DNA of 64,000 nt from Marinobacter sp. GTDB taxonomy: Bacteria; Pseudomonadota; Gammaproteobacteria; Pseudomonadales; Oleiphilaceae. Both the position numbers and the translations under genes were made by a program. Positions 1 through 64,000 of this stretch are shown here, piece after piece; position 1 is the first letter of the stretch, and the number at the start of each line of letters is the position of its first letter. The notes under the pieces are model-generated. The model was not told where the DNA came from. It was given only the letters and a program-made list of their open reading frames with translations, and did not search any database. The stretch covers positions 14,114 through 78,113 of the forward strand of contig JAVJZJ010000172.1 of NCBI GenBank assembly GCA_040223075.1, read 5' to 3'.

Positions 1-989
1 AACGCACCAAGAATAGGGATATTGCCCAGCCCGGGCAGGCGATCGCTATTGTTCAGTGTTGTTTTACTGACCAGGCCACTGATAATGAAGGATTCACCGG
101 GGGCCATGGACACCGTCGTTTCCGTGCGACGAATTCTAAGACCAGGCACAGCCACTCCCGATGTTGCAACACCGGCAGTGAAGTCCAACTCGCTGACCTC
201 CGGAGCTACTTTCAGGATGATCTGATCGTCCTCGATAACGGTAGGCGTCAGCGCGAGACTCACCCCAAACTCTTTGTACTCAATCTGGACCCCGTTGTTA
301 TTGGACTGAGTGGGAATCGGGAACTCCCCCCCGGACAGGAAAGTAGCACTCTGTCCGCTCAAGCTTACCAACGAGGGCTCCGCCAACGTGTAGGCGAAAC
401 CGCCAGATTCCAGGGCATTAATAATGCTGAGTGAACTCTTGCCAAAACTGAAAAGGTTAAAACCTTCGCTGGAAATGCCCGCAGCCGGGCTGCCGGCACC
501 CCCAAAACCACGAAACCCACCCCCACCCGGGGGAGCTAGACCGATACTTGATTCACCGCCGTTGAAGAGTTTGGCGTAATAGAGCCCCAACGTATTCAGC
601 TCCCTGCGGTTAACCTCCACGATACGTATATCGGTCTGAACCTGCATGGCCAGCGGTGATCGCCTCCCCCTGGTTGAACTGATAACCACACTGGATACCA
701 AAGGCTCATCCTTGTTGTCCAACCAGATGCTGAGAGTGGCCGTGCCTGAAGCCTCGCCGGTTACGATCACCTCCGACTCACCGGAAGCAACAACTTTGGC
801 AACACTCGGATCGGAAACCGCGACCTTGCTGAGCTTACCCGGAAAATTCAGGGTACGCTGCTCGCCCGCCCCCATTTCAAGGGCTGCTTGCTGCGCCGCC
901 CCGGCCTGCGCAGCAAACACCAAAAAGGCAAGGATGTACCCTGCCGCTGCCACCAACCCATGCATTCCACGCTTATTGCACATAGACAT
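1..989 (-). CDS. cpaC: Flp/Tad pilus secretin CpaC/RcpA, N-terminal ~329 codons (C-terminus lies beyond the left window edge)
   Basis: The minus-strand frame is open from the ATG at 989 to position 3. It is absent from the ORF track because there is no stop in the window. My translation starts MSMCNKRGMHGLVAAAGYILAFLVFAAQAGAAQQAALEMGAGEQRTLNFPGKLSKVAVSDPSVAKVV (signal peptide plus pilus-secretin N-terminal region). Near position 1 it reads GESFIISGLVSKTTLNNSDRLPGLGNIPILGA, a secretin-family motif. It overlaps the cpaB stop by 17 nt. Confidence 0.85.
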   Translation of the reverse strand, partial: MSMCNKRGMHGLVAAAGYILAFLVFAAQAGAAQQAALEMGAGEQRTLNFPGKLSKVAVSDPSVAKVVASGESEVIVTGEASGTATLSIWLDNKDEPLVSSVVISSTRGRRSPLAMQVQTDIRIVEVNRRELNTLGLYYAKLFNGGESSIGLAPPGGGGFRGFGGAGSPAAGISSEGFNLFSFGKSSLSIINALESGGFAYTLAEPSLVSLSGQSATFLSGGEFPIPTQSNNNGVQIEYKEFGVSLALTPTVIEDDQIILKVAPEVSELDFTAGVATSGVAVPGLRIRRTETTVSMAPGESFIISGLVSKTTLNNSDRLPGLGNIPILGA

Positions 990-1869
990 TCCTTGCTTCA
1001 GAGCCTTCAAACACTTGCACCTTACGCCCGGGGGGGTCGCGCTGGCGTTCGGGGCTTGCTTTTTCCCGGGATGACCGTGGAGATTCCGGGATCAGGTCGG
1101 ACAAGAAAACAACTGATTCCTCCGATTCTTCATCCTTAACATCCGGGCTTGAAGTTGCGGAGCTCTCCTCAGCCACGGGCGAACGTTTTACCGCAGCGAA
1201 ATTGAGCTGAGCCTCCCTCGATGCCAGCACCAGCATTCTGACTTTATCCTCCGGAATCGACAGCACCATGGTGCTATTACGCCTGCGGTCATCTTCTGAA
1301 GAGGAGCCACCCACTGTGGTATCACCCTGAACGGCGAGCACCTGTATGGATTCAAGGAGGGTTTTTGATGATGCTTCGTTTTCGCCTTTAGCCTTGAACG
1401 ACGCGAAAACATCCACAAAGTCCCCGGGTTTCAACAGGCCACCTATGCTCGCCACGCTACTCATTTCAAAAGCAATCGCCGTGTGTCCGTCCGGAACAAC
1501 CTGGCGGATCAGGCTTTGCTTCTCCAGGGTCTCCGTGGTTAACAGCTCGCCAGCTTCCATGAATGTTTCAATAATCAGGTCGTAGGGAACATCCGTGGCT
1601 ACAATGGCATTTTCAATCGGGGTGGCTGTTTCGATTTCGATGAAGCTCTCAGGTAACAGTCTATCGCCAGGCTCAATTGGCTGAACGGCAACAACGTATC
1701 GGTAGAGCGGCTTCTCTTCGACCTCGGCTACAGGCCCGGGCTCGGAGGCAACAGATGCCTTGTTGGCTTCTTCAGCGGCGTCGTACTTCATCAAACCGAA
1801 CAGGGCGAGGGCAATCGCCAGCACGGACATAAGAAGGGAGGGGATAAAATAAACAAAACGAGATTTCAT
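973..1869 (-). CDS. cpaB: Flp pilus assembly protein CpaB/RcpC
   Basis: 298-aa ORF with an N-terminal membrane anchor (FVYFIPSLLMSVLAIALALFGL) and a SAF/RcpC-like body. It sits between the tadE-like gene and the secretin, as in the flp-tadE-cpaB-cpaC gene order. Confidence 0.85.
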   Translation of the reverse strand: MKSRFVYFIPSLLMSVLAIALALFGLMKYDAAEEANKASVASEPGPVAEVEEKPLYRYVVAVQPIEPGDRLLPESFIEIETATPIENAIVATDVPYDLIIETFMEAGELLTTETLEKQSLIRQVVPDGHTAIAFEMSSVASIGGLLKPGDFVDVFASFKAKGENEASSKTLLESIQVLAVQGDTTVGGSSSEDDRRRNSTMVLSIPEDKVRMLVLASREAQLNFAAVKRSPVAEESSATSSPDVKDEESEESVVFLSDLIPESPRSSREKASPERQRDPPGRKVQVFEGSEARNVYVQ

Positions 1870-1952
1870 AACTGCATCATCCTGAGCTCACGAAGGTAAA
1901 ATATCACAATCGCTTCCATATACTCTCCGTCCCTGAGTAAGACTGACTATTC

Positions 1953-2420
1953 TCAGAAGGCCACCGCCGATTTGACCTCGATTGACTCAGGCAAAGGTGG
2001 AAATTTCCCGAGAAACCCAAATGTCAGTTGCGGCACGAATGGTGATTCCTGTCCGCTTGCCAGGACCCTGCATTCCAAAAGCGAAACACTACCCGCACTG
2101 TCTACAGAACAACCCCTGTCTCCGGAACGGGATACGAGTGACTCAGGCAAGCCGGACATCAAAAGTTCCAGAGCTTCGGTTGCCCGCGTGACAGCCTGCT
2201 CAGCCGCACCTTCGTCAAACTGACTGCGGTCGAGGGACATCACAGACGATGCCGCCTTATCGACCGCGTTCTGCAACTGATATTTCTGGTAGAAGACCAC
2301 ACCGTACGCAGCCGAGCCGTACACCATGGCCAGGATCAGAGGGAAGACCATGAGAAACTCAAGCGCAACGACACCCTTGCCGCTTTCGATAGCGGCGTTT
2401 CTTGCTCGTAACGCTATCAT
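1953..2420 (-). CDS. TadE-like pseudopilin / pilus assembly protein
   Basis: 155-aa ORF. The N-terminus GKGVVALEFLMVFPLILAMVYG matches the TadE/TadG-type motif (G-x4-EF followed by a hydrophobic helix). It lies immediately downstream of flp. Confidence 0.7.
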   Translation of the reverse strand: MIALRARNAAIESGKGVVALEFLMVFPLILAMVYGSAAYGVVFYQKYQLQNAVDKAASSVMSLDRSQFDEGAAEQAVTRATEALELLMSGLPESLVSRSGDRGCSVDSAGSVSLLECRVLASGQESPFVPQLTFGFLGKFPPLPESIEVKSAVAF

Positions 2421-2505
2421 GCCCCGGCCTCCTCATCGTCACTTGACACACTCAATGACGCATCACCGACGTTCATTGAGCCAGCGAAGCATACTGCTAC
2501 TACCG

Positions 2506-2712
2506 CTAGGAGGCGGTGGTATCGGCTGCTTCAGTGAATAGGCCCGAGAATGCATCTTGGACGATGGTGTCAAGGCCGCCAGTAGCTCCAAGCGCGCCAA
2601 TAATAATGATGATGGCCGCCGCAAGCACCAGATACTCAAGAGCCGAAGCCCCTTTTTCGCGCTTGCGGGCAGAAATTGAACCAAACTTTTGTCTTATAGC
2701 GTGCATACTCAT
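2506..2712 (-). CDS. flp: Flp/Fap family type IVb pilin
   Basis: 68-aa ORF. The prepilin motif KG|ASALEYLVLAAAIIIIIGALG has the G/xxxxEY Flp processing site followed by a hydrophobic helix. A 300-bp AT-rich leader lies upstream. Confidence 0.85.
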   Translation of the reverse strand: MSMHAIRQKFGSISARKREKGASALEYLVLAAAIIIIIGALGATGGLDTIVQDAFSGLFTEAADTTAS

Positions 2713-3016
2713 GTTTTATCTCTCCGCGTCCACTGACAAGTGTGTTGCCGGCCCGTTGGCAGTCTTGGCCTCAGCTCGCCCTAATATTAACACTCATTAT
2801 GAGTAAGTGTGTGTAAGTTTTGTGGTATTATTCGATAACTTAGTAGCTACTTTTACTATGATTTCTTTGCAGAGTAACCCCTACATTCTGCACTGAACAA
2901 GCTGCATTACGAAAATAAATGTCAACTTTCGTGAAAGTGCCGCATATTAGGCCTTTCTCACTACCAAGCACATGTACTTTGGTACTAAATGCTGGCTTGT
3001 AGTGCTTTCTCGCCCC

Positions 3017-4402
3017 TCACTTGTGCCAACGCCCATCTCTCCAGAATTGCGCGGAGTCTAACCCCCGCGCGCTCAATTCATCCTCCACGCACGACCGTAT
3101 CTGTTGGTAGATAGGCTCCCCCATGAGGGCACGTTGCTGGAAAATTCCGGCCAGCCGCCTGGCAAAGAACGGACAGGGAAGATCATCATTGGCAAACCCA
3201 TAACTCATAACCCGCGACGCGCCGAACAGCGGGCCCAACTGACCGAGCCTGAATCCGGGATCCTCCTGCTGAATCCTTGCCAGGATCTCACTGCCTTTCC
3301 CCGGAGCACGAATAAAAATTCCGATATCCTCTGGGTATCGGAATAAATAGCGGATCAGAATGGACGTGGGCGCATCAATACGCTTGTCCGCCCGTAGACG
3401 AAACCGGTAGAACGCCTTCACCTGTATGCCCAGTATCCAATAAGCCTCTGCGCTCGTCAGCCCAAAACTCTCTCTGAACAGAGAGAACATGCTCTCGCTG
3501 TTCCCCAGAATAGGTTGCGTATTGCGACTGTATTTCTGGAAGTCAGTCCCGGAAACGGGATTTGCGTTAGTCCACTTGCCTTTTGTCAGGGCCAATTCAG
3601 GTGTTAGATCGCGAGACAGAGCTTCGTCGACCAACACCCGTAAATACTGGTTCTGAAACCAGTTGCTCCACAAGGCATTCAACTCGTCCGAAAAATCCTG
3701 ATAAGTCTCATCGGACATCCAGGCAGTCAGAGAGTCCTGTTCCCGCAGAATGGCCCAGCCTCTCGGTTCAAGCCTGTCGATCTCGAGAGGTATCCGCCCC
3801 CCTTCTTTCTGCGCATAACTGGCTAACAATGTTTTAAAGATGTCCCCAAACTTTCCCGCCACAAGCATTTGTAAACGGGTTACCGGGATACCGCTATTTG
3901 ATGAGCTTGAGTTATCTTCCGAGAGCATTTTGTAAGAAGAAATATATGACCTGCCAAACAAGGGTGCGAAACTGCTTTTCCGCGGCACGAGACCCTTACC
4001 ATCTTGCTCCTTGGACTCGAACGGCATAAACCGTCCGATCAAGTCAAACATCTCAGGGTTGGTGGGCCGCAAAATCAACTGATTGTAGTGAGGATATTTC
4101 AATAACAAACGGACCAGAATGGCCTGACTTGGCCGCAAACTCGGCAATTCATCCACCTTCCCTTGCGCATCGTCGATTTGGTTGGCGGCAGAACGAGCAC
4201 TTCCAAGAACATCGACGGATGATTTAGCCCGCTTGAGCTGACTCAGCCGATTGACCGGCACGTTCATCAGCATTGCGAGATCAAGATCTCTGACCTCTCC
4301 GCCACCCATGACACCTTCGAGCATGACTTTTAAATACTGCAAATTCTCTCCGCAGATCGGCTTACTGGGATGGGAGAGTTCGTTTTTATGCGACACCGAC
4401 AT
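3017..4402 (-). CDS. Hypothetical protein with an internal two-fold duplication (HTH-like segment plus conserved module, twice)
   Basis: 461-aa ORF with an ATG start. Repeat A is DLAMLMNVPVNRLSQLKR ... SQAILVRLLLKYPHYNQLILRP ... FAPLFGRSYISSYKM. Repeat B is FGLTSAEAYWILGIQVKAFYRF ... TSILIRYLFRYPEDIGIFIRAP ... LGPLFGASRVMSYGF. I recognise no family. Confidence 0.6.
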   Translation of the reverse strand: MSVSHKNELSHPSKPICGENLQYLKVMLEGVMGGGEVRDLDLAMLMNVPVNRLSQLKRAKSSVDVLGSARSAANQIDDAQGKVDELPSLRPSQAILVRLLLKYPHYNQLILRPTNPEMFDLIGRFMPFESKEQDGKGLVPRKSSFAPLFGRSYISSYKMLSEDNSSSSNSGIPVTRLQMLVAGKFGDIFKTLLASYAQKEGGRIPLEIDRLEPRGWAILREQDSLTAWMSDETYQDFSDELNALWSNWFQNQYLRVLVDEALSRDLTPELALTKGKWTNANPVSGTDFQKYSRNTQPILGNSESMFSLFRESFGLTSAEAYWILGIQVKAFYRFRLRADKRIDAPTSILIRYLFRYPEDIGIFIRAPGKGSEILARIQQEDPGFRLGQLGPLFGASRVMSYGFANDDLPCPFFARRLAGIFQQRALMGEPIYQQIRSCVEDELSARGLDSAQFWRDGRWHK

Positions 4403-4566
4403 TATTGAATCTCTGGAAGCAATTGGAGCTGATGCCGAATGTTACACGTTTTATGCACTTGATTTCGATGCTAACATTGTGTGGCTGGCAGGTTTACAGA
4501 GTGTCCTCCCAGTAGCATAAAAAGCGCAAACAAGAGGGACATTCCGGTGCAAACAAGGTGTAGGGT

Positions 4567-5166
4567 GTGTCAGTAATTGGTGCAAAAACGTTTTTTTTCT
4601 TCGAAGGCGACGCCCAGCCTTCAGACTACACTGTCAGACAACCTGATTATTTTCAGAAGCCAGACCTGGTACTGCCCCGCTCAGGCGTTACGCTACTCTA
4701 TGGCCATAAAGGACCAGGCAGCCTGGTTGGTGCGGCTATAAGGAAAAGTGCGACGGAGAATCTTGGGGTATGTTTTGCTGACGTAAAAATAGAAATTGGA
4801 GAATGGGACCCTGGCAAACAAAGCCTGGACAACTTTGAGTACTGCCGCTTTCTAAATCTGCCTTCTCGTGCAAACAAGGAGGTGCTGGATGACATTAATC
4901 GCCGTTGGAACAGCTGGCTTGATCAGCAATGCCTTGAGCATGAATCTTTCCCACGAAAACCCTCGCCCAACATGCATTTTCTCGACAACCTGATCCAGAC
5001 AGAGCCCTACTCGCATCTCAATGCTATTGCTTACGATGCGGTCACACGCTTCGGAATTTCTAAATTTGTGACCGTATTCAATCTTGATGCAATTTTAAAG
5101 GATGAAGTTACGGTGATCCCGCCATCCACTCGCATATCCTTCGTCAAGCCTGGAGCAAATGACTAA
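4567..5166 (+). CDS. Hypothetical protein
   Basis: 199-aa ORF with a GTG start, divergent from the 461-aa gene. It shares a short motif with that gene (DDINRRWNSWLDQQCL versus DELNALWSNWFQNQYL). No recognisable family. Its 3' end overlaps the convergent DGC gene by 23 nt. Confidence 0.45.
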   Translation: MSVIGAKTFFFFEGDAQPSDYTVRQPDYFQKPDLVLPRSGVTLLYGHKGPGSLVGAAIRKSATENLGVCFADVKIEIGEWDPGKQSLDNFEYCRFLNLPSRANKEVLDDINRRWNSWLDQQCLEHESFPRKPSPNMHFLDNLIQTEPYSHLNAIAYDAVTRFGISKFVTVFNLDAILKDEVTVIPPSTRISFVKPGAND

Positions 5167-7279
5167 TGCCTGGCACTACATTATTTCTTCCGTTACTTTT
5201 CGCTTGATAAAGCGCTATGTCTGCGCGCTTGATAATAGAACCGGTTGTGTCTCCTGGTTGAAACTCTGCAACTCCAATGCTAACAGTCAACGTCATTCCC
5301 AATTCGAAATTATAAGCTCCAAGAAAACGACGAATTGTATTCGCGACCCCAATCGCCGGCTCAATCGGCGTTTCTGTCAGTAGAACGAGAAACTCTTCCC
5401 CTCCCCATCGACCGATAAGATCAGCCGCCCTGATTTTCTGACCGACTAAACCCGACAACTCTCTTAGAACTCTGTCCCCTACATCATGACCGAAGTTGTC
5501 GTTGATGGATTTGAAGTGATCAATATCGAAAAGCAACACTGACAGCGGGTTGTCGTATCGCTGGCTTCGCTCCAGCTCATGCTGCAGGACCTCTTCAATC
5601 TTGTTGCGATTGTAGAGCCCGGTCAAACCGTCGTAGATAGCTTTATGCGTTAAGCTCTCTATCAATCTATGGCGGCTAAGGGCGCTAGCCAGAATAGGGG
5701 CAACAGTAGAGAGCAGATTCAGTTTCCACTTCAACTGCCCGCCCTGAGAATCAAAAACCAGAAATCCTTCAAGCGTGCTTTCAACACGCAAAGGAAACAC
5801 CATGTACCGCGACGCGCAGCCTTGCGCCCCTTCAGTATCGTCCCCGCCCAAACCCAGGCGTCGGGCCATCTCATGATCCTTGCCAATCAGCACACACTGA
5901 TACTCAGCTTCCAGTGAAGCCTCCATATCTCGCTTGTGAATGAGCAACCTATCACTCACCAACCACTTCCGTACACTTTCAATGTCGAGCTCGGAACAGG
6001 TGACGCCCCCTTCATTTATCAAACCAAACGATCGATACATCGCATTATTGTCTGACAGCACCCAAAACCCCAGACTGGATGAAGGAATCCCCATGAAGGA
6101 AACTATTTTCTCAATCGCATCCGTGAATGTCGTGATGTCAGTGCGGTGGGGGCTAGCCATCAGTTGCTGACTAAAAAACCTTAAGAATCCCTCAAACTGA
6201 GCATTTTCCCGAATGGCTTCCATAGACTGATGCCGTTCAATGGTTGCGCTCGCAAGATGCAGGAGTGGAGCCAGCTTCTGGGAATCAATTTGTGCATTCA
6301 AAGAGCCACTCAGGAAAAAGAAATCCAAAGTTCCAAGCAGCTGATTACCCATCCCCAGTATTGGCAAAGCGATCCAGTGATGCACATCACTCGACTCCAT
6401 GACGCCTGCAATTTCTGTGGACACTATATTTTCAGTGTCACAAAAATCAGTCCTCGTCTCTTTTTTCAATATCGCGGCGGTAGCGTGAGCCCCATTTCCG
6501 TATACCACCTGGACATCGTTGATTGCTATACGTGCGTTTTCAGACAACCCTTTCGGCTCAACTGCGAATCGGAGGCGTTCGCTCTTATCATCATAGATTG
6601 TGATTCCGATCGATGCCCTGCTTCCAATAACGTCACTGCACAATCCCACGACTCCCAACAAGGCATCAGGCAGATTTTGTGCGGTGAGCGTAGAATCGAC
6701 CAATTGTGCGTAGTCGCCAAGAACTTTCCTTCGATCCTCACGTACAGCCCTGACCTTTAATGAGATTACGGATTCCTGACCAAACAAACCCTGAATCGGT
6801 GCTACGCTGACATCGACAGTTATAAGCCCTCTGTTTGCAACGTCGGCCGGGTTCAGAATGTAATCCTCCACATCCACGGGAAAAGATACGCCCTCCTGCA
6901 TAATTCGCCTGAGATTGGCAAGCTCAGGCATGGGCTCGTTTTCAGGATTCAGAAGCGCCTCCAACCTCCTTCTCGCAGGCTCCTCCGTGCCAGCGCCAAG
7001 GAGATCGCAGCATGCTTTGTTTAATGACCTGATCGAAAACGGGACTTTCTGGACGATGAATACCGGAAGGTGGATGACCTCAAAAACATGGGCCATATCC
7101 TTGCTGACCAGCTGAACCTTCTGGGAAAGCTCACGATTTCTAGCCAAGATGGAAGTAGATCGGGACTCTACCAGAGTAGCCCTGGACAGGGCTGCCCGAA
7201 GCCCCAGAGCACCAATAGCCAAAATGATAACCAGCACCACTAAAGCCAGCCAATCCAGGGGAAACACAAAGACTGGCAT
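5144..7279 (-). CDS. Membrane-anchored sensory diguanylate cyclase (TM, PAS/GAF-like region, GGDEF)
   Basis: 711-aa ORF with an N-terminal TM helix (LALVVLVIILAIGALGL). The C-terminal GGDEF domain reads GLTGLYNRNKIEE...FDIDHFKSINDNFGHDVGDRVL...RAADLIGRWGGEEFLVLL, with a GGEEF active site and an RxxD I-site five residues upstream. The PAS/GAF assignment of the middle region was made by eye only. Confidence 0.9.
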   Translation of the reverse strand: MPVFVFPLDWLALVVLVIILAIGALGLRAALSRATLVESRSTSILARNRELSQKVQLVSKDMAHVFEVIHLPVFIVQKVPFSIRSLNKACCDLLGAGTEEPARRRLEALLNPENEPMPELANLRRIMQEGVSFPVDVEDYILNPADVANRGLITVDVSVAPIQGLFGQESVISLKVRAVREDRRKVLGDYAQLVDSTLTAQNLPDALLGVVGLCSDVIGSRASIGITIYDDKSERLRFAVEPKGLSENARIAINDVQVVYGNGAHATAAILKKETRTDFCDTENIVSTEIAGVMESSDVHHWIALPILGMGNQLLGTLDFFFLSGSLNAQIDSQKLAPLLHLASATIERHQSMEAIRENAQFEGFLRFFSQQLMASPHRTDITTFTDAIEKIVSFMGIPSSSLGFWVLSDNNAMYRSFGLINEGGVTCSELDIESVRKWLVSDRLLIHKRDMEASLEAEYQCVLIGKDHEMARRLGLGGDDTEGAQGCASRYMVFPLRVESTLEGFLVFDSQGGQLKWKLNLLSTVAPILASALSRHRLIESLTHKAIYDGLTGLYNRNKIEEVLQHELERSQRYDNPLSVLLFDIDHFKSINDNFGHDVGDRVLRELSGLVGQKIRAADLIGRWGGEEFLVLLTETPIEPAIGVANTIRRFLGAYNFELGMTLTVSIGVAEFQPGDTTGSIIKRADIALYQAKSNGRNNVVPGISHLLQA

Positions 7280-7281
7280 GC

Positions 7282-9183
7282 CTATTGATCGCCTATTTCG
7301 AACAACGCATCGACGAGACCAAAAATATCATTCGAGCTTTTCTCTCTGTCCGCCACTAGGTTGTAGCGAACACGTATAACCTGGCCAGATGCAATGGTCG
7401 GAACACTGCTACTGACGCTGTTACGCCAAACCAGAACAAAACCCTCGCCACCGAGAACATCGTCTGCAGCATCATCAACGACTATATGTTGATGGGAGTC
7501 CATATGAGTGAGGACTTTACACACTCGGAAATCTTGCTCAAAGACTGGCTCGGGAAACCCCTTCCCCCACGGTTGTCGCTCTACCCAATGAGCCAAGGGA
7601 AACACCCTTTGATTTCTATTGAGTAACCCGTCACTCTCCTCCCGCCCGACAGCGAATGGAAATTCACCCTTGGCACTGTCAAGATAAACTCGAAGAGCTG
7701 ATTCAAAAGCCGATACTCCAGATTCATCCAGCTCAATATGGGCAAATAGCGTGTCAGCCTGCCATATGGGATTATAAGACATCAGCTTCGACTTGAACGA
7801 CATTGCGATCAGAGCATCCCCCAAATGAACATCTTGGGAGCGTATATGGCATAAAGTTCTAGTTGGCCTATCAGGGTTTGAGGCGATCAACATACAGACC
7901 CCTCCGAACTGACGACAATTTTGCTCCACAACGACCGCCAGCAATGCCTCGGAGAGAGAATCATTTCTCTCGCTCCTCAACTGAAACTGCTTTTTTTTCA
8001 GCTCTATCAAGTCTCTACTTTCCCGGTTTAATACAGGATGCACAGTGCTGCCTGCATGGGAACCGAGAACATCTAATTGCTCTACCAGTAGCGCGGCTTT
8101 GGCGCTTTTGTCTTTCGCGACCTTCCTGTCGCTTGTGAGCAAACAGTCAACCAGCGTCTGGCAATCTTCTGTCTGGGCCATAACCCTGAACAGAGGAGAC
8201 AGACATACATCAAGCTCTTTTGAGGTGAACGGATATTCTGCGCCACACTCTGTCAAAAGGGCTCTTAGACCATAACTCATCAACCCCCTGGAATGTGCGG
8301 TCCTTGACGGCAAAGACCAGCCCCGATTGATTTGCTCGAGGCCAGAGCGAACCAAGAGCCTCATGGGGGCAGAAAGAGGCATGTCATCAAGAAGGATGGA
8401 CAACCCTACAAATGCCCCATTGGTATCCAAACCTGACGATTGCAACTGGGCAACAAGGGCCTGACTCCGCGGATGCGCCGATATCGACTGGGCGATCTCG
8501 TCCCGGACGCACAACAAGAGAAAATGTAGGATGCAGCATAGCGTATAACGTTTTGGGGGTTCTCCATTGCCTTTATCCCAATAGGGAACAAAGGCAAGGC
8601 AATCTGGCGTATCATCAACGCAGTCCGAATTTGCAGAGACTGTTGCCAGTTCAATATGATGGCCAAGCGCGTCAATCTGGTTTTTAACCTCCCGGGCGAT
8701 CCCTTTCGGTGGGCTCAGCAATACAATAAGATCCGGGGCGGATCGATCAATTTCGGACTTTACCAGTTCGGCACACCCGCTCTCGATGGAACCAAGCAGC
8801 ACCCTCACATCTGGCTCGGCCCTCCAGGCCCCGAGATCCCCGCGAGTGGTAGTGACAACATCTCTTGTTCGGCGCATAGCCTGCGATAACAAGCCAATCC
8901 CTCGCTTGAAGCAGGCAAGACTCAATATAATTTCCGATGAGGCTTTACCCATCACAAGGATGCGCCGTCCATCCAAAAATGATTGAGCAAGCTTTGATGC
9001 TAGATTTCGAAATTCAGGAGAAGCCAGGTCATTTGCTATGGTCTCAACGCTCTGAAGGCCCGGAAAGCTGGCACCTCTCGCCCTGAAGATCCTCTCCTTT
9101 ACAGCATCCAGATCTGACAGGGAATCAGGTTTACGGACCTTAAGGTGGCGCTTAATAGTAGTGGTGATAACAGTATTCGACAT
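7282..9183 (-). CDS. RecJ-like protein with degenerate DHH/DHHA1 catalytic motifs (pseudo-nuclease)
   Basis: 633-aa ORF that is colinear with RecJ as I remember E. coli RecJ. IFRARGAS aligns to LYASRGVR. GRRILVMGKASSEIILSLACFKRGIG aligns to GTRIIVVGDFDADGATSTALSVLAMRSLG, so motif I DxDxDG is lost. DLIVLLSPPKG aligns to QLIVTVDNG. IELATVSANSD aligns to VIVTDHHL, so DHH is lost. IWQADTLFAHIEL aligns to KFGGHAMAAGLSL, so GGH is lost. QPWGKGFPEPVFEQDFRV aligns to GPWGQMFPEPLFDGHFRL, so the C-terminal OB region is conserved. Its stop lies 2 nt before the DGC start. Confidence 0.75.
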   Translation of the reverse strand: MSNTVITTTIKRHLKVRKPDSLSDLDAVKERIFRARGASFPGLQSVETIANDLASPEFRNLASKLAQSFLDGRRILVMGKASSEIILSLACFKRGIGLLSQAMRRTRDVVTTTRGDLGAWRAEPDVRVLLGSIESGCAELVKSEIDRSAPDLIVLLSPPKGIAREVKNQIDALGHHIELATVSANSDCVDDTPDCLAFVPYWDKGNGEPPKRYTLCCILHFLLLCVRDEIAQSISAHPRSQALVAQLQSSGLDTNGAFVGLSILLDDMPLSAPMRLLVRSGLEQINRGWSLPSRTAHSRGLMSYGLRALLTECGAEYPFTSKELDVCLSPLFRVMAQTEDCQTLVDCLLTSDRKVAKDKSAKAALLVEQLDVLGSHAGSTVHPVLNRESRDLIELKKKQFQLRSERNDSLSEALLAVVVEQNCRQFGGVCMLIASNPDRPTRTLCHIRSQDVHLGDALIAMSFKSKLMSYNPIWQADTLFAHIELDESGVSAFESALRVYLDSAKGEFPFAVGREESDGLLNRNQRVFPLAHWVERQPWGKGFPEPVFEQDFRVCKVLTHMDSHQHIVVDDAADDVLGGEGFVLVWRNSVSSSVPTIASGQVIRVRYNLVADREKSSNDIFGLVDALFEIGDQ

Positions 9184-9222
9184 CAGGCATTCCCATAGGC
9201 TCAGTGTGCGCGGATTCAGGCC

Positions 9223-9792
9223 TCAATTATTCGTAGCTGAGTCCAGGTGCATGATCTGAGATTCGAGTTCCTTATCAAGTGCCGTTTCCGCATGTTTCTT
9301 GAGAACGCCAATAAATTCATAGCAGCCCCGGTAAGCGGCCAAGCCAAGCAGAGCGCGCATTATAGAATCACTCAGAAAGGGCTCATCAGGATCTGATGCC
9401 CGCTCATATACGATCGGGTCGTCAGCCAATACTTGCAGTACAAAGTCCCAGTCTTCTCCAAAAATCTGCTGCACATCCGTAGAGCCGAGCACAAGATCCA
9501 TAACGTCAAGCTGACCACCATAGGCAGCACAGATGATCCCGTATCCCTGGTCAACCAACGTCTCTGATACAAAGGTGAATCGCCTGGGCAGCCCCCTCAA
9601 GAGCAGCTTTACGACCTGAATATCGCCCTTATAGCACACCTCTTTGAATAACTTCCCGGTTCTGAAGAGCAGGGCATCAAGCTCGGCGCCTGATGGTAGA
9701 GGTTTATCTTCGAGTTCAGAAAAAAATACGTTGAGCCTTTTCGGAGTCATCAATCTCATTTCATCAAACTCAGGCAAACTGACCATGCGCAT
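9223..9792 (-). CDS. Hypothetical protein with ankyrin-repeat-like segments
   Basis: I prefer the ATG at 9792 (MRMVSLPEF), preceded by GGGAGAGG; the ORF-track start at 9807 is a TTG. GDIQVVKLLLRG and GIICAAYGGQLDVMDLVLG resemble the ANK consensus (xPLHxAAxxGHxxVVxLLL). It is the first gene of the three-gene unit 9792->5144. Confidence 0.55.
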   Translation of the reverse strand: MRMVSLPEFDEMRLMTPKRLNVFFSELEDKPLPSGAELDALLFRTGKLFKEVCYKGDIQVVKLLLRGLPRRFTFVSETLVDQGYGIICAAYGGQLDVMDLVLGSTDVQQIFGEDWDFVLQVLADDPIVYERASDPDEPFLSDSIMRALLGLAAYRGCYEFIGVLKKHAETALDKELESQIMHLDSATNN

Positions 9793-10057
9793 GAACCCCT
9801 CTCCCAAGTCTATAAAAATAGTATAAGCACCTTTATTCTGAATTTACAAAAAAACTACGAACTCCTTTACCTGCCTTTGCTACGATCGGACAAACAGACA
9901 ATCGTCGTTAGCGTGCCCCGCTTCACGAAAACCGGGACAGATTCATTCTTTTGCCAGTAGAGCCAACAAAAACAACTGAAAGGGGCGCCACCACGGCTCT
10001 GCCCCATGAAACCCTGAGTAACAACCAACCTATTGAGAATATTGCCTTGAATCCATC

Positions 10058-11134
10058 ATGAGCCTTCCCTCTGCCCGGTCCCGCTGCCCTCCCCTGCCCT
10101 GTTGGTTGTCCCGTGTATGGACTGGAATGCAGGAGGATCGCAGGCTCTATGCCATCATCCTGATTTACGTGCTGTCGTCCACAGCCGTAGTGCACGGCGC
10201 CGGTTTGGGGGACCGCTACTCCCTGTTTATTTATCCTGGCTTGAGCATCACTATCGGGGGCGCTTTCGCTGGGCTGGCCTTCGTGGTGTATGCCCTCTAC
10301 GTGATGACCACTGTGCGCCCCGACTTCCCATTGCGGCATGTGCAAGCAAGTCTAAGCACGGCTCTGAAGTCAAAGGCAGTGGCACGGGGCATCCCTTTAG
10401 TTTTGGCCTTTACCTTTTTCTTTTCTGCTGTGTCGTCATTCAAATCCCTGATCCCGGCATTGCAGCCATTTCAGTGGGACCCAGCACTGGCCAAGCTGGA
10501 TGTCTGGCTGCATGGTGGGCGGCACCCCTGGCAATGGCTTCAGCCACTGCTGGGGTTTCCGGCTGTCACAGCCTTCCTTAATGTCGTCTACAACTTGTGG
10601 CTGATCATCATGTTCGGCGTGTATTTCTGGCACGCATTTTCTCCCAGAAACGCCCCACTGCGACAACGTTTTCTGGTGACGTTTCTGCTTTGCTGGATAT
10701 TCAACGGCAGTTTTCTGGCAATGCTGTTATCGTCTGGCGGGCCATGCTTCTGGTCGGGGCTGTATCCTGATTTAGCCAACCCCTTTACCGCGCAGATGGA
10801 TTACCTGCAAAGTGTCACTATTGGGAGTGGGGGCGGGTTGTGGGCCGTTTCCACCCAGCAAATGCTCTGGGAGCATTACGGCCAAAGTTCACTGGGTATC
10901 GGGTCAGGCATTTCCGCCATGCCGAGTATGCATCTATCCGTCGCCTGGTTACTGTTCCTTGCGGCCCGACATGGTCCTGGCTGGCTGGCTATAAGCGCCG
11001 GGCTATTTTGTCTGACGATTCTTCTGGGGTCGGTCCATCTGGCGTGGCACTATGCCATCGATGGATACCTTTCCATTCTGACCACCACGCTGATCTGGTG
11101 GGGGGTGCGATATAGTCATGAACGCATGGATTGA
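10058..11134 (+). CDS. PAP2-superfamily integral membrane protein (PAP2_3 / sphingomyelin-synthase-like H-H-D type)
   Basis: 358-aa polytopic ORF. The C-terminal motifs SAMPSMHLSVA and GSVHLAWHYAIDGY match PAP2 motifs C2 (SxH) and C3 (HxxxD). The true start may be the internal Met at 10127 (MQEDRRLY). Confidence 0.7.
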   Translation: MSLPSARSRCPPLPCWLSRVWTGMQEDRRLYAIILIYVLSSTAVVHGAGLGDRYSLFIYPGLSITIGGAFAGLAFVVYALYVMTTVRPDFPLRHVQASLSTALKSKAVARGIPLVLAFTFFFSAVSSFKSLIPALQPFQWDPALAKLDVWLHGGRHPWQWLQPLLGFPAVTAFLNVVYNLWLIIMFGVYFWHAFSPRNAPLRQRFLVTFLLCWIFNGSFLAMLLSSGGPCFWSGLYPDLANPFTAQMDYLQSVTIGSGGGLWAVSTQQMLWEHYGQSSLGIGSGISAMPSMHLSVAWLLFLAARHGPGWLAISAGLFCLTILLGSVHLAWHYAIDGYLSILTTTLIWWGVRYSHERMD

Positions 11135-12209
11135 GGCGGCAGGGGAGGCCTGGAAGTCACCGTTTCTGCTAGTGTGGATCGGATTAGTTGCTCTGTTTTC
11201 CGGGGCGGTGTATGCGGTGACACACAGCTATAACCTGCCGACGTTCCCCACCAATGCCTATTATTCACCGCCCTTGCTGATGGGGACTTTCTTTTTTCTG
11301 CTGTTGTTCTGTATTTATCGCACCGTTCGGATGATGTTTCGCGTACCCGACGGCAGCCTGTTTGTGGCCGTCGGCCAGGACTTGAGCAGCTTTGTGACTC
11401 GCAAGCGCCTGCTTGTGGCGTTGCCATTGTGCCTGACTATGCCGTTTTTCTTCTCTATGTTTACTACCATGAAAAACGCCATTCCTACCCTGGTCCCGTT
11501 CTACCTGGATCCCATCCTGATTAAGGCGGACCAGTGGCTGCACTTTGGCCAGGATCCCTGGCGCTGGCTGCAGCCGCTATTCGGCGTACCGATAATCACT
11601 ATGTTAATCAGTATCTGTTACAAGCTCTGGTTCTTTATCAAGTACGGATTCATCCTCTGGCAGTCCTGCCGATTGCGTGGAGAGGGTGAGCGAGATCAGT
11701 TCTTCATCGCTCTGTTGTTGTGCTGGATCGTAATCGGCGCAATAATGGCCACCGGTCTTTCCTCTGCGGGTCCCTGCTTTTTCGGCAAGGCCTACCCTGA
11801 GCTTACGAACCCCTTTTCGGAACAAATGGCCTACCTTTACCGGGCCGATGTCTCCTATCCTGTTTTTGATTTGTGGGCGCAGGACTATCTCTGGAAGGCG
11901 CATGCCGGACACTACACAACCGACTTCTCCGGCATCAGTGCCATGCCTAGCCTTCACGTGAGCATGGCCACACTGTTTTTGTTGTCGATATGGTCTTTCG
12001 GGCCGGCCCTGAGGTGGCTTTTTGGCGCTTATCTGGCGTTGATTCAGATTGGCTCCGTGCATCTGGGCTGGCACTATGCGCTGGACGGCTATATCGCCAT
12101 AGTAATGACCGTATTGATCTGGCGGGTAGCGGGGTGGCTTGTGTCTTTATGGCATCCCCCAGTGAGTGAAACAACCAGAGTTTCAATGACCAGCATCATG
12201 CGACAATAA
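11118..12209 (+). CDS. PAP2-superfamily integral membrane protein, tandem paralog
   Basis: 363-aa ORF that overlaps the upstream paralog by 17 nt. It carries the same motifs (SAMPSLHVSMA, GSVHLGWHYALDGY) and a conserved block DQWLHFGQDPWRWLQPLFGVP, compared with DVWLHGGRHPWQWLQPLLGFP in the paralog. Confidence 0.7.
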   Translation: MNAWIEAAGEAWKSPFLLVWIGLVALFSGAVYAVTHSYNLPTFPTNAYYSPPLLMGTFFFLLLFCIYRTVRMMFRVPDGSLFVAVGQDLSSFVTRKRLLVALPLCLTMPFFFSMFTTMKNAIPTLVPFYLDPILIKADQWLHFGQDPWRWLQPLFGVPIITMLISICYKLWFFIKYGFILWQSCRLRGEGERDQFFIALLLCWIVIGAIMATGLSSAGPCFFGKAYPELTNPFSEQMAYLYRADVSYPVFDLWAQDYLWKAHAGHYTTDFSGISAMPSLHVSMATLFLLSIWSFGPALRWLFGAYLALIQIGSVHLGWHYALDGYIAIVMTVLIWRVAGWLVSLWHPPVSETTRVSMTSIMRQ

Positions 12210-12254
12210 AAACAGTCTGATCAATAGCAATTTGCGATACTAGAGGTCGCTCCC

Positions 12255-12674
12255 ATGCCCATCTTCAGTGAAAAAAATGCAGAAAAACAACTAAATGCAG
12301 AAGCGGACAAGGTCCATCGTGATGACCTTGAAGACCTGCTCGCCCGACAACGCACCATAGAAGAGAAAGTAAAAGGCAGCGGCAAACTAAATCGCTTCAG
12401 CGCCGACATCAAACTGATGTTTGCCATGATCCGGGACTACTGGAACGGCAGCTATCGCGATGTACCCTGGAAAAGCATCGCCGCCATAGCCGGAGCCCTT
12501 GTCTATGTGCTGAATCCACTGGATATGATCCCGGATCTTCTGATTGGCATTGGTTTTCTGGACGATGCCGGTGTCGTGGCCTTGTGTCTGAAGCTGGCGG
12601 AATCAGACCTTCACCGCTATGCCGCCTGGAAAGAACACCAGGAAGAGAGAGAAAGTACACCTCAGTCGAATTGA
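12255..12674 (+). CDS. DUF1232 (YkvA-like) membrane protein
   Basis: 139-aa ORF. The segment ALVYVLNPLDMIPDLLIGIGFLDDAGVV is the characteristic DUF1232 core. Confidence 0.7.
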   Translation: MPIFSEKNAEKQLNAEADKVHRDDLEDLLARQRTIEEKVKGSGKLNRFSADIKLMFAMIRDYWNGSYRDVPWKSIAAIAGALVYVLNPLDMIPDLLIGIGFLDDAGVVALCLKLAESDLHRYAAWKEHQEERESTPQSN

Positions 12675-12740
12675 TTAAACTCTGATCTGAAGGTAATCTC
12701 ACCTCTCATTTTCGGCACTGTCATCAAATCTGGAGTCACC

Positions 12741-13511
12741 GTGGATTTCGCCACCCTTATCGGTCTTGTTGGCGCCATTTTGCTGATCGCTTCCGCAGTG
12801 ATTCTCGGCGTTTCCCCATCAGTCTTTATCAACCCGGCCTCCCTGCTAATTGTTGTTGGCGGTACGTTGCTGGTGGTACTTGCCAAATTCAGCTTTGCCC
12901 AGTTTCTAGGGGCCTTCAAGGCCGCCGCCAGAGCCTTCAAATTCAAGTTGCCGGAAACCCAAACCAGTATTGAAGAACTGGTGGACATCAGCAACGTAGC
13001 GCGTAAAGAGGGCGTTCTTGGCCTGGAAGGCCGCGAACTAAGCAGTCCCTTTCTGGGCCAGGGTATCCAGATGCTGGTTGATGGCCAGGATGGCGACACC
13101 ATCAAGCAACTCCTGAGCAAGGAACGCCTGATGACGCTGGATCACAACCGCTCCGGAGCCAAGGTCTTCACTGCCGTGGCGGACGTCGCCCCGGCCATGG
13201 GCATGATCGGCACCCTGATCGGTCTGGTGCAGATGCTCTCGAATATGGAAGATCCAAAATCCATCGGCCCAGCGATGGCCGTTGCGCTTCTGACCACGCT
13301 TTATGGCGCCATGATCGCAACCATGATCGCCACCCCCATCGCAGACAAGCTGTCTCTGCGGATGACGGAAGAGGCGCGCATGCAATCCCTGTACATCGAT
13401 GCGCTCGTTGCCATTAAGGCTGGCACCAATCCACGCATCGTCGAACAGCTTCTCTCCAGCTACCTCCCACCCAAGGCGCGCGAGAAACTGGCTGAGGCAG
13501 AGGGCACCTAG
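12741..13511 (+). CDS. pomA: Flagellar stator protein PomA/MotA
   Basis: 256-aa ORF with a GTG start 6 nt after GGAG. It closely resembles Vibrio PomA as remembered (VADVAPAMGMIGTLIGLVQMLSNMEDPKSIGPAMAVALLTTLYGA, PIADKLSLR). Confidence 0.9.
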   Translation: MDFATLIGLVGAILLIASAVILGVSPSVFINPASLLIVVGGTLLVVLAKFSFAQFLGAFKAAARAFKFKLPETQTSIEELVDISNVARKEGVLGLEGRELSSPFLGQGIQMLVDGQDGDTIKQLLSKERLMTLDHNRSGAKVFTAVADVAPAMGMIGTLIGLVQMLSNMEDPKSIGPAMAVALLTTLYGAMIATMIATPIADKLSLRMTEEARMQSLYIDALVAIKAGTNPRIVEQLLSSYLPPKAREKLAEAEGT

Positions 13512-13513
13512 TC

Positions 13514-14431
13514 ATGGACGAGTTACCGGAAGAGGAGAAACCGGGCATCCCGGCCTGGGTTGTCACCTTTGCGGACCTCATGTCCCTGCTGATGTGCTTC
13601 TTTGTTCTACTGCTCTCGTTTTCGGAAATCGATGCGCAGAAGTTCAAACAGATTGCCGGTGAACTTTCCAAAGCCTTCGGCGTGCAGCGTGAAGTCCCGG
13701 TTCTCGAAATTCCCGAAGGCACCAGCCCCATTTTCGACACGTTTTCTCCCGCCCCGCCGGAACCAACGGTGGTCAACGAAGTAAAGCAGACCACGACCGA
13801 TGAACAGCCGGAGCTTCAAACCCTGAAAAGCCCTACCGACGTAGCTGTGGAATCGGCCATTCAGGACCAGATGCAGGAGTCCATGGACCAGATTCTGGAA
13901 GTGTTGGAGCCAGCTATTGCAGACGGACGCATCAATGTCAGCCAGGACCAGCGGCGCATTGTGATCCGGGTCGAAGAGAAAGGCTCTTTTCCGTCAGGGT
14001 CTGCCCAACTGACGTACGAATTCGAGGGTCTCTTGCTGGAAATGGCGGAGGTCCTGGCCGATATTCCGGGCAATCTGACCATCGAAGGGCACACGGACAA
14101 CGTCCCGATCCGAACAGACCGTTTTTACAGCAACTGGGACCTGTCTGCAGCCAGGGCGGCCGCTGTCGCGAACGTGCTGCTGGCCCGTGATTACGTACAA
14201 CCGACCAGGCTGGCCGTGACGGGCCTTGCGGATACTGAGCCGAGAGTACCGAATACCTCATCTGACAACCGCGCCAAAAACCGTCGGGTAGAAATCATCA
14301 TTGATCTCTCCGAGCCCATGCAGGAGCAGGAAATTCGCCTGCGGGAACTCATTGAATCTGCCTCCGAAGATCAGGATACGACGCTCGGTATCGAGTCTGA
14401 GAGCTCAACGCCGCACGATATCAACTGGTAA
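13514..14431 (+). CDS. pomB: Flagellar stator protein PomB/MotB (OmpA-like C-terminus)
   Basis: 305-aa ORF. The N-terminus PAWVVTFADLMSLLMCFFVLLLSFSEID includes the plug/TM with the conserved Asp. The C-terminus has a peptidoglycan-binding OmpA-like region (GHTDNVPI...NWDLSAARAAAV...NRRVEI). Confidence 0.9.
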   Translation: MDELPEEEKPGIPAWVVTFADLMSLLMCFFVLLLSFSEIDAQKFKQIAGELSKAFGVQREVPVLEIPEGTSPIFDTFSPAPPEPTVVNEVKQTTTDEQPELQTLKSPTDVAVESAIQDQMQESMDQILEVLEPAIADGRINVSQDQRRIVIRVEEKGSFPSGSAQLTYEFEGLLLEMAEVLADIPGNLTIEGHTDNVPIRTDRFYSNWDLSAARAAAVANVLLARDYVQPTRLAVTGLADTEPRVPNTSSDNRAKNRRVEIIIDLSEPMQEQEIRLRELIESASEDQDTTLGIESESSTPHDINW

Positions 14432-14554
14432 CCATCCATATTGGTGCGCCCATCAATAAAACGCACGCCTATGGTGCATTAAGAGCCGCCAACGCCCTGC
14501 CATAAGCGCCCAACATTCCCGCAACCCCCTTTCCCGCCTCGAAACGCATCGTTT

Positions 14555-14570
14555 TGGAACAGCTCTTGCT
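14555..14570 (+). promoter_or_regulatory. Candidate sigma54 (-24/-12) promoter for amt
   Basis: TGGAACAGCTCTTGCT against the consensus TGGCACG-N4-TTGCW. The GG and GC dinucleotides are at the correct 10-nt spacing. It lies about 70 nt upstream of the amt start. An NtrC-like half-palindrome, CGCACGCCTATGGTGCA, lies at 14462-14478. Confidence 0.45.
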
Positions 14571-14639
14571 TCTGATGCACCTCATCAATGCACGCAGGCC
14601 CGACAGAGGCCGGAAACATAACATCAGGAGAGAAAACCC

Positions 14640-15848
14640 GTGGACATCACGAGTGCAGTACACACCCTGACCGAAAGCGCCAATACGCTGTTCATACTCA
14701 TCGGCGCCATTATGGTGCTGGCCATGCACGCCGGCTTTGCCTTTCTGGAAGTGGGCACGGTACGCCACAAGAACCAGGTCAACGCCCTGGTAAAGATCAT
14801 GACCGACTTCGGCATCTCTGCCGTCGCCTATTTCTTCATCGGTTACTACATCGCCTACGGCAGCCACTTCATGGCCGGCGCCTCGGAACTGACCGCCGCC
14901 AACGGCTACGACCTGGTGAAGTTCTTCTTCCTGATGACCTTCGCCGCCGCGATTCCCGCCATCGTCTCCGGCGGCATCGCCGAGCGGGCGAAGTTCTACC
15001 CCATGCTGATTGCCTCCGGCCTGATCGTGGCTTTTGTCTATCCGTTCTTTGAAGGACTGATCTGGAATGGCAACTATGGCTTCCAGGCCTGGCTGGAGAC
15101 CCAGTTTGGTGCAGGTTTCCACGACTTTGCCGGCTCTGTCGTGGTGCACGCCGTGGGTGGCTGGATCGCCCTGGCCGCCGTCCTGCTGCTTGGTGCCCGG
15201 AATGGACGTTATCGCAACGGTCGCGTCGTCGCTTTTGCACCGTCCAATATCCCGTTCCTGGCCCTAGGCGCCTGGATTCTGACCGTGGGCTGGTTCGGTT
15301 TTAACGTGATGTCCGCACAAACCCTGGACGGCATCAGCGGCCTGGTGGCGGTCAACAGTCTGATGGCCATGGTTGGTGGCGTATTGGTCGCCATGCTGGT
15401 CGGTAAAAAGGACCCGGGCTTTATCCACAACGGCCCGCTGGCCGGTCTGGTCGCCGTGTGTGCCGGTTCAGACCTGATGCACCCGGTCGGCGCGCTGGTG
15501 ACCGGCGGTGTTGCCGGGGCCGTCTTTGTGTACCTGTTCGAATGGGCCCAGGCCAAAATCGAGCGCCTGGACGATGTACTGGGTGTCTGGCCCCTGCACG
15601 GTGTGTGTGGTGTCTGGGGCGCGATCGCTGCCGGCATCTTTGGCCAGGAAGCCCTGGGTGGACTGGGAGGCGTCAGCCTGATGTCCCAGATTGTTGGCTC
15701 AATCGCCGGCGTTCTGATTGCTTTTGTTGGTGGCCTGATCGTCTACGGCGTGATTAACGCCATTGCCGGGCTCCGCCTGACCCAGGAAGAAGAGTTCAAC
15801 GGCGCGGACGTAAGCATCCACAAGATCGGCGCCACCTCAATGGACTGA
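14640..15848 (+). CDS. amt: Ammonium transporter (Amt family)
   Basis: 402-aa polytopic ORF with a GTG start. It has typical Amt blocks (AGFAFLEVGTVRHKN, DFAGSVVVHAVGGW, GWFGFN, DDVLGVWPLHGVCGVWG). Confidence 0.9.
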   Translation: MDITSAVHTLTESANTLFILIGAIMVLAMHAGFAFLEVGTVRHKNQVNALVKIMTDFGISAVAYFFIGYYIAYGSHFMAGASELTAANGYDLVKFFFLMTFAAAIPAIVSGGIAERAKFYPMLIASGLIVAFVYPFFEGLIWNGNYGFQAWLETQFGAGFHDFAGSVVVHAVGGWIALAAVLLLGARNGRYRNGRVVAFAPSNIPFLALGAWILTVGWFGFNVMSAQTLDGISGLVAVNSLMAMVGGVLVAMLVGKKDPGFIHNGPLAGLVAVCAGSDLMHPVGALVTGGVAGAVFVYLFEWAQAKIERLDDVLGVWPLHGVCGVWGAIAAGIFGQEALGGLGGVSLMSQIVGSIAGVLIAFVGGLIVYGVINAIAGLRLTQEEEFNGADVSIHKIGATSMD

Positions 15849-15858
15849 GGCCCGCCGG

Positions 15859-16950
15859 CTAGTACCCGGTCAGCTCCATGTAGCCCTCACCCTGATGGCT
15901 GCCGGTGACGCTGACCGGGCTTTCCCAGTAAGGGAATAAACCGTCGTTCCAATACTGCCCCTGTGGCGCACTCACATCGAAATCAGCCTGTCGCCCGGGA
16001 ATGTGAATATGCCACTGTACCGGTACGTTGCCGTCAGCGGTGTCGCGCTGTTCAACCACTTCCAGCGTCATCGTATCCGCCCCTAACGGAATGACTTCAC
16101 GCTCCGGCGTCACCCAGGTGCCCGACAGGAAATCCCCGCCTGCCTCTCGCAAGCGGAACATCATCAGCTTGTCTCCAGACTCCAGATGCAGCGCAAACCA
16201 GTCCCAGCCCTGTTGGCCGGCTTTCAGAAACTGGCTACTCCATTCCCGGTCGAACCAACCCTGCCCTGACACCTCAAAGGTTTGGCCACCGAGTGTCACC
16301 TCACCCTCAATAGCCAGATCCACCAGACTGAAGTACATAGAGCCTTCGCCACTGGCGGATTTGGGGCTGAAACCGTCGCCACCATGGGCAACCGGCTCAC
16401 CCTCAATCGTCACTCGCAGATCGTATGACCAGCCCTCACCACTGACCTGCAGCCGCCAGCGCCCGTCGTCCTCGACCCGCATATGCCAATCGTCGAGCCA
16501 GACCTCAAAGGGCTCCGCCGTCGCCCCAGCCTGCCCGATGCCACCCCGGGCCAGTTTTTCGGAAAACCAGTGCTGCCCTTGAAAGGATACCGCCGCGTGG
16601 GCCATCCAGGCGGCGTCCAGAGGCCAAGTGCCCGGTTCAGGCTCTGGTCCGCCGGGATCACGCGCTTCCAGGGCCTGACGGAACTGGGTCCACTGCAGAC
16701 CCAGCGGCTCCCCCTGCTCCGTGGTGAGATTGGCGGTCAGGTACCACCATTCGATGCGGTGTCGTGGGTGAGGCCCGAAATCCTCGGGGAACCGCAACCG
16801 ATCCCCTCGCGCCGGCTGCGCGAAGGTCTCTCCCCTCACTTGCTCACCCAGGCCGGCAAACCCGGCGGATTCCGGAGTTTCAGAACACGCAGTCAGGCCA
16901 AGGACCAAGGCCGTCAAGCCCCAACGAAGCGGTTGAGAAAAACACGTCAT
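15859..16950 (-). CDS. AttH/CrtC-like lipocalin-domain lipoprotein
   Basis: 363-aa ORF with a lipobox LGLTAC. It carries the hydroxyneurosporene-synthase-like / lipocalin-like pattern (HPRHRIEWWYLTANL, WFDREWSS), as in AttH proteins encoded next to AttEFG-type ABC transporters. It overlaps the permease stop by 4 nt. Confidence 0.75.
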   Translation of the reverse strand: MTCFSQPLRWGLTALVLGLTACSETPESAGFAGLGEQVRGETFAQPARGDRLRFPEDFGPHPRHRIEWWYLTANLTTEQGEPLGLQWTQFRQALEARDPGGPEPEPGTWPLDAAWMAHAAVSFQGQHWFSEKLARGGIGQAGATAEPFEVWLDDWHMRVEDDGRWRLQVSGEGWSYDLRVTIEGEPVAHGGDGFSPKSASGEGSMYFSLVDLAIEGEVTLGGQTFEVSGQGWFDREWSSQFLKAGQQGWDWFALHLESGDKLMMFRLREAGGDFLSGTWVTPEREVIPLGADTMTLEVVEQRDTADGNVPVQWHIHIPGRQADFDVSAPQGQYWNDGLFPYWESPVSVTGSHQGEGYMELTGY

Positions 16951-19220
16951 CGCTCACCCCCACCTGAGACATTGGCCACGGCCGGGGCGGCTACCCCAGC
17001 TCCGAGCTGTCGGCGCATCAACACAGCAATCGCAAGGCCAATGGCCAGGCACAACACCAACATTTCCAGCCAGAATCCGGGATACACCGCCATCGGCAGA
17101 GACCAGCCAAACGCCAGTGGATTGATGCGACTGACCAGTGTCCACGTCAGCCATACCCCCAATGGCAGGGCCGCCACAGCAACCGCACCGGTCAGGAACA
17201 TGGCCAGCCACCGCAGCTGGCCCGCCACTTCCCGACGTGACAGCCCCCAGACAAACAGCAACCGGTAGTACCAGGCCCGTGTGGTGAAGAACACCCACCC
17301 CATGACCAGTAGCGACGTTCCCGCCAGCACCAACGTCAGCACCGTAATGGCGCGGGTAATCAGAAAGGTCTGATCAAACACCTCCGAGGCCAGGGACCGA
17401 ATACTGCTGTTATCCCGGACCGTGAGTTGGTCAGTATTCCAGACAGTCGCCAGGCCCTGCTCGATCTCCGCCATGGCCAATGTACCCGGATTCAGGGACA
17501 GGCTTTGAAAGCGGGTATTGAAGGTGTCCGGCAGAATCTGCCCCGCAACCAGGATCTCCCCCTCAGGACGACCATAATCCGCGTACACGCCGACCACAGG
17601 CAGCGCCAGGGTTTGCTCTCCGAGGGCAAAACCGATTGGGTCGCCAGGCTGATACTCCTGACGTCGCGCCAGTTGTTCATTCACCATCACGCCCTGGCCC
17701 GCAGCCAGCTTTTCCCAGGCATCCGGTGTGGCATCAAGCAACGTCCAGCCCGTGACCAACGGCCCGATTGGAGAGATTGAAAACAAGTCGACTTCCACAG
17801 AAGTCGCAGCATCGTCGCCTGCCATTTCCGGCACCACGCGTGTCGTACCGCGCTGAACGAGATGCCAGTCTCCCAGTCCTGAAAGACTTTCAAGGTAACG
17901 GACCCCGTCCTCCACTGCGGATTGCGCAGGCACTTCCACATAAAACTCGGCTTCCAGTCGCTGGGCCAGCCATTGCTCGAAGGCATCCTCAAATGTTGTG
18001 ACCAAAGCCTGAACCGCCAGCACCATGGCCACGGCAAACTGCAACGCCACCACTGGCAGGGCCAGGCGACGGAACAGTACCGCCAACTCCCGCCGTTGCC
18101 ATAGCGTGATTGCACCCGCGCCCTCGACGCCCCATTGCGCAACGTGAGAGAGCACTCGTGGCGTCAGTAACCCCACAGCCACAAACACCAGGGCAATACC
18201 CACATACAGCCAACCAAGAATAAACGGCCAGGCAACCATTGCCAGGCCCAGCCCAAGAACCGGCACACCGAACCACAGGACCGACTGTCTTCCCGAAAGC
18301 CAGGGCAACCTCAGCAACAGGCGTTTATCGGCAAAGCACGCCAACAACACCACGGACACCATGACCAGTGCGGGCAGGACAAAGCCATCACCAGCCACTG
18401 CGTACAGGGGGGCATCGAACAGGCTTTCCAGAACCTGGCCAAACCCGCCACCGAGTATTTCTGCCAACAACCGCCCCAGCCAGATTCCGGGGATCACGCA
18501 GACCGACGTCAGCGCAACCATCTCAATCAGCAACAGGACCTGAACCCGGGCAGCAGGCACGCCAAAGCGCCTCAGCAACGCAAAACTCTCGCGGCGCTGC
18601 ACCAACCCTAACTGATAGACGCTGCGCACCAGAAGTGCCGTTATCAGCAACACCAGCACCCCGAGGGCATCCAGATTCAACAGGAAGCTCTCTCCCAGTT
18701 CGCCGGTAGCCGGCCCCATCGAGAAGTCTTTCAGCCGAAAGGCCGCCGGAACAGCATTAGCTTCGACATCGACCGGCACCAGAAGAGACAGCTGCCCGTC
18801 ACTGCCCTGACGAACCATCTCCGCCGCCTCAGCGATATCGAGGAACGGCTCCCCGTTCAGCGCATCCACCCTGGCCTGACCGGGCGCCTCGTTCCCGAAA
18901 CAAGCGCTTGCGAACGGATCCACACCAATGACACGCCCTTCCGGCGCCGGCCGCTCGACCTCCAGCCAGGGCATTACACACAACCCCTGACGCCTGAGAT
19001 AGGCAAAATCCTGTACGGAAACCGATTGCCCATCCTCCCGCACCAGCTCTTGCTGACCGGCTATGGCCCGCTCACTCTGGGCAAGGCTGGCCCTTGCGCG
19101 GTCGGTAAGATGGCTGACGCCGGTCCACAACATGGTCGCCAACACAATCATCAACGCCAGTGCCAGCAGTTGCAGCGGGTGACGGCGATAATGGCTGAGC
19201 AGAGCGGAGAAAACGGTCAT
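16947..19220 (-). CDS. ABC transporter permease, FtsX/MacB-like (two FtsX modules)
   Basis: Large polytopic ORF. I prefer the ATG at 19220 (MTVFSALLSHYRRHPLQ), which has GAGG 8 nt upstream, over the track start at 19271, which would overlap the ATPase gene by 43 nt. Confidence 0.8.
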   Translation of the reverse strand: MTVFSALLSHYRRHPLQLLALALMIVLATMLWTGVSHLTDRARASLAQSERAIAGQQELVREDGQSVSVQDFAYLRRQGLCVMPWLEVERPAPEGRVIGVDPFASACFGNEAPGQARVDALNGEPFLDIAEAAEMVRQGSDGQLSLLVPVDVEANAVPAAFRLKDFSMGPATGELGESFLLNLDALGVLVLLITALLVRSVYQLGLVQRRESFALLRRFGVPAARVQVLLLIEMVALTSVCVIPGIWLGRLLAEILGGGFGQVLESLFDAPLYAVAGDGFVLPALVMVSVVLLACFADKRLLLRLPWLSGRQSVLWFGVPVLGLGLAMVAWPFILGWLYVGIALVFVAVGLLTPRVLSHVAQWGVEGAGAITLWQRRELAVLFRRLALPVVALQFAVAMVLAVQALVTTFEDAFEQWLAQRLEAEFYVEVPAQSAVEDGVRYLESLSGLGDWHLVQRGTTRVVPEMAGDDAATSVEVDLFSISPIGPLVTGWTLLDATPDAWEKLAAGQGVMVNEQLARRQEYQPGDPIGFALGEQTLALPVVGVYADYGRPEGEILVAGQILPDTFNTRFQSLSLNPGTLAMAEIEQGLATVWNTDQLTVRDNSSIRSLASEVFDQTFLITRAITVLTLVLAGTSLLVMGWVFFTTRAWYYRLLFVWGLSRREVAGQLRWLAMFLTGAVAVAALPLGVWLTWTLVSRINPLAFGWSLPMAVYPGFWLEMLVLCLAIGLAIAVLMRRQLGAGVAAPAVANVSGGGER

Positions 19221-19228
19221 GGGCTGCC

Positions 19229-19903
19229 TCAGGTTTCGGGCAGGTGCCCGAGGTCCAGATGGTGGCTGCACCGGGTAGCCAGTTCGACGTCGTGAGTGGC
19301 CAGGACCAGCCCGCAGCCGTGACGGGCCTGAAGATCAAAGAGTTGCCCGGTAACGTCTTCGGCGGTGTGGCGATCCAGGCTGCCGGTGGGCTCATCGGCG
19401 AGAATCAGGGCCGGGTTCATGGCAAACACCATGGCCAGGGCAGCGCGCTGGCGCTGACCACCGGACACCTGGTCCGGAAAGCGGCCGGAAAGTTCGCCGA
19501 TCCCCAGCCGTTCGAGCCAGTCCCTGCAGTCATCTTCATTCCGCCCCGCCAGCCGGGCCCGAAGACGGACATTGTCCAGCAGCGACAGGGCGGGCATCAG
19601 GTTCGCTTCCTGGAACACCACGCCGATTTGCTGCCGGCGCAGATTCGCCCAGCGGGCTTCAGCCTGACGATCAGTGTCACCCTCAAAAACCTCATCCAGC
19701 ACCTGCACGCTGCCGGTGTTCGGCTGCTCCAGGCCACACAGGATATTGAGCAAGGTGCTTTTGCCAGACCCCGAACGGCCAGTCAGCGCCAGTGACTCAC
19801 CCCGATCCAGTTGCAGGGAGAGATTACGGAATACCGACACCGGCTGACTGCCGCTGCGGAACTGCTTGTTCAGGCCTTGGGCCGTAAGCAAGGATGCCAC
19901 CAT
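19229..19903 (-). CDS. ABC transporter ATP-binding protein (LolD/MacB-type)
   Basis: 224-aa ORF with Walker A GRSGSGKST, signature LSGGQRQRAALA and Walker B LILADEPTGSLD. Confidence 0.9.
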   Translation of the reverse strand: MVASLLTAQGLNKQFRSGSQPVSVFRNLSLQLDRGESLALTGRSGSGKSTLLNILCGLEQPNTGSVQVLDEVFEGDTDRQAEARWANLRRQQIGVVFQEANLMPALSLLDNVRLRARLAGRNEDDCRDWLERLGIGELSGRFPDQVSGGQRQRAALAMVFAMNPALILADEPTGSLDRHTAEDVTGQLFDLQARHGCGLVLATHDVELATRCSHHLDLGHLPET

Positions 19904-19919
19904 GGTTTTCCCGTCAGGA

Positions 19920-22900
19920 TTAGTCAGGAGCGCTCAGGGGCTCGGCAGTGGAACCGTGACGCCGCGCCCGCCACTCCCGGAACTGTTCAAGCCACGACAG
20001 GAGCGCCGGAATAACCACCAATACCAGTAAGGTCGACAGTCCCAGCCCGAAGGCAATGGATGTGGCCATGGGAATCAGGAACTGAGCCTGCAGGGACGTT
20101 TCGAACATCAGCGGCAACAGCCCGCCGATGGTGGTCAATGAGGTCAGTATTACCGCCCGCATCCGCTGAACGGCGGCTTCATTGAGTGCGTCGGTAATGC
20201 CCAACCCTTTCTGCCGCTGCTGGTTATAGAACGCTACGAGAATAATGGCGTTATTGACCACAATGCCGGACAGGCCGAACAGACCAAACAGGGACAGTAT
20301 GGTCAGCTGCAGTCCCATCAGCCAGTGACCCAGCAAAGCACCCACCAGGGCAAACGGGATAATGGCCATCACGATCAGCGGCAGGCTCCAGGACGCAAAT
20401 ACCCATACCAGCACTACGTACATTAGCCCCAGGCCTATCACCAACCCCGTTTTCATGTCAGCCATGGTTTCCCGCTGATCCGCCGACCGGCCTTCAAAGC
20501 TGTAGCGCACATTATAGCGACCGACGATGTCCGGCAGTGCCTCAGCCTGCAGGCTTTCCAGAATCTGATCCGTGGTGCTGACCCGGGTGTTCAGCCCCGA
20601 TGTGACCTCAATCGACAGCTTCCCATCCGCGTGACGCAGGGCCTGGAACCCCTGGCGGTGGTCGAGATTCATCACCTGGGTCAGCGGTACAAAGCGCCCG
20701 TCCGGAACCCGAACTGTCATCCTGGACAGGGTGGACAGGCGCTCCCGCTGATCCCGGGGCAACTGCACACGCACTTCCACCTCGTCCCGGCCATCCTGGT
20801 AAATCTGCGCGATCCGGCCATCGAAAGCAGCCCTGAGTTGCCGGCCAAGATCCGCGGTGGTCAGTCCCAGGGCTTCACCGTGGGCGCTGACCTGATAGAT
20901 CAGCTGTTCACGCCCCCAGGGCATATCGTCCTCAACGTCCAGCACCCCTGGCAGCGTTGAAAGCGCCTGGCCCAGTTCATCGGCTGCCCGTTTCAGGTTT
21001 TCGGCATTGTCGCCGGTCAGGCGGACATTCACATCCCGCCCCGGCGGCCCCGCCTGACGCTCGGAAATGGTCAGGTTGTCGAGCCCTGCCGGTGTCTCCA
21101 GCCGGCTGCGCCACTCGGTGATGAACTCGGGGTTGCGCACCGAACGGCGGTCCGATGGCACCAGCTCTACCATCATGGAGCCCAGCTCGTCGCCGCTGCG
21201 TGAGCTGCCCTCGGCGCCCTGAGTCGCGCCCTGAGTGGTGACGGCGTGAAGAATGAGTTCCCCACCCAGGGCCTCTTCCGTCTCATTGAGTGACCTCTGC
21301 ATCTGGCCGAGAAAGTCGTCCACCGTTCCCTGGTCGGTGCCGGCAACGAAGCTGGCGTTGGCAAAGAAAACCGAAGGCTCAGGCGTCGGAAAGAAGTTAA
21401 AGCCAAGCCGACCACCGGCCAGCAGCCCGACAGTCACGATGGCTAGGGCAACCGCGCCGGCAACGGTGGCGCCCCGGTGTTCCAGGCTGTAACGGGAAAA
21501 TCGACGGAACCGGCCTTCCCGAAACTGTTCAAAGCGCCACTCAAAGCCACGTCGGAAGCGCTCGATCGGACCGGGCGGTTTCGGATCCGATGCTTCCTTT
21601 TCCATTTTTTTCGTCCGGCGGGGAACGAAAGCGTGTCGTAAATGGGCTGGCAGGACGATAAAACATTCCATCAGCGAGGCCACCAGCACACAGATCATCA
21701 CCAGCGGAATATCACCGAGGATATTGCCGATCACACCCCCGACCACCAGCAGGGGCATGAAAGCCGCGACGGTGGTCAGGGAAGACGCCAGTACCGGCCA
21801 GACCATCCGTTTCGCTGCGCCCTCCGAGGCGTAAATGGATTCTTCGCCCATGCGGGCATGGGCATCGGCGTCCTCGCCCACCACGATGGCGTCATCAACA
21901 ATCACCCCCAACGCCATGATCAGTGCAAACAGGGAAATCATGTTGATGGAGCCACCAATCAGCCAGAGGACCGCCATGGCCGCCAGGAACGCCGTCGGAA
22001 TGCCAATAGCTACCCACATGGCCACACGGCCCGGCAGGAACAGGTACAACAGACAAATCACCAGCACCAGACCACCCAGGCCGTTGGTCACCAGCAGGGA
22101 AATACGATCGTTCAGCAGTTGCCAGGTTTCGTCATAAACCTCCAGTTCGATCGTTGGCGGCAATGACGGCCGGGTATCGGCCAGCCAGGCCTCCAGAACC
22201 TTCGCCGCCGCCAACGAATTGCCGTTTTCCGCCCGTTGCAGCTGAAGCTCCACCGCCGGCTTTCCGTCCTGTTCCAGGGTTAACTGGTTTTCCCGGGCTT
22301 CCTGCCGGATGATGGCAATATCGCCCAGATTCAGCTGAACACGCTCTCCGCTCAGCACGGGGAGGTTCTCGAAGGCCTGGGGACTTCGTCGCTGCTCCAC
22401 GGCCCGCAACTCGCGGGTGGCGTCCTGTTGCGCCATCATGCCGGCTGGCAAATCCCTTGATAGCGCCGCAACGCGCTCGGCAATCTGATCCAGTGACAGC
22501 CCCAGCGCCTCCAACCGCTCAACGGGCACGTCAATACTGATCTGTTGCTCTGGCAGCCCGCGAATGGCCACCCGGTCGATGCCCCGTTGCAGCAACTCAT
22601 CTTCAAAACGATAGGCCAGCTGCCGCAATTCACGGCGATCCACGTCACCAAAGACCAGCAATCGCGCCACCGGTTCATAACGTTCAACCCGGGTAACCTG
22701 GGGCTCCTCCGCCTCGGCGGGCAGGTTGGTGAATTCGTCCACCTGCTGGCGCACGTCGTCCAGGGCCTGAATGGGAGGAGTGCCCTCCTCGAACTCCAGG
22801 GTAATAGACGACACCCCCTGGGCGGATGTTGACGTCATCTTTTTCAGGCCATCAACACTGCGAAGGCGCTGTTCCAGAGGATTGGTAATACCCTGTTCCA

Positions 22901-23087
22901 CATCTTCGGCGGAAGCGCCACTCCAGACCACGCGAACGCTGACGATATCCAGGGCAAAGGTGGGGAAAAACTGGATATTCATGCGGGTCAGCGCCAGCGC
23001 CCCACCCAGCAACATCACCAGCATCACCAGGTTGGCCGCAACCCGGTGATGAACAAAAAAGCCTATCACGCCTTTTCTGCGCCTCAT
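19920..23087 (-). CDS. RND efflux transporter permease (AcrB/AcrD/AcrF family)
   Basis: 1055-aa ORF with 12-TM RND architecture and two large periplasmic loops. It overlaps the adaptor gene by 4 nt. Confidence 0.9.
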   Translation of the reverse strand: MRRRKGVIGFFVHHRVAANLVMLVMLLGGALALTRMNIQFFPTFALDIVSVRVVWSGASAEDVEQGITNPLEQRLRSVDGLKKMTSTSAQGVSSITLEFEEGTPPIQALDDVRQQVDEFTNLPAEAEEPQVTRVERYEPVARLLVFGDVDRRELRQLAYRFEDELLQRGIDRVAIRGLPEQQISIDVPVERLEALGLSLDQIAERVAALSRDLPAGMMAQQDATRELRAVEQRRSPQAFENLPVLSGERVQLNLGDIAIIRQEARENQLTLEQDGKPAVELQLQRAENGNSLAAAKVLEAWLADTRPSLPPTIELEVYDETWQLLNDRISLLVTNGLGGLVLVICLLYLFLPGRVAMWVAIGIPTAFLAAMAVLWLIGGSINMISLFALIMALGVIVDDAIVVGEDADAHARMGEESIYASEGAAKRMVWPVLASSLTTVAAFMPLLVVGGVIGNILGDIPLVMICVLVASLMECFIVLPAHLRHAFVPRRTKKMEKEASDPKPPGPIERFRRGFEWRFEQFREGRFRRFSRYSLEHRGATVAGAVALAIVTVGLLAGGRLGFNFFPTPEPSVFFANASFVAGTDQGTVDDFLGQMQRSLNETEEALGGELILHAVTTQGATQGAEGSSRSGDELGSMMVELVPSDRRSVRNPEFITEWRSRLETPAGLDNLTISERQAGPPGRDVNVRLTGDNAENLKRAADELGQALSTLPGVLDVEDDMPWGREQLIYQVSAHGEALGLTTADLGRQLRAAFDGRIAQIYQDGRDEVEVRVQLPRDQRERLSTLSRMTVRVPDGRFVPLTQVMNLDHRQGFQALRHADGKLSIEVTSGLNTRVSTTDQILESLQAEALPDIVGRYNVRYSFEGRSADQRETMADMKTGLVIGLGLMYVVLVWVFASWSLPLIVMAIIPFALVGALLGHWLMGLQLTILSLFGLFGLSGIVVNNAIILVAFYNQQRQKGLGITDALNEAAVQRMRAVILTSLTTIGGLLPLMFETSLQAQFLIPMATSIAFGLGLSTLLVLVVIPALLSWLEQFREWRARRHGSTAEPLSAPD

Positions 23088-24322
23088 TGCTCCGCTGCTC
23101 CAGCCTCAGCCACATCCACCTTGAGACCGGTAACCGCGTTAGGCAGATGTGTGGTGATCAGGTAAGCACCGGGAACAAGCGCTTCGCCGGACACCAGCAA
23201 CTGACGCTCACCATTGCGGCCCCGGGCTTCGCCTATGCGTTCAACCCTCGCCCGTTGCATCCGATTGTCTGGGGTCATCAGGTAAACGCTGTCAGCGCCG
23301 TAAAGCGCACTGAATGGCATCGCAACGGTTTTATCCCGGGCCGCCCGCTCCAGGGTCACCTGCAACAACCCACCAGGCCGGAGCCCCTGCGGCTCTCCCT
23401 CAAGCTCCAGTATGACTTCGGTACCGGACGGATCGCTGGTTCCGGCGAACCGGGTCAGCCGGAACCGGTGTTTTCCATCGGCGCCGACAGCCTTCAACGT
23501 CTCGCCTCGATCCAGCGCATTCAGCAGTTCGGCGCGAAAGACCTCCGGCACCCGTGCCCGAAGTTCAAGGCCGTCCACGGGATACAGCGACAGCAGGGGC
23601 TCATTCCGGCTGACCTGATCGCCACGGGCCGCCTGAATGCCGGTCACAATACCGTCGAACGGAGCAACCATCCGGGCACGCTCGGCATCCCGCCGGGTGC
23701 CGTCGAGATTGGCAGTGGCCTGAGCCAGCTTCGCCTCCAGACTCTGCAGGCGGGCCGGATGCTCCTCAATCGCCCGCTGCCGGGTGTTCACGGTAAGCTC
23801 CGCCCGGGCGGCGGCATCGGTGGCGGCTTCCAGTGCCTCACGGGAAGCCAGGTTACGGTTTACCAGCGACCGTGTACGCTCCAGCTGCCGCCGGGCGTTA
23901 TCGAGAATAGCCTGCTCATTGGCCAGCGCCGCCCGATCGTTCCGGTGACGTACCTGTTCCGAACGGATCTGCGCTTCCAGGTCCGCCACCTGCGCCTCGG
24001 CCCCGGCAAGCGCCGGCTGGATATCAGCGTCATCGAGGGCCACCAGAAGATCGCCTTCATTCACCCGCTGCCCCTCAGTCACCGGCCGTGCTTCAATTCG
24101 ACCGGCCAGCGTCGCCGTAACCGTCAGTTGTTCCGGCGCCACAACTTCGCCATACAGGGGCAACACCGGCGTATGGGTGCCGGGCTCAATCTGCTGAACC
24201 TGAACACGCCAGCTGCGCTCCGTGGCGCTCACCTCAGCAGGCTCCGGGCGGGTCATCTTGAGAAACAGGAAGCCGGCGATACCGACGGCAATAATCAATA
24301 CAGGAATGAGTCGTTTGGACAT
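23084..24322 (-). CDS. RND efflux periplasmic adaptor (MFP/HlyD family)
   Basis: 412-aa ORF with an N-terminal anchor, a long coiled-coil hairpin (AEAQVADLEAQIRSEQ...LEAKLAQATANL) and beta-barrel segments typical of membrane fusion proteins. Confidence 0.85.
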   Translation of the reverse strand: MSKRLIPVLIIAVGIAGFLFLKMTRPEPAEVSATERSWRVQVQQIEPGTHTPVLPLYGEVVAPEQLTVTATLAGRIEARPVTEGQRVNEGDLLVALDDADIQPALAGAEAQVADLEAQIRSEQVRHRNDRAALANEQAILDNARRQLERTRSLVNRNLASREALEAATDAAARAELTVNTRQRAIEEHPARLQSLEAKLAQATANLDGTRRDAERARMVAPFDGIVTGIQAARGDQVSRNEPLLSLYPVDGLELRARVPEVFRAELLNALDRGETLKAVGADGKHRFRLTRFAGTSDPSGTEVILELEGEPQGLRPGGLLQVTLERAARDKTVAMPFSALYGADSVYLMTPDNRMQRARVERIGEARGRNGERQLLVSGEALVPGAYLITTHLPNAVTGLKVDVAEAGAAEQ

Positions 24323-24362
24323 TACTTGCTGGCCAGATAATGTGAATAAAGCCTTTGGGCTG

Positions 24363-24872
24363 ATGGAATCAAACTACTATACAATCAGGACCAACCCCAC
24401 GATTCCGCGGAGAACGGCACCCTTGGAAGCAACTGAGCACATCGACCTCCTCAATGCGACTATTATCAATGTATTCATTGTTGTCGTGGTGGTTGTCATC
24501 CACAACGAGGTTCTTACTCGCCTCAGCAGCCTGCTCTCGGGGATGCGCCAGAGCTATCACTTCCGCCTGATTACGGGCGTACTGGGCATTCTCGCTGCTC
24601 ACACAGTTCAAGTCTGGATCTTCGCCACTGCGTTTTACTTTATGCACCATGCCGACGCCTGGGGAGAGCTGACCGGAAATTTCAATGGCAGCCTGCTGGA
24701 TTGTGTCTACTTCTCTTTTACAACCTTCACCACGCTCGGCTATGGCGATATCGAGGCCCTCGGCATCCTGCGCTTCCTGACAGGAATCGAGTCCCTGACG
24801 GGCCTTGTACTGATCACTTGGAGCGCCTCCTTCCTGTTCGTGGAAATGCAGCGTTACTGGCCTACTCGTTAA
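24363..24872 (+). CDS. Small two-TM potassium channel (Ion_trans_2 type)
   Basis: Selectivity filter TTLGYGD lies inside CVYFSFTTFTTLGYGDIEALG. I chose the Met at 24363 (MESNYY) because the track start at 24222 lies inside the divergent MFP gene. The stop overlaps the convergent RND stop. Confidence 0.75.
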   Translation: MESNYYTIRTNPTIPRRTAPLEATEHIDLLNATIINVFIVVVVVVIHNEVLTRLSSLLSGMRQSYHFRLITGVLGILAAHTVQVWIFATAFYFMHHADAWGELTGNFNGSLLDCVYFSFTTFTTLGYGDIEALGILRFLTGIESLTGLVLITWSASFLFVEMQRYWPTR

Positions 24873-27800
24873 ACCCATTTGCACCGTGCCAGAGTGTAGT
24901 ACAGCAAAGGCACGACCAGAACGGTCAGCAACGTGGACATGGCCAGACCAAAAATAAGTGATATTGCCAGGCCGTTGAAAATCGGATCGTTCAGGATGAA
25001 GTAAGCGCCTACCATCGCCGAAATAGCTGTCAGGGCGATGGGTTTGATGCGTACCGCGCCCGCCAGGACCACCGCTTCGTCCAGCTCCACACCCTCCTCG
25101 AGCAACTGCCGTATAAACACCACCAGCAAGATGGAATTGCGCACGATGATGCCGGCCAGGGCAATCATGCCGATCATGCTGGTGGCAGTGAATTCACGCC
25201 CCAACAGGGCATGGCCGGGCATGATCCCGATCAGTGTCAGCGGGATGGGTGCCATGATCACCAGTGGCAGGATATACGATCGGAACTGGGCCACCAGCAG
25301 TACAAAAATCATAAATATGCCCACGCTATAGGCCGCCCCCATGTCCCGGAAGGTTTCGTAGGTAATCTGCCATTCGCCGTCCCACTTCAGGGTGCCTTTT
25401 TCCGGCAACGGAGGCTGATCAATGAAATACTGCTCCGGCGCTCCCTCCTGCTGGTTCAGACGCTCGACCATGGCAAACATGCCGTACAACGGCGAATCAG
25501 TCTCCCCCGCCATGTCTGCGGTAACATAAGTCACCGGCAGTAAATCCTTGTGGTATATCGCGCCCATCCAGTCGGCTTCGCGAACCTCGGCAATGCTTGC
25601 CAATGGAACCAGCCTGCCATTACGACTGCGCACGTTCAGGGATAACAGTACCGAGGGCTGGGCCTTGTCGCCTTCGCTTAGAATCACCCGGATCGGAACC
25701 GGATACTTGGCATGATCGTCATGCAGGAAACTGACATTGGTTCCGCCCAGAGCCGTGTGGAGGCCAGCAACGACCTGGGCCTGGGACACGCCCAGCCGTG
25801 CCGCGCGATCCCGGTCCACCAACACTTCCCATTGCCGTGTGGGCGACTCCAGCGTCGTATCGATATCCACCAGGCCATCCACCTGGGTCATGCCCTCGGC
25901 CACCTGCCGAGCCAGTGCCGACCGGCGGGTTTCATCCACTGCATAGATCTCTGCGACAACGGGTGAAAGCACCGGCGGCCCGGGCGGCACTTCGACAATC
26001 TTCACACTGGCACCGTGCCGCTCACCGATCTCGGTCAGCGGACTCCGGAGAGACTGGGCAATATCGTGGGACTGCCGGCTCCGGTTCTCCTCGTGAACAA
26101 GGTTTACCTGGATATCGCCGTGATAGGGATCGCCACGCAGGTAATACTGCCTTACCAGACCGTTGAAATTGATCGGCGAGGCGGTACCGGCGTAGGTCTG
26201 CCAGTTGGCAACTTCATCCACCGTTTCCAGGTAGCTGCCCATTTCCATCAACACCCGCTGGGTCTGCTCCATGGGCGTGCGCTCGGGCATATCCACCACC
26301 ACCTGCAGCTCGGACTTGTTGTCAAACGGTAGCATCTTCAGGATCACCGCCTGGAATACCGGCAGCGACGTGGCCGCCAGGGTCAGCCCCACCACGCCCA
26401 GTGCCAGCAAACGGCGCCGCCAGGGATGATCGCCCAGGAACGGACCGAGCACAGTCCGGAAAATTCGCAGGGACAATGGGCTGACGCCATCCGCGGAGCT
26501 GGAAGCCTCCTCCGCTTCAGCGGCCTGCTCCCCCTGCTTGTGTTTGAGAAGCCTGAAGGCCAACCAGGGCGCCACCACAAAGGCAACGATCTGTGACAGC
26601 ACCATACCGGCCGAGGCGTTGATCGGAATCGGGCTCATGTAGGGGCCCATCAGGCCACTGACAAACGCCATCGGAATCAGCGCCGCCATGATGGTGAGAC
26701 TGGCCATGATGGTGGGCGTGCCCACCTCGTCTACGGCAACGGGAATAATGTCCTTCACCGCCCGCCGGGAGTTCTGGATCCGCCGGTTGATGTTCTCGGT
26801 GATCACGATGCCATCGTCCACCAGAATGCCGATGGAGAAGATCAGCGCGAACAGGGAGACGCGGTTCAGGGTGAAACCCCAGGCCCAGGAAAACACTAGG
26901 GTCAGCAGCAGGGTAATCAGAACCGCAAGGCCGACGATCAGGGCCTGGCGCCAGCCCATGGCCGCCAGAACCAGCAGCACGACGCACAAGGTGGCGGAGA
27001 TCAGATCGGTAATCAGTTTGCGGGCTTTCTGGGAGGCGGTTACGCCATAGTCCCGGGTGACCAGCACCTCCACCGATTCCGGCAAGGCCCGGTTACGCAA
27101 CTGTGCCAGGCGCTCTTCAATAGCCGTGGTGATATTGATCGCGTTCTCGCCCGGCTTCTTGGCGATAGCCAGAGTGACGGCCGGGTAAACGTCACCGGGT
27201 TGCCCGGCCATGTGGTTTTCGTGCCCCGGCCCAAAGCCTGTCATCACACTCTGATCGGCCACGGTGCCACCCCGGCTGACGTCCGCTACATCTTCCAGGT
27301 ACACGGCGGAGCCACTGTGCATGCCCACCACCAGGCGCCGAACATCGCCCACCGTTTCCAGAAGCGTTCCCGCCTGGATTGGAATCGACACGTTGTCGCG
27401 GGAAATCCGGGCCTCCTGGCTGCTGGTGTTGGCCGCGGCCAGCGCGTTACGAATATCGTCGATGGTCAGGTTGAAGCCCGCCAGCAATGCCGGATCGAAT
27501 CGGATATCGACGCGATCAGGAATGCCGCCGGTGGTATAGACATCCCGCGTGCCGGGAACCCGTTTCAGGGCAACTTCCAGCATGTGTGCCAGGTGGGTCA
27601 GTTCCTCACCGGTATGCTCGTTCACCGGATCGTAGAGGGTCAGGGTCATCACCGGAACATCATCGATGCCCTTGGGTTTGATCACCGGCTGGGTCGCGCC
27701 CAGATTGGCCGGCAGCCAGTCCTGATTCGAATACACCTGGTTGTAGAGCCGCACCAGCGCTTCCTGACGGGGCACGCCCACTTCGAACTGCACCGTGATC

Positions 27801-28099
27801 ACCGCCTGGCCCTGACGTGACACCGAGTAGACATGTTCCACGCCCTCGATCTCGCTCATCACCTGTTCGGCAGGCGTGGATATGGCGCTTTCCACCTCGC
27901 GGGTGCTGGCGCCGGGAAACGCCACCATGATGTCGGCCATGGTGACATCAATCTGGGGTTCTTCCTCTTTCGGGGTGACCACCACGGCCAGCACGCCCAG
28001 AATGATCGCCAGAATGGCGAGCAGGGGCGTAAGGTGGTTGTTCTGAAAAACCCGGGCAATGGCCCCGGAGGGGCCAACAGGCGGCAGTTCTCGACTCAC
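24869..28099 (-). CDS. RND efflux transporter permease (AcrB family), second copy
   Basis: 1076-aa ORF with RND architecture. It overlaps its adaptor gene by 4 nt. Confidence 0.9.
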   Translation of the reverse strand: MSRELPPVGPSGAIARVFQNNHLTPLLAILAIILGVLAVVVTPKEEEPQIDVTMADIMVAFPGASTREVESAISTPAEQVMSEIEGVEHVYSVSRQGQAVITVQFEVGVPRQEALVRLYNQVYSNQDWLPANLGATQPVIKPKGIDDVPVMTLTLYDPVNEHTGEELTHLAHMLEVALKRVPGTRDVYTTGGIPDRVDIRFDPALLAGFNLTIDDIRNALAAANTSSQEARISRDNVSIPIQAGTLLETVGDVRRLVVGMHSGSAVYLEDVADVSRGGTVADQSVMTGFGPGHENHMAGQPGDVYPAVTLAIAKKPGENAINITTAIEERLAQLRNRALPESVEVLVTRDYGVTASQKARKLITDLISATLCVVLLVLAAMGWRQALIVGLAVLITLLLTLVFSWAWGFTLNRVSLFALIFSIGILVDDGIVITENINRRIQNSRRAVKDIIPVAVDEVGTPTIMASLTIMAALIPMAFVSGLMGPYMSPIPINASAGMVLSQIVAFVVAPWLAFRLLKHKQGEQAAEAEEASSSADGVSPLSLRIFRTVLGPFLGDHPWRRRLLALGVVGLTLAATSLPVFQAVILKMLPFDNKSELQVVVDMPERTPMEQTQRVLMEMGSYLETVDEVANWQTYAGTASPINFNGLVRQYYLRGDPYHGDIQVNLVHEENRSRQSHDIAQSLRSPLTEIGERHGASVKIVEVPPGPPVLSPVVAEIYAVDETRRSALARQVAEGMTQVDGLVDIDTTLESPTRQWEVLVDRDRAARLGVSQAQVVAGLHTALGGTNVSFLHDDHAKYPVPIRVILSEGDKAQPSVLLSLNVRSRNGRLVPLASIAEVREADWMGAIYHKDLLPVTYVTADMAGETDSPLYGMFAMVERLNQQEGAPEQYFIDQPPLPEKGTLKWDGEWQITYETFRDMGAAYSVGIFMIFVLLVAQFRSYILPLVIMAPIPLTLIGIMPGHALLGREFTATSMIGMIALAGIIVRNSILLVVFIRQLLEEGVELDEAVVLAGAVRIKPIALTAISAMVGAYFILNDPIFNGLAISLIFGLAMSTLLTVLVVPLLYYTLARCKWV

Positions 28100-29163
28100 C
28101 GGCTCAACCCCTCACCTGACTTGTTGACCGGATTCAGGTTGTCGCTGCCCACTAACTCCGACGGGTTGGTGACCACCCGTTCGCCTTCACTGAGGCCGGC
28201 GAGGATCTCAAGCCGGCCATTGTCCCTGACTCCCGTGCGTACCTGCCGCAGCCGCGGCTGGTCCTGATCGTCCAGCACAAACACGGCCCTCAGCTCGCTG
28301 CGCTGAATCAGGCTGCCGGCCGGCACCCAGAGCGCCTCGCGGCTGCCAACCGGCACACCGACCTTGACCAGCATGCCGGGGAACAGGGAGCCATTGGGTT
28401 CACTGAGGCGCATCCGCAATCGAAAAGTGTGGGTTTGCGGATCGGCATAGGGATAGAGCGTCATCTCACCGGTTTCCAGCACCCGGCCATCGGCAAGCGT
28501 GACCTTTGCCTGGCGCTCGGTGCGCGCCAGTTCGGCGTACTTCTGGGGCAGGTCCACCACAACCCGAAGCTGCTCCAGGGAGAGCCCGCTGAGCAGGGGC
28601 TGGCCAGGGTTTACCGATTCCCCCACTTCCACGTGACGCTCGGTAAGGATGCCACCGTAGGGTGCCACCACGCGGGTATAGGACAATTGTTCCTGTGCTT
28701 CGGAAACCGCACCTTTGGCTCGCTTCACCCTTGCGCGGGCGGCAGCCAGATTGTTCCGGGCCTGATCAAACTCCTGTCGGGATACCAGCCCCCGCTGGTG
28801 AACCGCTTCGATACGCTCAAACCGCTGCCTCGCATCCGCCAATGCCGCTTCAGCCTCTTCCAGCCCGGCCTGGGCCTGGCGTAACCGGGAACGTTGTTCA
28901 CTGTCCTCCAACTGGACAATCAGGTCGCCGGCGGCAACGGAGTCGTCAACATCGTAGGGCAGGCTTTGCACCGTGCCCGTGGTCTGGGCAGAGACGGTGC
29001 TCTGCTGAACGGCTTCAATGATGCCATCGAGGTGCACGGTCTCCTGAAATGAACGTCGTTCAACCATTTCAACCAGGGGTTGCCCGGCTGCCAATGCAGA
29101 CAACAGCAGGAAAAAAAGCGAAGCAAAAAGGCGACCGGGAAGACGCATGCCAACCTCTACCAT
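28096..29163 (-). CDS. RND efflux periplasmic adaptor (MFP family), second copy
   Basis: 355-aa ORF with a signal/anchor, a coiled-coil hairpin (RLRQAQAGLEEAEAALADARQRFERIE) and a beta-barrel. The start may instead be the Met at 29148 (MRLPGRLF). Confidence 0.85.
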   Translation of the reverse strand: MVEVGMRLPGRLFASLFFLLLSALAAGQPLVEMVERRSFQETVHLDGIIEAVQQSTVSAQTTGTVQSLPYDVDDSVAAGDLIVQLEDSEQRSRLRQAQAGLEEAEAALADARQRFERIEAVHQRGLVSRQEFDQARNNLAAARARVKRAKGAVSEAQEQLSYTRVVAPYGGILTERHVEVGESVNPGQPLLSGLSLEQLRVVVDLPQKYAELARTERQAKVTLADGRVLETGEMTLYPYADPQTHTFRLRMRLSEPNGSLFPGMLVKVGVPVGSREALWVPAGSLIQRSELRAVFVLDDQDQPRLRQVRTGVRDNGRLEILAGLSEGERVVTNPSELVGSDNLNPVNKSGEGLSR

Positions 29164-29237
29164 TGGAAGTTATAAGGTTATTCCGCAACTTGACCAAAGT
29201 TTAACAGCCCGTCGCTGCGCTTACATTGAGCAGGGAC

Positions 29238-29277
29238 AAAAAAAGCCCCGGGTGAAGGAGTTGGTTCCACCCGGGGC
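29238..29277 (-). terminator. Rho-independent terminator downstream of the TonB-dependent receptor gene
   Basis: Perfect 10-bp stem GCCCCGGGTG / CACCCGGGGC (29245-29254 and 29268-29277) with a 13-nt loop. On the minus strand it is followed by T7 (29238-29244). Confidence 0.7.
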
Positions 29278-29327
29278 AAGATCGTCACCCGCCGACTATG
29301 GGAAGCGGGCAACCGCCATACAGAGAC

Positions 29328-31337
29328 TTACCACCTGGCCGTCAGTGCGGCACGCAGGGTGCGACCAGGCTCATTAACTCTTACGGCTTCCGGGTTAAAC
29401 GGATCAGTGTTGGCCCGGCTAACGTGAGGCGCCCAGGTGTTATCAAACAGGTTATCCACTGCCCAGCTGACACTCAGATACTCTGCCAGCGGATGGCTTC
29501 CGGACAGGTTCAGCACACCATAGCCCGGCGAAGGACCGGGATCCTGGCCAGATTCCAGATCCACGCTGTCCTGGCGACGGGCCAACACCCACTCCAGTTC
29601 AACCGCGTGACCCATGCGCTGCCAGCCAAGGGTTTGAATAAACTGCACCGGCGGAATCTGCGGCAGGGGCTGATTATCGTCGCGGTTCTCGCCGCGCACA
29701 GCGGCCAGACTGCTATTGGCGCTCCAAGTGCCGTTGCTCCATCCGAGCTGGCCCTCAACCCCCATCAACCGGGCATCGATATTGCGGTAGACGCTGACCT
29801 GATCCGCATTCCGGGTACGCAGGACAAAGTCATCCACCTGATCCACCCAAATGGCCGGGCGCCAGGTCCAGCCGTTGCTCTCGCCCGGCATCGCCAGTTC
29901 GAGCTTGCGGTGTTGTTCGGGATCGAGAGCAGGGTTGCCCACCCAGCGCCTCGAAGGGTCCATGTTATTCCAACTGGCAATGTAGCGTTCAGTTACGCCC
30001 GGGCTGCGGACACTGTGGCTGGCGGTAACCACCAAAGATTGGACCGGAGAGAATCGCCAGTCGCTGCTGACAAACCCACTGAAATTGTCATCGGTCACGT
30101 CGGTATTGGTGGTGCCGTAGATTGTCTGATAGGCATCTGCGGCCGACATAGCCATCATGCCACTGCCGAACACCTTGCCAGCCGAGGCAGCAGACATTTC
30201 CACGCGATCATAGCGCACGCCTCCGCCGATCTTTAACGCTGGGGTTACCCGGTGGAAGCGCTCAGCGAAAAGACCGAAACGATCGCGATCCACGTCGGGC
30301 CAGAGTACGGAGGTCAGCACATCGAGATTCGATCCGCCAAACCGTTCGGCGTGCCAGTTATTGGTCTCGACATCAGCACCAATAGCCCAGTCGGTACTGA
30401 TATCCGGACTCTGATCCAGTGTCAGGCGAAGGCCCCGGGTTTCGGTCTCGGAATCCGTAAGCATGTTCATCATGGACTCACGGAGGCTGAAGTTATCCAT
30501 GATGTGATCAACATCCGCTTGCCAGGCCAGCAGGCTCCAGTTGCCGTTGGCCACCGGCGAGCCCAGCTCCAGGCGCAGGATATCGGAATCGGTTTTCGGT
30601 GCGTCCATGCCGGAGCCGGCGTATTTCACATCCCGCTCTTCCTGGCGGCTCACCAACCCCTTGATATAGAGCCCGTTGTCCGCTTTCCAGGCGGCGTCCA
30701 TCCGGGCCTCGGCATTCTTGTAAGCACTGCGGATCTCATTACCGTCCCCATCCTCGTAGTCGTTGGCTTCACTGTAACCTCCCGCCAGCCGAAGCCAAGC
30801 GCTTTCACCGCCAACAGCAGCACTGCCATTGAGCAGTTTGCCGTTACCGTTGTCAGAACCGCCCACTGTCAGGTGACCGGTGACACCCTCCCTGTCAAAC
30901 ACCGGTGCAGCGGTCGTCGCAATCACCTGACCACCAGCAATCGGTCCCCAGCGCAAAGTCTGATTGTCAGTGCGCACCTCCAGTAGCGGGGCCAACGCGG
31001 CACTCAGACGGCTGGTGGGAGGGTCCATGCGATTAGGGCAGGCACCTTCAACCCGAATACCATCCAACAGCACGTCCACACGCTCCTGACTCTGGCCACG
31101 AACCACCGGCTCCAGTCCACGACCACCCATGCGGGAAAGTGATACTGAAGGGTTGGTGGACAGTCGCTCGACCGGTTCTAAAGCCAGAATTCGGGCAGCC
31201 TCCTCAGACCTCTGGCCTTCGGTGATTCGAATCAACGGAAGCGGCTCGTCAACGCTCTGTGCCCACACCGTCAATGGGGTAGCAACAATGCCTGCTGCAC
31301 AAATGGCAAAAACACGGGGTCCAATTCTCGCAGTCAT
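29328..31337 (-). CDS. TonB-dependent outer-membrane receptor, probably copper-type (OprC/NosA-like)
   Basis: 669-aa ORF with a signal peptide. The plug region contains GACPNRMDPPTS, which I remember as typical of TonB-dependent copper receptors. The C-terminus ends in an aromatic residue (...LTARW). Confidence 0.8.
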   Translation of the reverse strand: MTARIGPRVFAICAAGIVATPLTVWAQSVDEPLPLIRITEGQRSEEAARILALEPVERLSTNPSVSLSRMGGRGLEPVVRGQSQERVDVLLDGIRVEGACPNRMDPPTSRLSAALAPLLEVRTDNQTLRWGPIAGGQVIATTAAPVFDREGVTGHLTVGGSDNGNGKLLNGSAAVGGESAWLRLAGGYSEANDYEDGDGNEIRSAYKNAEARMDAAWKADNGLYIKGLVSRQEERDVKYAGSGMDAPKTDSDILRLELGSPVANGNWSLLAWQADVDHIMDNFSLRESMMNMLTDSETETRGLRLTLDQSPDISTDWAIGADVETNNWHAERFGGSNLDVLTSVLWPDVDRDRFGLFAERFHRVTPALKIGGGVRYDRVEMSAASAGKVFGSGMMAMSAADAYQTIYGTTNTDVTDDNFSGFVSSDWRFSPVQSLVVTASHSVRSPGVTERYIASWNNMDPSRRWVGNPALDPEQHRKLELAMPGESNGWTWRPAIWVDQVDDFVLRTRNADQVSVYRNIDARLMGVEGQLGWSNGTWSANSSLAAVRGENRDDNQPLPQIPPVQFIQTLGWQRMGHAVELEWVLARRQDSVDLESGQDPGPSPGYGVLNLSGSHPLAEYLSVSWAVDNLFDNTWAPHVSRANTDPFNPEAVRVNEPGRTLRAALTARW

Positions 31338-31466
31338 TCAACCTTTACCCTGACCAGCCCTAAGAGAGGTCACCATCATAAAGACCACTCAAACCCGGCG
31401 CCTGAGACCAAATGCCGCATCTCTATGGAGGTATTCCCGCAGTACCTCCACTAAAAACCCGCTAGA

Positions 31467-32723
31467 ATGCCGACTATGGAATGGCTCACCCACTCACAAA
31501 CCGGATTTCAACAAGCTGCCCGTTACCTGCTCGGCATGCGGCTGACTATTGTTGCCATTCAGCTGGTTGCTATCGCAGTGGCCGAAACCATGGTCACACT
31601 GGCACACCGTGGCGAAGCCGTTATCCTGTGTCTGGTTTACGCCGTTATGGCAACACTCGGCTGGCTGTGGCTTACCCGGAAACCACCGTCATCTCCCGGT
31701 CTCATCAGCGTTTCCCTTGCTTTGGATCTGCTGCTGATAGGCGGCTGGCTCTCTCTGACTGGCGGCTACACCAACCCGCTCACATCGTTGTTGCTGCTTC
31801 CCATCGCCGTCGCCATTATTCTGGTTCCGCTGCGCCAGAGCATTGCTCTCACTCTCTGTGGCATTCTGGTTTACACCTCACTGGTGCTCTGGCCCATGCC
31901 CGGGTTACACGACCATGCCGAAAGCAATCTGGCGCAGCTTCATTTGGTCGGCATGTGGGTCACGTTTGCCGTGACCGCGGGCATTTTGCTGCTGGTGGTT
32001 GGCAACCTTGCCCGACGCCTACACCGGCAACAGTCCACACTGGCTGAGGTTCGCGAACGCCGGTTGCGGGATGAACAGATTATTGCTCTGGGGCTGTCGG
32101 CCGCGTCCGTTGCGCACCGGCTGGGCACGCCCTTCAACACTATGAGCCTGCTAATCGAAGAGCTGAAACAGTCCAATGATCCTGTGGCCCGGCAGCAGGA
32201 CCTGGAGATGATGGAACAACAACTGGGTTTGTGTGCCGATCACCTTAAGCAATTGTCTGCGGCTGCCGGCCAGGCTCGTGCGGAGCAGCGGCAGATCTTG
32301 ACGGTCAGCGACTGGCTCAATCGCCTGCGGGAGTCGGCCACGCTGCTCTGGCCTGCCTCATCGGTTCAGTGGCAGCTGCCTTGGCCCGAGGGTCGCGTCA
32401 CCGTGGATGCCACTCTGGATCAGGCGGTTCTTAATCTGCTTGCCAACGCCCTGACCGCCAGTCCGTCATGGGTATCAGTGAACGCCCGCGCCGCCGGTCA
32501 GGGAACGCTGGAAATCGTGGTGGAAGATCGTGGCGGCGGATTCGAGAATGCCCTGCATCCCGGGGCTGGCAGCGACATTGAGGTATCTTCAAACGGCCTG
32601 GGCGTTGGTCTTTTTCTATCCAATGCCACCATTCAGCGCCTCGGTGGCCAACTACGCGCCCACGCCTCGGATAAGGGCACTACCATGATCATCGCTTTGC
32701 CGGAGGTGAGTGATGACAACTAA
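31467..32723 (+). CDS. regB: Redox-type sensor histidine kinase RegB/PrrB/ActS family
   Basis: 418-aa ORF with six N-terminal TM helices. GGYTNPL resembles the RegB GGxxNPF quinone box. The H-box is SVAHRLGTPFNT, and the ATPase G-boxes are DRGGGF and GLGVGLF. Confidence 0.8.
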   Translation: MPTMEWLTHSQTGFQQAARYLLGMRLTIVAIQLVAIAVAETMVTLAHRGEAVILCLVYAVMATLGWLWLTRKPPSSPGLISVSLALDLLLIGGWLSLTGGYTNPLTSLLLLPIAVAIILVPLRQSIALTLCGILVYTSLVLWPMPGLHDHAESNLAQLHLVGMWVTFAVTAGILLLVVGNLARRLHRQQSTLAEVRERRLRDEQIIALGLSAASVAHRLGTPFNTMSLLIEELKQSNDPVARQQDLEMMEQQLGLCADHLKQLSAAAGQARAEQRQILTVSDWLNRLRESATLLWPASSVQWQLPWPEGRVTVDATLDQAVLNLLANALTASPSWVSVNARAAGQGTLEIVVEDRGGGFENALHPGAGSDIEVSSNGLGVGLFLSNATIQRLGGQLRAHASDKGTTMIIALPEVSDDN

Positions 32724-33246
32724 AACGCAGTGGCTGCTGATTGACGATGACGAGGCCTTCCTGACTATCCTGCAACGTTCGCTGGCCCGTCATGGAATCG
32801 ATAGCGGTATCGCCACCAATAGCGCCGATGCACTGGCGAAGCTGCAGGAAGATCAACCCCAACGATGTGTGCTCGACCTGAATCTCGCCGGTGAAAGCGG
32901 GCTGCAGCTGTTACCCGTCCTGCTGTCCGAGAATCCGGATCTGGAGGTTCTGATTCTGACCGGGTATGGAAGCATTGCGACCGCCGTAGACGCCATGAGA
33001 CGGGGAGCCGTCAATTACCTGTGCAAACCGATAACAGTCAACCAGCTGATTACTGCATTCGACAACCCCGACCACACGCCTGATTTGCGCCCTGCCCCAC
33101 CCACGGTTGAGGAGATGGAGTGGGAACATATTCAACGGGTGTTGAATGAACACGAGGGTAACGTGTCGGCAACCGCACGGGCCCTGAATATGCACCGGCG
33201 AACGCTGCAGCGAAAACTGCAGAAACACTCCCGTTGGCGCAACTAA
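32710..33246 (+). CDS. regA: Response regulator RegA/PrrA/ActR family
   Basis: 178-aa ORF with a receiver domain (DDDEAF...VLDLNL). The C-terminal HTH NVSATARALNMHRRTLQRKLQK is nearly identical to the RegA HTH as I remember it. It overlaps regB by 14 nt. Confidence 0.85.
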   Translation: MMTTKTQWLLIDDDEAFLTILQRSLARHGIDSGIATNSADALAKLQEDQPQRCVLDLNLAGESGLQLLPVLLSENPDLEVLILTGYGSIATAVDAMRRGAVNYLCKPITVNQLITAFDNPDHTPDLRPAPPTVEEMEWEHIQRVLNEHEGNVSATARALNMHRRTLQRKLQKHSRWRN

Positions 33247-33393
33247 CCCGACTGCCCCGACATACCTCCAGGCGCGACACACGACAAAAATATCATTGAC
33301 TTTTTTTGGAACCTTTCCTTTCAAACAGTCGTTTGGTCTAGCAAGGGTCGACACACCCTCACGACAATAACAATCGGAAAGGTACAGACAGAC

Positions 33394-36300
33394 ATGGTCA
33401 ATATTAAAAAAACATCGCTCCTGGCGGTTGTTGCAGGAAGTACCGCGCTTGCGGGATGCCTCGACAGTGGCGGCCAGACCAATAAAAACGCCAATCCGAT
33501 CTACGAGATCGACAACCCGAATCACCCTAGCGACGGCACCAAACCCATTTTCCGGCCGCTGGACACCGCGTTCCCGCTGCCCAGTGATCCACTGTTTTTC
33601 CTGAACCCGGAAAACGACGGTACCATGTTGAACGGTACCGATCCCGCGAACCCGGTTACTACCGGTCTTGGCTTTGTCGATGGCAACTCCATCCTCGCGC
33701 CATTCGACGTCAAGATCAGTGACAGCCTGGACCCGAATCAGACACTGGACGTCCGCGCCTTTGTTGAAATAGACGGCGAAGTAGTTCCGAATCCGGACCA
33801 GAAAGTGTTCGTGCTGGAACTCGAGTACCCCACAGGCGACAGCGTCTTCCAACAACAGCGTGAAGTGGGTGGGGTTGTCGACGCCGAGAAGTATCGCCAC
33901 GCCAAACGCCTGGAGGAACAGGGTGATACGGCCGGCGCCGACGCGCTCTACCAGGAACTGCTGGAGCAGCGCTTCCGCATCGAGATTATTACCGTTGACG
34001 CAAACGGCCCAGCCGGTGCCGCCGGCGGTTCGGCCAACAATGCTATTCGAATCCTGCCAATTAAACCGCTGAATCCGAAAACCAAGTACGCCGTGGTTCT
34101 GAGTAACGACATCGTGGACAAGGATGGCGAGCCGCTGGTTCAGGAGCTGCGTTTCGAAACCGCCTCCAACCCGGAGTATGTTCTCAGCAACCCGGCACTG
34201 CAGCCATTCCGGGATTCCACGCTGCCGGCGCGCGCTTTCGGCTCCGACTTCTTTGACTTCAAACGCGAGGCCCTCAGCGACCTGGGCCGGAGTACCGCTG
34301 GCATTCCCACGTTTGATGACGTCACGTTCGCCATTAGCTTCACCACCACAGCAGTGGAAGACGTGCTCCTGGCCAATGCCGCACCAGCCGCCTGGTTCCG
34401 CAACCACCTGCTCATTGATCGCAAGCAAACCGTCCTGAACGCTCTGATCGCAGGAGACTTCAATCTCTCCGACCAGTCGATTGGTGATGCATCCAGCGAA
34501 GACCAGCTAATCAACTCGCGCATCTTCGAGCTGCTGACCGACGAATCCTACCGCCTGTATGACGCAGGTCTCGCCGGCATACTGACTGAGGCCAACGCAA
34601 ACGGCATGGCTGTTGCCTATGGCGATCTGGTGGCCTCCGAGGACGATGACCGCAGGCTGGCGTTTATTCTGCAGGATACGGCAACCCAGGCGGTGGAAGA
34701 TGTGGTTGATGTTTCCGCCCAGGCAGATCAGCTGGCCGCTGATGCATCGAGCATACTGGACATTCCGGCGGCTTATGATCCGGCGTCCGGCGAACCTTCT
34801 CCGGTGCGTTTCTTCAGCCAGAAGGCCGGTGTCGAGGTTAACCCCGCGCTGCAACAAACTGCAGCTGACCTTGTGGTAACAGAGGTCAATGTAAACGTAC
34901 AGATATACGAGGGTGAAATTTCCCTGCCCTATTACCAGCAATTGCCCGACGGCACCGATGGCAGCCCTCTCCAGACTGGCTCGTGGCTCCCTGCAGATTT
35001 CAGTACAAACCCGGATCTGCCACAGGCCAAGTCTGACCGGGTGAGCTACCGGTTCCCGTTCATCCAGAAACAGGCCGACACCAAGATCCCCATTATTGTT
35101 GGCGCACCAGACACAAACGATCTCTTTGGGCCGCCTCCCGCTGAAGGCTACCCTGTCATTATCTACCAGCACGCTGCCACCCAGGATCGTTCGGCGATTC
35201 TGCCCATGGCCACAGCAGCGGGACTGCTTTGCCTGGCGGATGGAGACACGCCCACAAACAGTGAAAATTGTTTCGTCACTGTCGGCATCGATATGCCCCT
35301 GAACGGCGTGTTCGGCGAAGCCGCCACCAGTGCCCGGGATGAAGATGATCCGGCAACCACACCCGGTATGGTGGAAATTTCCCAGCAGCCCGGCGCTTCC
35401 GACGACGCCACCGAAAGGCATTTCGGTTTCACCGCCAATGACGCCATGGAGGCGGTGACCAGAGATCAGGTGGAGAACCCGGAATCCGGCAGCCTGTTCC
35501 TGAACTTCACCAACTACGCCAACACCCGGGACAACATGCGCCAGGGCGCCCTGGATCTGCTCAACGTCAACGCTCTGCTCCCGGCCATCGAAGCGGCCAT
35601 CAACGACTGTGCAGAGTGTGCTGACGAAATCGCCATGAACACCGACCGGGTGTACTTCATCAGCCATTCCCTCAGTGGCATGGGCGGTGTGCCCTATCCG
35701 GTCATCAACAACCTGGCCGCTCAGGACAACCCGGATCTGAACCCGATCCTGGCGTCCGTAATGTTCAACACCGGCGGTCAGTTCTCCCGTCTGGCGGAGA
35801 ACTCCCGCGAGACCATTGCCCCGGTTTTACTGCCAGGACTTGAAGCTGCATCCGACGGCCTGCTTGCCCAGGGCCGGACTGAACTGAATATTTACTTCAA
35901 TGTGTTCCAGGCCCTGCTGGACTCCACAGATCCGGTGGCTTTTGCATCGCTGTTTGAGGAAAGCGGCAATGAAGCCACGCTGCTGACCTCCATCGTCGGA
36001 ATCGAAGGTGATGCTGATCGTCCATCCGACGCCACCATCCCCAACGCAGCTGACGACCAACTGTACGATCAGGGCCCGCTGCAACTGGTGACGGATACAG
36101 GCTTTGAGATCAACAGCCTGCCTGCGCCTCTGACCGGCACCGACCCCATGGCCCGTTTCATGGGTGCAGTCAGCATTGATAACGGCGACGGCACCGATGA
36201 CGGCACCCGTCCTGTGATCACCCGCTACCTCGAAGGCTCACACGGTAACCCGATCTCCGCCGGCCAGAAGGGGGTTGACCCGTTCAGCTCCAGTGCAGTG

Positions 36301-36546
36301 TTTGACGAAATGGCCGCGCAAATGGTGGCGCTGTTCCGCAGCCGCACCGATACAAGCACCGCATTTACAGTAGATGTTAGCAACGATTGCGTGGTCAAAG
36401 ACGTTGGCAACAGCCCTGGCGATCCAGAATGTGACGGAGCCACAGATGGCGGCGCACAGCCTGATGAAGGCGACGGATCCGGCGGTGACGGCGGTGACGA
36501 AGGCGGCCTGCTTGATGACGGCGGGCTCCTCGGAGGACTGCTGTAA
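33394..36546 (+). CDS. Large surface lipoprotein lipase, VolA/Pla-1/Cef-like
   Basis: 1050-aa ORF with a lipobox LAGC. The N-terminal region is of the bacterial virulence-factor lipase type. It has a nucleophile-elbow-like motif YFISHSLSGMGG and an acidic Gly/Asp-rich C-terminal tail (DGGAQPDEGDGSGGDGGDEGGLLDDGGLLGGLL). Confidence 0.7.
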   Translation: MVNIKKTSLLAVVAGSTALAGCLDSGGQTNKNANPIYEIDNPNHPSDGTKPIFRPLDTAFPLPSDPLFFLNPENDGTMLNGTDPANPVTTGLGFVDGNSILAPFDVKISDSLDPNQTLDVRAFVEIDGEVVPNPDQKVFVLELEYPTGDSVFQQQREVGGVVDAEKYRHAKRLEEQGDTAGADALYQELLEQRFRIEIITVDANGPAGAAGGSANNAIRILPIKPLNPKTKYAVVLSNDIVDKDGEPLVQELRFETASNPEYVLSNPALQPFRDSTLPARAFGSDFFDFKREALSDLGRSTAGIPTFDDVTFAISFTTTAVEDVLLANAAPAAWFRNHLLIDRKQTVLNALIAGDFNLSDQSIGDASSEDQLINSRIFELLTDESYRLYDAGLAGILTEANANGMAVAYGDLVASEDDDRRLAFILQDTATQAVEDVVDVSAQADQLAADASSILDIPAAYDPASGEPSPVRFFSQKAGVEVNPALQQTAADLVVTEVNVNVQIYEGEISLPYYQQLPDGTDGSPLQTGSWLPADFSTNPDLPQAKSDRVSYRFPFIQKQADTKIPIIVGAPDTNDLFGPPPAEGYPVIIYQHAATQDRSAILPMATAAGLLCLADGDTPTNSENCFVTVGIDMPLNGVFGEAATSARDEDDPATTPGMVEISQQPGASDDATERHFGFTANDAMEAVTRDQVENPESGSLFLNFTNYANTRDNMRQGALDLLNVNALLPAIEAAINDCAECADEIAMNTDRVYFISHSLSGMGGVPYPVINNLAAQDNPDLNPILASVMFNTGGQFSRLAENSRETIAPVLLPGLEAASDGLLAQGRTELNIYFNVFQALLDSTDPVAFASLFEESGNEATLLTSIVGIEGDADRPSDATIPNAADDQLYDQGPLQLVTDTGFEINSLPAPLTGTDPMARFMGAVSIDNGDGTDDGTRPVITRYLEGSHGNPISAGQKGVDPFSSSAVFDEMAAQMVALFRSRTDTSTAFTVDVSNDCVVKDVGNSPGDPECDGATDGGAQPDEGDGSGGDGGDEGGLLDDGGLLGGLL

Positions 36547-36571
36547 CCACTAACACCGCAACGTCTACTCC

Positions 36572-36601
36572 GGGACCCGCAAGACAGTTATTGCGGGTCC
36601 C
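36572..36601 (+). other. Intergenic stem-loop between the lipase and DUF1302 genes
   Basis: Perfect 11-bp stem GGGACCCGCAA / TTGCGGGTCCC with an 8-nt loop. No T-tract follows, so it is more likely a processing, stability or partial-termination element than a strong terminator. Confidence 0.4.
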
Positions 36602-36629
36602 CAAGAACAAAAGAATTGGAGCAGTAGAA

Positions 36630-38537
36630 ATGACAACAACAAATACTTCCAGGTTTTCCCGAACACGGTTATCGCTGGCAACAGCCGCACTGTCCGTAAT
36701 GGCCTCTGCCCCGGCCTCTGCCTTTAACTTCGATGTCTACGGCATCGATGCTTCTTTCAGCACAAAGCTGACCGCGGGCATTGGCGTCCGTCTGGAGGAT
36801 CAGGACCCGGATCTGATCTCACAGGGCAACCTGGGGCCGGAATTCGCCTACAGCGACACCGGCGCCTCGTCCAATAACTTTGACGACGGCAACCTGAACT
36901 TCGAAAAAGGCGATCCCTACTCGCAAATCCTTCGTGGCCGATCCGAGCTGTTTCTCGACTACAGTCCCGACAGTGACTATCTGACCCGTATCGGTACATT
37001 GGTTCGCGGTACCTATTACTATGATTTCGAGCTCAAGGATAACGAGCGGGCAGTGGATCCGGTGGGGCAACAACGCAAGCTCAACCCGGACGCAAAAGAC
37101 AATGCTGCCGGCGCAGACCTGCTGGATGCCTACATCTTTACCGACTGGTACGCCGGTAACACGCCGGTCTCAGTACGCTATGGCAGGCAGGTGGTGAGCT
37201 GGGGTGAGAGCACGTTTATCCTCGGCGGCATCAACGCCACCAACCCCATTGACGTGCCAGCCTTCCGTGCCCCGGGTGCTGAGCTGAAAGATGTTCTGTT
37301 GCCGGTCAACATGCTATACACCTCCGTCGGCCTCACGCCAGAGATCAACGTCGAAGCCTACGTCCAAACCGAGTGGGAACCGTTCAAGATTGATGATTGC
37401 GGCACCTTCTTCTCTTCCGCTGACGTGGCGGCCGACGGCTGTGGCCCAGTGCTCCTGGCAGGTCAGGTACCCGACTCACAGGCGTTCGAAGAAGGCTTCT
37501 TGGCACCCCGCCGGGGTGACGTAGAGCCTGGCGACAAGGACCAGTTTGGCGCTGCGGTTCGCTGGTTTGTACCGGCGCTCGATTCGGAGCTGGGCTTCTA
37601 CTACATCCGCTACCACAGCCGGCTGCCCTACATCAGCGGTGTGGTTAACAACCCTGAAAGCCCGACAGAAACCCAGATCAACGACCCGGACGAACCGTTC
37701 ACCCGATTCCCAAGTTATTTCATTGATTACCCCAAGGGCATCGACCTGTACGGCATCAGCATCAACACGACGCTGCCGACCGGCACCTCACTGGGCGCCG
37801 AGTACAGCTTCCGCCCCAACATGCCCATCCAGTGGAATACCTTTGAGCTGATCTACGGTGGACTGCAACAGCGTGGTCCGGATGGTCAGGTCGTTAGCAA
37901 GCTGGAACAGCGTGTGCAGGATAACAACCCCGGGCTCAACTACGCCGGCAAGGCGATTGATGGTTACGACCGCTACAACGTGTCCCAGGCTCAGGCAACC
38001 CTGATCCACTTCATTGACCGGGTACTGGGTGCAGCGCGTTTCATCATCGTCGCTGAGGCTGGCGCCACCTATGTACACGAACTGCCCGACAAGAGCGAAG
38101 CCCGCTATGGTCGGTCCGGTATTTACGGGGTAGGCCCGGTACCGCTGGAGGGTGATTCCTTCTCCGGCGACTTCTGTAGCGAAGGCCCCGGGGATGAGAC
38201 CACAAGGCTGAACATCAATCCGACCAACTGCGGCGCGGATGGTTTCACCACGTCCTTTTCCTGGGGCTATCGCGCACTCTTCGCCCTGGATTACTCCAAC
38301 GCAATTGCCGGCATCAACCTGCTGCCCAAGCTGTTCATTACCCATGATGTGAAAGGTTATGCCCCGGACCCCGGCGGCAACTTCAACGAGGGTAACAAGT
38401 CGGTCAGCCTTGGTCTGGACGCCAACTACCAGAACAAATACTCCGGCTCGATCAGCTACACGAACTATTTCGGTGGTGACTACAACGTCATTGAAGACCG
38501 GGATTTCGTTTCAGCCAGTATTTCCTACTCATTCTGA
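36630..38537 (+). CDS. DUF1302 family outer-membrane beta-barrel protein
   Basis: I chose the Met at 36630 (MTTTNTSRFSRTRLSLATAALSVMASAPASA, a signal peptide). The body is rich in Y/G/D beta-strands and ends ...SASISYSF with a terminal aromatic. It is paired with DUF1329 as usual. Confidence 0.8.
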   Translation: MTTTNTSRFSRTRLSLATAALSVMASAPASAFNFDVYGIDASFSTKLTAGIGVRLEDQDPDLISQGNLGPEFAYSDTGASSNNFDDGNLNFEKGDPYSQILRGRSELFLDYSPDSDYLTRIGTLVRGTYYYDFELKDNERAVDPVGQQRKLNPDAKDNAAGADLLDAYIFTDWYAGNTPVSVRYGRQVVSWGESTFILGGINATNPIDVPAFRAPGAELKDVLLPVNMLYTSVGLTPEINVEAYVQTEWEPFKIDDCGTFFSSADVAADGCGPVLLAGQVPDSQAFEEGFLAPRRGDVEPGDKDQFGAAVRWFVPALDSELGFYYIRYHSRLPYISGVVNNPESPTETQINDPDEPFTRFPSYFIDYPKGIDLYGISINTTLPTGTSLGAEYSFRPNMPIQWNTFELIYGGLQQRGPDGQVVSKLEQRVQDNNPGLNYAGKAIDGYDRYNVSQAQATLIHFIDRVLGAARFIIVAEAGATYVHELPDKSEARYGRSGIYGVGPVPLEGDSFSGDFCSEGPGDETTRLNINPTNCGADGFTTSFSWGYRALFALDYSNAIAGINLLPKLFITHDVKGYAPDPGGNFNEGNKSVSLGLDANYQNKYSGSISYTNYFGGDYNVIEDRDFVSASISYSF

Positions 38538-38568
38538 TTCATAAACGACAATCACAAAGGAGTCACTT

Positions 38569-39933
38569 GTGAACGCATATAGAAAACACCTCATCGGTAG
38601 CGCCATCGCCGTCTCGATGTTTTCTTCCGGAGCAGCCCTCGCGGCTGTCTCCGCAGAGGAAGCGGCGAAACTTGGCAACGAACTCACACCTTTCGGCGCA
38701 GAAAAAGCCGGTAACGGAGATGAAATTCCCGCATGGACAGGCGGGCTGACATCACCTCCGGCGGAGCAGCCACAGGAAGGTATCTACCCAGACCCCTTTT
38801 CGGAAGACGAGCGCCTGTTCGTCATCGACCAGAGCAACGTGGATGAGTACAGAGATCGACTCTCCCCCGGTCAGATTGCGACAATCAAAGCCTATGACGA
38901 CTACTTCATTCCGGTCTACCAGACCCGTCGTACCGGTGCCTATCCGGATTTCATGATAGAAAAGGCTGCGGAGAATGCCACTAAGGTGTCCCTGACGCCC
39001 GATGGCAACGGCCTGGAGAACTATCAGACCGGCGTGCCCTTTCCGATCCCGAAAAAAGGGGTCGAGGTCATTTTCAATCACATTACCCGTTACCGCGGCG
39101 GCTCCATTATCCGTAATGTTGCCCAGGTAACCCCCCAGGCCAATGGTGACTACAGCCCGGTTAAATTCACCGAACATCTGACCGACCGCGTGGCACTGGC
39201 AGACTATGAGCCGGGCATGGACGAGAATGTGCTGTTCTACTTTAAACAGGTCATTACCGCCCCATCACGCCTCGCCGGAAACGTGTTGCTGGTTCACGAA
39301 ACCCTGAACCAGGTCAAGGAGCCTCGCCGTGCCTGGATCTACAACTCCGGCCAACGCCGTGTTCGCCGGGCGCCCCAGGTAGCCTACGACGGCCCAGGTA
39401 CCGCCGCTGATGGTCAACGTACATCTGACAACCTTGACCTCTACAATGGTGCACCGGACCGCTACAACTGGGAACTGGTTGGTAAAAAGGAAATGTACAT
39501 TCCGTACAACTCCTACAGACTTGGTGATCAAAGCCTGAGCTACGATGACATCATCCAGCCAGGCCACATCAACCCGGAGCTGACCCGCTACGAACTGCAT
39601 CGTGTCTGGCATGTGCGCGCCACCCTGAAAGAAGGCGAGCGCCACATATACGCCCAGCGTGATTTCTACGTGGATGAGGATTCCTGGCAGATTTCCGTGG
39701 TTGACCACTACGATGGCAGGAGTGAGCTCTGGCGTGTTGCAGAAGCGCACATGGTTCAGGGATATGACATTGGCGTGCCCAGCTACGCCGCTGAAACCCT
39801 GTACGACCTGCTCTCCGGCCGCTACCTGGTAATGGGTCTGACCAACGAAGAGGATGACCCTTACACCTTTGGTGTAAAAGCCCGCTCCAATGAGTTCACA
39901 CCCGCTGCGCTACGCCGGGCCGGGGTTCGTTAA
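38569..39933 (+). CDS. DUF1329 family periplasmic/outer-membrane-associated protein (LolA-like fold family)
   Basis: 454-aa ORF with a GTG start and a signal peptide (AVSMFSSGAALAAVSA). It follows the characteristic DUF1329 pattern (GVPFPIPKKGVEVIFNH, YELHRVWHV). Confidence 0.8.
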   Translation: MNAYRKHLIGSAIAVSMFSSGAALAAVSAEEAAKLGNELTPFGAEKAGNGDEIPAWTGGLTSPPAEQPQEGIYPDPFSEDERLFVIDQSNVDEYRDRLSPGQIATIKAYDDYFIPVYQTRRTGAYPDFMIEKAAENATKVSLTPDGNGLENYQTGVPFPIPKKGVEVIFNHITRYRGGSIIRNVAQVTPQANGDYSPVKFTEHLTDRVALADYEPGMDENVLFYFKQVITAPSRLAGNVLLVHETLNQVKEPRRAWIYNSGQRRVRRAPQVAYDGPGTAADGQRTSDNLDLYNGAPDRYNWELVGKKEMYIPYNSYRLGDQSLSYDDIIQPGHINPELTRYELHRVWHVRATLKEGERHIYAQRDFYVDEDSWQISVVDHYDGRSELWRVAEAHMVQGYDIGVPSYAAETLYDLLSGRYLVMGLTNEEDDPYTFGVKARSNEFTPAALRRAGVR

Positions 39934-39971
39934 CCGCAAAGCTCTCGGGATTTCCCGACCGCTGTAAGTAG

Positions 39972-40008
39972 AAAACCCGCTTCGAAACCGAAGCGGGTTT
40001 TCTGTATT
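39972..40008 (+). terminator. Rho-independent terminator after the lipase-DUF1302-DUF1329 block
   Basis: 13-bp stem AAAACCCGCTTCG / CGAAGCGGGTTTT with loop AAAC, running into a T-rich tail. Confidence 0.8.
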
Positions 40009-40061
40009 CTGAACCTGGTTCGGATAATAAGCCGCGTTCAGGATAGCTCCATGGGTTTCAT

Positions 40062-42191
40062 ATGACAGACAAATCCAGCAATGACCAGGACATCGTCGGC
40101 AAGCAGGACTCCAGGCTGGCCCTGCTTGCCCGCTATACACCGAATATGGTGATGATCACGGACGGAGCTGGGTGTTTTGACTGGGTCAACCCGAGTTTCG
40201 AGAACCACACCGGCTATATGCTCCAGGACATTCGGGGCAAGCGTGTCGGTGACGTGCTTTTTGGCGACGATACCGATCCCGAGACCATAAAACGCATCCG
40301 ACAGAAGCTGTATGAAAACGAGGCGTTTGAAGAGGACCTGCTTCAATATACTCGTTCCGGATCCCCCTACTGGGTACACAGCCATTGTTTTCCGGTTGGC
40401 CCTGAGCAGGGCGTCAAGCCTGGCTTCATCGCAATCCAGAACAATATTTCAGACCGCAAAAACAGCGAACGTGGCCTGAGAATTGCCGCAAGCGTGTTTG
40501 ACCGTAGCCACGAAGCCGTTCTGATTACAGATCACAACAATCGTATTCTGGACGTCAATCCGGCCTTCTCCCGCATTACCGGTTACAGCCGCAACGAGGT
40601 TCTGGGATTGAATCCGTCCATTCTCAGCTCAGGGCGCCATACCCCCGCTTACTATCGATCCATGTGGCACACGATAGAGCAAACAGACCACTGGCGTGGT
40701 GAAATCTGGAATCGTCGTAAAAACGGTGAGGAGTATGCAGAGCTGCTCTCCATCAGCCGGGTGCACCTGGATCACCCTGGCCAGTTCTACCATGTGGCCG
40801 CGTTCTCGGATATCACCGCCCTCAAGAACCACGCAAAGGAACTGAATCGCGCAGCCAATTACGATGTCCTCACCGGCCTTCCCAACCGGCAGCTGCTTGA
40901 GGAACGATTAAGGACGGCACGATCACACGCAGACCGGCTCCGCCGAGGGCTGTCAATCTGTTATCTGGACCTGGATGGATTCAATACCATCAATGAACGC
41001 TTTGGTCATGCCGCCGGGGATGAGGTCCTGAAGACCCTGGCTGAACGCCTTACCCGAACGCTGAGAAGCGGCGATATCATCGCACGCATAGGTGGCGACG
41101 AATTTGTTATGTTGCTTCATAGTAACGCCACCGATCAGGTCTTTCAGCGCATTCTGGGCACCGTTGGCGACAACCTGACACTGGCAGGAGAATCTATCAA
41201 CCTGACCGGTAGCCTCGGTGTCACCCATTATCCGGATGACAACAGCGATGCCGAGGGATTGATTCGTCATGCCGACCAGGCCATGTACTCAGCCAAGGAA
41301 AAAGGCCGCAGTCAAATCCATTTCTTCGACCCACGCCTGGACGAACATCGCCGCCAACGCAGAAGCCAACTGATGGACATCGCCCGGGCGCTTGAAAATG
41401 AAGAGCTTGAACTTTACTTCCAACCTCAGGTTCGCTTGCCTGATGGTGCTATTACGGGCTTCGAAGCACTGATCCGCTGGAACCACCCGGAGCTGGGCTT
41501 GATTGCTCCCAAATCGTTCTTGCCGGCCGTGGAAAACAGCCACCTCGAAGTACCGATGGGTCAGTGGGTCGTCAAAGAGGCCATCCATCAACTCAATCGT
41601 TGGAGAGAAGCCGGAACAACGCTGTCGGTAAGCATCAATATCAGCGCCCAGCATCTAATGGATAGGAGTTTCGCAGATTTCATTGAAACCTATCTGCGAC
41701 TCCACCCCGATCTCGACCCGGGTTTGATCACACTCGAGGTTCTGGAATCGACAGCCCTGGAGGACACCCAGCGGGCCAGCAACGTGCTCAGTAAATGCCG
41801 TTGTCTTGGCCTGCAAGTCGCACTGGACGACTTCGGAACCGGATTCTCGTCGCTGACCTACCTGCGAACCCTCCCGGTGGACATGATCAAGATTGACCAG
41901 AGCTTTGTCTTCAACATGCTGGAAGATGCCAGTGACCGGGCCATTGTGGAAAGCGTGATCTTCCTTGCCCAGCGCTTTGCCCATCCCGTGCTGGCGGAAG
42001 GCGTTGAAACCATGGCCCACGCCGATGCCCTGAAGCATATGGGGTGTAACTTTGTTCAGGGATACGGTATTGCCCGGCCCATGCCCGCCGGCGAAGTTCT
42101 GGATTGGACCCGGCAATGGCAGCAACAACTCCTGGACGAAGAAGGGCCTGACGCACAGCGCAATCCAGCCTCAAGCTTTGTTCAGCGGTAG
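40062..42191 (+). CDS. PAS-PAS-GGDEF-EAL c-di-GMP turnover protein
   Basis: 709-aa ORF with two PAS segments. The GGDEF domain reads RSGDIIARIGGDEFVMLL (I-site RxxD present). The EAL domain has FEALIRW, DDFGTGFSSL, KIDQSF and EGVET, so its catalytic residues look intact. Confidence 0.9.
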   Translation: MTDKSSNDQDIVGKQDSRLALLARYTPNMVMITDGAGCFDWVNPSFENHTGYMLQDIRGKRVGDVLFGDDTDPETIKRIRQKLYENEAFEEDLLQYTRSGSPYWVHSHCFPVGPEQGVKPGFIAIQNNISDRKNSERGLRIAASVFDRSHEAVLITDHNNRILDVNPAFSRITGYSRNEVLGLNPSILSSGRHTPAYYRSMWHTIEQTDHWRGEIWNRRKNGEEYAELLSISRVHLDHPGQFYHVAAFSDITALKNHAKELNRAANYDVLTGLPNRQLLEERLRTARSHADRLRRGLSICYLDLDGFNTINERFGHAAGDEVLKTLAERLTRTLRSGDIIARIGGDEFVMLLHSNATDQVFQRILGTVGDNLTLAGESINLTGSLGVTHYPDDNSDAEGLIRHADQAMYSAKEKGRSQIHFFDPRLDEHRRQRRSQLMDIARALENEELELYFQPQVRLPDGAITGFEALIRWNHPELGLIAPKSFLPAVENSHLEVPMGQWVVKEAIHQLNRWREAGTTLSVSINISAQHLMDRSFADFIETYLRLHPDLDPGLITLEVLESTALEDTQRASNVLSKCRCLGLQVALDDFGTGFSSLTYLRTLPVDMIKIDQSFVFNMLEDASDRAIVESVIFLAQRFAHPVLAEGVETMAHADALKHMGCNFVQGYGIARPMPAGEVLDWTRQWQQQLLDEEGPDAQRNPASSFVQR

Positions 42192-42841
42192 CGTTGCTGC
42201 TCGAGGGTGGTTAGCCGGTCTGGGTGAAACACCATCAGTCCGGTCACGAAGACACCGTTCACGAAGCCTTCTGGCAACATGATCAGCGGCAGGTACCGGA
42301 TGTACTCGTGGACCAACTCACGGACCTCATAGACGCCGGCGGTCCACAACATCAGACACATCACCAGGCCGGCACAAACCACAGCAATACCCGCACCGAA
42401 AAAACCACAGAAAAAGATGTAGGCAAAGAAGTTCCGGAAATTCCGCTGTCGTTCCCACAACATAATGCCGTGGCTGACCAGCGCCGGCACCATGACTGTC
42501 ACCAGCCCATTGGCCGCGAACATAGCCAGCGGTTCACGCCCCGTGATCACCGTGATAACCAGGGCCATCAGGCCCGCCAGCACCGCCAGCCCCCAACCCA
42601 GCATCAGGGTAACGACCGTCATGCCAAATATATGGATAGATAATCCCGGCGAGATACCCGCGCGCAGTTGCCAGATAAAACCCAGCACCACCGCCGCACC
42701 AAAAAACGAATGCTGCAGCGCATTATCCTTACGGAACCCCCGCCAATCCACATGACGGATGGCCAGGCCCAGCAACACAATAAACAGAAGACCGGTGATG
42801 ATCAGCTGAGTAGTCGACAGCAGATTGTCCGTCATGCCCAT
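42182..42841 (-). CDS. Conserved polytopic membrane protein of unknown function
   Basis: About 6 TM helices. I chose the Met at 42841 (MGMTDNLL) so that it follows the upstream GGDEF stop (42856) instead of overlapping it. I did not recognise the family with confidence. Confidence 0.6.
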   Translation of the reverse strand: MGMTDNLLSTTQLIITGLLFIVLLGLAIRHVDWRGFRKDNALQHSFFGAAVVLGFIWQLRAGISPGLSIHIFGMTVVTLMLGWGLAVLAGLMALVITVITGREPLAMFAANGLVTVMVPALVSHGIMLWERQRNFRNFFAYIFFCGFFGAGIAVVCAGLVMCLMLWTAGVYEVRELVHEYIRYLPLIMLPEGFVNGVFVTGLMVFHPDRLTTLEQQRYR

Positions 42842-42855
42842 CGGAGGCCTGCCTC

Positions 42856-44370
42856 TTACGTACGATAAGTCCCTGATGCGTCGACGAAGCAATCCCTACC
42901 CGCCTGCTTCGCCAGGTAGAGACGGCGATCCGCCATACCAATCACTGGGTCCGGACTATTGGGGATTTCTGGAAGATCGGAAACAGCGGCAACCCCGGCA
43001 CTGACAGTGACATCTATGGGAGAGCCCTCAAATACAAAGTCATGATCCCGAACCGCCTGCAAGATCCTGGCAACCATACGGCCGACGTCATCGAATTGCT
43101 CCAGTGAATACGCCACCACGAATTCCTCACCGCCAAAACGCGCAACCACGTCCATTCCACGGGTGTGTTGCTCCAGAATGCCGGCAATCTCAGTCAATAC
43201 ATAATCGCCGCAGAGGTGGCCGAGAGAATCATTTATCTGCTTGAAATGGTCGATATCAAACATCGCCACCGCAAACGTATCCTGGTGCCGGGAAGCCCGC
43301 CCGAGCATTTCGTACAACCGGGGCATCAGGTACCGGCGGTTATGCAGTCCGGTCAGTGGATCGCGAATCGACTGGCTCAGCAGCTTTTGCTCAAGGGTAT
43401 GCCGTTCAAGCGCCCCGGACAACAGCCCGGAGACAATAATCAACAGGTCCCCCTGATCCTCCCGCCAGTGCCGCTGCCGCAGCGAATCCACCCCGAAAAA
43501 ACCAGTCACTCGCCCGCGAACCTTTACCGGTACGGCGAACATGGAGCAGACCCCCCGGCGTTCCAGCAACTCCCTCTCACCGCTTGCACTGTCCGGCAAT
43601 TCAGATGCGTCCGGAATAAAGACAACCTTATTGCTACTCACCATCCCGTTAATCTGCTGCTGCCACCACTGAAAACATCCAATGAAGACATTCTGCTGTC
43701 GCTTGATCAGTGCGGAAACCCCCGGCCTCACCCACTCATGGGTATTGACCATAAACTGGTAGTTGTCCGAGAAGGTGAACAGATAGGCGCGATCAACGCC
43801 AAAGAACTGACCAATGCTTTTCAGCAGTTCGTTGATGCACTCATCAATGGTTCCAAAATGCAGGTTAATGAATTCCTTGGAAAGGTCCGCGATCAGCTTC
43901 TGAAAACCCGCCTGATATGAATGTTCCGCTTCGCTTTCCCGCAGGGTCTGTTCCAGTTCCTTGTATTGCTGAATGTTGTGAAACTGACCGTACCACAGGG
44001 TGCTGCCATCGCTCAGTCGCTCTGGCTCGGAGTAACCTTCAAACCACTGGTACTTTCCGGTTGTGAGCTTCAGCCTGGCAAAGTGCTTCCACGTCGTCAG
44101 ATTAAGGGCGGAGGTCTGAATACTCCCCATGACGCCGGCCAAGTCATCCGGGTGTACGATGCCGAACAGACCATCCGCACTTTTCTGTAAGGCTTCTGGC
44201 TTAAGTCCAAACCATTCGGTGACTCGCCGGCTGACAAAAGGAAACCGCTGCTCACTGCCGTCAGCGCTCACCCAGAACGTGTATAGAATGCCGGGCACAC
44301 TAGTGATCAGCTTAATATATAACGCCTGCGAATCCTGGCCTGGGCCATCGCTGTCCTGTTGGTCATGCAT
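42856..44370 (-). CDS. PAS-GAF-like-GGDEF diguanylate cyclase
   Basis: 504-aa ORF with a PAS segment (FPFVSRRVTEWFGLKPEAL...HPDD). The GGDEF domain reads DPLTGLHNRRY...FDIDHFKQINDSLGH...RGMDVVARFGGEEFVV (GGEEF plus an RxxD I-site). Confidence 0.85.
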   Translation of the reverse strand: MHDQQDSDGPGQDSQALYIKLITSVPGILYTFWVSADGSEQRFPFVSRRVTEWFGLKPEALQKSADGLFGIVHPDDLAGVMGSIQTSALNLTTWKHFARLKLTTGKYQWFEGYSEPERLSDGSTLWYGQFHNIQQYKELEQTLRESEAEHSYQAGFQKLIADLSKEFINLHFGTIDECINELLKSIGQFFGVDRAYLFTFSDNYQFMVNTHEWVRPGVSALIKRQQNVFIGCFQWWQQQINGMVSSNKVVFIPDASELPDSASGERELLERRGVCSMFAVPVKVRGRVTGFFGVDSLRQRHWREDQGDLLIIVSGLLSGALERHTLEQKLLSQSIRDPLTGLHNRRYLMPRLYEMLGRASRHQDTFAVAMFDIDHFKQINDSLGHLCGDYVLTEIAGILEQHTRGMDVVARFGGEEFVVAYSLEQFDDVGRMVARILQAVRDHDFVFEGSPIDVTVSAGVAAVSDLPEIPNSPDPVIGMADRRLYLAKQAGRDCFVDASGTYRT

Positions 44371-44469
44371 AAAACTGCGTGACTCCTATCAAAGGAGCCG
44401 TTTCCGGCAACCGACAAAAAAAGTGTAGAGTATGGCAACAAATCCCGCGAGCATGCCCCGGAGCTGCAT

Positions 44470-45240
44470 TTGAGTACCTATACAAAGTCCGCCTCCCGCG
44501 AATGGCAGGCCTTCTGGCTTGCGATCGGTTTCCTCACCCGGGTACCGATGTTGATCCGGATCGATTACTCACAAAGTCTGATGAACCAGAGCAGCCTTTA
44601 TTTCCCGATCGTCGGGCTGCTACTCGGCGTCTGCTATGCCGGCGCCTACACATTCCTGACCCTGGTTTTCAGTCCACTGGTCTCGATTTTGTTGGTGGTC
44701 ATCCTTCACCTGTGGTTAACGGGAGCCTTCCACGAGGACGGACTGGCGGACAGTGTAGACGCACTCGGTGGTGGATATACGATCGAAAAGCGCCTGGAGA
44801 TCATGAAGGACAGTCGGATCGGCACCTATGGCACAGTAGCGCTGGTATCAGCCCTGGCACTGAAAGTTGTCGTCCTGACAGAAGTGAGGAGCGTCTGGCT
44901 GGCGCTATTGGCCGCGCCCATGGTGGCACGCCTGACGCCACTACTGATCATGGGCTACCTGCCCTACGTGACCGACGCGGACAAGAGCAAAAGCAAACCG
45001 GTCGCCGACGGTTTTTCGGGAGCCCGACTGGCGATTGCCGCAACGTTTACCATTGGTGCATCCCTGGCACTGACTCTGTATGAACCCTGGATTTTGCTGT
45101 GGGGCCTGTGCGCCACGCTCGGAGTTGCGCTGATCTGGGGAAGCTATCTGCGCAGCCAACTTGGCGGATACACGGGTGACAGCCTCGGTGCCAGCGTGGT
45201 GTTCTCCGAACTGCTCCTGCTGTTGGGGCTGTGCATTTAG
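44470..45240 (+). CDS. cobS: Adenosylcobinamide-GDP ribazoletransferase (cobalamin synthase)
   Basis: 256-aa ORF with a TTG start. FWLAIGFLTRVPM compares with E. coli FWAMLSFISRLPV. It has the HEDGLADSVDALGG motif and is polytopic. Confidence 0.8.
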   Translation: MSTYTKSASREWQAFWLAIGFLTRVPMLIRIDYSQSLMNQSSLYFPIVGLLLGVCYAGAYTFLTLVFSPLVSILLVVILHLWLTGAFHEDGLADSVDALGGGYTIEKRLEIMKDSRIGTYGTVALVSALALKVVVLTEVRSVWLALLAAPMVARLTPLLIMGYLPYVTDADKSKSKPVADGFSGARLAIAATFTIGASLALTLYEPWILLWGLCATLGVALIWGSYLRSQLGGYTGDSLGASVVFSELLLLLGLCI

Positions 45241-45302
45241 GTCGATAACGGCCACAATCACGTCACGGATGTACCTTGTAAAGATCAGGAGCCCAGCCGC
45301 AA

Positions 45303-46616
45303 ATGCCACCACACACGCCCCACGCCCAGTCCCCGGGCGCGCAGGAAAACAAACGTGCGCTCTGGTCCTGGGCTTTTTACGATTGGGCCAACAGCGCCTT
45401 CTTTACCATCATCCTCACCTTTGTCTTTGCTCAGTATTTCAGTGTGTCGGTGATGCAGGACGAGGTCGCCGGCACCAACGCCTGGGGCAACATCGTGGGC
45501 ATTTCCGGGGTCTTTATCGCGGTCCTGGCGCCGATTCTCGGGGCCATTGCGGACCAGTCAGGGCGTCGCAAACCCTGGTTCATCAGCTTTACCCTGCTGT
45601 GCGTGTTTTCGTCTGCCATGCTGTGGACCGTAACACCAGATCAGGACCAGTTCTGGAACGCCGCGCTGTGGGTGGGGCTGGGCACCCTGGGCGCCGAGTT
45701 TGCGTTTATTTTCTACAACTCCATGCTGCCGGATCTGGCCAGTCAGGAACGCACGGGGCGCTGGTCCGGTTGGGCCTGGGGGCTGGGATACGTAGGCGGT
45801 GTTACAAGCCTGGTGGTCGCGTTGTATGGCTTTATCGAGACCGACGCCAATCTCTTCAACCTGGACCGGGACAAAGCCGAGCACGTTCGCGCCACCTTTG
45901 TGCTGGTGGCGGTCTGGTACATGGTGTTCGCATTGCCGGCGTTTATCTTCGTTCCAGACCGGCCGTCCACCGGCCTGAACCTGGCGGCCGCTACCCGAGC
46001 CGGGTTCAGGCAGCTGAAGGAATCCATCGCCCACGTTCGCCAGTACAAGGACATTGTGCGCTTTCTGATCGCCCGCATGCTGTACACCGATGGGCTGGCC
46101 ACCATATTCACGTTCGGGGGCGTGTACGCTGCCGGCACCTTCAACATGAACCCGACCGAAGTCCTGCAGTTCGCCATCGCGCTGAACGTGACGGCAGGGC
46201 TTGGTGCCCTCGGGTTTTCCTGGATTGACGACGCCCTTGGCGGCCGTAACACCATCCTGCTGGCGTTGGTTGGACTGGGCAGCAGTGCGCTGGCCATCCT
46301 GCTGGTGGACGGTGCCACCGCGTTCTGGATATGGGGCATGGTTCTGGGCATTTTCGTGGGCCCACTGCAATCCGCCAGCCGTTCCCATCTGGCCCGAGTC
46401 GCCCCACCTCACCTTCAGACCCAGATGTTTGGCCTGTTCGCTTTTTCCGGCAAGGCAACGGCGTTCGCCGGCCCCCTGTTGGTCGGCTCAGTCACAGCCA
46501 TCACTGACAGTCAGCGCTGGGGCATGAGCACTATCCTGGTGTTCCTGCTGGTCGGTTTCCTGCTGATGCTGACAGTACCTGCAACCGAGGCCAAAGAGAT
46601 CGAGGAAACCGCCTAA
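45303..46616 (+). CDS. MFS transporter (UMF1-like)
   Basis: 437-aa ORF with 12 predicted TM helices and an N-terminus ALWSWAFYDWANSAFFTIILTFVF typical of UMF1-family MFS proteins. Confidence 0.8.
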   Translation: MPPHTPHAQSPGAQENKRALWSWAFYDWANSAFFTIILTFVFAQYFSVSVMQDEVAGTNAWGNIVGISGVFIAVLAPILGAIADQSGRRKPWFISFTLLCVFSSAMLWTVTPDQDQFWNAALWVGLGTLGAEFAFIFYNSMLPDLASQERTGRWSGWAWGLGYVGGVTSLVVALYGFIETDANLFNLDRDKAEHVRATFVLVAVWYMVFALPAFIFVPDRPSTGLNLAAATRAGFRQLKESIAHVRQYKDIVRFLIARMLYTDGLATIFTFGGVYAAGTFNMNPTEVLQFAIALNVTAGLGALGFSWIDDALGGRNTILLALVGLGSSALAILLVDGATAFWIWGMVLGIFVGPLQSASRSHLARVAPPHLQTQMFGLFAFSGKATAFAGPLLVGSVTAITDSQRWGMSTILVFLLVGFLLMLTVPATEAKEIEETA

Positions 46617-48505
46617 CGCCCGCCGCTTTCCGGCGGAGCCCACAGCGGCACCTCCTCTCGGCTGGGGGGCTGCCAGTCTTGCTTCATCACATCGCTGAGG
46701 GTGTCTTCCAGCTTCATGAACAATTCCCCGTAACGGGGACTGAAGCTGATTCCCGACTCGATATCTTTCCAGGCCTCGCGCAACTCGGCCTCATGGGCTT
46801 TCTCGTTGTTCACAAAGGCCCAGGTCATTTGGCGGGCCCGCAAGGGATGCACACCAAACGCGGTCAGCGCCTGACCGCCCAGTTCCAGGGCAGAGTGGTA
46901 GGTTTCGCTGACCACGTCATCGGCGCCGGCGTCTCGCAGATCGTACCCATGCCCCCGATCAAAGGCCCGCGCCAAAATCCAGACACCCGGGAAATGTTGC
47001 TTGACGTGGTGCACCAGGGCCACCGCCCGCTCGCGATCATCAATGGCGACCACCAGCAGACGGGCATTGGCAATACCGGCGGTCTCCAGAAGATCCATCC
47101 GGCTGGCGTCGCCAAAATAGCTCTTGATGTTGATTCGACGCAGATTCTCAATCTGGTCCAACGCCAGATCCAGGGCGACAATCGGAATATTGTTGGCCCG
47201 CAGCAGACGGCAGACAATCTGTCCGAACCGCCCTACTCCGGCCACAATCACTGGCGCCTGATCTTCGATGGTATCTGCTTCCCGCTGCTCATTACGGGCT
47301 TCGCGGTATCGCGGCAAGATCAGGCGGTCATAGACGATGAACAGCAACGGCGTGAGGAACATGGACAGCGCCACCACCAGCGACAGGATCTGGGCAATAT
47401 CCGTAGGAATCACGCGGTTCTGCAGACTGTAGGTCAGCAACACAAACCCGAACTCACCGGCCTGGGCCAGGCCCAGAGTAAACAGCCAGCCATCGCGGCC
47501 ACGCAGGCCAAACAACTGCGCCAGCAGCAGCAACACCGCCGCCTTGACCACGATCACCAACAACCCCAACGACAGCACCGTGCCCCACTGCGCCGACAAC
47601 ACATCGAAATTGATGCCAGCACCGACGGTGATAAAGAACAGACCAAGCAGCAGGCCTTTGAACGGCTCAATGTTGGCCTCGAGCTCATGGCGAAATTCAC
47701 TGTTTGCCAACACCACGCCTGCCAGGAAAGCACCAAGAGCAGGTGACAGGTTCACCACACTCATCAATGCGGCAATGCCAATCACCAGCATCAGCGCCAT
47801 GGCGGTAAACACCTCCCGCATGCCGGACTGCACCACATAGCGGAACAGCGGCCGGCTCAGGTAGTGGCCGCCGATAATCACGGCTGCCACCGCACCAATC
47901 ACTACCAGCCCATGGGCCCAGCCGGGCAAATCCGCCACCAGGTTGAAGCTAGCATGATGATCTGCATCCACCGACCCGGTCGCCGCCATACCCGACACCA
48001 CCAGCAACGGAATGACGGCAAGCATGGGGATAACCGCTATGTCCTGGAACAACAACACCGAAAAAGCGCCGCGGCCACCCTCAGTCTTGCTCAGACCTTT
48101 CTCGTTCAGGGTTTGCAGAACAATGGCCGTGGATGAGAGGGAGAAGATCAAGCCAACGGTTACTGCGGTCTGCCAGGGCAGCCCCAGCCACCAGGCGATT
48201 GCCGTACCGGCCGCGGAGGTCAGCACCACCTGCAGGCCACCGAGGCCCAGCAAACGGACCCGCATGGCCCACAGGGATTTCGGGTCCAATTCCATGCCTA
48301 CCAGGAACAACATCATCACCACGCCAAACTCGGCGAAGTGCTGGATCGTGGCAGTCTCCTGACCCACCAGCCCGGTCACCGGCCCGATCACCACCCCGGC
48401 CACCAGATACCCGAGCACCGACCCGAGCCCCAGGCGCTTGGCCAACGGTACCGCGACGACCGCCGCCAGCAGGTAGATAAACGCCTGGATAAAGTATTCC
48501 GTCAT
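46613..48505 (-). CDS. Monovalent cation:proton antiporter-2 (KefB/KefC-type) with C-terminal RCK/TrkA-N domain
   Basis: 630-aa ORF. It has an N-terminal Na_H_exchanger membrane domain and a Rossmann motif VIVAGVGRFGQIVCRLL in the C-terminal domain. Its stop overlaps the convergent MFS stop by 4 nt. Confidence 0.85.
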   Translation of the reverse strand: MTEYFIQAFIYLLAAVVAVPLAKRLGLGSVLGYLVAGVVIGPVTGLVGQETATIQHFAEFGVVMMLFLVGMELDPKSLWAMRVRLLGLGGLQVVLTSAAGTAIAWWLGLPWQTAVTVGLIFSLSSTAIVLQTLNEKGLSKTEGGRGAFSVLLFQDIAVIPMLAVIPLLVVSGMAATGSVDADHHASFNLVADLPGWAHGLVVIGAVAAVIIGGHYLSRPLFRYVVQSGMREVFTAMALMLVIGIAALMSVVNLSPALGAFLAGVVLANSEFRHELEANIEPFKGLLLGLFFITVGAGINFDVLSAQWGTVLSLGLLVIVVKAAVLLLLAQLFGLRGRDGWLFTLGLAQAGEFGFVLLTYSLQNRVIPTDIAQILSLVVALSMFLTPLLFIVYDRLILPRYREARNEQREADTIEDQAPVIVAGVGRFGQIVCRLLRANNIPIVALDLALDQIENLRRINIKSYFGDASRMDLLETAGIANARLLVVAIDDRERAVALVHHVKQHFPGVWILARAFDRGHGYDLRDAGADDVVSETYHSALELGGQALTAFGVHPLRARQMTWAFVNNEKAHEAELREAWKDIESGISFSPRYGELFMKLEDTLSDVMKQDWQPPSREEVPLWAPPESGGR

Positions 48506-48568
48506 GAGCTGTTCCGTTTGATCTGTTGGGAAAGGCCTGCCTGCACGCGTGCCTATCTTTCGTGCCCG

Positions 48569-49675
48569 TCAGATTAGCGAAGGATCAAACTTTCGGAAAC
48601 CGTTCTTTCCGGAATTCTTGACTGAATACATGGCCTTGTCAGCCTGGGCCATCAATGAACAGACATCGTCGGCGGTACCAGGAAAGGTTGCAATGCCGAT
48701 GCTGCATCCAACGGTAACCGTCCCGTCACTCAGTTTTACAGGCTCGCGGGCCTCCGCGATAATACGCTCCGCAAGAGGCTCAAAGGGGTAACTGCCGGAA
48801 CCTTCTGTTGTACCGTCCACCAGAAAGGCAAATTCATCACCGCCCACTCTCGCCACCATCTCACCTGCTCGCTGGATCTGCCAGAATCGATTTGAGAGCA
48901 CCTGCAGCAAATGGTCACCGGTCATATGTCCGTATTGATCGTTCACGTCCTTGAAGCCGTCAATATCGACCAGGTAAAGCACAACCTCACCGTCCTGGCT
49001 TCGGCGTTGCAGAGCAATAGCATCCTCGAGGCTTTCTTCAAATGCGGCTCTGTTGTAGAGCCCCGTCAATGAATCGTGGGAAGCCTTGTAAAGGATTTCA
49101 GCTTCCTTGCGGCGGTCATCGGTGATATCGCGGGCAATCGCAAACAGTTTGGTTGTGGCATGAGTAATGGCGGGGCAGTACCAGGCAATCCAGCGCCAGC
49201 TTCCGTCCTTGGCAAGATAACGATTTTCAAAACTGATACTGTCGCGGCCAGACCCCAAGCCCTCAAGCTCCCGGGCGGTTTTGTCCACATCGTCCGGATG
49301 GACAAAATCCACGAAAGGACGCGACAGCAACTCTTCTTTTGAATAACCGAGTGTATTGGCGAACGCCGAATTCACGCGCTTGAAGTAACCGTCCAATCCG
49401 GCAATGCACAGCATCTGGACGGAATGCTCGAAGAACCACTCCCATTCCTGTAGGCTTCGGTGGTAATTCTCCAGCTCATTGGACAACCGCTTTTTGCTGG
49501 CCAGCAGGTCTTCACGTTCCCGTTCCAACACCCTGAGTTTGCTCTCAAGGCGCTCCAATTGCTCTGCCTTTTCACGGAGCCTGACGATAGTCTCGTTATC
49601 TGGATCGCCCGCTTTACCCATAAGCGTCAGCTCCATACCGCAACTTTTACCCGCCAGGGAATCATCGCCCGGCAC
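48569..49675 (-). CDS. Coiled-coil-PAS-GGDEF diguanylate cyclase
   Basis: 368-aa ORF with an N-terminal coiled coil (LREKAEQLERLESKLRVLEREREDLL) and a PAS segment (FKRVNSAFANTLGYSKEELL). The GGDEF domain reads GEMVARVGGDEFAFLV. The I-site position reads RAGE, so it is not RxxD. Confidence 0.85.
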   Translation of the reverse strand: MPGDDSLAGKSCGMELTLMGKAGDPDNETIVRLREKAEQLERLESKLRVLEREREDLLASKKRLSNELENYHRSLQEWEWFFEHSVQMLCIAGLDGYFKRVNSAFANTLGYSKEELLSRPFVDFVHPDDVDKTARELEGLGSGRDSISFENRYLAKDGSWRWIAWYCPAITHATTKLFAIARDITDDRRKEAEILYKASHDSLTGLYNRAAFEESLEDAIALQRRSQDGEVVLYLVDIDGFKDVNDQYGHMTGDHLLQVLSNRFWQIQRAGEMVARVGGDEFAFLVDGTTEGSGSYPFEPLAERIIAEAREPVKLSDGTVTVGCSIGIATFPGTADDVCSLMAQADKAMYSVKNSGKNGFRKFDPSLI

Positions 49676-49762
49676 GAATACGTAAAAGTTCTTACTTTCA
49701 ACATAGCACCCACAGCTGGAACTGTGAACAAATGTTCAGATATTAGGTAGGGGAACTACGGG

Positions 49763-50290
49763 TTATTGACAGGTACCATGGCGATCGGACCGCCAGGAGT
49801 TCATCTTCTCTAGCCGACAGAACATACGCTTTACATGGCTGCCGTCCCAGAAGAGCTGGCGACACGTTGGGCATGACCACACTTTTTGCGGGTTCGGTCT
49901 GGGTGCACCCGGGTAGAAATTCCGAAGCTCCCACTGACTGGCCGTATCAAGCGCTGTATTACAGTTCTTACAGCGGCTGAAAGGAGCAAAGCACCAATCC
50001 AGATCCAGCCTCAGAGTCAGTTCTCGCAGTCGTGCCTGCTCAACCCGTTCCGCCAGGTGGATGACATAGAAAGGGGCGCTCGAAAATTCCAGAAGATCCG
50101 CATCGGCTGTGATCAACCAGCGCTGTTCCGCGCGAGCCTGGTTCAGTATCTGCCGGTCCGGTGAACCCTGAACGGGCAAGGATGCATCGTAACCGGCGAC
50201 GCGCAGCCACTGAGCCAGGCTGTTCAACATCTCGTCGCACAGAAAGCGTAGTGGTACCAGCGAACACAGACTGCCTTCAATCACTTTCAT
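49763..50290 (-). CDS. Mut7-C RNase domain (DUF82, PIN-like) protein with zinc ribbon
   Basis: 175-aa ORF. RFLCDEMLNSLAQWLRVAGYD matches the Mut7-C N-terminal motif. It has C-terminal CxxC pairs (CKNCN ... CPTCRQLFWDGSH). Confidence 0.75.
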   Translation of the reverse strand: MKVIEGSLCSLVPLRFLCDEMLNSLAQWLRVAGYDASLPVQGSPDRQILNQARAEQRWLITADADLLEFSSAPFYVIHLAERVEQARLRELTLRLDLDWCFAPFSRCKNCNTALDTASQWELRNFYPGAPRPNPQKVWSCPTCRQLFWDGSHVKRMFCRLEKMNSWRSDRHGTCQ

Positions 50291-50349
50291 GGAACCCCGA
50301 CCGGAATCTGCTCTGCCCCCTTCAGCTTAGCTGTTTTCAGCTGGCATCT

Positions 50350-51240
50350 TCAGCCTTTAGGTACATACTGCCGCACATCCCAGCAGAAATAGCGCTTCAG
50401 GACACTGTTCGCCTCGTGTTCTTTCTGACGCCAGCCGTAGACTTTGGGCTTGGCAGTCTCAATGGCGAGGGTGCCGAATACCAGCCAGTCATAGATCGCC
50501 AGGGTGGAGGTCACATTCTTGGCTGAATTGGGGCCACGGGCGTGGTGATGATGGTGTTGAGTCGGGAACACCAGGATATGAGCCAGCGCCCACATGGTCT
50601 TGCGCACCCAGGCCCAGCGGTGGTTGTGGAAATACAGGTCGTAATTCCAGTTGACGTGGGTATGGGCCGCCCAAAGACCTTTGAATGCAGTGGCAATCAG
50701 AAAAACATCCACCAGCCCCAGGTAAAGGCACAACAACTGGAAAGTGTAGTTAGGCATGATCAGCCACCAGGCCCAGCCGTTGACGAACGTCTGGGTCACC
50801 GAAAGTTGCCCCTTGTTATCCAGGCCACCAGACATATGGTGCGGGCGATGGCTCATCTTGTAGAACGCCTGGACCCACTGGAGAACGCGGTTCTTGGGAC
50901 GGCGCCGGTGAGCAAACAGGTGGAAACTGCCGTGGATAAACTCCTCCACGCAGAAAAAGACAATCAGCGTCGGCCAGAAATACGCCTGCTCAAGCCAGGC
51001 CAGTGAACCGGCGCTGCCCGGAATCAGCGCCGAAAGCACGAGGGTCAGGACCAGCAGCACCATAGGACGCTGAACCGCCACCATCATGAAGGTGGCAAGA
51101 AACGCCATCCGCCAGTCCTGCTTGTTTTTGCGCCCCTCACGGGTGCGACCACTGACCACCTCCCAAAGGGCGGTCAGGATGATAAAAGACGTTACCAGCA
51201 TCGTCAGTTTTTGATCGTCCATTTTTGTTCTCCCAGACAA
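50350..51240 (-). CDS. Fatty acid hydroxylase / sterol-desaturase superfamily membrane protein
   Basis: 296-aa polytopic ORF with histidine boxes HLFAHRRRP, SHRPHHMS and PTQHHHHHARG. Confidence 0.7.
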   Translation of the reverse strand: MSGRTKMDDQKLTMLVTSFIILTALWEVVSGRTREGRKNKQDWRMAFLATFMMVAVQRPMVLLVLTLVLSALIPGSAGSLAWLEQAYFWPTLIVFFCVEEFIHGSFHLFAHRRRPKNRVLQWVQAFYKMSHRPHHMSGGLDNKGQLSVTQTFVNGWAWWLIMPNYTFQLLCLYLGLVDVFLIATAFKGLWAAHTHVNWNYDLYFHNHRWAWVRKTMWALAHILVFPTQHHHHHARGPNSAKNVTSTLAIYDWLVFGTLAIETAKPKVYGWRQKEHEANSVLKRYFCWDVRQYVPKG

Positions 51241-51316
51241 TAGGTGCAGGTGTGTCTTTTGACCTTAATGGCGCCCGGTATATTTTCCTATTCAATATTT
51301 GGTATAAGTAATATCC

Positions 51317-52216
51317 ATGAAGCTGAATTTACGAAGTGTCGACCTCAACCTGCTGCCGGTATTCGATGCCATCATGGAGGCCGGCCAGCTCTCCCGTGCT
51401 GCCGAGACCCTGGGTATGAGCCAGCCGGCGATCAGCGCCGCCCTGCAGCGCCTACGCCATACCCTGGGCGACCCGCTGTTTGTGCGCACGCGTCAGGGCA
51501 TGTTGCCCACCCCCCGAGCGCGGGAGCTGCACAGCAGCCTCAACCAGCAACTGGCCGCCATGCGTGACACTCTGGACCCGGCCAATCGCTTCGTGCCCGC
51601 CACCAGTCAGCGCCACTTCCGGGTGCTCAGCAATGACTACTTCGAGATGGTGGTATTACCCCCGTTGCTGGCTCACCTACAGAGCGAAGCACCGAACGTG
51701 GTGGTGGAAGTGGCATTGGCCGGCGACGACGTGCCGCAAACACTCTGCAACGCACAGGCCGATCTCGCCGTCGACGCCTTCGGTACCGAAAACGACCTGC
51801 TCCACCGACAAGTGCTGATGTGGGAACAGCTGGCTGTGGTGGCACGACAGGGCCATCCCACTCTGCAGGGCAACTGCTCTAAACGTCAGTTCCTGGATGC
51901 CGAGCACGTGGTACTGCCAGAGCGAAACCGCCGTCTGCCGCTGGATCAGATCCTCAATGAGCCGGGCTGGCAACGCCGTACCGGCGCGCGGGTTACACAG
52001 TTCGCCAGCATGCTCGCCACTTGCAGCCGGTCCGACATGATTGCCACCGTGCCGGAGCGCATGGCGCAACAATACGCCCACGCGCTGGGGCTTCAGATCC
52101 TGCCTTTTCCCGCCAATATTCCACCGCTACCCGTCTACCTGATATGGGCACCCGTGCTGGACAACGACCCTGCCCACCAATGGTTTCGTCAACGCTTGAT
52201 AGAGTGTGTCGCCTGA
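51317..52216 (+). CDS. LysR-family transcriptional regulator
   Basis: 299-aa ORF. The N-terminal wHTH reads VDLNLLPVFDAIMEAGQLSRAAETLGMSQPAISAALQRLR. It is divergent from the desaturase-like gene. Confidence 0.9.
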   Translation: MKLNLRSVDLNLLPVFDAIMEAGQLSRAAETLGMSQPAISAALQRLRHTLGDPLFVRTRQGMLPTPRARELHSSLNQQLAAMRDTLDPANRFVPATSQRHFRVLSNDYFEMVVLPPLLAHLQSEAPNVVVEVALAGDDVPQTLCNAQADLAVDAFGTENDLLHRQVLMWEQLAVVARQGHPTLQGNCSKRQFLDAEHVVLPERNRRLPLDQILNEPGWQRRTGARVTQFASMLATCSRSDMIATVPERMAQQYAHALGLQILPFPANIPPLPVYLIWAPVLDNDPAHQWFRQRLIECVA

Positions 52217-52303
52217 TTGCTTCAGGTCACTTTCAACAGCACCGAATCTGAGCCATAGTTAATGTATGAAATCTCAAACCACGCGAGGCGAGGAGGACAG
52301 ATC

Positions 52304-52480
52304 ATGAGTGAAGACGAGCACAAAAAGCTTCACCCCATACTCAACGAGGTCACCAAGACCTACGTGGATCTCTACACCAATCGTCCCAACGAGAAAAACC
52401 GCGAGAAGCTGATCAAGCTGGAGAAGCTTTTGCACGAGCAGTTGGAGAAGATCGAGGCGGCGACCAAGGAGAATGACTGA
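52304..52480 (+). CDS. Small charged helical hypothetical protein (58 aa)
   Basis: The ATG at 52304 is preceded by a strong AGGAGG 7 nt upstream. The product is MSEDEHKKLHPILNEVTKTYVDLYTNRPNEKNREKLIKLEKLLHEQLEKIEAATKEND. The track start at 52262 has no ribosome-binding site. Confidence 0.4.
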   Translation: MSEDEHKKLHPILNEVTKTYVDLYTNRPNEKNREKLIKLEKLLHEQLEKIEAATKEND

Positions 52481-52494
52481 CTGTCGTTGAAGGT

Positions 52495-52536
52495 GGCCAG
52501 GAACGGAGGCATGTATTCCGCCAGCCGTTCCTGGCC
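52495..52536. terminator. Inverted repeat between convergent genes (possible bidirectional terminator)
   Basis: 12-bp perfect arms GGCCAGGAACGG / CCGTTCCTGGCC (52495-52506 and 52525-52536) with an 18-nt loop. No clear T-tract. Confidence 0.4.
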
Positions 52537-52546
52537 CCGCTAAGAG

Positions 52547-53146
52547 TCAGGCCGCCAGCAACTCGGCAATCCTGTCATTTGCCTCGGCGAGGCTCTTGTC
52601 GCGGGTCTCGTCACCGATGTTCAGCCCTTCGGCATGAACGATTTCCACATCGGTGATACCCACGAACCCCAGGTACTGACGCACCACTGCGGTCTGGGCA
52701 TGATCATCACCGTAAAAGCCACCTCGAGTGATAAAGACGTAGGCCTTCTTACCCTGCAGCAGTCCCTTCGGACCCTGCTCGGTATAGCGGAAAGTGACCC
52801 CGGCCCGGGCAACGTAATCCATCCAGGCTTTGAGCACGGAAGGGATACCGAAGTTGTACATGGGAACGCCCAATACCAGCACATCCGCTTCCTGAACCTC
52901 GGCAATCTGCTTGTCGGCAAATGCCACCATCGCGTGTTGCTCTTCCGTGCGCTCAGCCTCGGGCGTCATCAAGGCCTGGAGCCGCGCCTGATCCAGGTGG
53001 GGAATATTCTCTGTCGCCAGGTCACGGCTGATCACGTTGGCCTCTTCCTGCTGTGCCTGCCAGCGCTCCACAAACTGCTGTGCCAACAGTGATGACTGGC
53101 CGGCATCCTCAAACAGACTGCTCTGGATTTTCAATAATGTTGTCAT
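52547..53146 (-). CDS. azoR: FMN-dependent NADH-azoreductase (AcpD/AzoR)
   Basis: The start at 53146 (MTTLLKIQSSLF) follows AGGAGA. It has the typical AzoR blocks (ADVLVLGVPMYNFGIPSVLKAWMD, RYTEQGPKGLL). Confidence 0.85.
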   Translation of the reverse strand: MTTLLKIQSSLFEDAGQSSLLAQQFVERWQAQQEEANVISRDLATENIPHLDQARLQALMTPEAERTEEQHAMVAFADKQIAEVQEADVLVLGVPMYNFGIPSVLKAWMDYVARAGVTFRYTEQGPKGLLQGKKAYVFITRGGFYGDDHAQTAVVRQYLGFVGITDVEIVHAEGLNIGDETRDKSLAEANDRIAELLAA

Positions 53147-53263
53147 CGTATCTCTCCTGCCTCTCTTCATAATTTGGAACGGCGATGGGAGAATTAAAAC
53201 ATTGATTAGTTAGATTCTATAGTTCAAAATTTAGCATAAATCTATCTAATAATTAGATGCTTA

Positions 53264-54178
53264 ATGGAGCGCCTCCCCTCTCCCCATATCAGCCTGGAAC
53301 AGTGGCGTTGCCTGGTGGCCGTCGTGGAAGCCGGTGGCTATGCCCAGGCTGCAGAAAAGCTGTACAAGAGCCAGTCCTCAGTCACCTATGCCGTGCAAAA
53401 ACTGGAACGCCTGCTGGACATCAAAGCTTTCCAGATGGCAGGTCGTCGCGCCATTCTGACCCCGGCGGGCGACATGCTCTACCGTCGGGCCCGACAATTA
53501 CTGGAGGATTCAGCCAACCTGGAAAGGGCGGCAGGCAAGGTGTCGGCCGGCTGGGAAAGCGAAATCAATATTGCAGTGGAGGCCCTTTATCCCACCTGGC
53601 TGCTACTGGAGAGTTTCGAACGATTTGGCAAGGACAGTCCCCATACCCGCATCAACCTGTACGAGACGATCTTCCAGGGCGGTCCGGAATTGCTGCTGTC
53701 CGGTCAGGTGGAGCTCGCCATTCTGCCCGAGGTACCAGCGGGCTCCAATGGCAAAGCCTTGCCCCACACCTCCCGCATTATCCCGGTCGCCCATGCCGAC
53801 CACCCTCTGCATCAGCTGGGACGCCCGCTGACCCTGAACGACTTCCGCAAGCATCGGCACCTGGTGGTCCGTGATACCTCACAGCAACGGGATAGCCGCA
53901 CCTCTACCGTGGACGTCGCGCAACGCTGGACCGTCTCCAGTATGGCCACCTCCATCGGGGCTGTGTGCCGCGGTTATGGGTTTGCCTGGCTGCCGGAAGA
54001 CAAAATCCGGCATGAACTGACGTCCGGCCTGCTGAAGCCCTTGCCTATGGGCGATGGCGATGCGCGCTTTGCGCAGCTCTATCTGATATTTCACGCCCCC
54101 GACCAGATCGGTCCCGGCGTCAGACGCCTGGCGCAAATAATCGAAGAGGATATGCTGCAGGCGGGCCTCAACCTTTAG
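53264..54178 (+). CDS. LysR-family transcriptional regulator
   Basis: 304-aa ORF. The wHTH reads LEQWRCLVAVVEAGGYAQAAEKLYKSQSSVTYAVQKLE. It is divergent from azoR. Confidence 0.9.
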   Translation: MERLPSPHISLEQWRCLVAVVEAGGYAQAAEKLYKSQSSVTYAVQKLERLLDIKAFQMAGRRAILTPAGDMLYRRARQLLEDSANLERAAGKVSAGWESEINIAVEALYPTWLLLESFERFGKDSPHTRINLYETIFQGGPELLLSGQVELAILPEVPAGSNGKALPHTSRIIPVAHADHPLHQLGRPLTLNDFRKHRHLVVRDTSQQRDSRTSTVDVAQRWTVSSMATSIGAVCRGYGFAWLPEDKIRHELTSGLLKPLPMGDGDARFAQLYLIFHAPDQIGPGVRRLAQIIEEDMLQAGLNL

Positions 54179-54700
54179 CGTCGCCCCTGGCATCTTGAGC
54201 ACTCTCGCAGCCATTGCTCCATACCCTCGCCCAGATGGGACTGCGGATAGGACCAGTGGTCTTTCTCCATGCCGATTTCCTCTTCCCACGCTCTGATACA
54301 CCGCCTTGGTGAACCAGGTCATTTCCGCAAAGGCCTGGGGCGTCAGGGGAAAGGTATCGTAATCCCGGTGATTCAGCAGCATGACGGCACGATTCTCCAC
54401 ATCAAACTGCGCCTGCAGGCCCTCCCTGGCAACCTGACGGTCACGCCTGAAAACCGACTCGGTGCCGTCTCCCCCCCACGGCGAGGAAATAGACGTCCGT
54501 CTCACCGGGCCGCTCAGGTGCCAGGCTTTCGATCTGGTTGTTCAGGCGTTGGCGGTCCTCGGTGAGGATCTCTTCGGTGAGGGGCGCTGGTGATTCTTCC
54601 GAAGCTCCCTCATAACGGCTGTCTTCGTCCTCACGCACACCCTGCCCCGCCATCAGGCCTTTCCGGAACTCGCCTTCGTAACGCCAGCGCCTCTGCTACT
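54175..54700 (-). pseudogene. Remnant of a C13 (legumain/caspase-like) peptidase-family gene: N-terminally truncated and frameshifted at a homopolymer
   Basis: Track fragments 54441..54653 and 53879..54505 fuse into ...ERPGETDVYFLAVGG|DGTESVFRRDRQVAREGLQAQFDVENRAVMLLNHRDYDTFPLTPQAF... if the C7 run at 54471-54477 (G7 on the coding strand) is one base shorter. An in-frame TAG lies upstream of the first Met (...ALK*QRRWRYEGEFRKGLMAGQG). The downstream part dissolves into the LysR 3' end. The family call rests on the remembered pattern D[LV]YF[VL]G[FA]GGD..[QE].VF...V. Confidence 0.4.
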
Positions 54701-54714
54701 TCAGGGCGGCAATC

Positions 54715-55209
54715 CTATTTGTTTTGTTTCGAACCTATGAGACGCGAGAATTTAGGCACCACATACAGTACGACCCAGGCCAGAAGGGTGCACAGAATGG
54801 CCGTTTGCTCGCGTCCCAGACCGACTGCGATGCCTATCGCGGCAGTGAACCAGATGCCCGCCGCCGTGGTGAGCCCGGATGCACTTTGCTCGTCACTGCG
54901 GTTGATGATCGTTCCCGCGCACAGAAAGCCGATGCCGGTAATTACGCCCTGAATAACACGGCTCATTTCCACGTCAGAGATGCCCGCTTGTTGAGGAATC
55001 AGGATAAACAAAGCCGCCCCCATGCAAACCAGCATATGAGTGCGCACACCGGCGGCCTTGCCTCGTTGCTCCCGTTCAAGCCCCAGCACGCCTCCCAGCA
55101 GCACAGCCAGCAGGAGCCTGATCAAAACAATAAGCATTTCGACCAGGTCGGTGAGACCTGAAAACTCGGAAACAACGGTATTGCCGATGAGCGTTATTTC
55201 GTCGTTCAT
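54715..55209 (-). CDS. mgtC: MgtC/SapB family membrane protein
   Basis: The start at 55209 (MNDEITLIG) was chosen. The segment LLLAVLLGGVLGLEREQRGKAAGVRTHMLVCMGAALF is the MgtC signature region. Confidence 0.8.
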   Translation of the reverse strand: MNDEITLIGNTVVSEFSGLTDLVEMLIVLIRLLLAVLLGGVLGLEREQRGKAAGVRTHMLVCMGAALFILIPQQAGISDVEMSRVIQGVITGIGFLCAGTIINRSDEQSASGLTTAAGIWFTAAIGIAVGLGREQTAILCTLLAWVVLYVVPKFSRLIGSKQNK

Positions 55210-55445
55210 AGACGTCTCTTTAGTGTGGAAAAGGCAGGCACCCATCCCCTCCCCTGGAAACGCCTGGCTTAATAAAGCCAGAACAGCGCCTTCAAGGAAG
55301 GCTTATCTAAGTTTAGACCAAGCTAGTGCGTTGTCTGGCTGTGTGATTTTAGTCCACTACGAATAGCTTGGCTTCCTGCTCAGTTGAGGACCGGTGATCA
55401 GCCAGATAGCCTGGGGTGATGCATGTCTCTTGACGTGGGAAGTCA

Positions 55446-55517
55446 TATCAACGCCTTGGCTTTGCGGCGTGCCGAAGCGCCAGCGTAGGTGCGTCCGACA
55501 ACAGCCTTTGGTTAAAT
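55446..55517 (-). repeat. attC-like site (72 bp) closing the ccdAB cassette
   Basis: On the minus strand it reads ATTTAAC (R'', 55517->55511) ... GTTGATA (55452->55446). The L-stem pairs GGCTTTGCGGCG with GGCT[G]TTG[T]CGG[A]CG, with three extra bases on the R''/L'' arm. There is an unpaired 5/4-nt spacer next to the R boxes and a 22-nt loop. Confidence 0.6.
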
Positions 55518-55519
55518 GC

Positions 55520-55548
55520 TTGAATGCGCACCACCATGCGCATAAAAT
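55520..55548 (+). promoter_or_regulatory. Candidate sigma70 promoter and operator for ccdAB
   Basis: TTGAAT, a 17-nt spacer, then TAAAAT, ending 36 nt upstream of the ccdA ATG. The spacer contains two copies of the self-palindromic hexamer TGCGCA six nt apart (TGCGCAccaccaTGCGCA). Confidence 0.5.
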
Positions 55549-55583
55549 GAGGCCATGCATTAAATAGCCACTTGGAGACTCGA

Positions 55584-55829
55584 ATGGCCGAACTCTACAA
55601 CCCATCTGCACCAAAAAAAGCGGCAAACCTCTCAGTCAATAGCGATCTACTGCGTAAGACGCGTGAACTGAACATTAACCTGTCTGCTACCCTGGAGCGA
55701 GCACTGAAAGAAGAACTCTCCAAACGCGAGGCAGAACAGTGGATTGAAGAAAACCGCGCTGCGATAAAAGGTTACAACGATTTTGTCGAACAACATGGAT
55801 GCTTCGGCGACGAATTCAGGGAATTTTGA
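55584..55829 (+). CDS. ccdA: Type II antitoxin CcdA
   Basis: The ATG at 55584 follows GGAG. The product is MAELYNPSAPKKAANLSVNSDLLRKTRELNINLSATLERALKEELSKREAEQWIEENRAAIKGYNDFVEQHGCFGDEFREF, which matches the CcdA family pattern. Its stop overlaps the ccdB start (TGATG). Confidence 0.85.
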   Translation: MAELYNPSAPKKAANLSVNSDLLRKTRELNINLSATLERALKEELSKREAEQWIEENRAAIKGYNDFVEQHGCFGDEFREF

Positions 55830-56146
55830 TGGCACAGTTCGATGTATACCCCAACCCAAGCAAAACCAGCAAAGCGCACTACCCTTACCTTGTCGATATT
55901 CAGAACAGCCTGCTGAGCGAACTGGCAACTCGCATCGTCATCCCGCTGGGAAAACGCTCCGCATTTGGTGGTGAAGCGATGCGGGGAGTCACGCCGGAAA
56001 TCAGCTTTGCAGACCAAGAGCTTCTTCTTTTAACCCCGCAAATTTCCTCTGTTTCTGAAAAGCATCTCAAAAACCCGATTGGCTCTCTATCACATTTCAG
56101 AGACCAGATTGTTGGAGCCTTGGACATGGCTATCACCGGCATTTAA
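55829..56146 (+). CDS. ccdB: Type II toxin CcdB (gyrase poison family)
   Basis: 105 aa. MAQFDVYPNPSKTSKAHYPYLVDIQNSLLSELATRIVIPL... is a typical CcdB N-terminus (QFxVY.N......PY.vdvQ), and the protein ends ...ALDMAITGI. Confidence 0.85.
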   Translation: MAQFDVYPNPSKTSKAHYPYLVDIQNSLLSELATRIVIPLGKRSAFGGEAMRGVTPEISFADQELLLLTPQISSVSEKHLKNPIGSLSHFRDQIVGALDMAITGI

Positions 56147-56212
56147 CGCATTGCTCACCGGTAAATTGCGAGCGAAGCGAGTAATTTATCCGCGTGCAGC
56201 AGATTGTTATGC
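56141..56212 (-). repeat. attC-like site (72 bp) closing the DUF418 cassette
   Basis: On the minus strand it reads GCATAAC (R'', 56212->56206) ... G|TTAAAT (R', 56147->56141; GTTAAAT is a perfect GTTRRRY). The L-stem pairs ATTGCTCACCGGTAAATT with AATTTA[T]CCG[C]GTG[C]AGCA[G]AT, with the extra bases again on the R'' side. The loop is 15 nt. R' overlaps the ccdB stop codon. Confidence 0.65.
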
Positions 56213-56217
56213 CACGA

Positions 56218-57348
56218 TCAACTTCCACTAATTTTCCGCAGAACCGGCTCTAATGGGCCTCGCCCGAAGATTTTGGTACAAACACCCACTAACATCATAG
56301 CAATAAGCGCGATTATCAAAGAAACTGGAATCAATGCCGCATGACCGAGTGAGTGAAAGAACCCCAAACCATAGGCACCGAATACAAACCCAGTCAGCAC
56401 CCCTTGAGCAACATAGGATGACAGAGAATTTTGCCCGGCAAGTACCAGCAAATTTGGCACTTTTATCATTCTTGAAAGACGAATGAAGATATATAGGTAA
56501 ACCAGAGAAAGAGCAGGTGCACCGATGGCTATTAAAGAAAACCCAAGTAAATATAATATTTCGTAAGTTTCCGGAAAAATGCCGCCTACAACAGCAGCGT
56601 ACAAAGCGTTCAAAGGCAAAGCAATTATTATTAGAAGTGGCAGGCGCTGTTGAATCAGATTAAACCCTTCGCTGTTTTTAGAGAAAAAATCTGTTTTAGC
56701 TGCGGCCAAACCCACCGCAAAAGCACTAAGGGCTAACGGTCCTTGGAGGAGAACTAAAAATCCGAGAGTTATAGGCCAGTCCGAAAATCTTGCCTGGGTT
56801 GCCTCAAGAAAACCGCCTCCGAGGTTTGCGTTTCCAATCGCGGCAAATGAATTAGCTTTGTCAGTCATCACGGCATCAATGAGCACCGCAATTATTGTGA
56901 GAAAAACCATACTCAATGGCAGCATCCAAGCCGCGAACTTGATTAATTTCCGAGGAGGAAAATCCTTTATCAACCAAAGAAATAATCCCAACAGCGCATA
57001 TAAGACTAAAATATCACCACTAAACACCAATATTGCATGAAAGACGCCTATAATAGCCAGCCCGAGCATTCTTCGGAAATAACGCTTTGAAAACGACTGT
57101 CCTTTCGACTCTGCAGACCTTGATTGAATGGCCATACCCCAACCAAAAATAAAGGAAAACAGGATGAAAAATTTTAACTGAAGAAAACACTCCACCAGAA
57201 ATGCCGCAGATTTGTCGTAAAAACTATCAGGGGGAATAAACACAGATTCTACTGGCAACGCCATAAATGGCACATTTACAACACATATACCAACCAGTGC
57301 AGCCATTCTGATTATGTCAACTTCATTACTTCGTGGCAGAGTGTTCAT
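56218..57348 (-). CDS. DUF418 (YeiB-like) polytopic membrane protein, cassette-borne
   Basis: 376-aa AT-rich ORF. Its N-terminus DIIRMAALVGICVVNVPFMA and overall pattern are typical of DUF418/YeiB proteins. Confidence 0.8.
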   Translation of the reverse strand: MNTLPRSNEVDIIRMAALVGICVVNVPFMALPVESVFIPPDSFYDKSAAFLVECFLQLKFFILFSFIFGWGMAIQSRSAESKGQSFSKRYFRRMLGLAIIGVFHAILVFSGDILVLYALLGLFLWLIKDFPPRKLIKFAAWMLPLSMVFLTIIAVLIDAVMTDKANSFAAIGNANLGGGFLEATQARFSDWPITLGFLVLLQGPLALSAFAVGLAAAKTDFFSKNSEGFNLIQQRLPLLIIIALPLNALYAAVVGGIFPETYEILYLLGFSLIAIGAPALSLVYLYIFIRLSRMIKVPNLLVLAGQNSLSSYVAQGVLTGFVFGAYGLGFFHSLGHAALIPVSLIIALIAMMLVGVCTKIFGRGPLEPVLRKISGS

Positions 57349-57424
57349 GATATGGTTTCTCTTCAGACATAGCGCTTTGGTTTAGCGGCGGCCCGCCAGG
57401 GGCGTCCGGTGGACTGGGGGAAGT

Positions 57425-57453
57425 GCATAACGTACTGGAATAACTGGTTATGT
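57425..57453 (-). repeat. Vestigial 29-bp attC (R boxes only) between the glyoxalase and DUF418 cassettes
   Basis: On the minus strand it reads ACATAAC-CAGTTATTCCAGTAC-G|TTATGC. ACATAAC overlaps the glyoxalase stop and is the exact complement of GTTATGT, which opens that cassette at 57835. TTATGC is the exact complement partner of the GCATAAC R'' at 56212. The L boxes and loop are missing. Confidence 0.35.
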
Positions 57454-57813
57454 GGTTGTGCGCTCATTGAACAAAATTCTGTTTGAAAACGGATCTACCA
57501 CTTCGAATATCCTATCACCCCAAGGTGCCGTCGTGATCTCTGGCAGAGAATACGTATAACCTCGTGAACAAATTTCGCCGTGCAGGGCCTCAAGCTCATC
57601 AGTATTCACGAACGTTTTGGAACCGGGAGTACAATCTCCAGAGTGTTCACTGAGGTGGAAGACCAGTTCATCTCTAGAGACTTGCATATAGATAGGGAAG
57701 CCCGGCTCAAAGCGATGTTCCCAATCGAGCGACATACCGAGGAAGTCCAAGTAGAACTCTTTGGCCTTAGACTCATCGAAGATTCGGATGATTGTAATGG
57801 CTTGAAATTGCAT
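57448..57813 (-). CDS. VOC / glyoxalase-bleomycin-resistance family protein, cassette-borne
   Basis: The start at 57813 (MQFQAITIIRIFDESKAKEFYLDFLGMSLDWEH...) was chosen. The 121-aa product follows the single-domain VOC pattern (...VFHLSEHSGD...APWGDRIFEVVDPFSNRILF). Confidence 0.8.
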   Translation of the reverse strand: MQFQAITIIRIFDESKAKEFYLDFLGMSLDWEHRFEPGFPIYMQVSRDELVFHLSEHSGDCTPGSKTFVNTDELEALHGEICSRGYTYSLPEITTAPWGDRIFEVVDPFSNRILFNERTTT

Positions 57814-57828
57814 CCATGCTCTCCTTCC

Positions 57829-57912
57829 ACATAACGCTGCCAACACGCGCAGTTTTGTAGTGGAGGCGTAGCCGCAACGGAAAAGCTGTCGCTGTGCTTG
57901 GCCTGGTTATGC
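57829..57912 (-). repeat. attC-like site (84 bp) closing the HEPN cassette
   Basis: On the minus strand it reads GCATAAC (R'', 57912->57906, 3 nt after the HEPN stop) ... G|TTATGT (57835->57829). The L-stem pairs GCCAACACGCGCAG with CTG[T]CGC[T]GTG[C]TTGGC, with three extra bases on the R'' side. There is a 3-nt unpaired spacer next to the R boxes and a 33-nt loop. Confidence 0.65.
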
Positions 57913-57915
57913 CCA

Positions 57916-58523
57916 TTACCTGATTCTGCTATGAGGTACACCGATACTATCCGCGACTTTTCTTAATGTGACTTGCTCAAGACGCTCGATAAGATCATTA
58001 GCATGTTTAAAGCTGTCTTCTCGCCACAACTCTATTTTTAATACCATGGGATCTGACTGGTCGTCGATAGGCTGAAGCTGAAGATCATCAATCAGTTTTT
58101 GCTCCCTTCGCTCTCCACCGAACGGGCGATAAAGCATATAGCCTCTACCAACGGAAACATGAGCATGTGCAACCATATTTCTGAGGTGGTAAAGCTCCTC
58201 AACGTCTCTTTTCTCATCATCTGCAAGAATATCCGAGAAAGCTTCCTTGATTTATTCTTTACTGAACCGAACTGCTTTTCCCAGTAGGAAACCCTGATGC
58301 TATGGAACTCTGGAGGAACTCGAGTCGGGTTCTTTACGAAGTCGGAAATCAAATTTGTGTTGTTCTTAAATATAATTAGATCCGACATCTGGCCTTGCAG
58401 CCATGCTGTGAACATAAAAATGATACCAGCATTCACCATGTTCTTTTCAGGTGTTTCCATATGCACCCCGTAAGGCATAACATTTGTATATGAGTCTGAA
58501 TGATCACTTTTCCACTGACTCAT
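57916..58523 (-). pseudogene. HEPN-domain protein gene with a -1/+1 frameshift (cassette-borne)
   Basis: Track ORFs 58092..58523 and 57916..58176 join as ...YWEKQFGSVKNK|IKEAFSDILADDEKRDVEELYHLRNMVAHAHVSVGRG... if one A is added to the A3 run at 58251-58253 (coding strand). The downstream frame is closed by a TAA immediately 5' of IKEAF. RNMVAH is an Rx4H HEPN active-site motif. Confidence 0.6.
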
Positions 58524-58761
58524 ATCTCAATTCAACGATTACCCAAAACTAGGCAGAAAATCCCGTCAGGTCAATAAGTTCTGACTGCTTTCCTGACCGC
58601 CGTCCCAAACAAAAATGATCACAAAGACGACTATCCACTTTTTCAGCCACCTCGCCATCCCATTGACCTAGAATGGGAAATTACGGGCTTCAACAAACTC
58701 ACTCAGTTCATGGTCGAAATGATCATTTTTCCAATTGCCACCCATCGGTACTGCGCATAAG

Positions 58762-58777
58762 CTGTATTAATATACAG
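58762..58777. promoter_or_regulatory. LexA (SOS) box upstream of the intI remnant
   Basis: CTGTATTAATATACAG matches CTGT-N8-ACAG. It is embedded in a longer palindrome AAGCTGTAT-TAAT-ATACAGCTT and ends 20 nt upstream of the intI ATG. Confidence 0.65.
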
Positions 58778-58797
58778 CTTCAAAAGGATTTGTACTG

Positions 58798-58990
58798 ATG
58801 GATGACATTCCAGTCCCACTGCCGGCTATCCCGACCCGGTTTATGGATCGATTCCGCGCATTTATTCGCGCCCGGCACCTGGCTTATCGCACTGAAAAAA
58901 CCTACTGCAACTGGGTAAGAGAATTTATCCGGTTTCATGACAAGCGCCATCCAGAATCCATGGGGTCGGAAGAGGTCAATGCCTGGATGC
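58798..58990 (+). pseudogene. intI: Integron integrase, N-terminal ~62 codons only (delta-intI)
   Basis: MDDIPVPLPAIPTRFMDRFRAFIRARHLAYRTEKTYCNWVREFIRFHDKRHPESMGSEEVNAW aligns with IntI1 as I remember it (...[51 protein letters not shown]). Similarity stops at about 58985, a few nt from the bluB stop (58993). The ORF then runs 9 unrelated codons to a stop. Confidence 0.8.
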
Positions 58991-58992
58991 CT

Positions 58993-59703
58993 TCAGTTCC
59001 GTTCCTGTTCTTTTAATGCTGCCTTCAACTCGAGGTCTTCCTGCGGCTGCCCCCAGCCGTTGCCATGCACCAGCTCCTCGATTGGCAGCCGTGACCGCCA
59101 GCCCTTGGCTTGCAGTTCCGGCTGGTCGAGGAATTCGCTGACATACCCCAGGCACAGGTAGGCCAGCGGGTACACCTGTTCCGGCAGGTTTAGCGTGTTG
59201 GCCAGCTTCTGCTGGTCCAGAATGCTGACCCAACCCACGCCGATGCCTTCGGCGCGGGCAGCCAGCCACAGGTTCTGGACCGCCAGGCAGGTGCTGAACA
59301 GGTCGGTTTCGACGATGGTGTTGCGGCCCAGCACGTGGGTGCCACCGCGGCTGCGGTCGCAGGTGATGCAGAGGTTGATGGGGCTTTCGAGGATGCCCTG
59401 GAGTTTCAGGTTCTTGTAGCGGGTATTGCGCTCGCCGCTGTAGTTGTCGGCGGCCTTGCGGTTTTCTTCCTCGAAGATGTCGAGGACGGACTGGCGCACC
59501 TCGATGCTGTCGATAACGATAAAGTCCCACGGCTGCATGAAGCCCACGGACGGGGCGTGGTGCGCGGCGGTGAGCAGGCGCGCCAGGACGTCCGACGGGA
59601 TCGGGTCGGGGAGGAACTGGGAGCGGACATCCCGCCGTTCGTAGATGGCGCGGTAGAGGCCCTGGCGCTCTTCGTCGCTGAAGGGGCGGTTGTGGTCGGT
59701 CAT
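58993..59703 (-). CDS. bluB: 5,6-dimethylbenzimidazole synthase (BluB, nitroreductase fold)
   Basis: 236-aa ORF. YERRDVRSQFLPDPIPSDVLARLLTAAHHAPSVGFMQPWDFIVI is the BluB signature region. Confidence 0.85.
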   Translation of the reverse strand: MTDHNRPFSDEERQGLYRAIYERRDVRSQFLPDPIPSDVLARLLTAAHHAPSVGFMQPWDFIVIDSIEVRQSVLDIFEEENRKAADNYSGERNTRYKNLKLQGILESPINLCITCDRSRGGTHVLGRNTIVETDLFSTCLAVQNLWLAARAEGIGVGWVSILDQQKLANTLNLPEQVYPLAYLCLGYVSEFLDQPELQAKGWRSRLPIEELVHGNGWGQPQEDLELKAALKEQERN

Positions 59704-59742
59704 TGATTGTGGGGTCCTGGTTGGGTGTCGGGTTACGCTGCG

Positions 59743-61257
59743 CTAACCCGACCTACGTTTGGTTCGGTCGTCTGCGTTGGTGATTTGTTTTCCCAAGCCC
59801 AGCAGGTTGCGTAGCCAGTCTGTGTCGAGATGGTCTTCCACCAGGTCTGCCAATCGGTCCAGTTGTTGTTGGCGGTGGTGCTGGTAATTCACAGCCGTGC
59901 CGGCCAGCTCCGGGTCGGTACCCAGGCCTGCCCAGTGTAGAATCGCGGTGCAGGCTTCCGGTTGATCGAAGATACCGTGAACGTAGGTGCCCGCGACCAG
60001 ACCATCCTCGCTGATGGCACCGTCCGGCTTGCCATCCAGTTCAGCCATGGGGGATGCCAGAGCAGGCCCGGTGGTGACACCGTTATGCATTTCATAGCCG
60101 GTGAGGACGACTTTATCCCGGCCAATCTTGAGTGTGCCGGTCACGTTCTTTAACTGTTTACCGTCCACCATGCGTGTGGTCATGTCTAGCCAGCCCAGAC
60201 CTTCGGTGTTGCCGGCCTCGCCCTCCAGTCCGTCCGGGTCCTGCACCTCGGTACCGAGCATCTGAAAACCACCGCAGACGGCAAAGACCTTTCCGCCGTA
60301 TCGCAGGTGTTTTCGGATGGCCTCGGGCCAACCCTGGGTTTTCAGCCATTGCAAATCGTGGCGGGTGCTTTTGCTGCCAGGCAAAAGGATCAGGTCCGCC
60401 GGAGGAATGGGCTGGTCGGGGCCGATAAACTGGAGATTAACCCCGGGGTGCAGGCGTAGGGGGTCGAAGTCGTTGTGGTTGCTGATGCGGGGCAGCACCG
60501 GGACGATCACATTCAGCGCGCCTGCCTCGCTGGCGCCGCTGGTGCCCACGCTGTCTTCGGCGTCGATCACCAGCCCGTGCAGGTAAGGCAGCACACCCGT
60601 CACGGGCTTTCCGGTGCGTTCGGCCAGCCAGTCCAGGCCCGGCTCCAGCAGGCCGATATCGCCGCGAAAGCGGTTGATGATAAAGCCTTGGGTGCGTGCC
60701 CGTTCGCTGTCGGAGATCAGTTCCAGGGTGCCTACCAGTTGCGCAAATACGCCGCCCTTGTCGATATCACCCACCAGTAACACCGGGCAGTCCGCCGCTT
60801 CGGCGAAGCCCATGTTGGCGATGTCATTGGTGCGCAGGTTGATCTCGGCGGGGCTGCCGGCGCCTTCGGCGATGATCACGTCGTAGCGGGCGCTCAGGGC
60901 ACGCCACGCATCCATCACCGACGCCATCGCTTCCGCCTTGTAGGCGTGGTAATCCAGCGCGTCCATGTTGCCGTGGACCCTGCCCCGCAGGATCACCTGC
61001 GCGCCGCAGTCACTCTGGGGTTTGAGCAGCACCGGGTTCATGTCGCTGTGAGGCTCCAGACCACAGGCCAGTGCCTGCAGGGCCGTGGAACGGCCGATTT
61101 CACCGCCGTCGGCGGTGACTGCGCTGTTCAGGGCCATATTCTGGGGCTTGAAGGGCGCCACGGACACGCCCTGGCGCGCCAACCACCGGCACAGGGCGGC
61201 CACCACCGTGGTCTTGCCGGCGTCGGAGGTGGTGCCCTGAATCATCAGTGTGGTCAT
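59743..61257 (-). CDS. cobQ: Cobyric acid synthase
   Basis: 504-aa ORF. The N-terminus [41 protein letters not shown] matches CobQ, and the C-terminus has a glutamine amidotransferase region (GGFQMLG). Confidence 0.9.
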
Positions 61258-61270
61258 GGGGTCCAGCCTG

Positions 61271-61882
61271 TTACAGCTCTACGCCTTTCTGGGCTTTCAC
61301 GCCCTGGTCCTTGAAGGCGTGTTTAACCACGCCCATTTCCGTCACCGTGTCCGCCAGGTCCACCAGCTCCTTCGGTGCCGAGCGGCCGGTGACCACCACA
61401 TGCTGCATTTCCGACCGGGCCTGCAGATCATCCAGTACCCGGTCCAGATCGATGTAGTCGTATTTCAGGGCGATGTTGAGTTCGTCCAGCAGGATCAGAT
61501 CATAACTGTCGTCCTTCAGCATGGCGGCGGCGACATCCCAGGCGGCATTGGCGGCTTCCACGTCCTGTTCCCGGTTCTTGGTGTCCCAGGTGTAACCCTG
61601 GCCCATGACGTGGTAATCCACGTTGGGCAGATCCCGGAAGAAGGCTTCCTCACCGGTGCTGAAAGCGCCTTTGATGAACTGGACGATGCCCACCTTCATG
61701 CCATGACCGAGGGCCCGTGCCACCATGCCAAAACCTGAGCTGCTCTTGCCCTTGCCAGGCCCGGTGAGTACCAGCAACACGCCCTGCTCTTTCTGGGCGT
61801 TGGCGATGCGCTCCTGCATGATTTTCTGTTTGGCTTCCATGCGGCGGGCATGGCGTTCGGGATCTTTGGCGCGTTCACGCAT
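61271..61882 (-). CDS. cobO: Cob(I)yrinic acid a,c-diamide adenosyltransferase (CobO/BtuR type)
   Basis: The ATG at 61882 (MRERAKD...) has AAGGAG 7 nt upstream. It has a P-loop [13 protein letters not shown], plus FIKG and DELN blocks. Confidence 0.85.
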
Positions 61883-61942
61883 GGTCAGGCTCCTTGTCTG
61901 TGAGCGGGCGAATGGCCTGCCCATTGTCAGAAAATTCACAAT

Positions 61943-62713
61943 TCATGATTTAACCGGTACAAACACCGGCGCGCCATCGGCTTCCACGGTGATGAGTTTC
62001 TGGTCGTACAGGCGCTCCAGGGCCTCCGGCACCAGCATCTGCTCCGCGGGTCCCCAGCAGGCATCACCGTTGGGATACAGCAGTAACAGGTGGTCACACC
62101 AGCGGGCGGCCAGGTTCAGGTCATGTAGGCACATAAACACCGAGCGGCCTGAGCGGGCCTGGTCGGTCAATAACTGCAGTACCGACACCTGATGGTGCAT
62201 GTCCAGATGGTTGGTAGGCTCATCCAGCAGCCAGGTGTCCGGCGCCTGAGTCAGCACCGTGGCGATGGCCACGCGCTGGCGCTCGCCACCGGAAAGGGTA
62301 TTCACCAGGCGGTCACTCAAGTGGCCTACATCCAATTGGTCCAGCGCCTGCCGCGCGTAGCGCTCATCGTCCCCGGACTCCATCTGCCAGGGCGACAGCC
62401 ACGGGTGGCGGCCGATCAGCGCGGTTTCCAGTACCGTGGCCGGAAAGCCATCCTGCCGTTCCTGAAACACCAGCCCCAGTTGTTGTGAAATCCGCCGGCG
62501 CCGGAGCTCAGTCAGTGAGTGCTCACCTAAATGAACTGCCCCATGTCGCGGCGTCCGCAGGCCCGCCAGGGTATGCAGCAGCGTGGTCTTGCCGGCACCA
62601 TTCGGGCCCAGCACCCCCCACATCTGCCCCGGCTCCACCGTAAAATCCAGCGGCTGGCCGTCGCCACGGCCGGGAATACCGATCACCAACCCTTTTGCCC
62701 GTAACGGATTCAT
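61943..62713 (-). CDS. ABC transporter ATP-binding protein (FecE/BtuD type, probably cobalamin uptake)
   Basis: 256-aa ORF with Walker A GPNGAGKTT, signature LSGGERQRV and Walker B WLLDEPTNHLD. The context with cob genes suggests B12 import. Confidence 0.75.
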   Translation of the reverse strand: MNPLRAKGLVIGIPGRGDGQPLDFTVEPGQMWGVLGPNGAGKTTLLHTLAGLRTPRHGAVHLGEHSLTELRRRRISQQLGLVFQERQDGFPATVLETALIGRHPWLSPWQMESGDDERYARQALDQLDVGHLSDRLVNTLSGGERQRVAIATVLTQAPDTWLLDEPTNHLDMHHQVSVLQLLTDQARSGRSVFMCLHDLNLAARWCDHLLLLYPNGDACWGPAEQMLVPEALERLYDQKLITVEADGAPVFVPVKS

Positions 62714-63684
62714 CAGCGGCTCCGGTACAGCAGGTAAAGGAATGTGGGTACGCCCAGCAGCGCGGTGATCACCCCCACCGGCAGCTGTTCCGGCGCGATG
62801 ACCACCCGCGCCAGGGTATCCGCCAGCACCAGCAGGGTGCCGCCGGCCAGGGCGCAGGCGGGCAGGATCAGGCGCTGGTCGTTACCCAGCACCAGCCGCA
62901 GCATATGGGGCACTACCAGACCGACGAAACCGATACTGCCGGCCATGGTGACCGCAGTGGCCGTCAGCAGGCTGGCTAGGATGTAGATCGTCCACTCCAG
63001 CGGCCGCACAGCCACCCCCAAAGCGGCTGCCTGCATAGGCCCGCGCGCCAGCACATTCAGGCTGCGGCCCAGCGGCACCACCAGCAGACATACCAATAAC
63101 AGGAAGCCCAGAGCCGGCCAGGGCGAACGGGCGTAGGACACGTCCCCCATCAGCCAGTACAGCATGCCGGGCAAGCGCTGGGCGGGGCTGATGGCCAGCA
63201 TCAGGGTGATCACCGCGCCCCAGCCGGCGGCCACCACCACACCGGTTAACAGCAAACGGGACGGTGTCCAGCTGCCGGTGCCGTGGGCCAGGCCAAACAC
63301 CATCAGGGTGGCCAGCAGGGCGCCGGCAAAGGCCGAACCGGAAATGATCAAACCGCCCAGCCCGGCCAGCATGGCCAGCAGCGCACCCACGGCAGCGCCG
63401 CCTGAAAGACCGAGTACATAGGGGTCTGCCAGCGGGTTACGCAATAACACCTGCATCAGGGCCCCGGCCACCGCCAGCAGTCCACCCGTGGCAAATGCCG
63501 ATAAGGTTCGCGGCAATCGCAGCTCCAGCACCAGGGTTTGTTGCAGGTTACTGCCCTCCCCCAGAAGCACCGCCAGCACCTGCCCCGGCGCCACGCTGAC
63601 ACTGCCCGTGCCCACAGACAGCACCATCGCCGCCAGACTGGCCAGCGCCAGAATCAGCAGAGGCTTGAGCAGTGGCCGGCTCAC
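62713..63684 (-). CDS. FecCD/BtuC-type ABC permease
   Basis: 323-aa polytopic ORF with typical FecCD blocks (LELRLPRTLSAFATGGLLAVAGALMQ, GSIGFVGLVVPHMLR). Its stop overlaps the ATPase start by 1 nt. Confidence 0.8.
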   Translation of the reverse strand: MSRPLLKPLLILALASLAAMVLSVGTGSVSVAPGQVLAVLLGEGSNLQQTLVLELRLPRTLSAFATGGLLAVAGALMQVLLRNPLADPYVLGLSGGAAVGALLAMLAGLGGLIISGSAFAGALLATLMVFGLAHGTGSWTPSRLLLTGVVVAAGWGAVITLMLAISPAQRLPGMLYWLMGDVSYARSPWPALGFLLLVCLLVVPLGRSLNVLARGPMQAAALGVAVRPLEWTIYILASLLTATAVTMAGSIGFVGLVVPHMLRLVLGNDQRLILPACALAGGTLLVLADTLARVVIAPEQLPVGVITALLGVPTFLYLLYRSR

Positions 63685-63699
63685 GGGTGCAGTCTCCGG

Positions 63700-64000
63700 T
63701 CAGCGTTTGGCACGGGCATTATCCAGTTTCCGGCAGAAGAGTTGTGAGCCTTCCAGCATGCGGGGCGTCGGGCGCTGCACCAGGGACGGCGGAATGAAAT
63801 AAAGATTGTCTTTGGCGGTGGCTTCGATGCCGGGAAACGCCTCCCAGCGGGTCAACCAGTGCCGGTTCTCTTCGCCCATGCCGCCAGCGAGGATGGCTTC
63901 CGGGTTGGCACCGATCACGGCTTCGGGGCTGATGCGTGGCACCAGTCGGTCCAGGTCGCCGAAGACATTAAAGCCCCCACACAGGGTGATGACCTTGCCG
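63700..64000 (-). CDS. Periplasmic substrate-binding protein (BtuF-like), C-terminal part; the gene continues beyond the right edge
   Basis: The minus frame stays open upstream of the track Met at 63942 (my translation is ...GKVITLCGGFNVFGDLDRLVPRISPEAVIGANPEAIL...). The C-terminus ...YFIPPSLVQRPTPRMLEG... is typical of class III solute-binding proteins. Confidence 0.6.
   Translation of the reverse strand, partial: GKVITLCGGFNVFGDLDRLVPRISPEAVIGANPEAILAGGMGEENRHWLTRWEAFPGIEATAKDNLYFIPPSLVQRPTPRMLEGSQLFCRKLDNARAKR

What the first reader, a model, noticed from the sequence alone, without database searches (positions are those of the whole stretch)
5144..9792. Tightly coupled three-gene unit: ankyrin-like protein, catalytically degenerate RecJ paralog, membrane diguanylate cyclase
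Three minus-strand genes are packed with gaps of 39 nt and 2 nt, which suggests they are co-transcribed.
- The middle 633-aa protein is colinear with RecJ from the N-terminal helical region to the C-terminal OB region (QPWGKGFPEPVFEQDF versus E. coli GPWGQMFPEPLFDGHF).
- Every phosphoesterase motif I can align is replaced. Motif I GDFDADGATS becomes MGKASSEIIL. VDNG becomes LSPPKG. VTDHHL becomes ATVSANSD. DHHA1 GGHAMAAG becomes QADTLFAH.
- Given those losses it is unlikely to be the housekeeping recJ, and it sits in a region of about 50% GC against about 60% in the core.
- DHH/DHHA1 enzymes include pGpG and c-di-AMP phosphodiesterases (NrnA, GdpP, PggH types). A dead DHH scaffold fused in an operon to a GGEEF cyclase with an intact I-site could therefore be a nucleotide- or ssDNA-binding sensor or effector, not a nuclease.
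- I know of no described system with this composition.
Basis: partly seen in the sequence, partly recalled or inferred. Interest (0 to 1): 0.72.

Follow-up and report, generated by a model that had tools for sequence, protein, structure and literature searches.

The report
Dead RecJ paralog partnered with diguanylate cyclase
A small group of Marinobacter bacteria keep a copy of the DNA-repair nuclease RecJ that has lost its catalytic residues, always placed directly in front of a c-di-GMP-making enzyme beside a Tad adhesion-pilus gene cluster, so it probably now acts as a regulator, though no function was tested.

Summary
Three minus-strand ORFs lie at 9792-9223, 9183-7282 and 7279-5144, with gaps of 39 and 2 nt.

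**The 633-aa protein**
- It is a full-length RecJ homolog (Foldseek E 1e-21; profile-profile probability 100%, E 1.5e-55).
- DHH motifs I-III and the DHHA1 GGH motif are replaced in every family member.
- It is under purifying selection (dN/dS about 0.12).
- The family is tiny: six 50%-identity clusters among 1.84 billion representative proteins, and named sources are all Marinobacter.

**The unit**
- The pseudo-RecJ is followed immediately by the same GGEEF cyclase, with an intact I-site, in all 8 lineages found.
- The module always abuts a conserved pair of unknown genes (orf199 and orf461) and a Tad/Flp pilus operon.
- The "ankyrin-like" gene is a patchy, optional third partner, and its ankyrin label is unproven.
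- One genome has the ANK-like gene plus the cyclase without the pseudo-RecJ, and other Tad loci lack the module entirely.

**Interpretation**
Those two domains are the least conserved, and one lineage has deleted the DHHA1-like domain.
- My best reading is a non-catalytic regulatory partner of the cyclase feeding c-di-GMP control of Tad pili.
- It is undescribed, narrowly distributed and functionally untested.

The parts
9223..9792 (-). 189-aa 'ANK-like' accessory gene, an optional first gene of the module
   Evidence: ORF. Homologs sit in the same position in L003/L004 (61% identity), L010 (30%) and L019 (27%, there directly upstream of the cyclase); they are absent from 5 other lineages. The ankyrin assignment is sub-threshold.
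7282..9183 (-). 633-aa catalytically degenerate RecJ paralog (pseudo-RecJ)
   Evidence: Foldseek top hits are bacterial RecJ at E 1e-21. hhalign probability 100, E 1.5e-55. Motif table. dN/dS 0.12. 89 invariant residues over 10 sequences.
8479..8973 (-). DHH-like domain (aa 71-235) without the DxD, DNG or DHH motifs; contains the family-specific invariant element TRDVV-x2-T-x-RG (aa 106-115)
7984..8478 (-). Helical/linker region (aa 236-400), the most conserved part; includes HPRSQALVAQL and the insert GWSLPSRTAHSRGLLSYG
   Evidence: Conservation 0.68 with 32 invariant residues. This is the region aligned to TIGR00644 and to 5f54.
7654..7983 (-). DHHA1-like domain (aa 401-510); GGH is replaced by ADT, and the R and S of GSxRS are kept; weakly conserved and deleted in the M. 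pelagius ortholog
7285..7653 (-). RecJ OB-fold region (aa 511-633) with the invariant ERQPWGxGFPEPxFxQxF
   Evidence: RecJ_OB hits are sub-threshold here but above the cutoff in relatives. Conservation 0.66 with 31 invariant residues.
5144..7279 (-). 711-aa diguanylate cyclase: N-terminal anchor helix, PAS-like segment, two GAF-like segments, GGDEF domain
   Evidence: GGDEF E 7.5e-45 and TIGR00254 E 9e-52. PAS and GAF hits are weak. One hydrophobic segment at aa 1-33. PDB profile hits are diguanylate cyclases.
5174..5653 (-). GGDEF catalytic domain (aa 543-702); GGEEF is at 5390-5404 and the I-site RAAD at 5420-5431
   Evidence: Invariant R617, D620 and G626-F630 in 8 orthologs.
4567..5166 (+). 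orf199: conserved 199-aa protein with no known domain; convergent with the cyclase gene and overlapping its 3' end by 23 nt
   Evidence: 65-84% identity in all related loci. No Pfam, NCBIfam, PADLOC or PHROGs hit.
3017..4402 (-). orf461: conserved 461-aa all-helical protein of unknown function heading the Tad operon side
   Evidence: 43 clusters, named ones all Marinobacter. AF2 pLDDT 85 with no PDB fold match. Always paired with orf199 next to Tad or type IVb pilus genes.
3..2712 (-). Start of the Tad/Flp pilus operon: flp 2712-2506, tadE 2420-1953, rcpC 1869-973, and the rcpA secretin 986-3, which is cut by the window edge
   Evidence: Pfam Flp_Fap (weak), TadE, RcpC, and T2SS-T3SS_pil_N plus Secretin. 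tadZ, tadA, tadB and tadC follow in related loci.

Best explanation
The 633-aa gene encodes a RecJ-derived pseudoenzyme. It keeps the whole RecJ architecture (DHH-like, helical linker, DHHA1-like, OB) but has lost the metal- and phosphate-binding motifs, so it should not cut DNA.

It is made together with a cytoplasmic PAS/GAF-GGDEF diguanylate cyclase held at the inner membrane by one helix. A gap of 2 nt suggests translational coupling.

My best reading is that it is a non-catalytic regulatory or sensor subunit. It would dock on the cyclase's cytoplasmic sensor region and set how much c-di-GMP the cyclase makes. The small ANK-like protein would be a second, optional partner of the same cyclase.

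The module is an accessory input attached to the Marinobacter Tad/Flp pilus island, so its likely output is c-di-GMP control of Tad-pilus expression or assembly and of surface attachment.

Shown: homology, motif loss, purifying selection, conserved adjacency, an intact cyclase active site and I-site, and linkage to the Tad locus.

Inferred: physical interaction, the direction of regulation, the signal sensed, and the Tad output.
For: - Fold and colinearity with RecJ (E 1e-21; probability 100, E 1.5e-55).
- Loss of motifs I-III and GGH in all 10-12 family members, while the nearest paralogs (P0013, P0014, L012) and canonical RecJ keep them.
- Purifying selection: dN/dS 0.12 at dS 0.28, and 89 invariant residues across sequences down to 34% identity.
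- The pseudo-RecJ is immediately upstream of the orthologous cyclase in 8 of 8 lineages, with called gaps of -4 to +22 nt in seven. L002's called gap is 129 nt, but its cyclase ORF is open from the base after the pseudo-RecJ stop. The upstream flank varies: DUF1232/MotA, an ABC transporter, an integrase, or NusG.
- The cyclase's sensor region is as narrowly distributed as the pseudo-RecJ (4 clusters).
- Both evolve faster than their neighbours: 34-38% identity against 60-68% for orf199 and orf461 in the same loci.
- In the two lineages where the pseudo-RecJ is missing (L019) or lacks its DHHA1-like domain (L011), the cyclase's membrane-proximal PAS-like segment is also truncated.
- GGEEF and RxxD are invariant.
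- The module always abuts orf199/orf461 and the Tad genes.
- Precedent for a non-enzymatic first gene product that de-represses the cyclase encoded by the second gene of a bicistron: RcbA/RcbB (PMC12282931).
Against: - There is no direct evidence of interaction. No multimer model or experiment was possible.
- All loci come from one genus, so conserved adjacency could partly reflect vertical inheritance.
- The cyclase exists without the pseudo-RecJ in one genome (L019), and the Tad island exists without the module in others (L013, L017). Neither partner is therefore obligatory.
- orf199, on the opposite strand, separates the module from the Tad operon, so they are not one transcript.
- The co-truncation hint rests on only two events.
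- The pseudo-RecJ model is only of medium confidence (pLDDT 64.7).
Confidence: 0.5

Rival explanations
1. The dead DHH/DHHA1 cleft is retained as a binding pocket, so the protein would be a receptor for c-di-GMP, pGpG or ssDNA acting downstream of, or as feedback on, the cyclase.
For: - DHH/DHHA1 enzymes handle cyclic dinucleotides and pGpG (general knowledge of the family; review PMC9779919, listed).
- Weaker fold matches to GdpP (5xsp) and NrnA (4ls9) appear.
- The R and S of the DHHA1 GSxRS motif and most motif-IV Asp residues are kept.
- 13 invariant arginines.
- The OB motif is strongly conserved and could still bind ssDNA.
Against: - The DHH-like and DHHA1-like domains are the least conserved parts. 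The DHHA1-like domain has only 6 invariant residues.
- The M. pelagius ortholog has lost the DHHA1-like domain in frame but keeps the gene and the pairing.
- The motif-IV Asp is GG in P0005 and P0006.
- The whole protein is acidic (pI 5.2-6.2) and its OB region has pI 4.9.
Confidence: 0.2
2. The adjacency is inherited but not functional. The pseudo-RecJ would be a Cdc45-like scaffold acting in DNA metabolism or some other process unrelated to the cyclase and the pilus.
For: - Non-catalytic RecJ homologs that act as scaffolds exist. Cdc45 appears among the fold matches (6cc2).
- All examples come from a single genus.
- The nearest active paralog sits beside SNF2-helicase genes.
Against: - The pseudo-RecJ is never found apart from the cyclase in 8 lineages, despite saturated synonymous divergence and repeated rearrangement of the flanks.
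- Stop and start codons are 2 nt apart or overlap.
- Both proteins have similarly narrow distribution and fast evolutionary rates.
Confidence: 0.15
3. It is still an active nuclease or phosphoesterase that uses an unconventional active site.
For: A few acidic residues persist near the old motifs: E/D at the third motif-I position, D in motif II of some members, and DD at motif IV.
Against: - Both motif-I Asp residues, both motif-III His residues and the DHHA1 His are gone in every member.
- The surviving acidic residues are not invariant.
- Pfam DHH and DHHA1 models do not detect the protein at all.
Confidence: 0.05
4. It belongs to a mobile-element or anti-phage defence module that happens to lie in a low-GC island.
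For: - The region has low GC.
- An integrase and a TraI_2 gene lie upstream in L001.
- The active paralog in L012 lies beside an integrase and SNF2 helicase pieces.
Against: - There are no PADLOC or PHROGs hits for any of the five proteins.
- Most loci have no integrase or tRNA nearby.
- The chromosomal position next to DUF1232/MotA is stable in five lineages including the window.
- The low GC extends over the whole Tad island. This fits the known horizontal spread of Tad loci (general knowledge).
Confidence: 0.05
5. It is a decaying pseudogene or a chance ORF.
For: Catalytic motifs are lost, and database models barely detect the protein.
Against: - Intact ORFs of 627-650 aa in 7 of the 8 lineages; the eighth, M. 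pelagius, has an intact in-frame 537-aa ORF.
- dN/dS 0.12.
- 89 invariant residues.
- A structured AF2 model with a RecJ fold.
Confidence: 0.02

Closest known systems
Bacterial RecJ 5'-3' ssDNA exonuclease (TIGR00644; PDB 5f55, 2zxo, 8y30)
   Same: Same domain order and fold over the full length. The helical linker is conserved, and so is the OB-entry motif PWGxGFPEP.
   Different: - Motifs I-III (DxD, DNG, DHH) and the DHHA1 GGH are all replaced.
- The protein carries family-specific inserts (TRDVV..T.RG and GWSLPSRTAHSRGLLSYG).
- It scores 30 bits against the 397-bit cutoff.
- It is patchy within one genus.
- It is linked to a cyclase gene and not to DNA-repair genes.
Uncharacterised RecJ paralogs of about 700-800 aa with intact motifs (P0013, P0014; M. 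gelidimuriae L012:539-2644)
   Same: They are the closest relatives by profile score (194-200 bits against 80 or less for canonical RecJ). They share the derived signatures ERQPWG..FPEP.F.Q.F.V, HQ and W[FR].S.
   Different: They keep DFDxDG, DNG, TDHH and GGH/SGH. The one context seen has SNF2-helicase pieces and an integrase, with no cyclase or pilus genes. In a simple NJ tree they group with canonical RecJ, not with the pseudo clade, so the ancestry is unresolved.
Cdc45 and archaeal GAN/RecJ-Cdc45 (PDB 6cc2, 5ghs, 7bih)
   Same: The principle is the same: a RecJ-fold protein reused as a scaffold. Loss of nuclease activity applies to eukaryotic Cdc45 and some archaeal homologs only (general knowledge; archaeal GAN retains activity). 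These structures are also recovered by fold search.
   Different: The match is much weaker than to bacterial RecJ (E 1e-9 to 1e-12 against 1e-21). There is no replicative-helicase context. This looks like an independent, recent bacterial origin.
RcbA/RcbB of Vibrio vulnificus (PMC12282931)
   Same: A bicistronic pair in which a non-enzymatic first product controls the GGDEF cyclase encoded by the second gene. It is the best analogy for how this module may work.
   Different: RcbA and RcbB interact through TPR domains. There is no sequence or fold relationship to RecJ. The analogy is functional only and was not tested here.
DHH/DHHA1 phosphodiesterases of cyclic-dinucleotide signalling (GdpP, PggH, NrnA, Pde2)
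   Same: Same superfamily fold, with a thematic link to c-di-NMP turnover. Fold matches 5xsp and 4ls9 appear at E 1e-5 to 1e-6.
   Different: Those enzymes are active and carry intact DHH and GGGH motifs. They lack the RecJ linker and OB architecture. The protein here is clearly RecJ-type and lacks the catalytic residues.

Membership tests
RecJ (DHH + DHHA1 + RecJ_OB exonuclease) | Overall fold and domain order colinear with RecJ | tested here: met
   Foldseek against 8y30, 5f55 and 2zxo: E 1e-20 to 1e-21 over about 590-640 aligned columns. hhalign global: probability 100, E 1.5e-55.
RecJ (DHH + DHHA1 + RecJ_OB exonuclease) | DHH motifs I (DxD), II (D), III (DHH) and IV (D) that bind the catalytic metals | tested here: not met
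   I becomes GKASSE, II becomes SPP, III becomes VSA. Only the motif-IV Asp is mostly kept, and it is GG in P0005 and P0006.
RecJ (DHH + DHHA1 + RecJ_OB exonuclease) | DHHA1 GGH and GSxRS motifs | tested here: not met
   GGH becomes ADT or ADA. GSxRS becomes CxxRS, with R and S kept. The domain is deleted in L011/P0012.
RecJ (DHH + DHHA1 + RecJ_OB exonuclease) | Scores above curated family cutoffs (TIGR00644, PF01368, PF02272, PF17768) | tested here: not met
   TIGR00644 scores 30.1 bits against 396.9. There is no DHH or DHHA1 hit. RecJ_OB scores 15.9 against 27 in the window protein, and 28.6-28.7 in P0009 and L010.
RecJ (DHH + DHHA1 + RecJ_OB exonuclease) | 5'-3' ssDNA exonuclease activity | not testable with these tools
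   Needs a biochemical assay.
GGDEF diguanylate cyclase | GGDEF domain above the curated cutoff | tested here: met
   PF00990 scores 153 bits against 23.8. TIGR00254 scores 175 against 37.4.
GGDEF diguanylate cyclase | GG[D/E]EF active-site loop and RxxD inhibitory site five residues upstream | tested here: met
   G626-G-E-E-F630 and R617-x-x-D620 are invariant in 8 orthologs.
GGDEF diguanylate cyclase | c-di-GMP synthesis | not testable with these tools
   Needs an enzyme assay.
Ankyrin-repeat protein (upstream 189-aa gene) | Ank repeats detected above the Pfam threshold or by a profile method | tested here: inconclusive
   - PF00023 gives E 0.066, 14 bits against 21.1, and only in 1 of 3 homologs.
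- DARPin and ANKRA2 chains match at E 0.45-1.5.
- hhalign against a DARPin consensus scores 15.9 (P 0.084), compared with 8-13 for shuffled sequences.
Tad/Flp pilus gene cluster (neighbour) | flp pilin, tadE-like pseudopilin, rcpC, rcpA secretin, tadZ, tadA ATPase, tadB/C | tested here: met
   The window has Flp (weak), TadE, RcpC and Secretin. The orthologous loci continue with TadZ_N, T2SSE and T2SSF.
DHH-type c-di-NMP/pGpG phosphodiesterase (GdpP/PggH/NrnA) | Intact DHH and GGGH catalytic motifs in a two-domain DHH-DHHA1 core | tested here: not met
   The motifs are absent. The architecture is RecJ-type with a linker and OB domain.
Known anti-phage defence systems | Match to any PADLOC-DB protein model | tested here: not met
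   No hit for any of the five proteins at E <= 0.01.

The most novel reading that the evidence does not exclude
A bacterial, Cdc45-like dead RecJ has been exapted as the sensing subunit of a diguanylate cyclase. Through its conserved OB and linker surfaces it would detect single-stranded or extracellular DNA or short oligonucleotides. It would convert that cue into c-di-GMP that switches Tad-pilus-mediated attachment, giving a direct nucleic-acid-to-second-messenger link built from a repurposed repair nuclease.
Probability: 0.12. Interest if true: 0.8.

Novelty: new variant of a known kind. Interest (0 to 1): 0.55.

Why it matters
**RecJ fold in a new role.** Catalytically dead RecJ-fold proteins are known as scaffolds in eukaryotic and archaeal replication. 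I found no description of a bacterial one, nor of any RecJ-type protein tied to c-di-GMP signalling.

**A new kind of cyclase partner.** If the pseudo-RecJ is a regulatory subunit of the cyclase, it adds a new class of partner to the short list of proteins known to gate diguanylate cyclases. It would also give a concrete handle on how Tad pili, important for marine surface and particle colonisation, are controlled in Marinobacter.

**Testability.** It is directly testable, because a cultured type strain (M. goseongensis KCTC 12515, L008) carries the locus.

**Limits.** The family is very small and genus-restricted, and nothing about its function is yet shown.

Tried and rejected
1. Sequence-only searches of the pseudo-RecJ against the PDB, single and profile, gave nothing significant. 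RecJ 5f54 appeared only at E 2.7. Fold and profile-profile methods were needed.
2. PADLOC and PHROGs scans of all five proteins were empty, so I dropped the defence and phage readings.
3. The promoter and terminator scan was no better than shuffles, so it says nothing about co-transcription.
4. orf461 gave a confident AF2 model (pLDDT 85) but no PDB fold match. Only a weak local match to the MqsA helix-turn-helix appeared, at probability 0.3-0.5. It could not be used to identify a c-di-GMP output.
5. The ankyrin test by Pfam, PDB profile and hhalign against a DARPin consensus stayed marginal.
6. I considered an RxxD I-site-like motif in the invariant RRTRD element as a possible c-di-GMP site. 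I rejected it as evidence because P0011 has QTTRD at that position.
7. I looked for a second recJ in the window and found none.
8. Four literature searches found no paper on a RecJ-like protein linked to a cyclase or to Tad.
9. I first concluded that the ANK-like gene was a chance neighbour, since it is absent from L001, L002 and L005. I revised this after finding it at 27-30% identity in L010 and L019, in the same position relative to the cyclase.

Full report
**1. What is in the window**

- 9792-9223, 189 aa, starting at the ATG preceded by GGGAGAGGGG.
- 9183-7282, 633 aa.
- 7279-5144, 711 aa.

The gaps are 39 nt and 2 nt. The junction between the second and third reads TAG-GC-ATG. GC is 48-52% across 2-13 kb, against about 58-64% at 15-29 kb and about 54-66% over most of the remainder. 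Promoter and terminator pattern scans are no better than shuffled sequence, so co-transcription is inferred from spacing only.

**2. The 633-aa protein is a RecJ paralog**

Curated models barely see it:
- RecJ_OB E 0.014.
- TIGR00644 at 30 bits against a cutoff of 397.
- No DHH or DHHA1 hit.
- No significant PDB sequence hit.

More sensitive methods are clear:
- An AF2 model built from seven homologs (pLDDT 64.7) matches bacterial RecJ structures first and over the full length (8y30, 5f55, 2zxo; E 1e-20 to 1e-21). Archaeal RecJ/GAN, Cdc45, GdpP and NrnA follow at lower significance.
- A global profile-profile alignment of 10 family members against 107 canonical RecJ sequences gives probability 100%, E 1.5e-55, over 541 columns.

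**3. The catalytic motifs are gone**

| Motif | Canonical RecJ | This family |
|---|---|---|
| I | GDxDxDG | G[KR]x[ST]x[ED] |
| II | DNG | [SND]P-x |
| III | DHH | VSA and variants |
| DHHA1 | GGH | ADT or ADA |

- The R and S of GSxRS are kept.
- The motif-IV Asp is mostly kept.
- The OB-entry motif ERQPWGxGFPEP is kept.

**4. It is a functional gene, not a wreck**

- Ten sequences, down to 34% identity to the window protein, share 89 invariant residues, 13 of them Arg.
- dN/dS is 0.12 at unsaturated dS of 0.28. This is only slightly more relaxed than its neighbours at 0.06-0.08.
- The protein has no hydrophobic segment and so should be cytoplasmic.

**5. Distribution and origin**

- An exhaustive HMM search of 1.84 billion representatives finds only nine proteins at E < 1e-30.
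  - Six are of the degenerate type.
  - Two, of 697 and 793 aa, keep a Pfam DHH domain and the catalytic motifs (the shorter also a DHHA1 domain).
  - One is partly degenerate.
- Canonical RecJ follows only at E 1e-18 and weaker.
- Where a source names the organism, it is Marinobacter. The one exception is a MAG labelled "Pseudomonadota".
- The active long paralogs share derived signatures with the pseudo family.
- One of them lies next to SNF2-helicase pieces and an integrase in M. gelidimuriae.
- A simple NJ tree does not resolve whether they are the direct ancestors.
- No second recJ lies in the window. I could not search the whole genome.
- Patchy occurrence within one genus argues that this is not the housekeeping gene.

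**6. The conserved unit**

Eight distinct lineages carry the pseudo-RecJ: the window, L001/L009, L002, L003/L004, L005/L006/L008, L007, L010 and L011.

- In every one the pseudo-RecJ is followed at once by the orthologous cyclase. In L002 the cyclase ORF is open from the base after the pseudo-RecJ stop.
- The upstream flank differs between lineages: DUF1232/MotA, an ABC transporter, integrase plus TraI_2 plus a two-component pair, or a NusG paralog.
- The downstream side is constant: a convergent 199-aa gene, then a 461-aa gene. Wherever the contig extends further (all but L011) flp, tadE and the Tad genes follow, through tadZ and tadA in the longest loci.
- The cyclase sensor region is as rare as the pseudo-RecJ, at 4 clusters.
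- Both evolve faster than orf199 and orf461 in the same loci: 34-38% identity against 60-68%.

**7. The cyclase**

- It has one N-terminal hydrophobic helix.
- It has weak PAS and GAF signals.
- It has a strong GGDEF domain, with GGEEF and RxxD invariant in eight orthologs.

**8. The third gene**

- The ANK-like gene recurs at 61% identity in L003/L004, 30% in L010 and 27% in L019, always just upstream of the module. Five pseudo-RecJ lineages lack it.
- In Marinobacter sp. C2H3 (L019) it is followed after 42 nt by the cyclase ortholog, with no pseudo-RecJ.
- The cyclase is therefore the constant element, and the two small-partner genes are each optional.
- The ankyrin label remains unproven.

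**9. Relation to the Tad island**

- orf199 and orf461 with the Tad genes occur without the module in L013 and L017. L017 keeps a 48-aa GGDEF remnant next to an IS element.
- The same gene pair also precedes type IVb (bundlin/PilS) pilus loci in L014 and L015.
- The module is thus an accessory add-on at the edge of a pilus island, not part of its core.

**10. Which parts of the pseudo-RecJ matter**

- Conservation is highest in the helical linker (0.68, 32 invariant residues) and the OB region (0.66, 31 invariant residues).
- It is lowest in the DHH-like and DHHA1-like domains (0.54 each; the DHHA1-like domain has 6 invariant residues).
- The M. pelagius ortholog (537 aa, identical to P0012 but for an 8-residue longer N-terminus) has lost the DHHA1-like domain in frame but keeps the gene and the pairing.
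- This argues against the old nucleotide cleft as the functional site.
- In that lineage, and in L019, which lacks the pseudo-RecJ, the cyclase's membrane-proximal PAS-like segment is also truncated. This two-event hint suggests that the two pieces work together.

**11. Mechanism**

My preferred reading is a non-catalytic partner that gates the cyclase, with the output on Tad pili. The nearest working precedent is the RcbA/RcbB bicistron (PMC12282931). A receptor role for c-di-GMP, pGpG or ssDNA remains possible through the OB and linker surfaces. Nuclease activity, a defence role and pseudogene status are each unlikely.

**12. Novelty**

Four full-text searches found no description of a RecJ-like protein linked to a diguanylate cyclase or a Tad locus. 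I rate it a new variant of known kinds: a pseudoenzyme scaffold, and a cyclase with an accessory partner. It is real and conserved, but confined to one genus and functionally untested.

Noticed in passing
window 3017-4402 (-) and 4567-5166 (+): orf461 and orf199 form a divergent pair with no database annotation. The pair is conserved at 38-84% identity next to Tad loci, and also next to type IVb (bundlin/PilS) pilus loci in Marinobacter (L014, L015). orf461 gives a confident all-helical AF2 model (pLDDT 85, pTM 0.85) with no PDB fold match beyond a weak local match to the MqsA helix-turn-helix. They are likely a pilus-associated regulator pair of a new fold.
   Followed up: partly
window 5144-5166: The cyclase gene and the convergent orf199 overlap by 23 nt at their 3' ends. 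The same overlap of about 23 nt recurs in L001 and L005. This could allow antisense or transcriptional interference between the module and the pilus regulators.
   Followed up: no
window 10058-12209 (+): Two tandem PAP2_3-family membrane phosphatase paralogs (358 and 363 aa, overlapping by 17 nt) lie between the ANK-like gene and DUF1232. They are absent from the corresponding position in L003 and L005. The stretch has a strongly negative AT skew (-0.25 to -0.28).
   Followed up: no
window 56001-59000: A second low-GC segment (44-46% GC) is embedded in sequence of 52-63% GC. It may be another horizontally acquired island.
   Followed up: no
L012:539-2644 (M. gelidimuriae) and P0013/P0014: These are RecJ paralogs of about 700-800 aa with intact DHH motifs and GGH or SGH in DHHA1, and they are the closest active relatives of the pseudo family. 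In L012 the gene lies next to an SNF2-type helicase that appears split by an integrase-containing insertion.
   Followed up: partly
L011:9231-9791 and L016:3876-4355: A NusG paralog (PF02357) sits just upstream of the module or the orf199 region in two Marinobacter lineages. It might be a specialised antiterminator for the pilus island.
   Followed up: no
L017:6042-6185: A 48-aa remnant of the cyclase's GGDEF domain start (46% identity) persists next to orf199 in a Tad locus that lacks the module. An IS (rve) transposase is nearby. This is evidence of secondary loss of the module.
   Followed up: partly
L001:2507-9635 (Marinobacter sp. HL-58): An integrase, a TraI_2 protein, a 529-aa unknown, a response regulator (GerE type) and a large HATPase_c protein are inserted directly upstream of the pseudo-RecJ. 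In other lineages DUF1232/MotA lie at that position.
   Followed up: no

Follow-up and report, generated by a model that had tools for sequence, protein, structure and literature searches.

A probable decayed chromosomal integron beside bluB in a Marinobacter species

Clusters of attC sites without an integron integrase, termed CALIN in the definition used by IntegronFinder, have been proposed to originate from complete integrons that lose their integrase, and about half of the arrays without an integrase lie in genomes with an IntI elsewhere (Cury et al. 2016, PMC4889954). Decay of the integrase has also been described for sedentary chromosomal integrons outside Marinobacter, as in Xanthomonas (bioRxiv 10.1101/2025.06.18.660453). 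In M. lipolyticus SM19 (NZ_KE007325) and M. profundi PWS21 (NZ_KZ319370) an intact intI lies at the bluB locus, convergent with bluB and with 6 bp separating the two stop codons, and is followed by a cassette array.

Here we describe the same locus in another Marinobacter species, within a 64-kb stretch of DNA (the window). Judged by its sequence, the segment 55411-58992 is very probably a decayed sedentary chromosomal integron, the remnant of a gene-capture element from which the recombinase gene has been nearly all deleted and in which four captured cassettes are left (Table 1). The insertion point is as in SM19 and PWS21, and the window has in common with them the position of the LexA box, the attC family, the attI region (76–85% identity over about 320 bp) and an intI N-terminus that is 94–98% identical. 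In contrast, SM19 and PWS21 have a full 327-aa IntI, longer arrays and wholly different cassettes, whereas the window has lost ∼790 bp of intI and holds four cassettes and a stub. The first-pass annotation had proposed a chromosomal integron with its integrase deleted up to bluB and had suggested looking at sister genomes; their intact intI genes beside bluB, together with the attC models and the integron-only matches of the integrase fragment described below, support that proposal. The array is also AT-rich as claimed, with a GC content of 45.9% versus 58–63.5% in the flanks.

Table 1. Features of the integron segment and the adjoining bluB gene (positions in the window)
Feature	Position	Strand	Details
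bluB (5,6-dimethylbenzimidazole synthase)	58993..59703	-	TIGR02476 278 bits, cutoff 150
intI remnant, N-terminal 63 codons	58798..58986	+	Pfam, NCBIfam, M. lipolyticus IntI alignment
LexA-box-like palindrome CTGTATTAATATACAG	58762..58777		20 bp upstream of intI ATG
attI region	58481..58797	-	homology to sister loci
Cassette 1, HEPN-like gene (58460..57916)	57835..58480	-	starts TTATGC
attC of cassette 1, 84 nt	57829..57912	-	R'' GCATAAC, R' GTTATGT, 3 extrahelical bases
Cassette 2, VOC / Glyoxalase_7 gene, CDS 57813..57448	57373..57834	-	starts TTATGT
Eroded attC of cassette 2, 87 nt	57367..57453	-	R'' ACATAAC intact, R' GCTATGT
Cassette 3, DUF418 / YeiB-like membrane protein gene, CDS 57348..56218	56147..57372	-	starts CTATGT
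attC of cassette 3, 72 nt	56141..56212	-	R'' GCATAAC, R' GTTAAAT
Cassette 4, ccdA 55572-55829(+), ccdB 55829-56146(+)	55452..56146	-	starts TTAAAT
attC of cassette 4, 72 nt	55446..55517	-	R'' ATTTAAC, R' GTTGATA
Stub of fifth cassette, 41 bp (TTGATATGACTTCCCACGTCAAGAGACATGCATCACCCCAG)	55411..55451	-	match to L007 cassette

The integrase remnant and the attI region

The plus-strand IntI-type fragment reported earlier is borne out as the first 63 codons of the gene. It matches Pfam Phage_int_SAM_4 at 5.8e-17 and, in NCBIfam, integron-integrase models only (NF011946, 1.5e-13; TIGR02249, 3e-11), with no Xer model matched at E<=0.01, so in the comparison of IntI and Xer profiles that had been suggested, integron integrases alone score. 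The fragment is 97–98% identical to residues 1-63/64 of full-length M. lipolyticus IntI. An intact 327-aa intI is convergent with bluB at four related loci (L001, L002, L007 and L008), and the L001 protein reaches 408.6 bits on TIGR02249 (cutoff 265). Compared with the intact gene, ∼790 bp are missing, as an internal deletion in the sister alignment that is read here from a single assembly. Its junction, AATGCCTGG/ATGCCT, carries a CTGG microhomology, and of intI the deletion has left just the 63 N-terminal codons, although the end of the gene may survive as bases 58987-58992. The remnant is abutted by chromosomal bluB, whose product shares 96% identity with BluB of M. lipolyticus. Integrase inactivation recurs among related loci, with 73 (L106), 124 (L068), 149 (L004), 181 (L105) and 196 (L005) amino acids kept, compared with 63 in the window.

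Upstream of the fragment, the LexA-like palindrome is the sole match in 64 kb, where shuffled sequences lead one to expect 0, and its CTGT-N8-ACAG pattern is kept in L001, L002 and L068; by analogy with published integron biology, we infer that it is an SOS operator. The attI region of ∼320 bp is 76–85% identical to those of L001, L068, L004 and L002. Homology to the sister loci stops exactly at G/TTATGC (58481/58480), ending ...ACAAATGTTA, and beyond this breakpoint every genome bears a different cassette, with the crossover lying between G58481 and T58480 of the minus strand (GTTATGC). Three [G/A]TGATCATT repeats occur within the region (58499, 58614 and 58718). A promoter scan of the minus strand of 58481-58990 found no Pc promoter. 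The ancestral platform was canonical, consisting of intI with a LexA-type operator, an attI of ∼320 bp and cassettes inserted at G/TT of attI.

This integron sits at the 3′ end of bluB, within the cobalamin gene cluster, where it has very probably decayed in place. In the relatives L004 and L106 the integron is on the opposite side of cobS, so plain vertical decay is too simple a history for the locus. The downstream flank from mgtC to cobS (45.2–55.4 kb) is left unexplained by the integron model.

Cassettes and attC sites

The lengths, folds and coordinates of three palindromes, described earlier as attC sites of 72, 72 and 84 bp, are confirmed. All three retain the full single-strand anatomy of R boxes, spacer, L stem and variable loop: folded as plus strands, each forms a stem with three single-base bulges, flanked by unpaired spacers of 3–5 nt that lie between 7-nt xxxxAAC and GTTxxxx boxes. 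Every bulge falls on the 3′ arm (R''-L''), the one nearer to intI, in accordance with the earlier statement that the longer arm faces intI in every case.

We built two covariance models exclusively from attC sites of sister genomes: R1 from nine sister-array sites with trimmed loops, and R2 from 45 untrimmed matches at related bluB loci. R1 matched each of the three sites on the plus strand (E 2e-12 to 2e-9 in 64 kb) and nothing else in the 64 kb up to E=10. The cassette-1, cassette-3 and cassette-4 sites scored 51.1, 52.3 and 41.9 bits with R1 and 74.4, 61.1 and 44.6 bits with R2, respectively, while class 1 integron sites used as a positive control for R2 were found at 57.5 (estX), 47.1 (aadA2) and 43.2 bits (psp). 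Because models built only from sister sites match them and R1 matches nothing else in 64 kb, the three sites exceed chance. Sites nearly identical to the cassette-1 attC are present in L007 and L008.

The cassettes form an attI-proximal array of four on the minus strand, read away from intI. The HEPN-like gene of the first is frameshifted and disabled by the loss of 1 nt near 58250 (single assembly); the repaired protein has 181 aa and intact homologues of 181–187 aa with up to 96% identity, and a homologous cassette of M. lutaoensis has the same GTTATGC start and the same R'' GCATAAC. The frameshift reported earlier stands. The HEPN label is weakly supported, by sub-threshold HEPN_Swt1 matches in 23 of 44 homologues and an RNxxxH motif invariant among them (R94/N95/H99); a search for a structural match to the protein found none. 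The VOC, DUF418 and ccdAB assignments agree with Pfam matches to Glyoxalase_7 (1.9e-43; the VOC gene is bleomycin-resistance-like), DUF418 (6e-19), CcdA (1.4e-30) and CcdB (4.4e-31). The ccdA-ccdB toxin-antitoxin pair is inverted relative to the array, with its own promoter-like site at 55520-55548 (TTGAAT-17-TAAAAT), and by analogy with Vibrio it may help to keep the remaining array via post-segregational killing. Beyond it, 38 of the 41 bases of the stub match the start of the L007 cassette that follows the attC at 12908-12991, and this homology ends at about 55410, where the array is truncated inside a fifth cassette and its distal part has been lost.

All R-box and cassette-start coordinates read back exactly. 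The first-pass annotation held that every cassette start is complementary to the R'' box of the same cassette, a rule that among related cassettes is matched at all four variable positions in 30 of 46 (controls, 5 of 46 and 1 of 34). In the window it is exact in three of the four: the starts of cassettes 1, 2 and 4 complement the R'' boxes GCATAAC, ACATAAC and ATTTAAC, respectively, and the DUF418 cassette matches its own at three of the four variable positions. Unrelated arrays also contain the VOC, DUF418 and HEPN-like genes, with the same cassette ends, and the VOC cassette, with its start GTTATGTG.AAGGAGAGCATGG and R'' ACATAAC, is found in many of them.

The attC of the VOC cassette is eroded. 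It is homologous end to end with an intact 105-nt attC in L097 and L098, but its inner stem is gone, its loop is ∼17 nt shorter and the GTT of its R' box has become GCT (57373..57367). R1 gave no match to the full site, 57367-57453, and R2 a weak one (19.9 bits, E about 0.009), and its fold z-score is -1.2 compared with -3.1 for the intact copy. Judged from these alignments, the mutated R' box is the true VOC/DUF418 boundary, ∼58 bp from the earlier placement, and the start CTATGT was originally TTATGT. A cassette in L090 that is 91% identical to the DUF418 cassette starts GTTATGTCCGAAGAGAACCCATATCATG, as the window's (G)CTATGTCTGAAGAGAAACCATATCATG does. The VOC and DUF418 cassettes now probably act as one fused unit.

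Alternative readings of the palindromes, the junction and mobility

Imperfect GC-rich palindromes sited after genes, with individual fold z-scores as modest as -0.8 to -2.1, could in principle be REP-like or terminator-like repeats unrelated to integrons, beside which the gene arrangement would be coincidental. We give this next to no credence and consider it already effectively refuted: the 64 kb hold no further copies by R1, the bulges show the strand asymmetry of attC sites, R2 recognises canonical class 1 sites, cassette ends are conserved between unrelated arrays, and in 80 bluB loci (1.47 Mb) the 45 matches are all on the array strand and clustered in cassette arrays, mostly beside intI. 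Hardly more probable is an earlier version of the integron reading, in which R''/R' complementarity is exact throughout, VOC and DUF418 are joined at a minimal attC of 29 bp (ACATAAC-15 nt-GTTATGC, 57453..57425) and DUF418 has an 82-nt leader. GTTATGC is present at 57431..57425, its TTATGC exactly complements the R'' GCATAAC of the DUF418 cassette, and R1 with filters off gives the site 9.0 bits (E=0.51). We rejected this junction nonetheless, as it sits inside the 5′ arm of the eroded VOC attC and has no L stem; R2 aligns a single full-length site over 57367-57453, and the sequence downstream of the 29 bp is still homologous to the VOC attC of L097, L098 and L083 (TCCACCGGACG..., GGCCGCCGCT...). 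Moreover, the L090 cassette begins GTTATGTC, equivalent to window position 57373. Because GTTATGC is internal to the VOC attC, aligning with a GTTACGG that the intact copies in L097 and L098 have in their 5′ arm, its complementarity to the DUF418 R'' is a coincidence, and the pairing of TTATGC at 57430 with GCATAAC at 56212 in the first-pass annotation was wrong.

With the integron reading and the junction at the mutated R' box retained, there is still the matter of mobility. Without a recombinase made in cis, the array would undergo no excision, shuffling or capture unless IntI were supplied in trans. An intact IntI elsewhere in the genome might excise or reorder the cassettes, making this a satellite array that is not frozen: of the four attCs, all but the VOC one keep an intact structure and score like those in arrays with a live intI, Marinobacter integrons are possible at other loci, such as that of M. 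lutaoensis (L105), and the frequency with which integrase-less arrays share a genome with an IntI (Cury et al. 2016, PMC4889954) points the same way. We nevertheless regard this as unlikely, though clearly a stronger contender than the two readings above, since the 64-kb window contains no second IntI and relaxed maintenance fits the eroded attC, the frameshifted first cassette, the truncated fifth and the mutated R'. Of the earlier description of the array as frozen, the integrase deletion stands, while frozen itself is a judgement made from a view of one window.

Comparison with known integrons

The window resembles a CALIN in having two or more attC sites inside 4 kb while lacking a functional intI. 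Because its stub has no IntI_Cterm region, by which IntegronFinder recognises intI pseudogenes, it would count as a CALIN without a recognisable intI pseudogene. Unlike for CALINs, its origin can be directly shown, since both attI and the N-terminal stub are still in place and orthologous integrons survive intact in sister genomes. The class 1 mobile integron attCs (estX, aadA2, psp) have the same single-strand architecture and are matched by R2 at 43–57 bits, and the cassette-3 attC is 89% identical to that of the class 1 estX cassette over 65 nt; those sites are plasmid- or transposon-borne with IntI1, whereas the window's are chromosomal and without an integrase. A clade-fixed chromosomal site and a lineage-typical attC family are shared with decayed sedentary integrons such as those of Xanthomonas and with the Vibrio superintegron, which also carries toxin-antitoxin cassettes, as the window's array does with ccdAB. 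The window differs from these in its small four-cassette array, its genus and its cob-cluster location, and is in sum a real yet ordinary example of a kind of element that is already well known.

The integrase remnant, its attI region and the bluB neighbourhood

The features collected in the table support the interpretation, already made in the first-pass annotation, that this locus is a decayed chromosomal integron; it is a sedentary one, an element of a well-known kind. What is left of the integrase gene is 63 N-terminal codons, which match two NCBIfam models, both of integron integrases (NF011946 at 1.5e-13 and TIGR02249 at 3e-11), with scores that both lie far under the full-length cutoffs; no Xer or phage-integrase model in NCBIfam was matched at E<=0.01, in agreement with the proposed IntI identity of the fragment. 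An intact 327-aa intI is found in the sister genomes of M. lipolyticus SM19 (L001) and M. profundi PWS21 (L002), where it is convergent with bluB and the two stop codons are 6 bp apart, and on TIGR02249 (cutoff 265) the full-length IntI of SM19 reaches 408.6 bits, with the XerC and XerD models far below their cutoffs. In a DNA alignment (A1), the window is collinear with the sister intI up to codon 63 (...EEVNAW) and then skips to the final bases of the gene (GATGCCT) and the bluB stop codon, which bears out the earlier claim of an integrase deletion reaching bluB. This internal deletion spans ~790 bp, with CTGG on either side of the junction, and removed the IntI-specific C-terminal insertion, which is absent from the window; no further part of IntI, C-terminal region included, is encoded in the 64 kb. 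Because only 63 codons of intI are left and the C-terminal insertion is deleted, the locus is a former, not a functional, integron. That the array is 'frozen', as the annotation put it, is a reasonable inference from the 64-kb window and not a demonstrated fact.

Features of the locus and its surroundings; attC strands and scores are those of covariance-model matches
Feature	Coordinates	Strand	Match or content
bluB	58993-59703	minus	TIGR02476, 278 bits (cutoff 150)
intI remnant	ORF from 58798	plus	Phage_int_SAM_4 (Pfam), 5.8e-17
Palindrome upstream of intI	58762-58777		CTGTAT-N4-ATACAG
[G/A]TGATCATT copies	58499-58507, 58614-58622, 58718-58726	minus	Three copies in the attI region
Cassette 1	58480..57835	minus	Plausibly HEPN-like; gene split by frameshift
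attC	57829-57912	plus	R1 51.1 bits, E 4.5e-12
Cassette 2	57834..57373	minus	Glyoxalase_7 / bleomycin-resistance-like VOC protein
Eroded attC	57367-57453		R2 19.9 bits, E ~0.009
Cassette 3	57372..56147	minus	DUF418 / YeiB-like membrane protein
attC (attC3)	56141-56212	plus	R1 52.3 bits, E 2e-12
Cassette 4	56146..55452	minus-read array	ccdA-ccdB on opposite strand
Inverted repeat upstream of ccdA	55530-55549		ATGCGC-N8-GCGCAT
attC	55446-55517	plus	R1 41.9 bits, E 2e-9
Mini-hairpin motifs	56170-56182, 57864-57876		In variable loops of attC sites
Host-like block	45240-55410		MFS, kefB, PAS-GGDEF, Mut7-C, sterol-desaturase-like, two LysR, azoR, mgtC

The 320 bp from the intI ATG to 58481 share 76–85% identity with L001, L002 and two further relatives, L068 and L004. 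This attI homology with the four sister genomes ends at ...AAATGTTA, beyond which differing cassettes begin (TTATGC, TTAGAA, TTAGAA, TTAGCC); in a further alignment (A6), the end of homology reads ...ATACAAATGTTA, followed by TGCC... in the window, GAATT... in L001, GAAGG... in L002 and GCCAAGG... in L068. Since a break at ...ATACAAATGTTA is expected of an attI x cassette join at G|TT, the crossover is placed at 58481/58480 of the minus strand, and the region has the features predicted of an attI site beside intI, with the first cassette joined at G|TT. The perfect palindrome 20 bp ahead of the intI start codon is unique in the 64-kb window (0 expected in shuffles), and its CTGT-N8-ACAG core is kept in sister genomes; given the SOS control of intI, it is a putative LexA operator. 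A consensus scan for sigma-70-like sites on the minus strand of 58481-58990 found none and so revealed no cassette promoter (Pc) reading into the array; the counts of the promoter scan did not exceed those expected from shuffling, and a TTGACC-17-TAGTTT stretch that is conserved in A6 falls under the scan threshold. The attI region also holds three copies of [G/A]TGATCATT at a spacing of ~105–115 bp, two of them exact and the sole exact matches in 64 kb. Each of the three is retained in L001, L002 and L068, and accessory binding of IntI, or of a regulator, could be their role.

The host setting was examined on both sides of the array. BluB is 96% identical to that of M. lipolyticus SM19 and 91% identical to that of M. 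profundi, which assigns the window to a Marinobacter, and GC content is 45.9% across 55446-58481 against 58.0% in the left flank and 63.5% in the right flank. The distance between cobS and bluB is 13.7 kb in the window versus 0.7–1.7 kb beyond bluB in integron-free Marinobacter, and ~10 kb of host-like DNA (58% GC) separates cobS from the truncated end of the array. We considered whether this 45.2–55.4 kb stretch consists of further degraded cassettes and rejected the idea, as the stretch lacks attC matches, its GC is like that of the host and its genes are of mixed orientation. At three related loci (L106 827-1906, L004 7762-9192 and L068 668-1711), a truncated intI adjoins cobS on the far side from bluB, in the order array, attI, intI remnant, cobS and then convergent bluB; the integron thus occurs in at least two arrangements around the cob genes, implying that it was rearranged or inserted independently. 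In Franzmannia qiaohouensis (L074 3974-7310), three attC hits of 31.9–38.7 bits lie upstream of bluB and no IntI match occurs anywhere in the 20-kb locus; these sites may be another integrase-less attC cluster near bluB, in Halomonadaceae.

attC sites and cassette boundaries

To search for attC sites without circularity, we built two covariance models without any window sequence, from attC-like sites gathered in arrays downstream of intI in sister loci. A fold-based scanner, too permissive alone (32 window candidates), served only to harvest these sister sites. The first model (R1) comprises nine of them with loops trimmed, a choice made since plain MAFFT misaligned the attC stems, and the second (R2) was rebuilt from 45 untrimmed R1 matches. 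Run over the whole window on both strands, R1 gave exactly three matches up to E=10, all on the plus strand and all at palindromes that the first-pass annotation had named as attC sites; R2 scored the three at 74.4, 61.1 and 44.6 bits. Rfam at a permissive threshold over 54–60 kb has no attC family and returned a chance snoRNA (E=0.97) as its sole match.

The plus strand of each of the three sites folds into a long stem whose 3′ arm carries all of its bulges, three of one base each, and the stem is set off from the terminal xxxxAAC / GTTxxxx boxes by unpaired spacers of 3–5 nt. With the array read from the minus strand, the plus strand is the attC bottom strand; its bulges thus fall on the R''-L'' arm, the intI-proximal one, where the annotation had placed the extra bases in all three palindromes. 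The end boxes R'' and R' (RYYYAAC ... GTTRRRY, with AAC/GTT pairing) are present at the three sites, a fourth departs from them (R' GCTATGT), and a G after the AAC of R' is found in 3/3 sites. The geometry agrees with the attC bottom strand of Bouvier et al. 2009 (PMC2727003), whose R''-L'' arm bears 2–3 extrahelical bases and whose central spacer is unpaired, with a terminal structure that varies.

Two other readings of the palindromes had to be weighed, one of the sites as a class and one of a single boundary. A dispersed REP family unrelated to cassettes would also present as imperfect palindromes; R1 has no other match in the 64 kb, and over 80 bluB loci (1.47 Mb) its 45 matches are all on the array strand and all in the arrays of seven loci with intI or an intI remnant, save three in L074 and one in another locus, L067. 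As a positive control, R2 was run on a class 1 integron from a K. pneumoniae plasmid, where it finds the attCs of estX, aadA2 and psp (57.5, 47.1 and 43.2 bits). Because of the R1 and R2 matches, the clustering in arrays over the 1.47 Mb and this control, the three palindromes are attC sites and no dispersed REP family. At the VOC/DUF418 junction, the annotation had set a cassette start, TTATGC at 57430, that pairs with its own R''; this amounts to a junction at 57431 and a 29-bp attC whose R' box (GTTATGC, 57431..57425) lies 15 nt past R''. Homology leads us to reject this site. The closest VOC cassettes (L097 and L098) carry a 105-nt attC, ACATAAC-CAGTCATTCCAGTTCGTTACGG...GGCCGCCGCTGAATAATGGC-GTTATGC, followed by two different cassettes, and the window is homologous along its full length (alignment A7), the supposed R' box being the counterpart of an internal GTTACGG in the 5′ arm of the attC. 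The DUF418 cassette of a metagenomic contig (L090, 91% identity) starts GTTATGTCCGAAGAGAACCCATATCATG, and the window at 57373 reads GCTATGTCTGAAGAGAAACCATATCATG. R2 places one full-length site here, with the inner stem absent and R pairing broken, and the predicted fold falls from -22.8 kcal/mol (z=-3.1) in the intact L097 attC to -14.0 kcal/mol (z=-1.2), without R-box pairing, in the window copy. Because of this homology, the R2 alignment and the loss of fold, the second attC is an eroded 87-nt site whose R' changed from GTT to GCT, and the real boundary lies ~58 bp from the one first drawn. With the site eroded, VOC and DUF418 are probably now inseparable.

The complementarity between a cassette start and its own R'', on which the earlier boundaries rested, was assessed at four variable positions in 46 cassettes of related arrays, against three R'' boxes. 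All four positions match in 30/46 cassettes for the cassette's own R'', versus 5/46 for the R'' of the same attC and 1/34 for the next-but-one R'', both taken as controls; the own-R'' rule is real and discriminating. Cassettes 1, 2 and 4 of the window obey it exactly, the pair of cassette 1 (TTATGC / GCATAAC) having been absent from the earlier list, and cassette 3 matches at 3/4 positions, the same as in L090. Of the three pairs originally quoted, one, that of TTATGC at 57430, is a coincidence. For manual annotation, this means that a rule-obeying GTTRRRY box can arise by chance inside an attC arm, and that cassette boundary placement needs homologous cassettes from other arrays.

At the distal end, the 41 nt past the last R' (GTTGATA) match the cassette start after the attC at 12908-12991 of a related locus (L007) at 38/41 bases. 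This homology ends at ~55410, so that the array breaks off within a fifth cassette. An R1 match at 55281-55344 (9.6 bits, E=0.34) was set aside as noise. With three strong and one weak attC within 2.5 kb, the locus would be classed as a CALIN, the IntegronFinder term for two or more attC sites in a 4-kb span with no integron integrase close by.

Several further observations concern the attC sites. Many of this family carry a GCGAAGC- or GCGCAGC-like mini-hairpin motif in their variable loops (e.g. GAGCGAAGCGAG, GGAGGCGAAGCC), twice in the window, which suggests a conserved terminal structure instead of a free loop. The L090 DUF418-cassette attC (1929-2000) ends GCTAGCT, not GTTRRRY; the GTT-to-GCT change that it has in common with the eroded VOC attC of the window may be coincidence or recurrent site inactivation. 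attC3 shares 88–89% identity over 65–67 nt with the attC of the estX cassette (L107 2497-2567), whose home is the intI1-estX-psp-aadA2-cmlA1 class 1 integron of >600 Enterobacterales plasmids, and ~81% with the catB2 attC. These likenesses may hint at an origin of such clinical cassettes in Marinobacter-like chromosomal integrons.

Cassette genes

The annotation had listed a frameshifted HEPN gene, a VOC/glyoxalase gene, a DUF418 gene and ccdAB, and family matches agree for the last three. For cassette 1, comparison with an intact homologue of 96% identity (P0138) traces the frameshift to the loss of 1 nt from a TTC codon near 58250; the HEPN label fared less well. Its homologues are hypothetical proteins of 181–187 aa, 23/44 of which match HEPN_Swt1 at E<=0.01 (best 2.8e-6), and the protein of the window scores 18.9 bits on that model, under the 27.5 cutoff. 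It contains an RNMVAH motif, and R94/N95/H99 (RNxxxH) are invariant in the 44 homologues. Its AlphaFold model is all-helical with pLDDT 94; a Foldseek search of the PDB with this model found no fold match with E<1, PADLOC and NCBIfam gave no match to the protein, and a sequence-profile search of the PDB gave only a weak patatin match (E=0.008). A HEPN-like identity is plausible and not established.

VOC homologues of up to 93% identity occur in cassette-like arrays of many taxa and metagenomes. Close examination of ten of the arrays showed, in every case, a cassette that begins GTTATGTG(T/G)AAGGAGAGCATGG and has R'' ACATAAC at its end. The homologous cassette 1 of M. lutaoensis (L105) likewise has a GTTATGC start and R'' GCATAAC. 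VOC, DUF418 and HEPN-like units recur with their attC in differing arrays with identical ends; for ccdAB, no homologous cassette was found elsewhere, and a search of the 80 bluB loci for CcdA/CcdB homologues found none. Cassette 4 is predicted to encode a CcdA/CcdB toxin-antitoxin pair, with CcdA at 105.9 bits (cutoff 22.4), CcdB at 107.6 bits (cutoff 28.6) and stop and start codons adjoining at 55829, and it contains a promoter-like TTGAAT-17-TAAAAT. The inverted repeat upstream of ccdA overlaps the spacer of this promoter-like site and is a plausible operator for CcdA/CcdB autoregulation. On one metagenomic contig (L084 2720-4876), a tyrosine recombinase of 277 aa, with 44% identity to IntI residues 72–325, adjoins a VOC cassette. 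This further small integron lies between a ferredoxin gene and mutS, an unrelated site in the chromosome.

Integrase loss among relatives

IntI is full-length in L001, L002, L007 and L008, and it is truncated to 63 aa in the window, 73 in L106, 124 in L068, 149 in L004, 181 in L105 and 196 in L005. The L105 array of M. lutaoensis lies elsewhere, following nrdAB and a gene for a 2-hydroxyacid dehydrogenase. A separate 73-aa N-terminal IntI fragment adjoins a VOC cassette in six further loci (L099-L104), with the VOC protein named from a Halomonas genome. At least six intI truncations in Marinobacter-type integrons, ending at differing codons, appear independent, and their recurrence hints at recurrent selection for recombinase silencing. 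In such a sequence of events, the integrase would be lost with only an N-terminal stub left, and attC erosion would next join neighbouring cassettes into multi-gene units, as for VOC and DUF418. A broader proposal, which we regard as possible and rather doubtful, is that arrays turn stepwise into fixed chromosomal genes, drawing together the integrase stubs, the fusion by attC erosion, the recurrent truncation and a source for the estX cassette.

The importance of the locus is modest: it offers a fully dissected example of integron decay for which sister species preserve an intact, ancestor-like state, and in which each lesion can be named (intI deletion, attC erosion, R' point mutation, cassette frameshift and distal truncation). 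One origin proposed for integrase-less attC clusters is a complete integron that has lost its integrase, and pseudogenes have been sought with a profile of the IntI C-terminal region (Cury et al. 2016, PMC4889954). An N-terminal stub like the one in the window would escape such a search; since stubs of this kind are missed by a C-terminal profile, their arrays would be scored as orphan attC clusters, and some arrays so classed may in truth be integrons that decayed in place.
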